A DNA stretch of 64,000 nt from Chrysemys picta bellii (GCF_011386835.1 NC_088802.1:496001-560000); one strand, 5' to 3'. Counted from the stretch's first letter, positions 1 to 64,000 are shown. Numbers and translations are program-made. The notes: generated by a model from the letters alone, not told the origin.

Positions 1-46
1 GGAGGGAGCCCAGCCGGCACCGGAGCGTGTCCATCAGGAAGCGGCC
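1..46 (-). CDS. Candidate SYNGAP1 exon (5' part only, runs off window), possible partner of the 5010-5033 first exon
   Basis: Minus strand: pyrimidine-rich tract ...cgcctgtcactctgtcag| then GGC CGC TTC CTG ATG GAC ACG CTC CGG TGC CGG CTG GGC TCC CTC (GRFLMDTLRCRLGSL), open in phase 0 and phase 1. Not recognisable as a canonical human exon. Confidence 0.3.
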
Positions 47-472
47 CTGACAGAGTGACAGGCGATTGATGGACAAGCAAGCTGGGAGGCTGCGGGAGCA
101 TGTGAGCAGAATGAGAACCAAAGGGAAACAATTAATGTCAAAGAGACACTCGCTCCAGTTAACCCTTCACCTCCCACAACACTACCACCGAGGACCCTCA
201 CCATCCGCCCCCAGAGACCAAAATCCCCCCACATCCATCCCCAGAGATGGCTCACGCTCTGTCCATCCCCAGACAGATCCACCATCCACCCCTCCAAACA
301 CACTATATATACCAATCTGTCTAGCAAAGACATAGCTAGAGTCCTGATTGTCCATCATCCCTCAGTAAATGTCTGTCCATCACCATACTTCCTGTTCCCC
401 ACACATACACGCCAAGCCACTGACCTAAGCACTCATCCTTCCACAACATCCATCCATCCCTGTATGCACCGT

Positions 473-733
473 CAGGGCCGGCTCCAGGGTTTTTGCCGCC
501 CCAAGCAGCCAAAAAAAAAAAAAAAAAAGCCGCGATCGCGATCCGTGGCACTTCCGTCGCCACTCTACTGCCGCCGCTTCATTCTTCAGCGGCAATTCGG
601 CGGCAGGTCCTTCCCACTGAGAGGGACCGAGGGACCCGCCGCTGAATTGCCCCCTAAGAGCTGGACATGCTGCCCCCTTCCATGTGCCGCCCCAAGCACC
701 AGCTTGCTACGCTGGTGCCTGGAGCCAGCCCTG
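473..733. mobile_element. hAT-type non-autonomous MITE
   Basis: TIRs CAGGGCCGGCTCCAGG / CCTGGAGCCAGCCCTG (15/16); perfect 8-bp TSD TGCACCGT at 465-472 and 734-741. Confidence 0.9.
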
Positions 734-743
734 TGCACCGTTC

Positions 744-1665
744 TATCCATTCATCCCTGCAACACCATCTATCTCCATGCACACCCACTATCCTTCACCA
801 TGCACCCTCCTTCACACACATCTACCTATCCATTCATTCATCCCCGTACACCCCTCCAACACCATCTATCTCCATGCACACCCACTATCCTTCACCATGC
901 ACCCTCCTTCACCCACATCTACCTATCCATTCATTCATCCCCGTACACCCCTCCAACACCATCTATCTCCATGCACACCCACTATCCTTCACCATGCACC
1001 CTCCTTCACACACATCTACCTATCCATTCATGCATCCCCGTACACCCCTCCAACACCATCTATCTCCATGCACAGCCCTCCATTCAGCACCATGCACCCT
1101 CCTTCACACACATCTACCTATCCCAGGGGTGGCCAACCTGTGGCTCCGGAGCCACAAGTGGCTCTTCAGAAGTTAATATGCCGCTCCTTGTATAGGCACC
1201 GACTCCAGGGCTGGAGCTACAGGTGCCAACTTTTCAATGTGTCAGGGGGTGCTCCCTGCTCAACCCCTGGCTCTACCACAGGCCCTGCCCCAACTCCACC
1301 CCTTCCTGCCCCCTCCCCTGAGCCTGCTGTGCCCTCATTCCTCCCTCCTCTCCCCGCAGAGCCTCCTGCATGCCACGAAACAGCTAATTGGGAGGTCCAG
1401 GGAGGGATGGTGAGGTGCTGTGGCAGGGCTGCCGGTGGGTGGGAGGCACTGGGAGCAGGGTGCAGGAGCTGATGGGGGGCTGCTGACGTATTACTGTGTC
1501 TCTTTGGCAATGTACATTGGTTAATTCTGGCTCCTTCTCAGGCTCAGGTTGGCCACCCCTGACCTATCCGTCCATTCATCCCTATACACCCCTCCAACAC
1601 CATCTATCTCCATGCACACCCCTCCATCTGTCACTATGCACTCTCCTTCACACACATCTACCTAT
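744..1665. repeat. ~95-bp tandem repeat interrupted by a MITE
   Basis: Unit tatccattcattcatccccgtacacccctccaacaccatctatctccatgcacacccactatccttcaccatgcaccctccttcacacacatctacc, about 4 copies before 1124 and one more after 1561. Confidence 0.85.
1124..1561. mobile_element. hAT-type non-autonomous MITE
   Basis: Perfect 17-bp TIR CAGGGGTGGCCAACCTG; perfect 8-bp TSD ACCTATCC at 1116-1123 and 1562-1569. Confidence 0.92.
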
Positions 1666-3579
1666 TCCTCCAAATCCAGCCAACTTTCTATCCCTCACCA
1701 CCCTACACACCCATCAATACGATCTCTGTATCTGTGTCTGGTTTCACCCTTCTATCCATCCATCCCGACACACACCTCTGTATCCATCCATCCCTTCTGC
1801 CGCCCCTCCCTCACACCATCTACCTGCACAGCACTCCAGCCCTCCACCACCACTGTCATTCCCAGCTGTCCAGCCACCCCAACACCAGTGAAGTCTGACC
1901 CTTCAGCCCCATTACTCCTAGGTCTGATCCATCCACATGAAGGCAGTAGCAGAATGGGGAGGTGGGGAGAATATTTTCCAGCCTAGAGCCTTGCCCCTCT
2001 CTCCAGACCCCCAGCTTCCCTTCGCTCTGCCTCCCCATCCAGTGCACCCTAAACTGCTGTGTGCTCTCCCCACCCCCCATGCAGAGATAGGGCTTCCCAT
2101 AACCTCAGAAAGGAGACAAGCATGACAAGGTAAAACCTGCTCACCCACGCCAGGTCACGCACGTCCCTCCCCATCTTCCCTCTGACCCCTGGGATCCTGG
2201 CCCTAAGGAGCACCCCTGCGGGATGGCAGCATCCCCATCACCATCACCCCGCAGACAGCCTTGGCCAGCACTCACCCCCCAGAGCACTGCATAGCTGCAT
2301 GGAGAGGAGGCCAATTCCAGCTGGCTTTGCACGGGGCTCCCCGTCCCTCTTCACCACCCTAATGAGGCAGGGGCAGAGTTAAGGAGCGCAAGCCTTTGTG
2401 AACTGGGGAAACGGTATCTTAGCGCTGCCCCTGCACAGCACAAGCACTGGTCAGAGGCTCATTCAGCAGCCTTTGGGCCACCCAGTGGGGCAGACACAGC
2501 AAATCCCAAGGTGGGGCAGGGGGCATGATGGGAGGCAGGGCACAGAGATGAATTGGGGTGGGAGGCAGCAGGGAGGGTACACCCCAGAGGACTGCATCCT
2601 CAGCCCTTCACCTGGGTTATACTACAGACTCGTGCTGGCCTGACAACCCCCGCAAACAGTGAAGCTGCCTGAGACTGCAGCAGAGCTTGGGACACTAACC
2701 CTGAACCCTACAGAGGGTGAGTGGAAGGTCTGGGAACTATTTCCAAGCTGAGCCAGGATTAGGCAGTGCTAGCCACACTGGTGGGGCTCCCCTTCTCCGA
2801 GCCATGCTCCCCAAACTCTCTTCCAGCACCTATGACCCCTAGCAGGCAGCTCCAATCCCACCCAACAAGTGCCGGCATCCCTGCAGAGCAGCCCCACCCT
2901 AGAACATGGGCTGGGCAGCCACACTCCATCCTGCCCAGTCTGGATCCCCGCCAACCAGCCTGGCAGCCCAGAACCCTGCAGCTAGTACAGCCACAGCCCC
3001 CCTCCTCAATTCCGCTACCGACTCCATACCCAGCACGGGGATGCAGCTGCCTCTGGGGTGGGGCTCAGGGGCTGGGCATACAGCGATCCCTCAAAATGCA
3101 GACAACTCTGGTGTGGGACAGGGACTACACAGCTGGAACAGTAACCAAAAGCTCACCCCCAAAGAGAAAAGCAGCAGGAATTTTAAGGAATCTCCAGGAT
3201 GGAACAGAGCATGTCCCACCGCACATGGCTCAACACTGCCTGCCATGGCGAGCGCCCCCTACTGAGCCCTGCCCCCACCCCACTCCATGCAGCACACTAG
3301 GGCAAGCACTGACAGTGAGGGAGGAGCATCCCTCCCCCCAGCTTTCCAGGTGAGCTCTCCCCCCTGCAGGCTCCCCTGGCATGGCCTGTCCAGGCTCCTC
3401 CCCCCCAGACCAGCTGCTATCCCTGCGACCTCATTCACACCTGCCCTGGGGAAGAGACCAGGCTCCCAGAGCTGCTATTGGACCCACAACCCTGCACACC
3501 CCACCCTATGGCTGGCAGCGCTGCACCACCTCTGGACATGTGGGCTGCTCCAACCCCCACCCCACATTGCAGCAGCTAC

Positions 3580-4418
3580 ACCCAGATACACAACCACACA
3601 CACACACACACACACACAACCCTACACAACCTTGCCCCACAGCCATAACCCTATATACCAACACACAGCCACAACCAGGCGCACACCCCTATGCAGAAAG
3701 GCAATCCCCCAACCCTGTATGAACCACACACAGAGACACAACCTTATACATTCTACACACAGACACACAAGCAGAGGCATAACTCTAAGCACACTCACAA
3801 CTGTATACTCACAACTCACAACTCTCTTTCACACACATACACACACACTCTAACAGAGACACAACACTATACACACAAGATACAATTATATGCAGGCACA
3901 TATACCCCAGACACACGGACACACACGCAGTAGCTGTAGGAACGGCCACTTCAGCCAAGCCAGAAGTGGAAAGGAGATGTGAATGGGGCGAGTGGGCCAT
4001 ACACACATACATCCCCAGAGGGAGAGAAACAAGCCACAATACACAGGCACACACTTGTGCACTCACACAGGGAAAGAGTCACACACTGAGAGAACCCTAC
4101 TGACACGCAATCACACCCGCAGACACACATAATCACACTGACAGTCAATGGTACACAACCCTACATACACCCACACAGAGATACGGAGACAGACACAATT
4201 TTACCATCCCACAGGGAGAGAGACGCACCGACACACAACCTTTACATACACACTGAAATGGTCACACGCTTGCATGCACACACAATCCAATATGCACTCA
4301 CCAGCATGGACTTGAACACACAACCCTCCAAACACACCCAGACACAAGCACAGAGAACCCTACACACACAGAGACAAGCCCACAGACACAAAGTAGCACA
4401 CACTGACTGGCAGTCTGT

Positions 4419-4449
<31 letters not shown>

Positions 4450-4925
4450 TGACAGACGCACACGCTGACACAGCCACAATTACACAATCTTGCACACGCT
4501 GACATGGCCGCGCACACACGCAGCTTGGCCACACTCTCTCTGACACAATCACACAATCCCCTCACTTGCACACAGATACAATCGCAGCCCTCTCCTCATA
4601 CACTGCCACCAGCAGGGGCACACACAACCTGACACATACAATGACACAAGCTGCAGCCTGACACTGACACACAAATCCTTGCACACATAGGCACACTGAC
4701 ACACACGGCAGCCTGACTCTCACACACACCCCAACACACACACAATCTGACACAGACATCCTGACACACACATCCTTGCACACACAGGCACACTGACACA
4801 CACGGCAGCCTGACACACACACCCCTACACACACACTCTGACACACGCGCCCTTGCACAAGTACACCCACACAACCTGGTGCACACACACACTGACACAC
4901 ACATCCGCACGCGCACACACACAGT
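3580..4925. repeat. Degenerate CA-rich microsatellite tract
   Basis: Long ACAC/CACAG-rich low-complexity run with pure (CA)n cores near 3600 and 4420. Confidence 0.85.
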
Positions 4926-5400
4926 CTCGCCCCCCCCCCAGCAGGGACGCGCCGCGCGCGCCCCAGCTGCCGCCTCCCACACGCCGCCGCCCCCGCGCCC
5001 GCCGCTCACCTGGGCCCGGCGCCCCGGCCCCATGATCCCGCGCGGCCGGTGCGGGGCCCCGCTCCTAGCGCCCCATGCCCGGGCCCCGGCGGCTCCGGTG
5101 CGGCGGCGGCGCGCGCGGCTGGGCGGCTCCGGGGCCGGCGCTCGCCTCCAGCATCCCGCACGCCGCGCGGTTGCTAGGAGACGCGCTGCCGTTTCCTCGG
5201 CCGCCGCCAACCCGGGGCCAGCGCGCCGCGCGCAACGCGCGCCTCGTGCCGGCGCGGGGTTAACCCCTGCGGGGCCGGGGGGCGGCGCGGGGCCACCTCC
5301 CCCCACCCGCCCACGTCGCCCGCGCGCCAGCCCTGCCTCCCCCCGCGCCGGCACCGCGCGCAGCCCCCCCCTGGGGAGAGTCCCGCCCCCGCACGCTTCC
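4925..5400 (-). promoter_or_regulatory. CpG island, candidate internal SYNGAP1 promoter
   Basis: Very high CpG/GC density, GC boxes, and a Kozak ATG followed by a consensus splice donor on the minus strand. Confidence 0.7.
5010..5033 (-). CDS. Candidate alternative first coding exon of SYNGAP1 (MGPGRRAQ)
   Basis: gggatcATGG (A at -3, G at +4), 8 codons, donor CAG|GTGAGC in phase 0, inside the CpG island downstream of exon 3. Confidence 0.5.
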
Positions 5401-7250
5401 CCCCCCCGCCTCCTGCCCCCTCCGCGGAGCCCTCCCTCGGAGAGTCCTGCCCCCCACGATCATAGTGCCCCCCAGGCCTCCTGCCCCCCCCGCGATCATA
5501 GTGCCCCCGAGGCCTCCTGCCCCCCCCGCGATCATAGTGCCCCCGAGGCCTCCTGTCCCCGTCCCCCCCCCGCGGAGAGTCCTGCCCCCCACGATCATAG
5601 TGCCCCCCAGGCCTCCTGCCCCCCCCGCGATCATAGTGCCCCCCAGGCCTCCTGTCCCCCCCCCCCCCCCGCGGAGAGTCCTGCCCCCCACAATCATAGT
5701 GCCCCCCAGGCCTCCTGTCCCCCCCCGCGGAGAATCCTGCCCCCCACGATCATAGTGCCCCCCAGGCCTCCTGTCCCCCCCCGCGGAGAATCCTGCCCCC
5801 CACAATCATAGTGCCCCCCAGGCCTCCTGTCCCCCCCCGCGGAGAATCCTGCCCCCCACGATCATAGTGCCCACCAGGCCTCCTGTCCCCCCCCACGGAG
5901 AATCCTGCCCCCCACAATCATAGTGCCCCCCAGGCCTCCTGTCCCCCCCCGCGGAGAATCCTGCCCCCCACGATCATAGTGCCCCCCAGGCCTCCTGTCC
6001 CCCCCCGCGGAGAATCCTGCCCCCCACGATCACAGTGCCCCCCAGGCCTCCTGTCCCCCCCGCGGAGAGTCCTGCCCCCCCGCGATCATAGTGCCCCCCA
6101 GGCCTCCTGCCCCCCCCCGCGATCATAGTGCCCCCCAGGCCTCCTGTCCCCCCCCGCGGAGAGTCCTGCCCCCCACAATCATAGTGCCCCCCAGGCCTCC
6201 TGTCCCCCCCCACGGAGAATCCTGCCCCCCACGATCATAGTGCCCCCCAGGCCTCCTGTCCCCCCCCACGGAGAATCCTGCCCCCCACGATCATAGTGCC
6301 CCCCAGGCCTCCTGCCCCCCCCCCCCCGCGGAGAGTCCTGCCCCCCACAATCATAGTGCCCCCCAGGCCTCCTGTCCCCCCCCACGGAGAATGCTGCCCC
6401 CCACGATCATAGTGCCCACCAGGCCTCCTGTCCCCCCCCCCCGCCCGCGGAGAGTCCTGCCCCCCACAATCATAGTGCCCCCCAGGCCTCCTGTCCCCCC
6501 CCACGGAGAATCCTGCCCCCCACGATCATAGTGCCCACCAGGCCTCCTGTCCCCCCCCCCACGGAGAGTCCTGCCCCCCACAATCATAGTGCCCCCCCAG
6601 GCCTCCTGTCCCCCCCCACGGAGAATCCTGCCCCCCACGATCATAGTGCCCCCCAGGCCTCCTGCCCCCCCCCGCGATCATAGTGCCCCCCCAGGCCTCC
6701 TGCCCCCCCCCCACGGAGAGTCCTGCCCCCCACGATCATAGTGCCCCCCAGGCCTCCTGCCCCCCCCCGCGATCATAGTGCCCCCCAGGCCTCCTGTCCC
6801 CCCCCCGCGGAGAGTCCTGCCCCCCACAATCATAGTGCCCCCCAGGCCTCCTGTCCCCCCCCACGGAGAATCCTGCCCCCCACGATCATAGTGCCCACCA
6901 GGCCTCCTGTCCCCCCCCCGCGGAGAGTCCTGCCCCCCCGCGATCATAGTGCCCCCCAGGCCTCCTGTCCCCCCCGCGGAGAGTCCCGCCCCCGCACGCT
7001 TCCCCCCCCCCCCGGCCTCCTGCCCCCTCCGCGGAGCCCTCCCGCAGAGAGTCCTGCCCCCCACGATCATAGTGCCCCCCCAGGCCTCCCCGCACAGCCC
7101 CCCCCGCGATCACAGTGCACCCCCAGGCTTCCTGTCCCCCCCGCACAGCCCCCCCCCGCGGAGAGTCCTGCCCCCCTGCGATCATAGTGCCCCCCAGGCC
7201 TCCTGTCCCCCCCCCGCGATCATAGTGCCCCCCCAGGCCTCCTGCCCCCC
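5345..7250. repeat. GC-rich VNTR with ~57-bp and ~32-bp sub-units
   Basis: Unit cctcctgtccccccccgcggagaatcctgccccccacgatcatagtgccccccagg repeated; bounding motif gagagtcccgcccccgcacgcttcc... occurs at ~5376 and ~6979. Confidence 0.95.
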
Positions 7251-8499
7251 CCTCACAAGGCACTTGTCCTCTCATGCTCATATTCCCACCCCCAGAGAGG
7301 GCACCTGCCCCCCTCCACATTACCCCCATAACCTTCCTGCTCCCCCACATCCCTCCCACAGAAGGCACCTGTCCCCCATGCTCATATTTCCCCCCACCAC
7401 GAGACTTGTCCCCCACATTCATATTGCCCTCCACAGGCCTCTGCCCCCCCCATATCCGCTCCACAGAGACACCTTCCCCCCATACATAGCCCCCACAGAG
7501 ACCTGCTCATATTGCCCCCACCGAAGGCATCTTCCCCCATGCTCATATTCCCCCAACGCTATCACCACATGCAACGCGCCTCCTCAGAGAACATCCATCC
7601 CACATCCCGCCCCCCCCCCGCCCAGAAAACACCTGCAGCCCCTTCCCCTGCACTCACTCGCTAATGGAAAGCACTCCCCCTCCCCCTGCAGCTGCCTCTC
7701 TCCCCACTCACTTCCCTCAAAGGAGGCAAGGTGGGGCCTCTCACACATCTCATCGGCCACCCAAAGAAGCCACCCCCCCCCATTGACAACAGCCACCAAC
7801 CCCCCCACCCCATGTTCAAATACACCCCTGCCCGACTCACCCGTTCCGCCCTACCTGCTATGCCCGTCATCCTGGGACACCAAGTGTTAGGGGACCGGCC
7901 TGAAGGAACAGCACCGAGGGCTGGAGGAGGGGGTCACGGGAGGGAAGATGGCGGTGGCTTAGGGGGACCAGGCAGGAGGTGGCACTGGGGGTGGGGGCAG
8001 CATGACAGGAGCTGGACAGGGCCTATGGGGGGAACATGGGTGCAGCAGGCAGGGCAGGAGCTGGTCAGGGAAAATGGGGGGCACAACATAGAGGAAGGCA
8101 GTGACAATGGGGAACAGTTAGGGTGAGCACGAAGTGGGGCAAGAGGTGGGGGTGACCTGGGGAGCGGGGGGGGGGGGGAGAACTTGGGCAGTTCAGGGAG
8201 CCTTGGGGGGCAGGGTGAGGGGGTGGGTGTGACAAGGGGGCTGTCAGGAGAGGTGCAGGAGGGAAATCCCAGCTGTTCCCTGGGTGAGTCCAATGGGACC
8301 CCACAAATGCCCTAACCTTTTGTCTGCATCCTGACCCAACCATTCAATCCCACCCACAAACCATAGCCCAACTCTCCAATTTATCACCCCAGCCGTAATC
8401 CCACCCCCTCAGCCTTAATCATAACCTATAGCTCGTCTTCAGCCTGTCACCCTGCCCTCCCTTAACCCAACTCCAAACTCTTCAAGCCCCACAGAAACC

Positions 8500-9430
8500 C
8501 TACCAGGCTACTTTAAACTGGTTCAGTGAAACCCAGCCTGCTGTGTGCAGGGACGGTCTAATAACAGTTTCAAACTGCCTACAGCGGTTTAGTTTTGCAC
8601 CACAAAACTAAACTGCTATAAACCAGGTTTAAAACCACAGAAGCAGCCACACACACAGCAGCACTGGTTTTCACTGGTTTTACACTGGTTAAACACAGTG
8701 TAAAATCGACTCCATTTAGGCCATGTCTTCACTGCACACAAGGTGTGGTTTTACAGCAAGCTTTCTCACTGTAAGATCCTAGTGGGGACAAGGTCCGGGT
8801 ACTTTTTAGCTGGCTGGAGTGAGGCATGGTCAGCCCTACACCCTCATGCCCTGGGTGCATCTTCACTTGGAAAAATTGTGTGCTGTTAACTCAAGTTAGC
8901 TACCATATCTACCTAGCTCAGGCTAGGAGTGGGGGATGTGAGTAGGTGTTGGCTAACAATCAACATCTTGGAAAAGTCTCTGCCTTTAAACACATATCAA
9001 ACTAGGGACAAGGGGTTTTCTCCATATAGGTGACAGTCCTAGTGCAAACAGGATAAGTGCAGTTTCAATCTGTATTAGCAAGCAGAGGTAACCAGGAACA
9101 GGGGCTGCGTTCTTAAATTAGCTAACGCAGGTTAGAACAACAGTGGATGTGGCAGCTCAGGTTTTAAGGTAGTGTAGCACTCGAGTTAAAGCTGCCAGAG
9201 AGCCATGGTTGAACTCACGCTGAGAACCCATGTTAAAAGCCAAGGTGCCGTGTCTTCACTGCTATTTTACCCCAGTGTAGGTAATTGGAGTTAAGAACAC
9301 ACTTTTTTTGTTGTGCAAACACACTCTTAGGACTGGCTAGTGTACACAGTCCCAGAACTAGGCTACAACTGTCTGCGTCTAAGTTAGCCGAGGTAACACC
9401 CACCCATCCTCACCCGCACAGACATGGCCT
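8500..9430. mobile_element. Cluster of old palindromic MITE remnants (possibly PIF/Harbinger-like)
   Basis: Repeated ggccatgtcttcact / agtggggac / gtgtacac-type ends and a 15-bp hairpin agcggtttagttttg...caaaactaaactgct at 8583-8617; boundaries approximate. Confidence 0.45.
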
Positions 9431-10269
9431 TAGTGCGAACACTCCACAAAGATCTTCCACGAGAGGAACATTTGTCCCCGGTCACAGTCCCTATGAGGTG
9501 GAGGTTACATGTGTTCAGTGTCTGCACCAGGATTCACCATCACATTCATCTGCTTGAGTTAACTAGCAACCACTCAGGAGATGTTACAGCATGATCCAAA
9601 CCTCTACTGGGCCCTAAACTTTACCCTTCCTCCATGGTTACCCATATCTGTAACCCTAATGCCTAGACCTGTATAGATAACTCATACACCCCAACCCCTT
9701 ACCGTAGTCCATAACCTCACCCCTAAATTAACCCCCTGCTTTTAAACCTTAACCTAACTCTTACCCCATAACTCCTACCCCTACCCACCTGAACCTTAAC
9801 CCTAACTCCTCGCCCCTCACCATAGCCAACGACTCACCCCTAACCCTATCCCCTCCATCTGAACCCAAATCCCTGCCCCTGTGCCTGTGCCTCCACCCTA
9901 ACTTCTCCCCTACCTCTCACCCACCAATCCCCAGCTCCATGGCTGCGCCAAGCGATGCTCCTCCCCAGTGTGTTCAGGAGACCCAGGCATCTGCAGCAGG
10001 GCCTCCGGATGTTGGGGGAGGACAGGCCTGCAAGGACATGCTGACTGAGGGAGTGGAGTAGGGGGAAAAACAGCCTTGAGAATGGAGGGGAGATTGGCAG
10101 AGATGAGTGACCCCAAAGGAAAGAGCTGGGCCAAGCCAGCCACAGATGCCTCAACCCTAGAGCTCTGGAGGGTCCCATGATCAGCAGGGTTACAAGCTGG
10201 ATGGGAAAGATCCCATCCATGCTGCAAGGAACCAGGTCGGGGGGCGCTTTCCACTGGCAGTCAGTGCTG

Positions 10270-10460
10270 ATCCTACTGCGGCACTAGGGGCCCTGTGCTG
10301 CGCGGGGAGGGGGGGGGCAGGGAGTGTGGCGGGAGCACTGTACTGTGGGGGGCAGAGGACTCAGAAGGGGGCGCTGTGCTGCATGGCACAGGGGGCTCAG
10401 CTGGGGGAGCTCTCCCCTGGCAGTCAGTGCTGATCCCAGTGCAGTGCTAGGAGGTGCTGT

Positions 10461-10499
<39 letters not shown>

Positions 10500-11300
10500 T
10501 GTGTGCAATGGGGGTGCTGTGCAGCATGGCACTTGGGGGCTCAGCAGGGGGCACCAGGCTGTGGGGTGCCTAGGGGGGCTCAGCAGGGGGTGCCGGGCTG
10601 CAGAGCGTGAGAGTGTAATAGGGGGTACTGTGCTGTGTGGTACCGGGGGGCTCAGCAGGGGGTACCGGGCTGTGGGGCACCGGGGGGTCAGCAGGGGGCA
10701 CTGGGGGGGCTCAACAGGGGGTACCAGGCTGTGGGGCACTGGGAGAGTTCAGCAGGGGGCACCGGGGTGCAGAGAGTGAGAGTGCAGCAGCTGCCAGGCT
10801 GCGTGGCACTGAGGGACTCAGCAGGGGGTTCTGGGCTGTGGGGTGCTTGGGGGGGCTCAGTAGGGGGCACTTTGCTGCATGGTGCCGAGGAGCTCAGCAG
10901 GCAGCACCGGGCTGCAGAGAGTGCAATAGGGGGTGCTATGCTGCGTGGTGCCCAGAGGCTCAGCAGGTGGTACCAGGCTGTGGGGCGCAGGGGGGCTCAG
11001 CAGGGGGCACCAGGCTGCATGGCGCTGAGGGGCTCAGCGGGGGCGCCAGGTGTGGGGCATCAGGGGAGCTCAGTAGGGGGGCACCAGGCTGTGTGGCACC
11101 GAAGGGGCTCAGCAGGGGGTGCCAGGCTGCAGAGAGTGAGTGCAATAGGTGGTGCTGTGCTGCGGGGCACCGGGGGCTCAGCAGGGGGCGCTGGGGTGCA
11201 GGGGGCTCAACAGGGGGTGCCGGGCTGTGGGGCACCAGGAGGGGCTCAGCAGGGGGCGCTGGGCTGCACAGCGCCGGGTGGGAGGCTCACCGGGGGACGC
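10270..11300. repeat. Degenerate G-rich minisatellite
   Basis: Recurring gggggctcagcagggggcaccaggctgtggggc with a (GA)n core at ~10467-10497. Confidence 0.8.
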
Positions 11301-11604
11301 CGGGCTGCAGGGCACAGGATGGGTGCTGGGGTTGTTTCATCCCCACGGCAGCGAGGCTGCGTCACCTCCCTTCATCTCTCCTTGGGGTTTCCATGGAAAC
11401 CTTTTAAGCCAACTTCTCAGGGAGACAAATTTCTTTTTTTAAATGCTGAGAGGAAAGGGGGAGGGGGTATGTTAGTGCATGCGGGACTCTGGGGGGGCCC
11501 AAGCCTGAGGAGGGGAGGGGGGAGCTGAGGAGTCAGGGGGGCAGACACAGGACACCAGCCTGACTCCTCCACATTCCCTCCCCCCTCACGCTGCTCTGAA
11601 GGGC

Positions 11605-11760
11605 TGTGGGGTCTAGTGGGTTAGAACCGGGGTGGGGGGCCCACTGGGAGCCAGGACTCCTGGGTTCTCTCCCCGGCTCTAGGAGGGGAGTGGGGGCTAG
11701 TGGATTAGAGCAGGGGGGCAGAGAGCCAGGACTCCTGGGTTCTATCCCTGGTTCTGGGAA
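11605..11760 (+). repeat. Two tandem tRNA-like (SINE-head) 75-bp units
   Basis: tctagtgggttagaa/gc ... ggagccaggactcctgggttctctccc, same family as the array at 32949-33280. Confidence 0.7.
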
Positions 11761-13859
11761 TGAACCCTGCAGCTGGGTGCCTGCCGGCGCCACCTGGGGG
11801 CAGGGAATCTCACAGCGCTGCAGGCCAGGATTTCTGCCAGAGGGGTTCCCCTAGCAACTGTAGCCAAGCACCCATGCGTGGCTGCAACTCAGTTGAGCTG
11901 CTTATTATGGGATGGTTCTTCTTGCCTCCTTGGCACGGCACCAGACAGCATTTGTGGGGGGACACACACTGGAATGTAGCAGGCTGCAGAAACTGGGAGT
12001 GGAGACCCCAATCCCTCCATACCAGCCAGCATCCCCCTCCATAATCCTCCCCACACAGACACCTCCCATTTCCTCCTTCCCCATACAGAGACATCCCAAC
12101 CCACCCCACACCAGCCAATCTCACCCTCCCAAATCCCCCATGCCATGAGTCCCCCATCCCCCACAACCTGGCCAGCACCCCTTCCCCCATACAGAGACTC
12201 CCCCCACTCCATCCCACACCAGTCACCACCTCCTCCCCAATACCCTCATACAAAGACCCCCCAATCCTCCCCACAGCCAATGCCACCCAGCACCCCCTTC
12301 CCCCATACAGAGCTCCCCCTCTCCAACCCCACCCTATCTTCCCCTACAGGCAGGGAGTTTAGGATGGGTACACATAGCCTGCAGCATGGGAAATGCAGGG
12401 ACAATTTTTCTGGGGGAAGCAATAAGGCCCAGTGGAACATACCCTGGGGGCAAAGGAGGGGTGGGTTCACCCAGAAGGAGCACTGGGTTAAAGTGAGTAC
12501 AGAGGGGACAGACCTAACCCCCCCATCCACCCCCCCACAGCTGCCCCATCTCAAAGCTGTCTTGTTCTGAGAGCAGGAGCTCCACCCAGTGGGGACCGGG
12601 AGATGCTGCATATTCAACTTGCCCCTGCCCTTACTGTGTAAAGAGGGACCCAGTGCACCTGACCTCATGCCCCTCCCCAGAATCCAGGAGTGTCTCATTA
12701 CAAGATCTGCTTGGATCAGCTGCTGTGGAGTGTTTGAATTACTTACCAAGGATCTGCTGGTAGATCTTCTAGTGAATTCCCTCCCCCGTCCCATTGGTTT
12801 AATCACAGGACCGTGGAGATATGTTTCACTGAGATTCCCTGGGGTCGGGTGCTACGGTTCATGTTTCACAATGGGATGTTCAGGTACTATGGGCCTGCTT
12901 CACGTTAGGATCTACAGAGAATTACTGTTCTCTTATGGATCTGTTGGGCTCAACAGTGGTCAGAGCACATCACGGTGGGATCAAGTAGAGCCATGTGTCT
13001 GTGTGATCTTGAGGTCATTAGGTGCCACAGGCACGTGTCTCTGAATCTAATGGGCACCAGGTGCAGAGGGGAGAGTGTCTTTCGGATCACATGCCACAGA
13101 GCATGTTGGTTGTGGGATCTAGTGGGGCTCATGAGGGAAGTCTCTGTTGATCTTGTGGGGACAGGGGACTGCGAGGCACGTGTACCTGTAAGATCTCAGG
13201 GGATCAGGCATGGAGGGGAGGTGTCACTTGGGAACTGGGCACTGCAAGGTGAATATTTCTGTGGGATCTAGGTGATGTTTGCTGTAGAATCTATTGGGAG
13301 CAGACACCTGGGGTGCATGTCTCTGTGGGATTTACTGGGAATCAGGCACCACAGAGCAGGTTGGTGGTGAGATCTAGTTGGATCATGAGGCAAGTATATG
13401 TGGGATCTATTTGTGGAACATGTGTCTGGGGGATTGGTTGGATTGGGCATATATTTCTGTATTTGCATGGGGAATGGGTGCTGGGGTGCGAGGAGTAGTG
13501 ACCGCAGACCATGCACATCTGTGGGAGCTACTTGGAATTGGGTGCCATGGGGCACACGTGTCCCTGCAGGATCAAGTGGGTTCATCCCTGTAGGGTGCTG
13601 GCTGGCCATGCCCTACTGTAGCCTGTCCCAGTCCCCACTCACCCCACGCCACACCCCCGACTTCTTCACCTCATGCAGTGCCGCAACCCCCACTTCTCCA
13701 CCCAGTGGCCCCCCCAAGTCCTCACCCCATGCTGCAACTACCAGTTCTCTACCCCGTGCCCCCCCGAGTCCTCACCCCACGCTGTGACCCCCACTTCTCC
13801 ACCCCGTGCCCCCCACAGTGCAGCGCCCCCACCCTCCAGTCCTTGCCCCCCTGCCGTAC

Positions 13860-16800
13860 CGTGCTCGGGCCGCCCCTCCACAGGGACGCTGACCGTGCGG
13901 CGCAGCAGCTTGGTCCGGCAGGGTTCGCTTCGCCGTTCCCTCATCAGCAACGGGTGGATCTGGAGATGGGGGAGGGGAGAGACGGGGGTTAGTGTTGCAT
14001 GGGGGCACCCCCTCTTTAACTTCCAACACCCCATCCCTCAGGTCCCTGCCTCCCCCATTGCCCCCCAGTTGCCTGTGTCAGGGAAGGAGTGCACAGAGCG
14101 ACAATCCTCAACCCTTGAGGCTGTCCCAGGTGTGGCTTTATCCTGGGGGGGGGACCCAGCCGGGGATGGTACAGCATTATCCCAGGGGACCAAGAGGGAG
14201 CAGGCTGCACAGCACCCCAGCACCAGGACTGCAGCCTCCCCCCCAAGACGGGTTCAGAAGAAGCCCTGCCCCAAGCTCAGGGGCAGGGGACACTGCGTCA
14301 TATTCTAGGGAGACCTCTCAGCTGGGGCAGGTCTGGGGCCAGGAGGGAAGTGAGAGCTCTGGGTGAGGGGAAGGGTCGCTCTGTGCTTGAGAGACAGGGG
14401 AGGGGGTGCTCCAGGAGGGGAGGGCAGGGGGGAGGGGATCTCTGCTCTCGGTGGGTGGGGGGTCCCTCTGGGGTCCCCGCAAGCTCCATGCTCTCCCTCA
14501 GCTGTATGTCCTGCCCCATCCCTGTGTGTCTCACCTCGTCCTCGTCTAGCATAAGCAGCTGGTTTCCAGAGATGATGCAGAATCGTGGATTCCAGGCTGG
14601 GCGTTCATAGGGAGAGTGCATATAGGGCATGCGGTGCATGGGGGCTCCTCGCACATCTGGGAAGGGGGAGAGGGGGTTAGAGATGATGCAATAGGGAGTG
14701 GTGTCTTCCCGGGCAGACAGAACCCTCCTTCCCTCCCCACACATGCCCCTCCCTCATCGCAAGCACCTCTCCATCCATCTCATCCCAAGCACACCCATCC
14801 CACACCACTCCCACCCTCCTCACCCATGGGCATGCTTCCATCCACACCCCGCCCCCCAAGCATATCCCTCTATCCATCCCTCTCACATCTCTCTCTCATT
14901 ACCACGCTCCCCACTACCACTGTGGGGCATCAGGGACAGAACTGACCCACTGGGCCAAGGTGAGGAATGACCAGGTCACAGTCGCACTCATGGCTGGGCT
15001 CCGCTCCCCTCCTGTACCCCACTTCCAGCCCAGCCCAGCGGGACCAGACCTCAGAGCTCTGTCTAACCCGGTCTTCTCCACCTCTTCACTCCCAGCCCAG
15101 TGTCCCGATTTCTCCCATTAGCCCGAGTCTAGCCACGCCCAGTCCCATTGCAGCTGGTGCCATAGCCCCAGGGAGGACTGTCCTAGGATAACCTCATGAT
15201 AGGAGACGTTCTCTCCCAGTCCCCAGTCATTGGGGTCAGCTCACGCTCTGAAGCAGCAGGGTTTTGACACCCCGATCCCGTTTCAATAACTCTGCCCATG
15301 GAACCAACAGTCCACACAGGAAGATGCTGAAGACCCCAGAACAGCACCTAGAACAGTGGTTCTCAAACTTTTGTACTGGTGACCCCTTTCACATAGCAAG
15401 CCTCTGTGTGTGACCCCCCCTTATAAATTAAAAACACCTTTTTACATATTTAACACCATTATAAATGCTGGAGGCAAAGCGGGGTTTGGGGTGGAGGCTG
15501 GCAGCTCATGACACCCCCCCCCATGTGACCCACTGAGGGGTCCAGATCCCCAGTTTGAGAACCCCTGACTTAGAACTTTGATATACCCTTCTCCAGGAAG
15601 GAGAAACCATAGATCATCCCCAAGCCAGATTACACCTCCCCCGGCTCCTGGCACAGAAAGTTCACCCCAGGCTAACTCTCCCACTCAACTCTTGCCAAGG
15701 GCTGGATCACTAGCCACAAACTGATTCAAAGGCAGAGAGTCCAGAAAGGACCAGCCAGTCATGTAGTTTGACCTCCTGTCAAGCACAGCCAGAGAACAAC
15801 ACTCCGGCACACCTGTACTGACCCCAAGAACCTGAGTCTGGCTACAGCATCTCCCAGAGAGGATTGGATGCCCTCAGGAGACAGAGAGCCCATCCCCTCC
15901 CTTGTGTTAATCCCCCCCTGTTAAACAAACTGAGCCTTAATTCCAACTGGAATTTATCTGGCTTCAGCTTCCAGCCAGTGGTGGTTCTTCTCCCTTTCTC
16001 TGCTAGGTTAAAGAGTCCAGGTATTTTCGCCACGTGAGGGCCCTTACACCCTGCAATCAAGTCACCTCTCAGTCGCCTTCCTTTGATCAGCTGAAGAGAT
16101 AATGCCTGGTTAGCTGCTTGCTCGCCATCAGCGTCAGGCATGGTCTCCAGCCTTACAGATCTGTTCTGCGGCCTCTCCCATTCTTTCACAACCTTTTAAA
16201 GCATGCGGGCACTACAACTGGCTGCAGTGTTCATCATCCGTCTCTTCAGTGCTGTCCGCAGAGGTAAGGTCACCTCCCCACTTCCTTGTTTAGACAGGCA
16301 AGGATCATGCCACAGGCTCATTCTGGGAGCTCATGTGGAGACTGGGTCTTAATATTGTCAATGCCAGGGGTTCAGAATCCACATGCCAGGCCCCCCAAGT
16401 CATCCCATTGAGTTAATATACCTAGCTTTATACATTTGGGGGTCTGATGTAGTTACATCCCATTTCTGAGCCTGTGGGGTGATGGCTCTGAGCTGATGGC
16501 TCAGAATCTGGTTTTATTTGTATTCAGCACAAGCCAGTTCTCTCCCATAACCCCATGACTGCAGGCTACGTCTTGGCTTAGGCCAGGTCTACACTTAGAC
16601 GGTTTCCCGCTTTACCTCCACCAGTGCTGCGCCTCTGGCTCAGCAAGCGAAATGCACGGCACTGGTGTAAAGTACTTTACCCTGGGAGAACCAAGCCTAC
16701 ACCAGGGCTTTTGCCAGCATACCAATGTCAGCCAAAAATCCTCCTCCCCAATGCACAGAGCCAGGCCAGCAAAGCTGGAAGCACAGGTCAGGCCATGGAC

Positions 16801-19800
16801 TGTCTGGATGATGTGTCCATACAGCACCAGGCACACGAGGGTGCTGGTCCTGGCTGGGGCTCTGGGGTACTGTGTGTGTTATGGTAGCAAGCAGCAGCTG
16901 CGTGGGAAGCCCCATAACCCAAAGCTGGGGGGTGGTGGCTCTAGGGTGACCAGATGTCCCGATTTTATAGGGACAGTCCTGATTTTTGGGTCTTTTTCTT
17001 ATATAGGCTCCTATTACCCCCCATCCCGATTTTTCACACTTGCTGTCTGGTCACCCTCGGTGGCTCACACCAGTGGGAAGCAGAGGAACCATCCCAAGCC
17101 CCAGGGGAAGCAAACGGAGCCAGGGGACTCTAGCACCACAAGCAGCATATAACCCTCCTGCCCCTCCGCAGGGGGCTGCCCCCATCCCAGCACAGACTGG
17201 GGGCGGGGTCTGGAGTCATGGCCTGCCCAAAATCACTCACAGGTGGGGTGGTGTTTGCAGGGCGAGAAGCAAAGGTCTTTTGCAGTACCGTGCTGCCACC
17301 CAGTGGACATAGTTGGACATAGCAGGCTACTGAGCTCACCTTTCTGCAGCCCTTTCCCTCCAAATACACACACAGGAGTGCCCACACTTGCTAAGAAACT
17401 CAGCCTTGTGCCTGCCCCAGCATCGCACGGGGCAGGGGGGCTCCCCCTGAAAACAGCACATAGCCTATGGGAAGGGACACCACGAGTCCTGACTCCTCCC
17501 CACACACCACTCTATCCCTGGCTAGAACCCAGGAGTCCTGGCTCCCAACCCCCGCTGCTCTAACCACCAGAACCCATGTCCCCCCACCCCCCCACCCATG
17601 CAGCTGGGGAGAGGACCCATGAGTCCTGGCTCCCAACTTTCTGCTGCTATCTTGGCAAAGCAGCTGCCACATCCTCCTCTGCAGCTGGTCACATAGAGGC
17701 TAATAACCTACTACTGCTTCCAATTAATCCTTTAGCAACTTGGGAGAGGTCTGTGCTGCAGAGCTAGAAGATTCTGGGGTCAGATCCTGTTGGTGGCTCA
17801 TGCAGGGTGGGATGGGAAGGGGGAATAGTGCGCAAAGACATCATTCCAGACCATGTCAAAATCATAACACATTTGTACAGGGGGACCAAGAGAAGGCTGC
17901 ATGGGATACCTGAATCCTGGAAGTCCCCCCCACTCCCAGTACTGGACTTTGCAACCTGAACACTCCTTTTACCAAGGCAGATAGGGGGCTGGAGGAAAGA
18001 GCATGTGGGGATGGATGGAAGGGTAAGTGTGGGGATGGACAGATGGCTAGAGGTGTGGAGGCAGAGAAGTATGCCTGGGGAAGGATGGAGGGAAAGAAGC
18101 TTGTGCAGGGACAGAGGGCTGGGTCCAGGGAGGGTTGGGAACAAATGGGTGCATGAGGAGGGATGGAGGGTGGGAGACAATCAAGATCCTGCCCAAGTCA
18201 GCATGAGGAGGTTGCAATAACTACTATCCCCGCACTGACCCCGTAGTGCAGGAGTGCCCAGGTGTGCTCACACTCCAATTCCTGCCTTCATGTGTCTGGG
18301 ATTGCTCATGTTTTGATTAAGGTACACTGTGGGTAGGGTGACCAGATAGCAAATGTGAAAAATCGGGACGGGGGTGGGGGGTAATAGGAGCCTATATAAG
18401 AAAAAGACCCCAAAATTGGGTCTGTCCCTATAAAATCGGGACATCTGGTCACCCTAACTGTGGGACACTCAGTGGCAGCAGGCTAAGGGCTGGGAGTGGG
18501 GCCAGGGGGTGTCCAGAGGGCAGAGGAATCCAGCCCTAGGTCAGAGGCCAGGCCTCAATTTCCTGAGAGCCTGCTCTTCCCAGGCCCTAGGGGGGAGGGG
18601 ATTAGATGCCCAGCCATGGGGCAGGGCCAGACCAAGCCATTCTCCTCTTAGTCACCAGCTTAAAGCCACCCCTGGGCAGCAGGGCCCCACTCCTTAGTGC
18701 TTGGTGGGGCTCGGCTCTGGCTGCCATGGCAGGTTCAGCCCTGCTTTGCTCTCATGGCAGGCTCAGTGGAGCGCCCAGGACAGCCTGGGGCATAGCTAGA
18801 ACTGCCCCATGACCCCAGCCCCCAACCAGCTGGAAGATGGTCGCGCTGTGTGGGGCTGTCAGGCTGCAGAGAGATACAGAGAGTGCTGAATCCATATGAT
18901 TCCACACAAAGCTGGATATTAGTGATATGCAAATTATATGCAAATATGCAAATACATAATGCTTCCTTGCTTCAACTGACCTGCCTGCAAAAATGCAAAT
19001 GAGCTCACCACATAATTTGCATAGAATAGCCAAGTAGCCCAAGGACCTAGCCACTCCTAAAAGCTGGTGTCCTTGTTAGCTCCTGGGCACTCCTCCACAC
19101 TGGGGGGGGGGGGGGGGGGGGGAAGAGTCTCACTCAGCACTGGGCCCCCCAGGCCCACATCTCCTGCTCCATCCCCTCAGAATCCCAGCACAGCCCTCTC
19201 CCCCTCCCAGCCCTGGCATCGCAGTGTGGGCTGACTGTCCCATCAGATCTGAGTGTGCCTGGAGATCCGTGCTGGGAAGTGACAGCCCAGGGAGCATGTG
19301 GGAGGGGGGAGCCTGGCAGAGAGAGAGATAGAAGAGACACCCCTCCCCCTCAAAGATACAGATATGGGCCCTTCCCCTGCCCATCCCCAGACTTAACTGG
19401 GGAGAGGATGCCCTACCCCTAAATGGGGAGGGGCCCAGAGTGCCCCCCCAGCACCACCTGCAGCTCACGACACTGCCACGCTCTGGGGATTCAATTCATG
19501 CCAGTCCCCCCGCCCAGGATGAGGGGGGAGGAGGGAGCATCCTCCAATGGGGTTACCTAGCAACCGCATCCCACCACCTCCACACATTGAGTGCAGGGAA
19601 GAGACTGTGGGGGGTATTTCATCCCAGCATCCCCCAAAGCAGGGGTGAGCCCCCAGCTATTCCAACCCTGGCCTTCCCAGCAGGGGGCATGGTGGGGAGT
19701 AGGGCAGGGTGCTGGCAGGGGGGAGCTCCTGGCTATTCCAGCTCCAGCCTCCCCCAGTAAGGGGCACAGTGGGGAGTAGGGCTGGGCACTGGCTGGGGAG

Positions 19801-22800
19801 GGGGAGCTCCCAGCTACTCCAGCCCCAGACTCTCCCAGCAGGGGGTGCTGTGGAGAGTGGGGCAGGGCACTGGCTGGGGCAGGGGGGAGCTCCTGGCTAT
19901 TCCAGTTCCAGCCTCCCCCAGTAGGGGGCACAGTGGGGAGTAGGGCTGGGCACTGGCTGGGGAGGGGGAGCTCCCAGCTACTCCAGCCCCAGCCTCTCCC
20001 AGCAGGGGGCACTGTGGGGAGCAGGTACGGCGGGGCTGGCACCAGTGAGGGGGGTGCTCGTTTTGTGTTTAAAGGCCCTGCTAATCACTGAGCAGAGTGC
20101 TATGTTTATTCCCGCATTCATATTTCTATTTTGGAGCTATAATGAATTATGAGGCAGTTGGGATGGGAGTCTCCAACTCCGACCAGGGTGTCCCCATTCC
20201 TCAGCACAGCGCACACACACACCCCATGTTCTCCTCACCTTTTCCCCAGCCCAGTGCCCCCTGACCTGACCCTGCAGCACAGCACCCCCTGGCACTGCAC
20301 TGGGGCCAGCACTGACAGAGGGGAGATTGTCCCCTACTCCATTCCTGCAGCACTAGTCATGCTAGCCATGGTGGGCTAATCCTAGCCCTGCCTGGGGTCT
20401 CACCTCCCCCCCCCGCACTTGGGGGCCAGACACTGGGGCACCACTTTGGTGAGGGTTACGTGTACCTTGGGCACAATAGGGAGAAGTGTTGGGCCATGGG
20501 GATCAGACAGAGGATGCGACACTCCCTCGGGCCCAGAGCCCAAGGACATGGGGACAGGAGGAGGGTGTTCGGACCCAGGTGTCCGGACAGCAGGAGTTTT
20601 AGGAGCCAGGTGTCAGGGTGCAGAGGGGTTCTGGTGGAACATCTGGACCATACATGTGACGGCACGAGTGGCATGCAAATCCCACCCCCCTGGTGCTTTC
20701 TGGGCCAGCTGGGAAAGTGGGTCACACGGGTCTCCTGGGGATTTGCACCAGCCTCACATCAAGGGCCAGAGCCCCCTAAATGGGGCCAATGCCCCGTACC
20801 TCAGAGTGGGCCCTGACCGTGAGCAGGGGCACACTCCAGCAGGCCGTGGGCTGGGAACAAGTGTGGGGGAGGAGATGAGCTGCACAGAGCAACCCCCAGG
20901 GCCCTCCCTGGATGCTAGGGTCCCAGCAACCAATCTGGATCCAGCCCTAAGAACCCACCAGCCAACACAGACAGCACTTCCCAACCCTGGCTACAGGCAC
21001 CATGTGCTGTTCCCACAGCCATCACAGGTCCCCTCCCCCTCCTGCCCCCCACAGGCCTGGGAAGTGCACCCACTACCCTCTACTGCTCCCCAAACCCCTA
21101 GCTACCCCTACTGCACCCACAGGCCTGGGCAAGGAGCCCCACTACCCCCGAACCCTTAGCTACCCCTATGGCTCCCACAGACCTGGGCAGTGTACCCACT
21201 ACCCTCTACAGCCCCCCACCCCCCTTGCTGCCCCTACTGCCCCACAGGTAGTGGGCTCCTTGCCCAGGCCCTTTACTGCCCCCTGATCCCCTTGCTACCC
21301 TATTGCCCCCATAGATCTAGACAGTGCACCCACTATCCTCTACTGCCCCCAGACCCCCTTGTTCCCCTCACAGCCCTGAACAATGCCCCCCCACCCACAG
21401 CCCTTGGGCAGTGACCCCCCTGCTACCCTCTACTACCCCCTGACACAGCAGACAACAAGCAAGCTCTCCAGATAACCCCAGCACCTCCTCTGTCTCCCCC
21501 CACCCCCAGCTGCTCCCAGGTGTATCAACCCCAAGGTCCACCAGGTAACCCCCCCACACTCTTCCCTCAGAGTCCCCCTGCCCTCTTAATACCTGCCCTG
21601 GGCTACCCCCCACTCCACTTCCAATCCCAGACATTCCCTCTCACGGCTTCTTCAGACCCCACAGGCCCTGAGCAGCCTCCCCATACATTCCCCTCCCCAA
21701 CCCCACTGACCCCTGGGGTAAGCCCACCCACCCAACCACCCTGCAGCCACACCAACCTCTGGGAAACCGCCCCACACACACATCCCCCTCCCCAACCAAG
21801 TCTGACCCTCATACCCCCCAGGCCAGATGATCTCTCCAAGCCCCAAATGACTTCACTGTGAACCCTTCACCATTGTCTCCCCAGAGAACACCCTCATGTT
21901 CCCCACCACTTCCCACCCTCCCCCAACCCCAGAGCCAACTTCCTTTTGCCCTTCCCCACAGACTCCATGAATCCCAGACCCCACAGGTCCCAGGGTACCA
22001 TCCAGTCTCCCCCACCTCCTGCCACCAACACTGCCATACCCTGTCACCCCCCTGACTTCACTGAGCCCAGAGCACACCCCAATGCTGCCACCTCCTGCCC
22101 TAGACAACTGAACCCCAGACTTCACAGGCCCCAGGATACCATCCAGTGCCTCCCATCTCGCCTCCAACTCCCCACTGCCCCACAGGTCCTAGGGCAACCA
22201 CCAGTGCTCTGTCCTGCCTCCCCACCGACCATGGGGCAGCCCCTTCAGGAGAACCCTTCACTCTCTTGGATGGCCCCTCAAGCATACCCCCTGCCACCCC
22301 AAGATGAGCTGGCATCCCTCACTGTTTCCCCAGGCCCCATGTGACCCCTTCATCCCTCATGCTGCATCCAGATGTTCCCCCCCACCCAGTCCTGAGCCCA
22401 CAAGTCCTAGGTGACCTCCCCCCCAACCAAAGAGCCATCCCCAGTCCTGAGCCTGCAGGCCCTGCATGAACCTCCCGACCCAGTGCTCCCTAGAGCCACA
22501 GGCCTCAGATGAGTCCCTTTTATGCCTTTGTTACCTCCCCCAGGCAAACCCCATTCTCCCCCATTGCTCAAACCCCAAAGACCCCAGGACTCCATACACA
22601 CAATCATCCCCTTCTGCCCCCACAGGCCCCAGTCACCTCCCAGTGCCCCCCACCTGCCCCAGGTGAACCAGAGTCTCCTCCCAGCCAGATGGACACCCCA
22701 CATCTCCAGCAGAACCCTGACTCTCCAGCCTGCCCCAGGTGACCCCTCCCATTCCTGCCCAAGTTCCAGTGCCCTGTGTTCCAGATATGGTGCCCCACTC

Positions 22801-23049
22801 CCTCCTTAACCCTGCCTGCCCTGCTCCAGGTGAACCCCTTTTTCCTCTCTGACCCCACAGCCCTCCCCTGCCCCACTCCCAAGCCCAGACCCTGGAAGAA
22901 CCCTTCAGTGCCCTCCCACCTCCCCTAGGTGAGCCTGCCTGTTCCCCCAGGCCCCCTCAGACTCCAGAACCCATAGGCCCCAGCTGTGCCCCCGCTCAAC
23001 CCCAGCTGAACCCACCCCATCCTTTACCTCGAAAGGGGACATAGGACAT
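13860..23049 (-). CDS. SYNGAP1: Synaptic Ras GTPase-activating protein 1, first three coding exons (gene continues beyond coordinate 1)
   Basis: Exons 23049-23028 (MSYVPFR), 14656-14535 ([41 protein letters not shown]), 13959-13860 ([33 protein letters not shown]). All GT-AG with matching phases; strongly similar to the human SynGAP-A N-terminus. Confidence 0.96.
15354..15567. mobile_element. hAT-type MITE (same family as 27850-28071)
   Basis: TIRs CAGTGGTTCTCAAACT / AGTTTGAGAACCCCTG; TSD ACCTAGAA / ACTTAGAA (7/8). Confidence 0.88.
15725..16330 (-). mobile_element. Old CR1 LINE 3' fragment
   Basis: Minus-strand translation [17 protein letters not shown]...[14 protein letters not shown] matches the CR1 ORF2 C-terminus; degenerate. 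Confidence 0.8.
16942..17058. mobile_element. Short hAT-type MITE (TAGGGTGACCAG family)
   Basis: TIR TAGGGTGACCAGA; perfect 8-bp TSD GGTGGCTC. Confidence 0.9.
18334..18456. mobile_element. Short hAT-type MITE, inverted relative to 16942-17058
   Basis: TIR TAGGGTGACCAGAT; perfect 8-bp TSD ACTGTGGG. Confidence 0.92.
18927..19022. promoter_or_regulatory. Homotypic cluster of five octamer (POU) motifs, candidate enhancer
   Basis: ATGCAAAT at 18927, 18938, 18946, 18993 and ATTTGCAT at 19015. Confidence 0.55.
19670..20030. repeat. ~78-bp minisatellite
   Basis: Unit ggggagtagggctgggcactggctggggagggggagctcccagctactccagccccagcctctcccagcagggggcactgt, about 4-5 copies. Confidence 0.85.
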
Positions 23050-23499
23050 GGTTCCTTCAGCCGCTCGCTAGTCCCTGGCGCTTGTCATGGACGAGTCGAG
23101 GGTGGGGGGAGAGAAGCCAACCCAGGAGAAAGTGGTGTGGGGGGAATCCCCAGAGTGGGGAGGAGAAGGAGGGAAAAGGGGTGGGGGGACAAGGACCTCA
23201 GAGTGATCCAGGGAAGAGGACTTAAGAGGAACCAGGAGAGCAGGGGTGGTGGGGGATCCGGGAGACAGGGGTGCAGGGGGTGCCAGGGGAGGGGGTGTCA
23301 GGGGGAACAGGGGGTCGGGGTGCCAGGGGACTAGGGATAGCAGGGTGAAAGGGGATCGGGGGTGCCAGACGACTAGGAAGAGTGGGGTGCAAGGGGGTCG
23401 GGGGAACAGGGGGTTGGGTGACTGGGGAGAGCGGGGTGCAAGGGGGTCGGGGGAACAGGGGGTCAGGAGAGTGGGGTGCAAGGGGGTTGGGGGACGGCA

Positions 23500-23800
23500 G
23501 AAGCAGCCGGGGCGGTGCTGGATGCAGTAGGAGCGGCCAGGCCTGCGGGGGGGCCGCCTCCCACCCACGCTGCCTGGCTGGGCCCCGCCGGGCCCCCGCA
23601 GCCGAGCTCCCCCTCCCCCGCTCGCCGCCGCCGAAGGATGCTGCTGTCGCGGATGCTGGTGCTGAAGCCGCGGCCGCTCCAGCCTCTCACACGGGCCCCG
23701 CGCGCTGCCCACTCTTAAAGGCGGCCGCGCGGCAGCTGCAGTGGGGGTGGGCGCCGCGTGCGGCCGACAGAAAAGGGGGCTGTCGCGTCCCCTTTAAACA
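23500..23800 (-). promoter_or_regulatory. SYNGAP1 main promoter / 5' UTR CpG island
   Basis: CpG-dense block upstream of the start codon at 23049, with TTTAAA at ~23792. Confidence 0.7.
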
Positions 23801-23814
23801 TCGCTCCCCCCACT

Positions 23815-24790
23815 CCTGCCCCCAAAGCTGCCAACCAGCTCTATGGCCCCTGCCCCCCCCACTCCCCAAACCCGACATCCAGCTCTATGGCCCCTTCCCC
23901 CCCCCCGAGACTCCTGCCCCCACGAGCCCCCTGCTCCCCAAACCCTGCCCCCCAGAGCCGCCATCCAGCTCTATGGCCCCTGCCCCCCCCCCCCACTCCC
24001 CAAACCCGACATCCAGCTCTATGGCCCCTTCCCCCCCCCGAGACTCCTGCCCCCACGAGCCCCCTGCTCCCCAAACCCTGCCCCCCAGAGCCGCCATCCA
24101 GCTCTATGGCCCCTGCCCCCCCCACTCCCCAAACCCGCCATCCAGCTCTATGGCCCCTGCCCCCCCCCACTCCCCAAACCCGACATCCAGGTCTATGGCC
24201 CCTTCCCCCCCCGAGACTCCTGCCCCCACGAGCCCCCTGCTCCCCAAACCCTGCCCCCAGAGCCGCCATCCAGCTCTATGGCTTGCCCCCCACCTGAGCC
24301 CCCTGCTCCCATCCAGCTCTATTGACTCCGCCTGCCCCTGAGCCCCCTGCCTCCATCCAGCTCTATGACCACTGCCCCAAAAGCCCCCTGCCCCTATCCA
24401 GCTCTATGGCCCCTGCCCCAAAAGCCCCCATCCAGATCTATGGGCTCCCCCCCAAGACCCCTGCCCCCCAGAGCCCCCAAATCCACAAAGCCGCCATCCA
24501 GCTCTATGGCCCCGGCACCCCCGAACCTCCTACCCTCCAAAGTCCCCATCCAGCTCTATGGCCTCTGCCTGCCCTCGAGCCCCCCGCCCCCATCCAATTC
24601 TATGGCCTTCCCCCCCCCCCCGAGACTCCTGCCCCCACGAGCCCCCTGCTCCCCAAACCCTGCCCCCCAGAGCCCCCATCCAGCTCTATGGCCACTGTCC
24701 CCCAGAACCCCCCGCCCCCATTGAGATCTGTGGCACCTGTCCCCAGTCTAGATCTATGCCCCCCCCCGGAACACCTGACCCCCACCATCC
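23815..24790. repeat. C-rich VNTR upstream of the SYNGAP1 promoter
   Basis: Alternating units ccatccagctctatggcccc / gagactcctgcccccacgagccccctgctccccaaaccctg. Confidence 0.93.
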
Positions 24791-24999
24791 AGATCTATGG
24801 TTCCTGCCCGCTCTCCAGATCTATGGCTCTGGTCTTCCCCCTAGTGCCTCTTGCCCTTCTACCAAATCCAGCCCTGCTCCCAAGTACTCTGTGAGTATTG
24901 TTCCCTCTGCCCACCCCACACCAAACCCTGGCCCCTGGTACTGTGCCAAGCCATCCCCACGTCCCCATGTCTGCTGTTCTGAGTAGAGTGCAGCTGCCT

Positions 25000-26240
25000 T
25001 TAATGGAGACACCAGGGTAGGGCAAGTGTGGCAGCAAGTACATGTGAGTGCAGGCTGAGGGTCAGTGTGCAGGGGACTTGTGCATGCAGGGTGAGTGAGT
25101 GCGCACAGAGCAACTGTGTATTCAGGAGGAGGCTGAGTGTGTGTGCAGGGTGAATGTGATTAGAGTGGGTGTGAGGGTACATGGATTAGTGTGCCTTGGG
25201 TAAGTGTGCATGCAGGCTGAGTGGGAGTGCACATGGGGGAGTGTGACTGCAGGATCTCAGTGCAGGGGACAAGCATGGAAGAGGGTAAGTGTGCACATGG
25301 TGAATGGGCCTGTGTGTGGAGCAAGTGTGAGTGTGCATGCAGAATGAGTGCAAATGTGGAGGGTGTGTCCCCCTTGGACAAACACACTCAGGGCTAGTGG
25401 GAGTGTGTGTGGGTTGAGAATGATTGTGTGCAAGTTTCCATTAAAAGTGAGTGCACAAATGAAGTGTGTGGAGCAAGTGTGCATGCAGGATGAGTGGGTG
25501 TATGAAGAGAGAGAGCAAGTGTGTATTTGGGGTGAGTGTGCATGCAGGGTGAGTGTGAAGGGGGCAAATGTTCTTGCAGGGCAAAAGTGAGTGTGCATCT
25601 TGGCTTCTCCCTGGGGGGCAGCTGAGCTTCCCCACCCCTGTGAGCTGAGGGGGTGTGACGCCACCCCTCAGTGTGTGGTTGTGTAACAGCCCCCTATTAG
25701 TGGGTCAGGAGAAGAACTGTCTCCCTAGGGGGGTGTTTCTAGGGCAGCTCCAGGCTCTTGCAGAGAGAGAGGGTGTGTGTGTGCGCATGCTGGTCTCTGA
25801 GTGGGTGCACTTGTATGTGTGCAGGGTAAGTGTGCACGTTTGTGAGCGCATGAGGTGGGGTAGATTATTGTGGAGGAGTTTGCTGTCTGCACAGAGCTGT
25901 CTGTGTCCAATACTGGCTTGGCGTGTGGGCACGTTTTAGGGATGTGCATACACAGGGCAGGATTGTGTGTTGGGGTGAAGTATGGTGCATTGGGCTGTGT
26001 GTGTTAGGAGATATTAGAGGAGCATATTTTGTGTTGGTGTGTTTGAGTGCATTGGGAGCATATTGCGTTGTGTGATAGGGGATTAGAGTGTGTTGCATAT
26101 TATTTGTGTGTGTTAGGTCATATTCAGAGTAGTGGGATGTGTGTTAAGGAAGGTGCATTGGGGTGGGTATTGTGTCATATGTTAGGGGCACGGTGTGTAT
26201 TCAGGGATGTGCATTGTGTGTTAGGCATTAGGGAAATGTT
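25000..26240. repeat. Degenerate GT-rich microsatellite tract
   Basis: GTGTGCA/GAGTG-rich low-complexity sequence. Confidence 0.8.
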
Positions 26241-26738
26241 GTGGATTAAGAGAGACCCATCAAGAGAAATTTGGGACCCTGGCATATCATGTTCACTGGG
26301 GCCCCACCCTCACTGGGGCAATGCTCTGGAATTACTTGGTATGAAGCCAGTCAGGACTCTGGGGGAGCCTCCTCTCTCTAAGGTGCCACAAGTACTCCTG
26401 TTCCTCTCTCTGAGCATACCTTCAACGGGACTGCTATAGGTACCTGCATGGCCCCACAGTATGCCAACATTTTTATGGCTGACTTAGAATAACGCTTCCT
26501 CAGCTCTCGTCCCCTAACGCCCCTACTCTACTTGCGCTACATTGATGACATCTTCATCATCTGGACCCATGGAAAAGAAGCCCTTGAGGAATTCCACCAG
26601 GATTTCAACAATTTCCACCCCACCATCAACCTCAGCCTGGACCAGTCCACACAAGAGATCCACTTCCTGGACACTACAGTGCATATAAGCGATGGTCACA
26701 TAAACACCACCCTATACCGGAAACCTACTGACCGTTAT

Positions 26739-27307
26739 TCATAGATTCATAGATTCTGTCCTCCAAAGCAGTTGCAATCCCTCCCAGTTTGGTATCATCC
26801 GCAAACTTAATAAGCGTACTTTCTATGCCAATATCTACGTCGTTGATGAAGATATTGAACAGCGCCGGTCCCAAAACAGACCCCTGCGGTACCCCACTCG
26901 TTATGCCTTTCCAGCAGGATTGGGAACCATTAATAACAACTCTCTGAGTATGGTTATCCAGCCAGTTATGCACCCACCTTATAGTAGCCCCATCTAAATT
27001 GTATTTGCCTAGTTTATCGATAAGAATATCATGCGAGGACTGGAAGGGACCTCGAGAGGTCATCGAGTCCAGTCCCCTGCCCGCATGGCAGGACCAAATA
27101 CCGTCTAGACCATCCCTGATAGACATTTATCTAACCTACTCTTAAATATCTCCAGAGATGGAGATTCCATAACCTCCCTAGGCAATTTATTCCAGTGTTT
27201 AACCACCCTGACAGTTAGGAACTTTTTCCTAATGTCCAACCTAGACCTCCCTTGCTGCAGTTTAAACCCATTGCTTCTGGTTCTATCCTTAGAGGATATA
27301 CTTAGAG
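26739..27307 (-). mobile_element. Young CR1 LINE fragment with permuted segment order, inserted in the Penelope RT
   Basis: (CATAGATT)2 tail 26739-26755; RT segment [20 protein letters not shown]...[10 protein letters not shown] at 26756-27037; CR1 3'-terminal segment 27036-27293; GTTAT duplicated at both junctions. Confidence 0.88.
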
Positions 27308-27849
27308 GTTATACTTACTTACATGCCTCCAGCTTTCATCCAGACCACATCACACAATCCATTGTCTACAGCCAAGCTCTAAGATACAACCGCATTTGCT
27401 CCAATCCCTCAGACAGAGACAAACACCAACAGGATCTCTACCAAGTGTTCTTAAAACTACAGTACCCACCTGGTGAAGTGAAGAAACAGATTGACAGAGC
27501 CAGAAGGGTACCCAGAAGTCACCTACTACAGGACAGGCCCAACAAAGAAAGTAACAGAACGTCACTAGCCGTCACCTACAGCCCGCAACTAAAACCTCTC
27601 CAGCGCATCATCAAGGATCTACAACCTATCCTGAAGGACGATCCCTCACTCTCACAGACCTTGGGAGATAGGCCAGTCCTCGCTTACAGACAACCCCCCC
27701 AACCTGAAGCAAATACTCACCAGCAACTACACACCACACAACAAAAACACTAACCCAGAAACCTATCCTTGCAACAAAGCCCGTTGCCAACTCCGTCTCC
27801 ATATCTATTCAAGGGACACCATCATAGGAGCTAACCACATCAGCTACAC

Positions 27850-28071
27850 CAGGGGTTCTCAAACTGGGGGTTGGGACCCCACAGGGGGTTGTGAGGTTAT
27901 TACATGTGGGGTCACAAGCTGTCGGCCTCCACCCCAAACCCTGCTTTGCCTCCAGCATTTATGATGGTATTAAATATATTTAAAAGTGTTTTTAATTTAT
28001 AAGGGGGGGGGTCGCACGCAGAGGCTTGCTATGTGAAAGGGGTCACCAGTACAAAAGTTTGAGAACCATTG
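27850..28071. mobile_element. hAT-type MITE inserted in the Penelope GIY-YIG region
   Basis: TIRs CAGGGGTTCTCAAACT / AGTTTGAGAACCATTG; perfect TSD AGCTACAC; reverse-orientation relative of 15354-15567. Confidence 0.92.
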
Positions 28072-28687
28072 AGCTACACCATCAGGGGCTCGTTCACCTG
28101 CACATCTACCAATGTGATATATGCCATCATGTGCCAGCAATGCCCCTCTGCCATGTACATTGGCCAAACCGGACAGTCTCTACGCAAAAGAATAAATGGA
28201 CATAAATCAGACATCAAGAATTATAACATTCAAAAACCAGTAGGAGAACACTTCAATCTCCCTGGACACTCAATAACAGACTTAAAAGGGGCAATTCTTA
28301 AACAAAAAAACTTCAAATACAGACTCCAACAAGAAACCGCAGAACTGGAATTAATTTGCAAACTGGACGCCATCAAATTAAGCCTGAATAAAGACTGGGA
28401 GTGGATGGGTCACTAAAAAATGTAATTTTCTCCCTGCTGATACTCACACCTTCTTGTCAACTGTTGGAAATAGGCGACATCCGCCTTGATTGCATTGGCC
28501 TCGTTAGCACTACAAAAGTAATTTTCCTTCCCTTGATATTCACCCCCTTCTTGTCAACTGTTGAGAATAGGCCACTTCCACCTTAATTGAATTGGCCTCG
28601 TTAGCACTGACCCCCCACTTGGTAAGGCAACTCACATCTTTTCATGTGCTGTAATATTTATACTGCTTACTGTATTTTTCACTCCAT

Positions 28688-28727
28688 GCATCTGATGAAG
28701 TGGGTTTTAGCCCATGAAAGCTTATGC
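28688..28727 (+). ncRNA. Minimal type I hammerhead ribozyme motif in the Penelope 3' terminus
   Basis: GCAU-CUGAUGA-A-GUGGG(uuuuag)CCCAU-GAA-AGCU-U-AUGC: core boxes, stem I GCAU/AUGC, stem II, palindromic AGCU stem III. Confidence 0.75.
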
Positions 28728-30169
28728 CCAAATAAATTTGTTAGTCTCTAAGATGCCACAAGGACTCCTCGTTGTTTTCTCTGAGCATGTCTCCAGGGCA
28801 AGAAGCTTACACAGCTTTGACCTTCCTGGGTCTGACCTCAGAGCATTCAGCATCCCCTGCCCCTCCGTGCTCTTCCCACAGCGAGTCCACCCGGGCGGGG
28901 CTCTTGGGGGAGCCAGAGGGTCCTGCACCCCAGCTCCACAGTCAGCAGTGACTCTCAGCCATCCGGTAAAACAGAAGGTTTATTAGTCGACAGGATCACA
29001 GTGTAGAACAGAACTTGTCAGCAGAGAAATAAGTGACTTTCAGCCAAGTCCATCTTGGTGGGAGGGGAGCCCAGAGCCAGAGCTCTGGTCCTCCCGCTGC
29101 GCCCCAAGCCAGCCGAGACTGACTCACTTCCAGCTGCCTGGCCCCGCTCCTCCTCCGGCCTTTGTCTCGCATCCCCCTCTCCTGGGTCTCAGGTTACGAA
29201 GGGGTGGCCATAGCATCCATGCAGGAGCAACTGCTGCAAAAGTCACACAAGCTTATTCCCACCACCTAGACATAATAGACAGGGAAACTGAGGCACACAC
29301 AGCATTCGTGCAAAACAGTAAGACTCACATAGGCTTACATACAACATAACAAGGGCGAATCTCCCCTATGTAACATCCCAGTTACAGATGGTTTTTTTTG
29401 GGTGGGCCTCTGAGCTCAGGCCCTGGTACAATTGTTCCTCCCCCAGCCCCTGTTTGGATGTGTCCTTTGGTGATTTAGGGGCACTAGGGTGTGTTGTGTA
29501 CTAGGAGTGTCTGTGTTTGGATGGGTATGTTGCTAATGAGCCCTAGACTCATCCCCCTGCAGCAGCTCATTCTGGCCCTCACCCTGATGCTGGGGGCAGG
29601 CCGTGCCCGGACACAGGGGTTCCCGTTCCCATCCCAGCTCCAAGCAGCCTCTGGGGAGGGCAGACCCTGGGCACTGTTAACCACAAACCTGTGGGATGTG
29701 GCCTGGTGCCCCATAAGGAGATGCTATGGGGATGAGCTTACCCTGCCACAAGTCCTTCCCAAAATGTAACAGCTTGGACCCCTATCAAGGAGAGCTGGAG
29801 CACTGCAGGGGTGTGACTCTGGAGTGCTGAGGGGGTGGGGGTGCTAGATCTGGTGTGAGGGGCAGGGATCAGGACTTCCCAGGGGCTGGGGTGCTGGATG
29901 TGGTGTCAGGGGAAGTAGCATTATAGCAAGGGGATGGGGTCAGGAACCTGGAGACTGTCCCAGTTTGGTTTGGAGTGGGATCTAGTGGGATGGATAGAGT
30001 AGGGTGGGCTTGGATCCAGGACAAGTGGAACAGCAGCTGGACCTGGGTCACTGCTCTCTCTCCACTTAGCAATGGCCCAGCTGGGAGTTCCCTGATCACT
30101 TAAGCATCCAGCCCCTGGAACTGAGAGGAAAAACTATTGATTAGGGAATAGTGAGAGGGCTGCATGTCC

Positions 30170-32140
30170 GGATTGAGGGACACTGACAGAGCTGGGGGGG
30201 GCAGGACTGGGTAGCAGGGGGCTGTGGGTCAGGAGTGAGGGGCACTGGCAGAGCTGCAGCAGGAGGGAACCCAGGTTTGGGAGAGCAGGGGTCTGCAGTC
30301 AGGATTGAGGGGCACTGGGAGAGCTATCAGGGGAACCCAGGGCTGGGAGAGCAGTGGGCTGCAGTCAGGATTGAGGGGCACTGGGAGAGCTATCAGGGGA
30401 ACCCAGGGCTGGGAGAGCAGTGGGCTGCAGTCAGGATTGAGGGGCACTGGGAGAGCTATTGAGGGAGCCCAGGGCTGGGAGAGCAGTGGGCTGCAGTCAG
30501 GATTGAGGAGCACTGGGGGAGCTATTGAGGGAGCCCAGGGCTGGGAGAGCAGGGGTCTGCAGTCAGGATTGAGGAGCACTGGGGGAGCTATTGAGGGAGC
30601 CCAGGGCTGGGAGAGCAGGGGGATGCAGTCAGGATTGAGGGGCACTGGGGGAGCTATGAGGGGGAACCCAGGGCTGGGAGAGCAGTGGGTTGCAGTCAGG
30701 ATTGAGGGGCACTGGGGGAGCTATGAGGGGGAACCCAGGGCTGGGAGAGCAGTGGGCTGCAGTCAGGATTGAGGGGCACTGGGGGAGCTATGAGGGGGAA
30801 CCCAGGGCTGGGAGAGCAGTGGGCTGCAGTCAGGATTGAGGGGCACTGGGAGAGCTATTGAGGGAGCCCAGGGCTGGGAGAGCAGTGGGCTGCAGTCAGG
30901 ATTGAGGGGCACTGGGAGAGCTATCAGGGGAACCCAGGGCTGGGAGAGCAGTGGGCTGCAGTCAGGATTGAGGGGCACTGGGAGAGCTATTGAGGGAGCC
31001 CAGGGCTGGGAGAGCAGTGGGCTGCAGTCAGGATTGAGGGGCACTGGGAGAGCTATTGAGGGAGCCCAGGGCTGGGAGAGCAGGGGTCTGCAGTCAGGAT
31101 TGAGGAGCACTGGGGGAGCTATTGAGGGAGCCCAGGGCTGGGAGAGCAGGGGTCTGCAGTCAGGATTGAGGAGCACTGGGGGAGCTATTGAGGGAGCCCA
31201 GGGCTGGGAGAGCAGTGGGCTGCAGTCAGGATTGAGGGGCACTGGGGGAGCTATGAGGGAGCCCAGGGCTGGGAGAGCAGTGGGCTGCAGTCAGGATTGA
31301 GGGGCACTGGGAGAGCTATTGAGGGAGCCCAGGGCTGGGAGAGCAGGGGGTTGCAGTCAGGATTGAGGGGCACTGGGGGAGCTATTGAGGGAGCCCAGGG
31401 GGATGCTGGGAGAACAGGGGGATGCAGTTAGGATTGAGGGGCACCGGGAGAGCTATGAGGGGGAACCCAGGGCTGGGAGAGCAGTGGGTTGCAGTCAGGA
31501 TTGAGGAGCACTGGGGGAGCTATTGAGGGAGCCCAGGGCTGGGAGAGCAGGGGTCTGCAGTCAGGATTGAGGGGCACTGGGGGAGCTATTGAGGGAGCCC
31601 AGGGGGATGCTGGGAGAACAGGGGGATGCAGTTAGGATTGAGGGGCACCGGGAGAGCTATGAGGGGGAACCCAGGGCTGGGAGAACAGGGGGATGCAGTC
31701 AGGATTGAGGGGCACTGGGAGAGCTATTGAGGGAGCCCAGGGCTGGGAGAGCAGGGGTCTGCAGTCAGGATTGAGGGGCACTGGGAGAGCTATTGAGGGA
31801 GCCCAGGGCTGGGAGAACAGGGGGATGCAGTCAGGATTGAGGGGCACTGGGAGAGCTATCAGGGGAACCCAGGGCTGGGAGAGCAGTGGGTTGCAGTCAG
31901 GATTGAGGGGCACTGGGGGAGCTATTGAGGGAGCCCAGGGCTGGGAGAGCAGGGGTCTGCAGTCAGGATTGAGGGGCACTGGGAGAGCTATTGAGGGAGC
32001 CCAGGGCTGGGAGAACAGGGGGATGCAGTCAGGATTGAGGGGCACTGGGAGAGCTATCAGGGGAACCCAGGGCTGGGAGAACAGGGGGATGCAGTTAGGA
32101 TTGAGGGGCACTGGGGGAGAACAGGGGGATGCAGTTAGGA
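30170..32140. repeat. 66-bp satellite abutting the CUTA promoter
   Basis: Unit gggcactgggggagctattgagggagcccagggctgggagagcagtgggctgcagtcaggattgag; the 22-aa periodicity in the ORF track confirms 66 nt; roughly 29 copies. Confidence 0.95.
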
Positions 32141-32149
32141 TTAAGAGCC

Positions 32150-32340
32150 CCCGTCCGGGACGGATCCTCCCTGATGCTATAGGAGAGGGGAGGCACATGG
32201 TTGAGGGGGGCGGGACATAGTCGCGTGACTCAAGGGGGCGGGTTTGCGGCAGCAGCATGCTGCTGTCCTGGGTCACGTGAAGGGGGAGGGGGCGGGTCCA
32301 GCGCCGATTGCAGCAGCAGAGCCGCGCGGGCAGGTAGGAG
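32150..32340 (+). promoter_or_regulatory. CUTA CpG-island promoter and non-coding exon 1
   Basis: Three GGGGCGGG boxes, E-box GTCACGTGA at 32272-32280, 14-bp palindrome AGCAGCATGCTGCT at 32251-32264, donor CAG|GTAGGA at 32333. Confidence 0.7.
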
Positions 32341-32533
32341 TTGCAGCCTGGGTTCGCGCCAGCGCAGTGCCCCGCTGCCCCAGGCCTTGCGGGGGCTGCT
32401 CTCCCCTCGCAGGGAGGCCTGGCCCTAGGGGAGCGGGGCAGGGGAGCCGGCTCAGTTGGCTGTTTGCCCGTGCAGGGCTGGTCCCAGTCCCTTGGGCGGA
32501 GTCCCGCAGGGGCGGTAGCAGCGACACGCGCCG

Positions 32534-34155
32534 ATGAAAGCTGCCTGCTGCGTGAGTAAAAGCCTGACTGCTGCCGACCACCTATGGGGCTATGCCTCGC
32601 CCGGCGCTGAGATGCAGCCGCCTCTCGGGGGGTTCAGCGGCTGTTTACACTGGCGACGCAGTAACACACCTCCTAGTGCTAACCTGGGGCCAGTACTGAC
32701 TGCGAGGGGAGGGTGCCGTCAGCGAGACCCCCACCCAAGTCCCTGCAGTCCCCCAGGTCTGGCCCTTACTCTCACTGTCTCTTGGCCATAGGTGCTGTTG
32801 CTGTCCCTGTTGATGGTGCTACTGCTCCGAACCGTGTATCAGCGTCTCTTCTCCATGGCGGCTGAAGCCTATACCCCAGGGAGCCTGTCAGCTGCCTTCG
32901 TCACCTGCCCCAATGAAAAAGTGGGCAAGGAGATTGCAAGGTGGAGCTGGGCTCTATCCCCAGCTCTGGGAGGGAAGTGGGGGCTGGTGGGTTAGAGCAG
33001 GGGGGCTGGGAGCCAGGACTCCTGGGTTCTCTCCCCAGCTCTGGGAGGGGAGTGGGGGCTGGTGGGTTAGAGCAGGGGGGCTGGGAGCCAGGACTCCTGG
33101 GTTCTCTCCCCAGCTCTGGGAGGGGAGTGGGGGCTGGTGGGTTAGAGCAGGGGGCTGGGAGCCAGGACTCCTGGGTTCTATCCCAACTCTGGGGGGGGAG
33201 TGGGGGCTGGTGGGTTAGAGCAGGGGGGTGGGAGCCAGGACTCCTGGGTTCTATCCCAACTCTGGGGGGGGGGAGTGGGGGACTTTTGAGCATGGAGGAC
33301 ACTGATATGTATTTTTGTCCTGAGCAGGATGATGGTAGAGAAGCACCTGGCTGCCTGTGTCAACATCATGCCTCAGATCACATCCATGTGAGTGCAGGAG
33401 CCAAGTCCCCGGGCTCTATGGTCACTGCATTGGGCCTGGAATTGGGATGGGGGAGTGGCCTGGCCTTGCTGACTGGGGCAGGCTTTCTCTGTGTATCCCT
33501 CTCACCAGCTCCCCCTGCTGGTTTCTTTCAGATACGAGTGGAAGGGGAAGATCGAAGAGGACAGGGAGGTGCTGTTGGTGAGGGATCATGTGGGGAGGGT
33601 CTCTGTGGGATGGGGCATAAATCCCCTGCCTGTGTAGGCAATGGGGAGGCTCTAGAACCCCGGGCTCCGCCCTGCATGTTGGGGGGGGGGGGGAGGAGCA
33701 GCTAATGGAAACCCCCACCTTTCACCATCTGTCTCTCCCCAGATGATCAAAACCCGGAGTTCCCGGATCCCAGCGCTGACCGATTTTGTCCGGTCAGTCC
33801 ATTGTCCTTCTGTCTCCTTCTCCACCCTGTGGGAGCCTGCTGGTGGGGATGGGCCTAGGGAATTTCTGGGGTGGGGGGGGTGGAGTCTCGAGAGAAGGCT
33901 GAGTGTGTGTGGCAGGAGGGTTGCTGGGGGCGGTGAGAGGACATGAGTCTCTGGGGGGGTGGGGGTGGCAGGGGCAGAGTGGTGAGTCCCTGGGGGGAGT
34001 TACTGGGGAATCCTTGCCTGCTCCACCCCCTCTGACTTCCCCCATCTCCCTACAGGTCGGTGCACCCATACGAAGTAGCAGAGGTGATTGCACTTCCCAT
34101 CCAGCAGGGAAACGCACCATATCTGCAGTGGGTTGGGGAGACTGTGCCAGAGTGA
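32534..34155 (+). CDS. CUTA: CutA divalent cation tolerance homolog, 140 aa
   Basis: Exons 32534-32551, 32792-32940, 33328-33387, 33532-33577, 33743-33792, 34056-34155 (423 nt); [18 protein letters not shown]...[24 protein letters not shown]...[12 protein letters not shown]. The small first coding exon is less certain. Confidence 0.95.
32949..33280 (+). repeat. Tandem array of ~4.5 tRNA-like 75-bp units in a CUTA intron
   Basis: Unit has D-arm-like GGCTGGTGGGTTAGAGC and T-arm CTGGG-TTCTCTC-CCCAG; 25-aa periodicity in the ORF track. Confidence 0.85.
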
Positions 34156-34284
34156 GACCCCATACCCCACAGCAGGGGACCATCTGCCCCTACCCTGCTT
34201 CAATCCCCCTGTACGGAGACACCACAGGAACAGGACTCACCCCATGGAATTTTTTTTTTTGCGGGGCGGGGGGAACCTGCAGCC

Positions 34285-34290
34285 AATAAA
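34285..34290 (+). terminator. CUTA polyadenylation signal
   Basis: AATAAA 130 nt after the stop codon. Confidence 0.7.
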
Positions 34291-34531
34291 CTGCCCCCAA
34301 CGCACCAAGGTTGGCTCCTCATTCACAGTACACACATCCCTGGTGTACGGGGGGAGCAAGATGGCGCCTGCGAGCCAGGACTCCTGGGTTCCTTTCTGGC
34401 TCGGGGGGGGGGGGGGGGGGGGCATGGAGGTGTGGGGGTGGAGGCTGGCCTCCTGGGTTTTAGCCCTTCCTGCGCCACAGCAGCCGGTGGTGCCCTCCCT
34501 CTAATGACCAGACTGAGTCTGCAGCAAGCTT

Positions 34532-34537
34532 TTTATT
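34532..34537 (-). terminator. PHF1 polyadenylation signal
   Basis: Minus-strand AATAAA (plus TTTATT) about 630 nt after the PHF1 stop. Confidence 0.65.
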
Positions 34538-35166
34538 GCAGGTGTCAGTTTGTACAGTCAGAATGGCGATGGTGACCACAGCATCAGCACACAGGGATGG
34601 GGGAGAGGGCACAGCTGGCCTGGGGGGAGGGGAACATATGCCGTCTGTACAGCAGGTTACAAGCAGGATGGATGACTGTGCTGGGGGGCACCCCTCTCCT
34701 CCCAGGCCTTGGGGAGCTGCCACCTCCCATTCCTGTGCCCCCATTCTGCCTTGGACAGCCCCATTGTGGCAGGGTGCCCCAAGCTCTGTCCTCCCCCCCA
34801 TTGCACTTCATTAAATAGAATTTTTACAGAATAATAAAAATGCAACAAGAAAATAAACCCTTTGAATACAATGAAGCATTTGCCCGGTGGGAGTGGGGAA
34901 TGCCCCCACCATCCACCCTAGGGCCCTTCTTTGAGCAGGACTAGGCAATTCCTGCCTTATATCCAAGCTGAGGGTGAGAGCCCCCCCTCCCCCAGTACAA
35001 TCCCCACTGCTGTCAGAGAGGGACAAATCCCTGACACTGCACTCTGTCCTGGGAGTTGCACTTGCTCAGTGTGTATGTGTGCGGGGGGGGGGGGGGGAGA
35101 GAAGAAAGGCTGACAACTCTCTGCAGCCCCAATAGAGGGGGTGTATCTCTGGCACTTCCCTCCCCC

Positions 35167-38100
35167 TCAGAACATGCCCCCTCCACCCCATTCCACCAGG
35201 TATTGGACAGTGCCATCGAGGGTGACCCTGCGGGCCAGGATGCGGACAGCCTCCCCACGAGCCAGGCGCCCCATGGCTCCAAAGTAGCTGCTGCTGGTGG
35301 GGGCAGGGCCCGGGCACAGAGCGCTGGAGGAGGAAGGGGAGGCCAGGGTCTCAGGCTGGTGCTTGGTGCTGGGGGCTGGGTAGTTTGCGTGGGGCAGTGG
35401 AGTGTGGGTAGGGGGATGCTCAGGGCTCTCGCTCTCTGGTGCAGGTGCTTCGCGGGGGTCCGGGCTGGCAGTGGTGCTCCTGTTATAAAACAAGGTGGAT
35501 CAGGGGAGCCTGCACCATGAAATGCTCCTCCCCCCCCAGTCCCAGCCCAGGGCCTGCTCCAGAAAGTACCTGCAAAGCCCTAACGTTGGGGTGGAGCTTC
35601 CCCCATCCTGGCCCGAACCAGTTTTAGAACTCCTTTCCCTCCCAGCCAGAATCAATTCTAGAATGGTCCCTCTCTGCCCTCAGCCTGCTCTAGAACCACT
35701 TAACAACCCAGTCTGCCGTAGAGAAAACAGCCCTCGTTCTAGAATGTCCCATTCCTTGCTTTAGAGTAGATACCATCCCTTGGGGCCTGCCCTAGAAACT
35801 GGCCTCTGAGCTGCCTCTAGGAGAGAGGGGCTGCTCTACCGAAAGCATACTTGTCCCACTGCATCACAGGATCCGGAGAAGGTAATGCCCTGGGACCTGC
35901 CCCTGTCCCTGCCTCCCCTCACCTCAGGGTCCGGGCAGTGTTGGCGGATGGGTGGAAGGAGGCAAACATCCTGATGGGAGCACTGTGGGCAAGAAAGAAT
36001 GAGAAATGGGGTGAATGGAGGGCTGGGCAAGGCGGCACCCCCACCCTGCCGGTCCCTCCTCACCTCTCCAGGCAGCGGGCGTCAGTGCGGCGGAAGTTGT
36101 AGGTGCTGGAGGTGCCGCTGTAGCCACAGTATGTCTGGCTAGCACTGACGGGGGTCTCCACCACCTCCTGCAAGGATGGACAATCAGTGGGGTGCCCTGG
36201 GAGGGTCCCCAAAGCACAGGGCAGGGGGGGCTCCTGGGGCAATGCGGGAGGCTGTGGCATACCTGGGTGAGGGCTCTGTCCAGCTGCCACTTCTCCCTGC
36301 TGCTCCTCAGCTCCATGATGTCTGTGGGTTCCGGGGGGACCTTGCGCCTCCGTGGCCTCCGGCGCCCTGCCCCACTGCTGCCCTGCCCTGAAAGGAAGCT
36401 GTAAGAGACCCTCCTTATCTGCACAGCACGCAGGGGGCCGCGCCTGCTCCACTGGGAGCCCAAGGGGGCTGGGTCAGTGACCCCTGATAGGAACGGGAGG
36501 CAAGGTAGAAAGACCTGCCCAGGCCCTGTGCCCCCTCCTGACAATACTGTATCTGCTGCTGCGGACCTAACCTGGTCCCCACAGAACTTCCCAGGGGGAA
36601 TGCAGGGAGGGAGCTCCCAAAGTCCTCTCCCTCAGTCCCCCATCACATCACCTCAGTGGTGTCCCTGCACTCCCACCCACCATGCCCTCTCCCCTGTATC
36701 TCCACCCTATGCTGCCCTTTTCACCCTAACCCCTTGCTGGAGCCCTGGATGGTGGCTGAATGTGTGGGGCAGGAGGAGTTGGGACAGCTGAGGCTGCTCA
36801 CCTGCTGTCAGTAAGTGGGGGCTGCCCCTGGGGTTGCTGAGCCGTGGAGCCACCATGGCCCCCAGGGCACTGAGGTGCAGGAGGTGGCACTCGTATGTGG
36901 AGCCCAAAGAGACCCTTCCGCTTCTTGATCTCCTTCCCTGAAATAAACCTGGAGAAGAAGAGAGACCAGACTCAGATCTGCAGGGCAAACAGCTCCCAGG
37001 CAAAAGCATCAGTAGCGGCAATGCAGGGGTGTCCAAGAGCCTGCATGACTGAGCGGGTGTGAGAGCCCGTGAAGACAGGTGCAGTTTCAGGTGGGTGCGA
37101 GGGCGTGGCAGAGTGTGCATCAGCTAGCGTGGTTCCAGGTGGGTGGAAGTGTGCGGAGGGGCATGCAAGAGCTGGTGCAACTGGGAGTGGGTGCGAGGAC
37201 ATGGTGGAGCATGTGAGGGCCATTGTGTGTGTGAGGGGGGCAGTGCAATTCAGTGAGGGTGCAAGGGAGTGGCAGCACATGCAAGGGCTGCCGTGGGTCC
37301 AGGTGGATGCCAGGGCATGGCAGAGTGTGATTCAGCGTGGGTGCGAGGACGTGGCAGCACGTGTGAGGGCCAATGTAGTTCCAGGTGAGCGAGAGGCAGT
37401 GGCGGAGCATGGCAGGCGTGTGGAAGCAGGGGCTACATAGGCAGAGCAGAGTGTTACAAAAGCTCCTCCCACCTGTCTTTGTGGCTGCTCAGGGCACTCA
37501 GCAATTGGCTGTACCGATCCCTCTTGGTGTATCCGAGAGCTGCAAGGACCAAATGAGAATGGATGAGGGATCAGTGAGGGCCATGGTCCAGAGACCCTCC
37601 ATTGCCTCCTGACTTCTCCACTTCTCCCACAGCATATCCACCCAGCCAGCTCCCAGCCAACCCTTGGAGTCCCTCCCACCCCATTCCACCCTCTCCTGGG
37701 TACCTCTCACCCAGGTCCCCAACCTTCCTCTCTCTCCCTTCTCTCCCACTCCTTGCTCATCTCTCTACCCCAGCCCTGTCCCCGTCCCCTTCCCCCTGCT
37801 CCCCATTCCTGCAGCCCCATTCCCCACCACTTCCCCCTGCTCCTTCTAGCCCTGTTTCCTCTCCCCCCACCCCTCATAGTCCACTCTCCCTGCAGCCCCC
37901 TTCCCACACCCAGCCCACCTCTCCTAGCAGCAGGTTGTCCCAGTTCTCGCTGGCAAACGGCAGAATCTCCCGCTCAAAGTCAAAGTATTTCTTTTTGCAG
38001 CAGATGCTAAGGTGATAGAGAATGAGATGGGCCACGTCCACCCTGTGGGGAGAGGGGGAAGGGTCAGTGCTGGCATGGTGGGGACATGTACTGGAGATGT

Positions 38101-41100
38101 GGAGGGGGGGAACCAGACTCACCATCTCAGGGGAAGTCTCCGTACGCTCTCAGGGCCCCCAGTGCAGACACAGCACTCGAAGACATAAAATCTGGAAGAG
38201 ACCCGAGGTGTGTGAGGGAGAATTAATCCTGGATCTCAGGGACCTCTCCCGCATGTGCCCGCACCTGTCTGTGTAGGGGAGTGAGAGGATCTTGCCTCCC
38301 CACCCCTGAATCTCCCTCTTGTCCCCTCACCTATATCCACAGGTAGTGGGGTGGATCTCACTTCCCTCCCCAGTCCCTCCATGCCCCCTCACCTGTCTCC
38401 ATAAAGCAGTGGCTTGCTCAGACACTGGGTACATGCCTCATGGAACCACTGGGCACAGCTGCAGCACTGCAACATCTTCAGGTTCCACCTGGGGGAGAGA
38501 GGGAGGCTGAGTGAGCACATGACTGAGGGGCAGCCTGCCAGGGGCCCCAGCACCCTCCCAACTGGAGAGAGAAAGGAGTTCACCTGGGGCATTTGCTGAC
38601 CCACTCCAGGCACCACCCAGCTCTAGAAATGCACTCCTCTCCACCCCATGAGCAGCTCCAGAAACCAGGGCTTGGAGCAGAGCCCAGAGCTGGAGCAGCT
38701 CCGGAGCAGCGGAGCTGCAGGTTTTTGCCTGGAGCTGGAGTGGAGCCGGAGAACAGCTCCAAAACCCTGCCAGAAACCTACCTTCTAGTCCAGAAACCCC
38801 ATCTCATCCAGCCTAGAAAAATCTCTCTCCCTTGGTGCAAGCTGCTGTAGAAACCTCCCCCTCCACCACACAACTCACTGCAGAAACTTCATCCCAGTCT
38901 ACAGCACTCAATCTGGAACTTGTACTGGAAAAATCTCATGCTGGAAGCTGTTTGGGGAATTTGTTTTACAAGGACCATCCAGCCTGGCTGGAGAAAAGAG
39001 CCTACCCCAACACAAGCTGCTTCAGGGACCTGTGAAAACCTGACCTGACTTTATAAACACTGTGCTACTCCCATGCCAGAAAAATCCAATTCCAGAAAGC
39101 ACTCCAGACTCTTTTCTAGAAACTGTATCTAACTTCAGAACCCAATCTAGAAACCCACTAGTTCAGAGCTCACTTCAGTACCATCCTCCCAAACCAGAAC
39201 TGGTCATAGAAAAAAGTTCCTCACATATTTAACCCCCACTCCCCACCATGGACTTTGCTGTGGAGACCTCATTCAACCACAAGACCACTTCTAGAAACCA
39301 TGCTCCTTGTTCTGAGCTAGCTCTAGAAATCTCTGGCTCCAACACCTGCTCTCGAAATTGACCTCCCTGTGTGAAGCCTGCTCTAGAAACCTCTTCCAAT
39401 TCCAGAACCTCCTCCCAGTCCAAAGCTAGCTCTAGAAATCCAAATCCAAATGGTCTTGCTGGACCTAGATAGAACTCCTGCTAATTTATCTCTGAAGTTA
39501 GAAATCCCTTTGGGGCAGAAGCAGTGGGTAGGTGTTACCTGCTCTATCAGGATCCAAATTGAGGGGCCTAGTTGCAATCTAGATCTGAAATGCTGCTGCT
39601 CAAAACGCCCACTTTGGCAGGAACAGGAACATTCCTGATTCCTGCTCTTTGTCACAAAGAAGCAGATGCAAGGGCAAGTGCTGACCTCAGGAATCTGCAA
39701 GACCAGAAGGGGAACTTACTCTCCAGGGCCTCCACAGTAGCAGTAACACTGCTGCCGATTGGTCAGGTGTGCAGGATCCCACTCCAGAGCCTTGAACTGA
39801 TAGGGCAGCACCAGCTTCATGCTCAACATGGCCTTGGCATAGGGGCCTTTCTTGAGCGCACCACCCCTCTGCAAATGAGAGAACAGAGAGAGGGCGTGTG
39901 AGACAGGCTGGACACAAATCAAACAGATCCATCCACAGAAGGACAGGAATTGGGAGGGTGGGGGGCCTTGAATCAGAGGGATGCACCTGCTGGGGGGAAG
40001 GGGACTCATGAGGGGATGGGAATGAGAGAGGCTAACCTGCTGGGGGGAGCGGGAGCTGGGGGGGGACACTTGCTATGTGGGGGACAATAGGAATCAGGAC
40101 ACCCACCCCCTTTTTATCAAAGGCATCACTGGGGACACAAGGGGATGATGTCTGGCCTCCCACACCTGCCAGCCCCGTGCTCACCTTGGTGGCCACAGCG
40201 AAGACACACTGCCGGCACATCCATGCACCAAGTACCCCAGCCCCATCGGCTGCTCGCATCCAGCACTCTGGGCAGGTGGCACTCCTGGTGGTAGGCTGCA
40301 AGGGGAGACAGCTGGTGAGAGAGGAGAAAGGGGGGTCCCAAGATGGCCAGAGGATGGCAGAGGAGGGGAGCACCACTTACTGTGCCCACATTTCTCACAC
40401 CGCACCAACTGGTTCTCTGGGCTCACGGACTCCGAGTAACATACGCAGCAGATCTGCTCCTCACCGGGCACGGCGGCTGTGGGAGAGAATGGAACCTGCC
40501 CAATTAATACCTTGCTGGGGGCAGCCCAAGGTTGGGATAGCAGGGGGCTGCAAGTCAGGACTGAGGGGCACCAGCAGAGCTGTGCATATGGAGAAAGCAT
40601 AGGTCTGGGATAGCAGGGTCTGAGGGCTGTGAGTGAGGGGCACTGGCAAAGCTGTGGGTGGGAAGCCCAGGCCTAGGACAGAAGGAGGCTGTGAATCAGG
40701 ATTGAGGAGTACCGGTAGAGCTGTGTGTGGAGGGAGCCCAGGGCTGGGGTAGTAAGGGGAGGAGCAGTGGGTTGGGAATAAGAGGCATCAGCAGACCTGA
40801 GAGGGCTGTGGGTCAAGACTATGGGGCACTGGCAGAGCTGCGGGGGGTGAGAGCCATGGGACTGTGGGCTTGGAGTGAGGGGCATGGTGGCAGAGCTGGG
40901 GCTGTGGGCTGAGAGCGAGACTACATCAGGACTCCAGTGCTCACCAGGGTTAATGTCCTTCCAGAGCACCAGGAACTGGGAATTGTCCTCAACTGCACCA
41001 GGCAAACCTGCCGTGAAGCATCCACCTGCCAGAGGAGAGAGGGGTGAGTGAGTGCAGGGACAGTCAGAGGAGGCGGCCCTAGTGTGTGTGTGTGGGCTTC

Positions 41101-41296
41101 ACTCACCTTCTTGATGGTACCCCAGATAGAGCAGGCCATCGGTCCAGCGGGCCAGCACATCCTGCCCCTCCCAGAAGCGGGGCCGGCTGGGAGCCGCAGA
41201 AGGGACCGGGGCAGCTGGGCGTTTCCAGGGGCCGGAGGTCAGGCGGGAGCTCGTGCGTGTCACCCGGGAAGTCTGAGCAGGTAGCTCGCTCGCCAT
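35167..41296 (-). CDS. PHF1: PHD finger protein 1 (Polycomb-like 1), 580 aa when repaired; four 1-bp frameshifts as assembled
   Basis: Exons 41296-41107, 41025-40945, 40476-40381, 40295-40185, 39868-39720, 38488-38393, 38191-38123, 38042-37919, 37539-37473, 36948-36802, 36398-36263, 36167-36064, 35982-35923, 35479-35167 (1743 nt). Tudor ([18 protein letters not shown]), PHD1, PHD2 (WNLKMLQC...[10 protein letters not shown]), EH domain, C-terminus [13 protein letters not shown]. Confidence 0.95.
38610..39620. repeat. Degenerate repeat with TCTAGAA core in a PHF1 intron
   Basis: About 7 exact TCTAGAA (38622, 39116, 39146, 39291, 39322, 39382, 39431) plus variants. Confidence 0.65.
40520..40920. 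repeat. Degenerate relatives of the 66-bp satellite
   Basis: gggggctgcaagtcaggactgaggggcaccagcagagctg-type units. Confidence 0.65.
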
Positions 41297-43329
41297 CACA
41301 TTGTGACCAATCTGCCATGTGAGGGGAGAGGGTCAGTCACCTGCCAGAGCTCAGGACAGAACCCAGGATTCTTCATTCCCAGCAACTGCATCCACTCCTG
41401 TGGGGTTCCTTTACATAGCAAGGGGGCATATTCTGAGTGAGAGGAGGGTCATAGATCTGGGGAGCTAGCCTTGGATTTGGGGTACCATTTATTAGGGGGT
41501 CTTCCAGAGTGAGGAATGTCTCAGAACCAGGGGTCATTTCTTGGAGGAGATCAGAACTAGGGAGGGATTCTCTAGGGTTGTCTCAGACCTAAGGGGCCTG
41601 ATCTGGGGTGTCCCAAATTCAGGGGCCCCTCTCTGTGGTATCTCAGATCTGGTGGACCGAACACTACGGTGTCTGGGATCCTGGTTTGTCCTCTCTGGGA
41701 GGATCTGGGGATGTGTCAGATTCAGGGGACCTGCTCTGGGATCTGACAGTTTCTCAGATCTGAGGAGCCCAGTCTTGTGGGTCTGAAATTCAGGGGGTCC
41801 ACACCGAAGTGTCTGGGATCCAGGAATGTCTTGGAGGTGGGGTACCCTCTCTGGGCGATCTAGAATCTGGGAGTGTCCCAGATTCAGGAGGGACTCTCCG
41901 GGGATGTCTGGGATCTGGGGGTATCTTCAATTTGGGGGGCATCTTTGGGGAGTCTGGGGGGTGTCCCAGGTTCAGGGGGCACTTGTCTTGGGGGTCTTGG
42001 ATTTGGGAGGGGTCTCTCAGGAGGATCTGAAATTTGGGGTGTTCCAGATTTGGGGGGCTCTCTGGGGGGATTCTGTGACCTTGGGGTGTCTTGGATTCAA
42101 GAGACCCTCTCTGGGAGGTAAAAATATCTTGGATTTGGGGGGTCTCAGTGGGGGGCTTAGATTTGGGGAGGATCTGGGGCCCTCTCAGGGATGGTTCTGG
42201 GGCAGTCTCTGATTCAGGGGCCCCTGGGATCTGAGAGTGTCCTGGATTCGGGGCCCCTCTCTGGAGTGTCTCAGATTAGGGGGCTTTCTCTGAGGTGAGT
42301 CTGGATCTGAGGTGCCTCAGATTCAGGAGGGCCCTCTGGGGTGGGTTTGGGATATGGTTTCGCTCAGACTGAGGGCATCTCAGTTGTGGGAGCTCTCAGA
42401 TGTGGCAAGAAGGAAGTCTGATTTGGGGGTGTCTCCTTTTGGGAGGATGGAGGGGCTCTCTGTAGCTGGCAGCCCATCTCTCTCCCCTGCGTGGGGGAGG
42501 GGGTGCTCCCTCCCTCAGCCTCTCCTGCCCTTACCAGGTCTCCGAGTCTCCTGTGAGGGTGGGGGCCGGCTCTCTCCCCTCCCCAGTCTGGGGAGGGGGG
42601 GGCTTCTCAGGGCTGAGGAGGCTGCCCCGGCCCTCAGGGGCTAAAGAGCAGGCCCCTCTGCGGCTCCATCCTAGAGCTGAGCCCAGTGACGCAGCAGCAG
42701 CAGCCGCCAGAGCAGGGGAGGAACGAGGGGGGATGCGGAGAGACGCTGGGGAGGGGACCCCCCTAACGCCCCCCTCCTGGCGCTGCCTGCAGAGCAGGCC
42801 CTCGGCACCCCCCTCAGGACCCCCCCTCCCCCGGATCTGCACTGACAGTGGAGCACAGCACTAGACAGCTAGGGGGGGCGGGGGATCTTCCACCTCTTAC
42901 GATCCAATTCCCTGCGCCAGCCAGGGTGGGATCACGTCCAGCTTCACCTACAGGAGCCAGGCCTGGACTCCTTTCCCAGCGCCCTGAGCCAGCCAGTCCC
43001 CACCCTGGGCCAGAGCGGAAATGACGCCCCATAGAGGGGAAAGGCCCCATGTCTCCTTCTGCAACCAGCCCTGGGGGTCACTCCTGTCTCCTTCCCTCCC
43101 CACTGCCCCCTCCAATGATCCCATTCTGCCCCCCTCCATAACTTTGTGCATCCTCTTCCCTGCCCTGTCATCCCCTTCAGCAACCCTCTGCCCTGCCCTG
43201 CTGTTAACTGCCCTCCAGCTGCCTCTTTCCCTTCTCCAGGATCCACCCTCTCCTCTGTCATTCCTGCCCCCAGCCCCTGCCCCACCCTCTACTTCTCCCC
43301 TTCTGCCCCCTCCACATTACTCTCCAATG

Positions 43330-44630
43330 CCCCTTGCTCCTGCCTCTCCCCCCACCCTGTCAGCCTTACTCCTGCCCCTCCCCTCCCTTCAACTACCTCT
43401 TTCACCCCTCCCCTTCTCCCCCCACCCTGTCATCACTACTCTTATCCCTCCCCCATTGCCCCTTTCACCCCTACTCCTGCCCTCCCTCCGCCCTGTCAGC
43501 CCTTCTCCTGTCCCTCCCCCACTGCCCATCACCCCTACTCCTGCCCCACCCCTGTCACCCCTATTCCTGCCTCTCCCCTTCTCCCACCCACCCTGTCACC
43601 CCAACTCCTGCCCCTTCCCCACTGCCCCTGCCATCCCTACTCCTGCCCCTCTCCCTTCCCCATCAGCCTTACTCCTGCCCCTCCCCTCAACTGCCTGTCA
43701 CCCAGACTCCTGCCCTACTCCCCATCAGCCCTACTCCTGCCCCTCCCCCACTTCCCCTGCCACCCCTACTCTTCCCTCACCCCATCAGCCCTACTTCTGC
43801 CCCTCCCCCACTACCCCTGTCACCCAGACTCCTGCCCCTCCCCCACTGCCCCTGTCACCCAGACTCCTGCCCCTCCCCTCAACTGTCACCCAGACTCCTG
43901 CCCCTCCCCCACTGCCCCTGCCATCCCTACTTCTGCCCCTCTCCCTTCCCCATCAGCCTTACTCCTGCCCCTCCCCTCAACTGCCTGTCATCCAGACTCC
44001 TGCCTTCTCCCCATAAGCCCTACTCCTGCCCCTCCCCCACTTCTCCTGCCACCCCTACTCTTCCCTCACCCCATCAGCCCTACTTCTGCCCCTCCCCCAC
44101 TACCCCTCCTGCCACCCCTACTCTTCCCTCACCCCATCAGCCCTACTTCTGCCCCTCCCCCACTGCCCCTGTCACCCAGACTCCTGCCCCTCCCCTCAAC
44201 TGCCCCTGTCACCCGGACTCCTGCCCCTCCCCTCAACTGCCCCTGTCACCCAGACTCCTGCCCCTCCCCCACTTCCCCTGCCACCCCTACTCTTCCCCCA
44301 CCCCATCAGCCCTACTTCTGCCCCTCCCCCACTGCCCCTGTCACCCGGACTCCTGCCCCTCCCCTCAACTGCCCCTGTCACCCAGACTCCTGCCCCTCCC
44401 CTCAACTGCCCCTGTCACCCGGACTCCTGCCCCTCCCCTCAACTGCCCCTGTCACCCGGACTCCTGCCCTTCTCCCCATCAACCCTACTTCTGCCCCTCC
44501 CCCACTTCCCCTGCCACCCCTACTCTTCCGTCATCCCATCAGCCCTACTTCTGCCCCTCCCCCACTGCCCCTGTCACCCAGACTCCTGCCCCTCCCCTTC
44601 TCTCCCCTAAGCCCTACTCCTGCCCCTCCC
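43330..44630. repeat. Pyrimidine-rich VNTR between the PHF1 and KIFC1 5' ends
   Basis: Units such as ctgcccctgtcacccagactcctgcccctcccctcaa and ccccatcagccctacttctgcccctccccca; almost no G on the plus strand. Confidence 0.92.
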
Positions 44631-44639
44631 CTAGCCCCG

Positions 44640-44968
44640 CCCCCAGACTGCCGTTGGCCGGTTGGCGTGTGCCTTCTACTAGCCTCCGTCCTTGCAGCGC
44701 GCGGCCACAGCGGCAGCTCCACTGGGTCACGTGTGGGTTGTTGGTAAGAGGAGGCCGCCGATTGGTCGGGGCTCGGGAGGAGCCGTCCAATCGAGAAGGT
44801 GAAAACAGTGGATTGGTTGCATCTCGAAGAGAACGGGGCCGTAAGGAAGCGACCAGCCAATTGGCTGAGCGCGAGATGCGCGGCAGCCAACGGGCGGCGG
44901 CTCAGTGCGGGCGGTTTGAATTCGAACGTCGCAAGGAGTCGGAGGAGGCGCAGCCAAGGCGATAGCTG
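44640..44968 (+). promoter_or_regulatory. KIFC1 G2/M-type promoter and non-coding exon 1 (possibly shared with PHF1)
   Basis: GTCACGTG 44726-44733; CCAAT boxes 44761, 44787, 44812, 44857; CDE-like TGCGG plus 4 nt plus CHR TTTGAA 44915-44920; donor CTG|GTGAGA at 44968. Confidence 0.8.
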
Positions 44969-45099
44969 GTGAGAGGCGCGCGGGACCCGGACTGTCCCCC
45001 TCCCCCCGCTTCCCGGTGGGGCGGCGCGCGGGCTGGACTCCCGGGGGGGGAGGAGAGAGGCCCTGGGGCGGTCAGGTTCCTGAAGCACCGCGTGGGGGG

Positions 45100-45420
45100 G
45101 CGGAGGTAGCGCCATGGGGTGCAGGTGTTTGGGGTTGGGCTGGGGGGGTGGAGGCAGCGCCATGGGGTGCAGATGTTTGGGGTTGGGCTGGGGGGGGCGG
45201 AGGCAGCGCCATGGGGTGCAGGTGTTTGGGGTTGGGCTGGGGGGGGGCGGAGGCAGCGCCATGGGGTGCAGGTGTTTGGGGGGGTGGAGGCAGGGCCATG
45301 GGATGCAGGTGTTTGGGGTTGGGCTGGGGGGGTGGAGGCAGCGCCATGGGGTGCAGGTGTTTGGGGTTGGGCTGGGAGGGCGGAGGGAGGGCCATGGGGT
45401 GCAGATGGGTGGGGTTGGGG
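45100..45420. repeat. ~49-bp G-rich VNTR in KIFC1 intron 1
   Basis: aggcagcgccatggggtgcaggtgtttggggttgggctggggggg, about 7 copies. Confidence 0.9.
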
Positions 45421-45817
45421 AAGTTCCTGTTTCCCCTCCCCCCCACCCCTACCATTCACCTGCCTGTCTCCCCTTCTCCCCACGGGTTCACTTCAGAGCC
45501 CAGGACCCCAGCCGCTCCGCCCAGACCGGGGGGAGTGCTGCAGTGGGGAGTGTGACTTGGGCACAGGCGCTGAATCTGCTCCCATTGGCTTCCGCCTCCC
45601 TGTGTGGAAGGATTTTGCTTGGTCTCAGGTGAGCCCTCCACTCATGGGTACCAACCAGATCCTGCCCCTCCAGAGGGTCTCACCATGGCAGGGGCTGGGG
45701 TGTGACGGGGTGTGTATGGGGGGCGCTCACCCTGCTCTGGGCACACACACAGGCATCGGGGTGTCTGTATAACATGTGACTGATCAAGCCCCCTTACTCC
45801 TTCCCAGAGGTCCCCAC

Positions 45818-48800
45818 ATGGAGCAGAAGGGGAATGCTGATGGATGGCAGGTGCCACTTGCAGGGAAGGCCCTTTCCCAGCTGCCTGTGCCTGGCTTGAG
45901 GGCCAAGCGAGGGCCTAGTGATGAGAATCAGCCTCCAACCGAACAGGTGAGATGCGACAGGCAGATGTGAAAGGTGGTTTCTTGACCCACTTCATTTTCT
46001 TGTTCTCCAGGGCTCTGCTCCCAATAACTGTCTCCTCTCTTCCCGTCCCACTAGAAACGTGCCCGAAGGCTTCCCGTACCAACCAGGAGGGTGGCAGCCT
46101 CCATCGCTGCCACTTGTTCCAAGCCTTCGACAGCAGCTGCAATACCTAAGACTCAAAGAGCAGGTGAGCTCTTGGGAAGGGTGTGTGCTAGGACTGGTGG
46201 GTATATTTGCTTGCAGGATGCAGGGACCTTTGTGTTCATGAGAACAGGGAGCTGACACAAGGGGTCAGATGTTTCACTGCTAATGATGATGCTTCATGTC
46301 CACCACAGGCCGCCGGGCTTCGCTCCGACCAGGACTGACCATCCCAGCAGCCTCAGTTGCAGGTATTTGTGGGACTGGGGCTTTCACTCTGAGGGGAGAC
46401 TCCTTGTGACCTGGTGCCACTTGCCAAACCCAGCACTGTGATCCAGAGCTCTGTGGGACCCAGTACTGGGAAGACTGTTGGTGGGTGATACTTGCTAGAG
46501 AGCTGAGCACCCTCTGCCAACTGGAAGCCCCAGGCCTAGTCTCCCTTAGGGCCCTCTCCATGGGGAGCTATGAGCCTTATACTCAGCTCAGCTGCGTTTC
46601 TCTGTCAAACCCAATACTCCTGAATGCCACAATTGAACATTTCCCCCAAATTTTGGAACAGATCAAGGCAACAGTGGTCAGAACCCTAGTGACTTTGGGG
46701 GAAACCAGAAAACTGAAAGCGGGGGGGGGGATGTAGGGTGTAAGGCCTATGGAGTCCCTGCCATTGTTTTGGCATAGCCACATCCTTTAGCACCTCTGGA
46801 ATTGCCTACAGATCAAACTGCTGGTTGTGGGTGTGACCCATGGTGCCTGGTGCAGCCCTCACTGGAAATGCCAAGGTCAGGGCAGGTGGCAAAGGGGAGA
46901 GCAGATGCTCCCAAGACTGGTGGGTAACACTGAAGTTAAACTCCCCAAGCAGTCACAAACTGTGCTGCTGCTCCCTCGGCTATCAAGAAGCAAAAAACAA
47001 AACAATAAAAGGGGGGCTGTGTGATTTCCTTATTGCATTCCAGTTCTCTGGCTCCCAATCAGCATCTAGGTCCAGTACAGTGAGAAGTTATATGCTCACA
47101 TATACAAAATGTTCTTCTGACCCTGAAGGGTCAGCCACGTCACCAGGTCAGTATGGGATTGGATCTTACCCAAAATACTGCGCTGTCAGCCAGTCCTTTA
47201 TAATAAACAGAACAAGAAGAGAGATGGTAAAGTAGTCACATAGGTACAAATACTTTAAAGTTCATATATCAGGTTCCTAGCAGTATTGGTGAGTTTGCTG
47301 GCTTGAAAGTCCCTCTGGAATACATCCACAGCTTGGATGCGTCATTCAGTCCTTTATTCGGAGCTTCAGTTTGTAGTAAAGTTCTTCCAGAGGTAAAAAG
47401 CAGGATTGAAGACAAAATGGAGAAGATGCAGCTGTCTTTTATAGTATTTTGTCATGCGGCCTGTGCTTCCAATGTTTCAAACACAAGCTGCCCAACACAT
47501 GGCTTGGAAGCCTTTTCTGTCCATGGGCATGCCTTGCTGAGTCAGAAGGTGTATCCTCTGTCTTCTCTCAATGGGTCAGTTGTATAGCAGATGGTCCTTA
47601 ATGGGCCATCATGCTGATTCCAAACTGTCTGGGGGGTGTCACCCAGAAGCATAGCCCAAGTTTAAAATACAGACATGCATACATATCTATAACTCATAAT
47701 ACAAAAGGTGATCCAAATATATAAACAAGATTATCATATCTGGCAAATCATACTTTTGCAGATATCTTACATGGTATATCTGCCATAACTCATTACCAAT
47801 AGTGTAAAATTGCATTCATAGTATCCTAAAGTGTCCCCCAGATTCTATACAGCGTCACAGTGAGCACCCATGAACCCCTTCCTGCCTAGTGCTACTCCAT
47901 CTCATCTCTGTTCCTGCTCCCAATAACTTACACCCTGAGTATCTCCCAGATGGACAGAAGACAAATAATGGAGGGGTTTGACAATGAAGTGGGCATTTTT
48001 TGTGATATTTTTGATTCCTCTGTATGCCTTGGTTTCCTACTGTATTTTGCATTGCTATTCGGTGGGTGCAAAAGGATTAGAAAGATGCTCTTGTGGAAAA
48101 GAAGGAGACGTGAGGTGTTGCCACATGATTATCTGGGGTGGAATGAATGGGTCCTTAAAGGACTGGTTAAACCCGATCCATATCAATGGTGGATGCGCCA
48201 AGACAACAGGAGCCCCAAGAACTGAACAATTGACACTTATCCACCGGAATCTCCAGCAGGCGGAATATGTGATCTCCTCATGGGTCGATCTCTTGGGGAT
48301 AAGAGTTGGCTGTTGGAAGAAACTGTGCAGCCCTCACCTGTGGCTAGGGACAGCCAAGTTGGCTTTGATGAGAGCCTGGATCTAGGGATCCCTGGCCTGG
48401 CAGTAGCCAGGTTGAACTCTGCCTTAGTAAAAAGGCTAATGTAAGGATTTACAGATTATGGGGGAGGTGGGTATCTAATACATTATCTCATTATGGTAAG
48501 GCTGCCTGCTGTCACTGGAAATACTCACTGAAAGCATTGCACCCTGAAGGGGTATAGTACAAGTCTCCCATGGGAGTCTGGCTTGGCTGAATTCAGTGTA
48601 GTGAGCCACAGAAGCCCAGACCTGGTCCATACTAGGAAATTAGGTTGTCTAACTACATTGCTCAAAGGTGTGAAAAATCCACCCCCCAAAGCGATGCAGT
48701 AAAACTGACCTAACCCCCCAATGTAGACAGTGCTCGGCTGATGGGAGAATTCTCCTGTTCACATAGCTACTGCCTCTCAGGCTGTGGTGTACCTATAGCA

Positions 48801-51800
48801 AGGGGAGAACCTCTCCTGTCACTGAAGCACTACACTGGCGCAGCTGCAGCATTTTAAGTGTTGACAAGTCCCCTGTTTTGGATTCTTGGAGGCCATGGCC
48901 TGTCCCTGTAGAAGGGTGTGTGGGTCCTTAGGGCCTAGCACACTAAAGGGTTACTCCAAAGGGACCGGTTACAGGCTGGAGTATAGACCAGACCCTGTGG
49001 CTGCCTGACAGGTGGTAGCAGAGAGTCAGCTACTGAATGGTTTCAGGGACTATATTGTCAATTTGCCAAGTGCCATGTTCTGTCCTTGGGGCTCCCAGTG
49101 TTTTGGCTCATCCTCCATTGGTATGGGTCAGTTCCAGCCAGTCCTTTAACACCCATCTGTTCCACACCAGCCAGTTACATGACACAACACCTCCCATCTC
49201 CTGCTCTGCCCCAAGAGCAGCTTTTGAATTATTTTGCAACTGCTGGCTAGCAATGTAAAGTACAGAAGTAAACTGAGGCACACAAGAATCATAAAAATAT
49301 TACAGAAAATTCCTGTTTTGTCATGGGGTGCATACAGCCTCTGCAATGGGGAAAGAGGGGATTGGGGACACCTACAGAGCCATTGCAATGGAGGGAGAAT
49401 AGGCAAACAGCCCCTGCCGTGGGGGTGAGAATGGGGGGGGATGACACCTAAAAATGGGAGGCACACAACCCCTTGTGATAATAGTGGGAAGGGGGCACGC
49501 ATAACTCTGTGAGTTGCATGGAGTTCTGAAAAGAGGAGGATGGGAGGGTGAACAGAAAGATGCAAGGACGCCTGGGGCATGCCGGACCTCAGCATACAAG
49601 AGCTATGAAGTGTGGACCCCCTAGTTTACAAAAATGTTCAGTGTGTCCTGTTTCCTTGCACACAGCAGGCATTTTCCTTGCTCAGAGTTTCCAAGTCTGC
49701 CCCTCCAGTCAGCTCTCTGTTTCCTCTCACAGCCACTCTCACAACTGCTTGACCCCATGATTTGCTGTGAAGGAGTGGGAATTATTCATAATATTTTGGA
49801 TGAATATTGTGTGTGCCTCAGTTTCCCCTATGTGGTGTGTAGTTAACTAGGTCAGGGGGTGGGGGAGGAGGAAAGATTGTTTACTCTTTGCCCCAATCCA
49901 GAGATACAGGTGGGACCAACGCCTAGCTGGCTGGGTACCCATGCCCATGGAGAGTCTCAGAAGACAATGGCCACTCCAGTTATTGGCACCTAGCAACAAA
50001 CAACCATGGATGGCCCACCCTCCTTAGGAAGCCAGCTGGTGGACAAAGGACTAGAGAGCAGCCAGGTGGGGTTGTTAAGTGTGGGCTGCTGGAGGCAGGA
50101 AAGAACCTTCTGGACTGGGATCAAAGAGGAGTTAGAGGGCTCTGGACGGATCCAGATCCACCTGGCTGTAACTTTCCATTGTCTGTGTTAACTAAAGACT
50201 TGCTACGCTGTGTTACAGACATCTAATAAACCTTTCTGCTTTTACACTGCTGGCTGAGAGTCACCTTAGATCAAGGGAGCTGGAGGTGCAGTGCTCCCTT
50301 TGAGGGTGCAAGTCTTCCCCGGGTGTCCAACTCAGGTGGAGTCGCTATGGGGCACTCACAGCGGGAAGGAGGGATGCTGAAGGCTCTGAGGTTTGGGTCC
50401 GGAGGCAGTGAAGCCAAGAGGCCTACCCTAGTGAGTGAGAGACCCTAAGGAGGCTGACTCACTGAAGGGGTCCTCGCAGGGACTGTTCAAGAGCACGGGC
50501 CTGTAGTTCCATGACACGTGCTCTCCCCTTTCCCTCCGCAGATGTCGTCAGGAGGCCGGTGCCTGTGGCAGCAGCTCCAAAGATGGGTAAGGCGGCAGCA
50601 GGAGGGGCTTGGTGTCAAGAAGGGCTGAAGCCAGGGATGGGGAGAGGGATAGCCCTGCTGGCTCCAGCCTCATCTGCCTCTCCCTTTCTCCCCACAGCAG
50701 CCCCTGCCCTAGCTGCAGGGAATGATGGGAAAAAGCGGGCTGCCTGGGACCTGAAGGGCCAGTTGAGTGATATGCGGACCAAGGTGAGCAGCTACAAGGA
50801 CAAGGTGCAGAGACTGGATGGGGAGAATCAGCAGCTCAAGAGGCAGCTGCAGGAGCAGGTGGTTCAGAACCGGGAACTGAGCAGCCAAGTCAGGTGAGAA
50901 GCCAGAGGGCTGAGGGAGAGGGATCCTAGTTGTTCTGGTTGGGGGGGAATGACTCCTGCCCTATCTCACCCTGCCCCTACTTCTGTAGCACACTAAGCTC
51001 CGCGCTGCACACTTGCCAGGAGCAGGCACATCAGAGGCTCCACGAGGTGATGGAGCTGTCAGACCTGAAGCAGCAACTGGAGGAGCAGGTCACCAGCCAC
51101 AGCAGGACCATCGGGCAGCTAGAGGGGACCAAGCGGGACCTGTCATCCCTGCTGGAGACCAGAGAGGTGTGTCTTGATCCTGGGAAGGGGGGAGATGTGA
51201 TGTTAACCTCCCTCACTGGATCCAGAGCCGGGCCGATCCAGGTCATGTGGCTGGGGCCCGGAAAAAAGCTCAGCTCTTTAGTGGCATGTTCTGTGGTGCC
51301 TGTACTAGGATCTCCCATAACATGCTGTACCCTTAACCCAGCTGTGCCCTGTCAGATTCCTGTTCAGTAGACAGGTTATGTACCCATTGGGTCATCTGCA
51401 TGCTCTACTGAGAGGAACCAAGCCTTACGCAGCAGGTGCTGCAGCTTCCATGCATGGGCTCAATCTGCACCTCCTAGACACAAGCTTTGTTTCCTATAGC
51501 AACAGCTCAACCTTATGAAGGCTTTACATAGACTTGCTGGGACAACATTGTGCTCTGCTCCAGTCTCCTGGAAATTCCCCTATTGCCAATGTCACAACCC
51601 CACCTTGCTTTCAGGACTTAGTCCTGTGTCTGGCTGTTCTGCTTTAGTTATTGCCTTGCTGAGAGTGCTGCATCTCCGTAAAACGACTGCTGTCCTTGCA
51701 GGGTGTTTCAAAGGAACCTTTCCCCAGTATTCAGGCACCCAACTCCCTTTTAAAATCCCGGCCCTAATGTTGGGCCTCTTTGATTCACTTGCACTGCAAA

Positions 51801-54800
51801 CAAGCACTGCTTTCTGCACCGTCGCATGCATTTCCCCCAACAGCTTTGCTTTGACCAGGTTATCAGCTACACTCCATGTCTAGCAAGTCTGTCAGTTACC
51901 AGCTGGGAGTCACACGCGCTGGCTTGACCCATGGCGTGTGACATGGTCTGTTGTCTCTCCTGGTGGGGGCCTGGGGTGGGGTGTGTATTGTGGTATCCCA
52001 AGAACTCCAAGCAAGTCTCTAGCAGTAATCCCTAACTCCTGGTCCTGCTCCAGGTGAAGCTAAAGCTGGCAGAGGAGGGCCTGGCCCAGAGGGAGTGTGA
52101 GAACAAGGAGTTGAGAGGCCAGGTGGCAGCCCAGCTGCAGGTCATGACCCAGCAGGAGGAGCGGTTGCACCACCTGGAGATGGAGAGGAGGAGGCTGCAC
52201 AACCTGGTGCAGGAGCTCAAGGTGACAGGAGGCTCTCATTCTGCCCCACCGCAGGGTGTGGAGGGGGTGGGGCTGGGAATTAGGGCAGGACACCAGGCAG
52301 GAGGGTGGGGGTGAGGGCTAGAAGAAGATGGGATTGGGAGGGACAGCTGGGGAGATCTGGGGCCAGCCTTCCCCGCTCTGGACTGACACATCTCCTGTCC
52401 CCAGGGTAACATCCGTGTGTTCTGCCGTGTGCGCCCCCTGCTAGCCTGGGAGAAGGAGAGGCAGAAGGGACTGGAGCACCTGCACTTCCCCCTGCAGGAC
52501 AACAAGGCCCTGGTGCTCTCCAAAGTGGAGGAGGTGAGTCCAGGGACTGGGGCACAGCTAGCCCTGTCTTTGTGATGGGCCATACATTGACCCTGGCTGT
52601 GCATTGGCTGATATTCAAGGCCATTCAGTGCAGTAAGTGTTTGGACATGGCAATAGTGTGGTTAAGTTGGGGAACACTGGTGCAATCTACAACTTGCACA
52701 CTACACAGGCACGAGTCTTGGGCAATTCCCCCTGCAGGGATTCCAAGTCAGCCACCTCAGCCCCAAGCCAAGGAGTGGCTGACTCTGCTTCTGACTTGCT
52801 GCTGCTTAAACGTAGGGCCCCTGTGCTTGGAGCCTCGGAAACCTTGCTAGCACCTCACAGCCCAGCTGGGCCTGCTGCCTTGAGACCAGCCTTCTCACAC
52901 CTCCAGGGGCTAGCATTTTTCTGAGCAGCAGGCCAGAGATCTGTGCGCATGAACATGTGAAGGGGGTGCACAGACATTCATGCTTGAGATTCCCAGTGAC
53001 AGAGAGTTCCTGCTGCAATGCCCTCGGGGCAGTGCTTCCCGTGGCCAGTTCCTTCCCTATTAACAACTTGCATCTTATCTGTAGCCTGAATTTGTCTGGC
53101 TTCAGCTCCCAGCCACTGGTTTCTCCTTCTGCCTCTGTCTGGTAGCTTAGAGCCTTCTGCTCTCAAATTTGTCCATATGTGTAAGTGGAGACCATGATCA
53201 AATCTCCACTGAGCCTTCTCTTCAATAAGCTGAATAGAGGGAGCTCCTTCAGTCTCTTACTGAGGCAGGTTTTCCAGCCTTCAAATCTTGTAGCTTTTCT
53301 CTGAACCTTTCCCAGTTTTTCATCATCCTTTTGAAGTGTGGCTGCCAGATCTGTACAGTGTGTCCAGTAACAGCCACAGATGCTGCATGGAGAGGCGATT
53401 AACCTCATCCCTTGCCCCCCCAATTTCCTGGCAGCATGTTAGAAACCTGGGGCCTTCTCTGAAGGGTTTGTTAATCTCAAACTCAGCTGAGCAACCAAGT
53501 AGTTCCATTAGCGGCTTGCACTCACCAGTGTTGAATCTTCCCTGCCATTGAGCCGCCCCTTCACCCTGCCTGGCTTGGCTCCTCTGCAGGTCCTCATGGC
53601 CCCTTCTTGCCTTAAAGAATCCTCTGCAATCACTGCCCCTCATTCCCACTCTGGGGACTTCGCATCAGAGGTGCAGAGGTGGCTGTCAATTCCCCCAGCC
53701 CAGGCCTGGGGTCCTGGGAATGAGTCCTATAGTCTGACCCACATGTCTGTCTCTCCCCCCAGTCCCACGTTGGACGTGACCGCAAAGGCGATGTGAAATA
53801 CGATTTCAGCTTTGACCGGGTGTTCTCCCCTGCCTGCTCCCAGGAGGAGGTGTTTGAAGAGATTGCGCTGTTGGTGCAGGTACAGAGTGGGGCACAGGAC
53901 TTGGGTGTTTGGGAATCTGGGGGTTACCCCCATAGTGACCACTTCCTCCTCCCTCCCTGCAGTCCGCTCTGGATGGGTACCATGTCTGCATCTTTGCCTA
54001 TGGGCAGACAGGCAGTGGTAAGACCTATACCATGGAGGGGCCGGACGACATGAGCCCCGAGACTATGGGCATGATTCCTCGGGCCGTGCAGCAGGTCTTC
54101 CAGGGGGCACGGGAACTGGAGCCCAAGGGCTGGCAGGTGAGTGAGCATCCCATTCTGCCCTTCATGCCTGCCCCCAATCCTGTGGCTCTGGCAGCATACC
54201 TATTCCTCCCACACTCTCATGGTTCTGATGTTGTTTCTGTCTCCCACACACATCCCAGTACTGTTTCACGGCCAACTTTCTGGAGATCTACAATGAGTCG
54301 CTGCGGGACCTGCTGGTGGGGCGGCCAGAGCGGGGTGCCGAACTGGAGATCAAGCGGGTCAGCCAGAGCAGTGAGGAGCTGCATGTTCCCAACCTGCGCT
54401 ATGTGCCTGTGGACTCTGAGGATGAGGTGAGCTGAGATGTGGGTGTGCTGGAGCCGGTGGGCTTAGGAGCTGTACTGACCCCACCAACACACCCTGCATT
54501 CCCCAGGTGCTGAAGCTACTGCGAACGGCCAAGGCCAACCGCTCCGTGGCGAAGACGGCTCTGAACGACCGCTCCTCCCGCAGCCACAGCCTTTTCCAGC
54601 TGCGCATTGAGGGCTGGAACCGGAGCCGGGACCTGCACAGTGTCTGTGAGTGTGGCAGGTGGTGGCTGGGGCTGCCAGAGAATAACTGGAAGGCAGGGCT
54701 GGGGGAGCATTGGTTGCTAGGACCACCTGTGGTGCGGCTGCCCTGCCATTTGTGGGAGAGCTGGGTGAGGTGCCCTCTCCCAGACCTTTCTCATATCCGT

Positions 54801-55779
54801 TCCCTCTCCCTTCGCTGCAGCGGTGCTAAGCCTGGTGGACCTGGCAGGCAGCGAGCGGCTGGACAAGTCCTTCTCGAAGGGGGAGCGGTTGAGGGAGACC
54901 CAAGCCATTAACACTAGCCTCTCTACCCTGGGGCTGGTCATCATGGCGCTTTCCAACAAGGTAACAGCTAGGACACCCCATGCCCCATTATCAGCAGTCT
55001 CTTCCCCTCTTTCCCCAGGGCCAGTGGTCATAGTGCTGTAGGCAATGTAACATACCACCTGCATGCACCTCACTGCCCCCTCCCTCTCCCCCAGCCCTTC
55101 TCTGCCTGGTATTGGGGAGCCACAGTGAGGCCGGGGGCTGTCTGAGATAGATGTTATGAAATCTCCCTGCCCAGGGGTCCCAACATGGCCCCTTCTCATG
55201 GACTGTGGGGAGCTGACTCCTGTCTTCCCACTCTGCAGGAGCCCCACATACCCTACAGGAACAGCAAGCTCACCTACCTGCTGCAGAACTCGCTGGGGGG
55301 CAACTCTAAGATGTGAGTAACAATGGGGGGGGGCAGTAGGAATAGTAGGAGTGGGGAGGAGGGATGAGGTGAAGATGTATGGAGAAGGATATAGCACCAA
55401 GGTGGAGGGCAGGGCTATGGGACACACTGTATGGACAGAGAGTGGAGGGAGTCTAAGAGTTAGAGAATGTGCAGGGACACCAGGTGCTGGGGGTGGTGCC
55501 AGAAGAGTGCTTCTGCAGGCCCCTCTAACCTCTGTTCCTCCTCTTTCCAATGCCCCCAGGCTGATGTTTGTGAACATCTCCCCGCTGGAGGAGAACTTGT
55601 CAGAGTCCCTGAACTCCCTGCGCTTTGCCAGCAAAGTAAGTGACTGACTGGTGCGTGGCTCAGGCAGATGGAAGGGGGTTGCCCATGTTACAATGCTGCA
55701 GCTTCCCGCTCAACTCCATCTCTCCCCCTTCCAGGTGAACGAGTGCGTCATCGGAACAGCGCAGGCCAACAGGAAGTGA
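45818..55779 (+). CDS. KIFC1: Kinesin-14 motor KIFC1/HSET, 646 aa
   Basis: Exons 45818-45946, 46055-46163, 46309-46362, 50542-50586, 50698-50893, 50989-51166, 52054-52221, 52405-52533, 53763-53879, 53963-54136, 54259-54426, 54507-54645, 54821-54960, 55239-55312, 55560-55635, 55735-55779 (1941 nt, no frameshift). [15 protein letters not shown]-loop [39 protein letters not shown]. Confidence 0.96.
46832..47859. mobile_element. Solo LTR (~1 kb)
   Basis: Inverted termini TGTGAC...GTCACA; flanks GTGGG / GTGAG (4/5 TSD-like). Confidence 0.7.
47975..49325. mobile_element. Two inverted, diverged LTR 5' fragments (47975-48200 plus; 49140-49325 minus)
   Basis: Mutually homologous in opposite orientation and similar to the start of the LTR at 49766. 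Confidence 0.55.
48620..48871. mobile_element. Old palindromic MITE (GTCTACAC/GTGTAGAC family, possibly Harbinger-like)
   Basis: Internal atgtagacagtgc, ends ...aagtgttgacaagtccc, internal inverted gggagaattctcc; boundaries approximate. Confidence 0.5.
49766..50516 (+). mobile_element. Solo LTR (Gypsy-like) ending 25 nt before a KIFC1 exon
   Basis: TGTGA...ATGACA termini, internal AATAAA at ~50225; TSD not convincing. Confidence 0.6.
53040..53410 (-). mobile_element. Old CR1 LINE fragment
   Basis: [17 protein letters not shown]...[22 protein letters not shown] matches the CR1 ORF2 C-terminus. Confidence 0.82.
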
Positions 55780-55931
55780 GGGGTGCCACCATCCTGGCTT
55801 GGCTGCAGGGTGCGTCTGGAGCCCTGTGGGAGCAATGCTTTCTGCACCGACCAGGGCTGTGGGGTGATGTGTGTGAGGCTCATCTTGTGTCTTGTTTTTA
55901 ATACTGGTATGGACTCAGCATGAATGCTGGA

Positions 55932-55937
55932 AATAAA
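55932..55937 (+). terminator. KIFC1 polyadenylation signal
   Basis: AATAAA 152 nt after the stop codon. Confidence 0.7.
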
Positions 55938-56365
55938 ATGTCTTTTACAGCTGCTTGCTGCGTGCACTCGGGGGTGGGGAACCCAGCTGTCCAAGCTGCA
56001 AGGCGGGTGCAGTGGGCTATCAGCTGGGCCTTGGCTATATTATTGTCAGTGGGAACCAGGTCACTCTGGGTATGTCCATAGTCTCCCTGTGTGAGATCCT
56101 CTCTGCTGCTGTTCATCCACCCGCTCAATATCCCCACTCCACTGCCAGCTTCTCCTGCCCCCGGAAGTCATGCCCCCCAGCTCCACTCAAGGGCAGGGCC
56201 CCTGCACAGCTGTGAGGGGAGGTCACCGCTGTTCGTCTCCAGGGGCCCAGGCTTGGTCCCGCTTTCCCCTTTGAGTCACCTGGGGGTGTGGAGGATCTCT
56301 GGGATAGGGAGGGGACAGGGCCTGGGGCTATGGAGAATCTGGGACTGGGGGGGAGACAGGACCTG

Positions 56366-56865
56366 NNNNNNNNNNNNNNNNNNNNNNNNNNNNNNNNNNN
56401 NNNNNNNNNNNNNNNNNNNNNNNNNNNNNNNNNNNNNNNNNNNNNNNNNNNNNNNNNNNNNNNNNNNNNNNNNNNNNNNNNNNNNNNNNNNNNNNNNNNN
56501 NNNNNNNNNNNNNNNNNNNNNNNNNNNNNNNNNNNNNNNNNNNNNNNNNNNNNNNNNNNNNNNNNNNNNNNNNNNNNNNNNNNNNNNNNNNNNNNNNNNN
56601 NNNNNNNNNNNNNNNNNNNNNNNNNNNNNNNNNNNNNNNNNNNNNNNNNNNNNNNNNNNNNNNNNNNNNNNNNNNNNNNNNNNNNNNNNNNNNNNNNNNN
56701 NNNNNNNNNNNNNNNNNNNNNNNNNNNNNNNNNNNNNNNNNNNNNNNNNNNNNNNNNNNNNNNNNNNNNNNNNNNNNNNNNNNNNNNNNNNNNNNNNNNN
56801 NNNNNNNNNNNNNNNNNNNNNNNNNNNNNNNNNNNNNNNNNNNNNNNNNNNNNNNNNNNNNNNNN
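56366..56865. other. Assembly gap (exactly 500 N)
   Basis: Run of N; the round length suggests a fixed-size scaffolding placeholder. Confidence 0.99.
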
Positions 56866-57164
56866 GCAGTGGATATGTGTGAGTCTAGACGAGAAGGGGG
56901 AATACCAAGAATGCAGCCTGGAATTGGATAGGTTGCAGTAAATCTCTGGGAGTCTAGAACAGGCCAGGGGAGCTCTGGCAATGTGATCTGCCCCCCCCCC
57001 CGCCCCGTCGTGAAGTGTGAAGGACAGAGCCGGCCTTGGGATCTAGAGCTCTAGGAAGGGCTCCGGGCATGTCTCCCAGGAGCCCAGTTCTGGGATGGCG
57101 GCGTGAGTTCTGGGATGGCGGCAGTGTGATTTTCACAGCTGAAGGTTTGTCGTTCATCCCCTAG

Positions 57165-60100
57165 TTCCGGTTTGGGAGCAGTGGTGGAGACAAGGGGCCT
57201 GCGGTGTCAGCACAAGAGGCACAAGCGCAGGCCATCTTACAGCAAGCCCGGGTAAGTCCAGATGGAGACAGGGCAGGGAGAGTTGGGATGGGTCAGGGTA
57301 GGGGGTCCAAGGAGCCTGGAAAAGATCCTGGCTTATTTTCTTCCCTGGAGCCCTGATAAATTTGGTAATCGAGAACCCAGATACCAATGGGTTGTCACCT
57401 TTCTAGAGCCTCAGTGGGATCACAATTTATTACCTTTCTAGAACCATGTTAAGGGTCACTCTTTTATTGTTCTTTAAGATTCCATACCAAATAGTGGTCA
57501 GTGCCCTTCCAGAGCTTCCCCAAGGTCACAATTTACTGCCACTCTAGAACGGCAGGATAATGGTTTGTCACCTTTCTAGAATCTCAGCAGATCCGTTTCT
57601 TATCCTTCTAGGTTCATTTATAACCTTATGGTTAAGTAGCTCTTCAACAACATCTCAGTGTACTGCCCTTTAGAACCAGGACGAGATTACAATTGACTGC
57701 TCTCCTGGAACCACAGGGGTTACAATCTATGCCCACCTAGAACCCTTACAAGTGTCACAAAACATTTTACTGCATTTCTAGAACCCCAAGACTATCATGG
57801 ATCATTGCCTTAAGACTGTGATTTGATTTATCTTCCCTTCAAACCTCAAACCTTATTAACCCTCCCGAGTGCGGAGCAAATCACAATTTCCCCTGTTCTA
57901 GAACTCCAATGAGGCCCCAACTTGTCACCCCTCTAGAACCCTAATTCTAGGACCATGCTTGTCCCCTTCTAGAACCCTGCTGACATCACAATGTGCTTTT
58001 TCCTAAAACCCCAGTAAGTCTGTAGCTTCATTTCTAGAACATCGAGTGTCGCTGTTTTCCCTCCAGTCTATCGATGCTGATAAATTCATGTTTTATTCCC
58101 CTCTTAGATCCCCAACTGGGACCCCGTTCTTACCCCCCAAACCCCAGTAATTTTCTGGATCCCCATGTTTCCTGTTCAGCCCTGTTCTGGTCCCAACCCT
58201 TATTCCCTGCTTTGTTCTGTGTTTGGCTGGGATCCTGGCTTGCTGCAGTCTAATTCTCCTTCTCCTCTCTCCCCCCAGATGGCCCTGCGTGGCCCCCCAG
58301 GACCCATGGGATACACCGGCCGGCCTGGGCCCCTGGTAGGTACCTGCTCTGGGCCGGGGTTGGGAGGAGGCATCGCTTGATGGCTGGTGCTTTGGGGATG
58401 TGGGAGTGGGTGTCAGGGCTTAGGGGGACATGTCGGCTTGTCCCTGGGGTGGGACATGGAGTGCTGGAGTCACTAGGGCTTCATGTCCTTGTGTTTCCCA
58501 TGCTCTGGGCGTGTGGGGCTGTGGGGCTGGTGTCACTGGAATGTCACGTCCCCAGGTTCTATGGGTCCCAGTGCCCTGGGGTGTGGGGCGGGGGGCTGGT
58601 GTCACTGGAATGTCACGTCCCCAGTTCTGTGGGTCCCAGCACCCTGGGGTGTGGGGCAGGGGGTAGGCCAGGGGGCTGGTGTCACTGGAATGTCACGTCC
58701 ACGAGTTCTGTGGGTCCCAGCACCCTGGGGAGATTGTGGGGAGGATTGTGGCCCTGAGCCCATGTGCTGCCCCCATGTAACCCCCTCTGCTCTGCTGTCT
58801 CATTCCAGGGGCAGCCAGGGGGCTCCGGGCTGAAGGGGGAAGCCGGAGACTTCGGACCCCAGGTAACAGGCTTGGCCTTGGCAGGAGATCGGGGGGTTGG
58901 AGCCCAGCACGACCCCGACTCTGACCCCTGGCTCCTGCCCTGACCTCTTGCTCCAACCCATGGACATGACCCCTGTCACTGACCTCTGACCCCTTCACTC
59001 TAACCTCAGGAACCTGACCCCAGTCACTGACTTCTGACCCCTTCACCCTGACCTCTCTCTCCAGCCCATGACCCTGGTCTCTGAACCTGGCTCCCAATCA
59101 TTGGCCCCTGACCAGGGTGAATGACCCGTGACCCCCACCTCTGGTCTGTGACCCTAACTCACGATTAGTGGCCCCTGACCGTGATGTCTAACCCTTGACG
59201 CTGGCAAGTGACCTCTGACCCCTGGTTCAACGCTGGATTTTTTCTGGGCTGTTTGGATCACAGGCTCCTGTGACTTATAACCCTGACCCAGAGCCGGGGT
59301 CGCTGCCGCCCGCCCCTCTGTTTACCCTTTGTTACCGCTCTCTGCCACCCCACCCCTCATTAACCCCTCAGACACTAGGAAAGAACCCCCCCGTCTGACC
59401 CCATGAGCCTCGTCCCACCCTGGAGCCTAACCCTGATCTGACCCCCCAGAATCCCCATTAGCCCCTCGGACCCTGGAGAGCTCCCACCCCCATTTCTCCC
59501 TCTTGGGGGGGAGGGATAGCTCAGTGGTTTGAGCATTGGCCTGCTAAACCCAGGGTTGTGAGTTCAATCCTTGAGGGGGCCACTTAGGGATCTGGGGCAA
59601 AATCAGTACTTGGTCCTGCTAGTGAAGGCAGGGGGCTGGACTTGATGACCTTTCAAGGTCCCTTCCAGTTCTAGGAGATGGGATATCTCCATTTATTTAT
59701 TTATTCTCTCCCCCCCATGCTGCTTGTGGGGGAAGCTCTGCTCACCCTTTCCCTCCCTCTCTCTCTGTAGGGACCCCGCGGGCCGCAGGGCCTGTCTGGC
59801 CCCCCGGGGAAGCCTGGAAGGAGGGTAAGTGTGTGGATCCTGACGGGGATACCCCAGGGTGGGGGCAGTTCAGTGCCCAAAGAGCCTCCTCTAACCCCAT
59901 CTCTGTGTCTCTCTGGCAGGGTCGTGCTGGAGCCGATGGTGCTCGGGGGATGCCTGGGGAGCATGGTGTTAAGGTAACGGGTAATGGCTTCCGTGGACAA
60001 GGCACTGGGTGTGAGCTGGCCTCCTTGGGCTGGTGATCCACTAGGTCCCAGCACTGTAGATCCACAGATGATCCAGTAGGTCACTGCTCTGGTGACCCAC

Positions 60101-61915
60101 TGGACTGTAGCAGTGTTGATCCAGTAGGTTGCGTTGCTGGTAATCCACTAGGTCACTGCTCCTGCGAATCCACCAATAGTCCATGTGGTGAAGGCATTGA
60201 AGATCACTAGATCACCTGAGCTGGTTATCCACTGAGTGTGCATGAATCCGGGGGTAATCCACTCTTCTAGTAACTCACTCATTCAGCATGACGATCCATT
60301 AGCGATCTAGTCATTTGCTGTGTGAGTGATCCACTCAGTGTGTACATGAATCTCCTGGTAACCCACCCACGCAGCGTGGTGATCCTCGTGCACCAGAGAT
60401 CCACTCTAGCACGTTGGAGACCCACTAACTCAACCAGCGACCCTCCCGTTCTGTGTGGGAACATCACTGCTTCAGAACAGGGATCCCCGGGGGCCCACCC
60501 TCGTTCCCAGTGGGGATTTGCAGCCCACCTCCCGGGGATGGGGTGCCCTGGCTGGGAGGGGGTCCTGCAGGGGCGTCTCCCCAGCTGGGGCGTGCTGGCT
60601 CAGGGAGCTGTTCTGTGCTTCTCTCCGCAGGGCGACCGAGGCTTTGACGGGTTGCCGGGGCTGCCGGGGGACAAGGGGTACAGGGTGAGTCACGTTGGCC
60701 GGGTGCCTCGTGGTGGTGGTGCGGGGGGGACAGTCCTGGTGCACTGTTGGGATCTCCCTGAGAGATGGGGCCACCCCGCGGTCAGTTCTGGCCAGCCCAT
60801 GTGTGCGCTACACAATTGTGCACCCCCCTCTGAGCATTGATACACACACAACTGTACATCACACAGCTAGAGCCGCTGCCCCCCCTTCGCAGTCACACGC
60901 CGCCTACCAGCACACACAAGCGTATCTACACACACAGATATACACAGTCTAGTTCCAGCAGGGCTTGTTTCGGGGCAGACCGACGTCCGGAGCGACACAG
61001 GGGCAGCCGAGCCCTTCTGGCCTCAGAATCTACTCACAGTCTTACGCACCCTGTGCAACGCACACAGCCACAGCCACGCGGAACACTACACATGCACAAC
61101 CACGCACATCCCCACAGCCGTGTCACCACAAACACAGCGCACCGCGCAGTACATACACATCCTCCCACTTGTGCAGCCAGGTGTGTGCAATCACACAGTC
61201 ACATAGACACAACCACGCACACGCTAACGTTCTCCTAACTATCTGTGCACACACTCAGATACGCAACAATACACACAAAGCCACTGCATTCACACACAGC
61301 CCCACACACGTGCAGTAACACAAACATAGTACACACAGCACACCTGCAATTGTGCACATGCACACAACAACACAGCTGCACACAGTTCACAGCAGAACAC
61401 ATACACATCCGGCACATTTGCGATGCACCCCCCACCCTGCAATTACATACTCAGTCACACTCACCCCCACGGCACATGCAGCCGTGCCCCCATCACACAC
61501 ACAGCCACCCCTAAAGCCCCTGCGCATCCCACGTACACAACCCCCATGGCTCCCCACCCAGCTGATCCAAGGCTTTGTCGCCGCAGGGTGAGACGGGTTC
61601 CCAGGGCATCCCAGGCCCCCCTGGTGAGGACGGGCAGCGGGTGAGTAACTGCTCACTGGAGGGTCTGGGGGGTGGGAGGGAGACTGAGGGGAGCTGGGGT
61701 GGCTCCCTGGGGAGGGAGATGTGGGAGAGCTGAGGGGAATGGGGAGATGGAGGGGGCTGGAGGTGGGGGGAGCAGAGGGAGCTGGAATTGGGGAGCAGGG
61801 ATGGCCGGGGGGAGCTGAGCTCGCTCCCCCTCCCCGTTCTCTGCCTCACCCCCTTTTTCTTTTCCCCCAGGGAGACGATGGAGAGGTCGGCCCCAGAGGG
61901 CTCCCTGGAGAACCG
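57165..61915 (+). CDS. COL11A2: Collagen type XI alpha 2, eight internal exons (5' exons missing; gene continues off the right edge)
   Basis: Exons 57165-57251 ([29 protein letters not shown]), 58279-58335 ([19 protein letters not shown]), 58809-58862, 59771-59824, 59920-59973, 60631-60684, 61587-61640 (54 nt each) and 61871-61915 (45 nt), all phase-0 Gly-X-Y. GYTG and the MHC context favour COL11A2 over COL11A1/COL5A1. Confidence 0.93.
57390..58050. repeat. Degenerate ~34-bp AT-rich repeat with TTCTAGAA core
   Basis: About 8 exact TCTAGAA (57437, 57543, 57575, 57777, 57897, 57932, 57968, 58033) with recurring gtcacaattt. Confidence 0.7.
59509..59705 (+). mobile_element. Turtle tRNA-derived Pol III SINE with CR1-like 3' end
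   Basis: A box TAGCTCAGTGG 59517-59527, B box GTTCAATCC 59562-59570, CR1-type tail gatgacctttcaaggtcccttccagttct, (TTTA)n end. Confidence 0.9.
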
Positions 61916-62178
61916 GTACGTCCCCTCCCTGCCAGTCTGCCAGTGTGAGAGGGGGCAGCTCCCCAGTGTGGTGCGGAGGGATAATCGGGGCCCCATTTAC
62001 CCTGCTCCCCCCCTGGGATTTACTCCCCCTCCACTCCATGGAATTGGGCCCCACAATCCTCACTTTTCTGGCCCTGCCTGAGTCTGCAGAGGGCCTGAAA
62101 CCACTGCTCTGAGGGCAGGCAACTGCCCCAGCTGAGCCTTGATTCTCAACCCCTTGGCGCTCAGCTCTGTTGTTAACC

Positions 62179-62926
62179 CAGGGGTGGGCAAACTTTCTGG
62201 CCCGAGGGCCACATCTGGGTATGGAAATTGTATGGCGGGCCACGAATGCTCACAAAATTGGGGCTTGAGGTGTGGGAGGGGGTGAGGGCTCCGGCTGGGG
62301 GTGTGGGCTCTGGGGTGGAGCCAGAAATGAGGAGTTCAGGGTGCGGGCTCTGGGCTGGGGCAGGGGGTTGGGGTGCAGGAGGGGGTGAGGGCTCTGGTTG
62401 GGGGTGCAGACTCTGGGGTGGGGCTGGGGATGAGGGGTTTGGGGTGCAGGAGGGGGCTCCAGGCTGGGACCGAGGGGTTCGGAGGGCAGGAGGGGGATCA
62501 GGGCTGGGGCGCAGTGGGAGGCTCAGGGGTGCAGGCTCCGGGTGGCACTTACCTCAAGCAGCTCCCAGAAGCAGCGGCATGTCTCCCCTCCAGCTCCTAC
62601 GTGGAGGCGCGGCACCGGCCATGCGGCTCTGCGTGCTGCCCCGTCCGCAGGTGCCGCCCCCACAACTCCCATTGGCTGCGGTTCCCGGCCAATGGGAACT
62701 GCAGAGCTGATGTTTGGGGCAGGGGCAATATGAGGAACCCCCTGGCTGCCCCTACATGTAGGAGCTGGAGGGGGGCCTTGCCGCTGCGTCCGGGAGCCAC
62801 GCAGAGCCACGGCACACGCGGAGTGGGGCAAGCCTCCGACCCCGCTCCCCAACGGGAGCTTCAGGACTGGATTAAAAGGTCTGATGGATCGGACGTGGCC
62901 CGCGGGTCATATTTTGCCCACCCCTG
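62179..62926. mobile_element. hAT-type non-autonomous element (748 bp)
   Basis: TIRs CAGGGGTGGGCAAA / TTTGCCCACCCCTG; perfect TSD TGTTAACC. Confidence 0.92.
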
Positions 62927-63439
62927 TGTTAACCCCTCTCCATAAAATCACCATTAACCATTGAACCTACTGATGGCAAAATCAAAGCCCAACGTTAACT
63001 GCTTCACCCCCCTCACTTCAGCAGAAACAAGCCAGTTAATGGGTTACCCCCAAACCTCCATCTGCTCCCAGCTGTGTCCAAACTGCCCCCTCTTCTGTGC
63101 CCCCGGCACCCCTGGTATTGCCAGGACTGGACTCCTTGGTGCCCCAGGAGCTGGCAGTGTGGAGGGGACGAATTTGAAATTGGCAGGATTTAGCCAAGGG
63201 TTGGCACGGCGTGGAAGGGATCCACATTGGGGCCCTAGACTCCATTTGAAAATCCCAGCCTGGGTCCCTGAAGACGCCATTAGGGGTAGGCCAAAAACTG
63301 GGGGTGCTAGTGCCCTGCTGCTGGGGAGACGTGGGATGGGAATGCAGCCAGCTCTGGACAGGGGAGCGCCGACTAGTTCAGGGAACACTCTGACATATCG
63401 GTTTGGGAAATGGGTCCCAGGCAGGGGATTGGGGCTGGC

Positions 63440-64000
63440 ACTATGATTGGGCTAGGTGTTGGGATTGGGGCTGCCATTAGCATTAGGGTTGAGATCGGCT
63501 TTGGAATTGGTACTAGGGTTGGGGTTAGGGTTGGCATTAGGCTTAGTGTGGGAGTTGACATTGGGGTGGGGTGGAGTTGGCGTTGGGATTGCAGTTGGTA
63601 TTAGGGTTGGTTGGGACTGGAGTTGGTGTTAGAGTTGGTGTTGATGTTGGAGTTGGTGTTAGGGATAGTGTTGGTGATAGGGTTGGCACTGGGATTGGTG
63701 GTAGGATTGTTGTTGGTGTTAGAGTTGGGATTGGAGCTGGAGTTGGGATTAGGGTTGACGCTGGGATTGCAATAGGAGTTGGTGTTAGGGCAGGCGTTGG
63801 GGTTCGGAGTTGACGGAGTAGGCTTTGGCATTGGTGTTAGGATTGTGGTTGGAGTTAGGGTTGGGGTGGGTGTTGGAGTTGGTATTAGGGTTGGAGTTGG
63901 GATTGGAGTAGGCGTTGGCGTTAGGGTTGGCGTTGGGGTTCAGAGTTGGCATCGGAGTTGGCATTAGGATTGTGGTTGTTTTTAGGGTTGGGGTGGACGT
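63440..64000. repeat. Degenerate 6-bp periodic G/T-rich array with scattered TTAGGG
   Basis: Hexamer periodicity (gttggn/ggattg) with about 10 TTAGGG; runs off the window. Confidence 0.8.

Follow-up and report, generated by a model that had tools for sequence, protein, structure and literature searches.

Human PHF1 (PCL1) is a Polycomb-like subunit of PRC2.1 (5XFN, 5XFO, 5XFP, 5XFQ), in which a Tudor domain is followed by two PHD fingers (PHD1 and PHD2), an extended-homology region and a C-terminal Mtf2_C domain. The same order is found in the gene described here, which lies on the minus strand of a stretch of 64,000 nucleotides from Chrysemys picta bellii (GCF_011386835.1, NC_088802.1:496001-560000), called the window in the following. 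Like the known PHF1, the window copy is neighboured by KIFC1 and CUTA. It differs from the known gene in that KIFC1 is arranged head-to-head with PHF1 and in that the window copy, as written, has four frame breaks.

With frameshifts and a premature stop in PHF1 at its ancestral locus, the window copy resembles a unitary pseudogene. In contrast to such a pseudogene, however, it shows no replacements, no nonsense substitutions and no loss of splice sites, i.e. no relaxed constraint, and its lesions are absent from the nearest sequences, namely the RNA-derived contig L004 and the PHF1 proteins of Chrysemys picta bellii. Indels that break genes are also known from long-read assemblies, as described in passages of two reports (PMC12007338, PMC9262707). 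Judged by sequence comparison, the changes in the window are akin to such indel errors: they are 1-bp changes in both directions, they lie in short runs and are clustered in a GC-rich stretch, coding and non-coding sequence are struck alike, and a perfectly conserved PHF1 comes to resemble a pseudogene. The difference is that the runs affected in the window are very short (1-4 bases). Weighing the evidence given below, we consider the PHF1 frame breaks very probably to be local consensus errors of the assembly.

The window encodes PHF1 in 14 coding exons between positions 41296 and 35167 (Table 1), as seen from the raw sequence, three-frame translation and transcript alignments. Together the exons amount to 1,743 nt, corresponding to 580 codons and a stop, which confirms the net length change of zero given by a first-pass annotation of the window. 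All 13 introns possess AG/GT borders, and no in-frame stop codon is present in the PHF1 exons when these are read in their correct local frames, in line with the earlier statement that splice sites are intact and nonsense substitutions absent. Exon 11 has an alternative acceptor 11 nt downstream, which is used by most RNA contigs and by which the exon starts at 36387 with a shifted frame.

The identity of the gene was assessed from domain and protein matches. The exon 1 piece matches Tudor_2 with an E-value of 9.6e-06, a partial match that falls below the gathering score since it stems from a single exon; the same piece agrees exactly with the N-terminal end of Chrysemys PHF1. The exon 6 piece matches the PHD family of Pfam, and Mtf2_C (PF14061) is found in exon 14, scoring 61.3 bits (cut-off 27; E = 1.1e-16). 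Among solved structures, exon 5 matches human PHF1 best (83.5 bits, compared to 71.2 bits for MTF2), with 50/50 residues alignable to residues 123-172 of the human protein, and the identity to turtle PHF1 amounts to 97-100% for exons 3-8. PHF1 is flanked by Kinesin exons on one side and by CutA1 exons on the other, an order shared with Platysternon and Pelodiscus. The window copy of PHF1 is the orthologous gene at the KIFC1-PHF1-CUTA locus and no stray copy; it is most likely the normal single-copy gene and expressed. GC-rich minisatellites flank the PHF1 locus.

Table 1. PHF1 features in the window, listed in the direction of transcription (positions counted from the first letter of the window).
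Feature	Position	Strand	Remarks
5'UTR exon	42535..43344 (approximate)	-	transcript contigs L001-L003 and L005 align
Coding exon 1, ATG 41296-41294, Tudor start	41107..41296	-	190 nt vs 189 expected
Lesion 1, exon 1	41120..41123	-	GGGG vs GGG in seven other turtle sequences (+1)
Coding exon 2, Tudor	40945..41025	-	81 nt vs 82 expected
Lesion 2, exon 2	40991..40992	-	TT vs TTT in others (-1); Phe codon of VQFEDNS lost
Coding exon 3, first half of PHD1	40381..40476	-	intact
Coding exon 4, second half of PHD1	40185..40295	-	111 nt vs 110 expected
Lesion 3, exon 4	40248..40249	-	CC vs single C in others (+1); AGCAGCCGATGGG vs AGCAGCGATGGG
Coding exon 5	39720..39868	-	intact
Coding exon 6, PHD2	38393..38488	-	intact
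Coding exon 7	38123..38191	-	intact
Coding exon 8, extended-homology / winged-helix region	37919..38042	-	intact
Coding exon 9	37473..37539	-	67 nt vs 68 expected
Lesion 4, exon 9	37526..37527	-	CC vs CCC in eight other turtle sequences including L004 (-1)
Coding exon 10	36802..36948	-	intact
Coding exon 11	36263..36398	-	intact; two acceptors
Coding exon 12	36064..36167	-	intact
Coding exon 13	35923..35982	-	intact
Coding exon 14, Mtf2_C, stop 35169-35167	35167..35479	-	intact
Window-private 3'UTR 1-bp difference	35158..35160	-	GGG vs GGGG in L004, L003 and L005

The first-pass annotation had reported four 1-bp frameshifts in PHF1, and all four are seen by three-frame translation, in the exon lengths and in the DNA alignments. 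For lesions 1-3 the positions given there are borne out when five transcript contigs and the genomes of two turtles are aligned. Lesion 4, described there as a missing G at 37519-37521, has to be corrected, as the alignment gives a C missing from CCC instead: at 37527-37526 the window reads ACACCAAGAGGG, whereas the other sequences read ACACCCAAGAGGG, and the orthologous proteins have TPKRD at this place. The description of all lesions as lying in short homopolymers holds for lesions 1, 2 and 4 and is borderline for lesion 3, which is a doubled single C and hardly a homopolymer. As written, PHF1 is read correctly for 59 residues, incorrectly for about 17 and then correctly again until the middle of PHD1. 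Downstream of lesion 3 the gene is out of frame until a TGA at 38440-38438 in exon 6; three-frame translation places this codon in the shifted frame, so that the stop precedes the completion of PHD2, as had been proposed.

For comparison, turtle PHF1 proteins were gathered by a profile-free search with exon 8, followed by a word search with a Chelydra protein and a cluster listing. The length window of the word search stopped just below 580 residues, and full-length emydid RefSeq proteins may exist beyond it. The DNA compared comprised the RNA-derived contigs L001-L014, whose species were assigned by similarity only, as well as the genomic loci of Platysternon megacephalum (L015) and Pelodiscus sinensis (L016); the PHF1 exons were compared singly, never as a joined spliced model.

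Among eight turtle sources, lesions 1-4 are private to the window. Five RNA contigs, representing at least three other turtle species, show a 1-nt gap each in those of exons 1, 2, 4 and 9 that they cover, while the remaining coding exons align to the window with no gaps except in-frame ones in exon 10. At all four lesion sites the intact states are also seen in the loci of Platysternon and Pelodiscus, and the motifs LYLGTIKK, VQFEDNS, DASSDGAG and TPK(R/G)D are kept in all retrieved turtle and alligator PHF1 proteins (TPKRD in turtles, TPKGD in the alligator). The comparison with related turtles suggested by the first-pass annotation hence yields an intact frame in all contigs, genomes and proteins that cover the sites. 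An exact look-up with the window ORF spanning lesion 2 gave no match in other samples of the same species, and a word search with a 141-residue genomic ORF across exon 2 and intron 2 likewise gave none; no emydid fragments came up when the N-terminal 160 residues of Chrysemys PHF1 were used for a word search. In a separate observation, the annotated PHF1 model of Mauremys mutica changes frame three times inside exon 1, which makes this exon look troublesome in another turtle assembly.

When read in the locally correct frame, about 424 PHF1 residues occur as exact strings in PHF1 proteins of Chrysemys picta bellii. Identity is 100% over the last 88 residues, and 34/35 residues of exon 12 match, the one difference sitting at the model splice junction. 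Over approximately 545 comparable codons there is no amino-acid replacement relative to the Chrysemys picta bellii protein, and among turtles the exon 1 and exon 5 pieces find an exact match in Chrysemys only, which indicates this species or a closely related emydid as the source of the window. Assuming that frameshifts make up 1/7 of neutral coding changes, the chance of four neutral frameshifts without any replacement is about (1/7)^4 = 4e-4. With zero replacements in about 545 codons beside four frameshifts, neutral decay is thus improbable.

The nearest nucleotide sequence is the RNA contig L004, which extends from exon 8 to the 3'UTR and, with 4 mismatches in 1,024 nt, is 99.6% identical to the window. 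Apart from these, two 1-bp indels separate the two sequences, one in the CCC of exon 9 and one in the GGGG of the 3'UTR, and at both sites L004 sides with the other turtles. The heterozygosity of C. picta bellii is reported to be high (0.48-0.55%, PMC13077969). Since the 0.4% difference falls within this reported range, L004 may be conspecific with the window. Of the five differences in the PHF1 transcript (lesions 1-4 and the 3'UTR site), only the last two are spanned by L004, and at lesions 1-3 the closest comparison is the Chrysemys picta bellii protein. Fourteen DNA-like runs (seven organism labels) contain a share of 0.82-0.89 of the words of the stretch, and six RNA runs a share of 0.07-0.11. 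The ceiling of 0.89 was considered as a sign of assembly-private errors and dropped, as it is explained by a within-species diversity of about 0.5%.

To compare the frame breaks with the changes in the surrounding sequence, we aligned the window with Platysternon, which represents the sister family, and with Pelodiscus as outgroup, counting only events with clean flanks over 5,638 columns. Private substitutions are of similar number in the window (68) and in Platysternon (51), whereas private 1-bp indels amount to 11 in the window (5 extra, 6 missing) and to a single one in Platysternon. Given the 68:51 split, the binomial probability of finding at least 11 of the 12 indels on the window side is about 0.01. 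Seven of the 11 fall outside the coding sequence, and most of the indels sit in runs of C, G or T. The exon-wise transcript alignment gives a similar picture, with 8 window-private 1-bp indels compared to 0-3 in each other sequence; besides the four lesions, window-private 1-bp indels are found in the 5'UTR exon, at about 42905, 42751 and 42714-42718, and also in the PHF1 introns and the 3'UTR. The other non-coding sites concerned are 42470, 41982, 41961, 41548 and 38906. At the PHF1 locus (about 35-43 kb) the density is some two private 1-bp indels per kb.

The distribution along the window is uneven. Relative to Platysternon, 31 1-bp indels accompany 96 mismatches at 40-44 kb, compared to 12 and 265, respectively, in KIFC1 at 45-51 kb, and the AT-richer kilobase at 39-40 kb holds zero 1-bp indels. 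The 1-bp indel counts against Platysternon climb with GC content (Spearman 0.43, p = 0.036). Selection does not account for the excess of indels in introns and UTRs, whereas sequencing error does, and an unselected excess such as this speaks for error and against gene decay. The reading preferred in the first-pass annotation, namely errors of the local consensus or an unpolished haplotype, agrees with the privacy of the lesions, the zero replacements, the intact exon 9 of L004 and the ratio of 11 to 1 indels. We infer that the PHF1 lesions probably are not those of the animal but were introduced when its DNA was sequenced or assembled. Base-calling or consensus errors would leave insertions and deletions in short runs of a GC-rich stretch, and the PHF1 stretch between the minisatellites was probably poorly covered or poorly polished.

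Two observations count against the reading as errors. One is that a high-fidelity assembly with good coverage would not usually err in runs of only 1-4 bases. The other is the state of the nearby coding sequence, about 2 kb of which (KIFC1 motor, CUTA and the 3' half of PHF1) is free of breaks; the errors, if such, must therefore be patchy. The motor domain of KIFC1 is complete, and its exons (53733-55644, plus strand) cover positions 30-325 of the Kinesin profile in consecutive stop-free pieces, which correspond to profile segments 30-67, 66-122, 122-177, 175-218, 224-276, 269-298 and 295-325. Four CUTA exons align separately and gap-free to transcript L005. The fifth (34054-34152) shows 33/33 protein matches, and its DNA lies within a longer, gapped 3'UTR alignment. 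Alignment gaps remain at the first CUTA exon (32329-32554), and the earlier claim that the neighbouring genes carry no indel is upheld in part, for the KIFC1 motor and five CUTA exons. Pfam scans gave no domain match for the long minus-strand ORFs at 4.5-14.7 kb, which are possible SYNGAP1 exons, or for the plus-strand segments at 46.4-51.9 kb, which correspond to the N-terminal part of KIFC1. An N run is present in the window at 56366-56865.

If the breaks were not errors, the window could contain a genuine PHF1 null allele, private or rare, i.e. a haplotype with four frameshifts that was carried by the sequenced individual and assembled as such. The lesions do stand in the sequence, replication slippage is also possible in short runs, and the within-species diversity of C. 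picta bellii is reported to be high (0.48-0.55%, PMC13077969). However, this explanation requires that four frameshifts arose independently and were joined by seven non-coding 1-bp indels on the same haplotype, with zero replacements, it has to contend with a transcript of conspecific-level similarity (L004) and with Chrysemys proteins that are intact, and it does not account for an excess of 1-bp indels that comes without a matching excess of substitutions. We therefore regard a null allele of this kind as improbable, and the same applies to the view that the frameshifts are real and that a wild emydid turtle naturally carries them as a PHF1 null haplotype, probably in the heterozygous state.

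That PHF1 has recently been inactivated, so that the species as a whole has lost this accessory subunit of PRC2.1, is very improbable. The net-zero set of frameshifts does yield a stop before PHD2 is completed, as a fixed loss would have it. But about 545 codons are without a replacement, the splice sites and Mtf2_C are intact, and exon 9 is unbroken in the 99.6%-identical L004. Moreover, exact words of the PHF1 locus occur in RNA runs, which suggests expression, and an intact 5' coding region is expressed in all other sampled turtles. Finally, the idea that the exon model is wrong and that alternative splice sites or a programmed frameshift absorb the breaks can practically be set aside: PHF1 does splice alternatively, as the exon 11 acceptors 11 nt apart demonstrate, but transcripts of four other turtle sources have identical exon borders with a single-base difference inside each of the four affected exons, and the conserved residues are restored by none of the alternative GT/AG sites near the lesions.

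In conclusion, local consensus errors of the assembly remain the preferred explanation for the broken PHF1 frame, and in GC-rich stretches of this kind neither the gene models of the assembly nor pseudogene calls nor tests of selection are to be trusted unless the reads are consulted. Should the breaks, on the other hand, prove real, this turtle would be a vertebrate that lacks a conserved Polycomb accessory factor or has a single copy of it, a case of interest to studies of PRC2 targeting; a real null haplotype would amount to a naturally occurring knock-out of PHF1, the accessory subunit by which PRC2.1 reads H3K36me3.

Besides its four 1-bp coding lesions, PHF1 carries single-nucleotide insertions and deletions private to the window both in its 5'UTR exon and in its introns, in most cases within runs of C or G, and they probably share a common origin with the coding lesions. 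The annotated PHF1 of Mauremys mutica (P0236), when compared with window positions 41100-41330, follows exon 1 in two different frames and switches between them at least three times. Because of these switches, the comparison suggests that the Mauremys mutica assembly carries indel errors in the same GC-rich exon. The first exon of CUTA is only 86% identical to the RNA-derived turtle contig L005, with three gap openings and 16 gapped bases in total, which may reflect either natural divergence of an N-terminal or UTR segment or a further assembly error.

GC-rich minisatellites border PHF1 on both sides in the window, and related arrays were found in Platysternon and Pelodiscus. The head-to-head arrangement of KIFC1 and PHF1 is the same in Platysternon, and the motor domain exons of KIFC1 are intact in the window.

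Features of the PHF1 neighbourhood (window coordinates)
Feature	Position	Strand	Remark
Minisatellite, 66-nt unit, 29.5 copies	30157-32119		90% matches; between CUTA and next gene
CUTA first exon	32329-32554		Alignment to L005
PHF1 exon 11 acceptor region	36387-36400	-	Two acceptor AGs, 11 nt apart
Private 1-bp indels, PHF1 5'UTR exon and introns	42470-42905, 41548-41982, 38906		
C-rich array, 35/60-nt	43405-44632		Upstream of PHF1
Minisatellite, 48-nt unit, 7 copies	45093-45419		
KIFC1	45790-55776	+	Head-to-head with PHF1

The upstream acceptor of PHF1 exon 11 (exon start 36398) keeps the reading frame; the downstream acceptor (exon start 36387) shifts it and leads to a stop in exon 12. Among the RNA contigs L001-L014, the Pelodiscus-like L001 is the sole user of the upstream site, and all others (L002, L003, L004 and L005-L014) use the downstream one. 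Their PHF1 reading frames therefore end at 377-427 residues, with the Mtf2_C domain placed on a separate ORF of 156 residues. This downstream-acceptor form may represent a regular short PHF1 isoform without the PRC2-binding tail.
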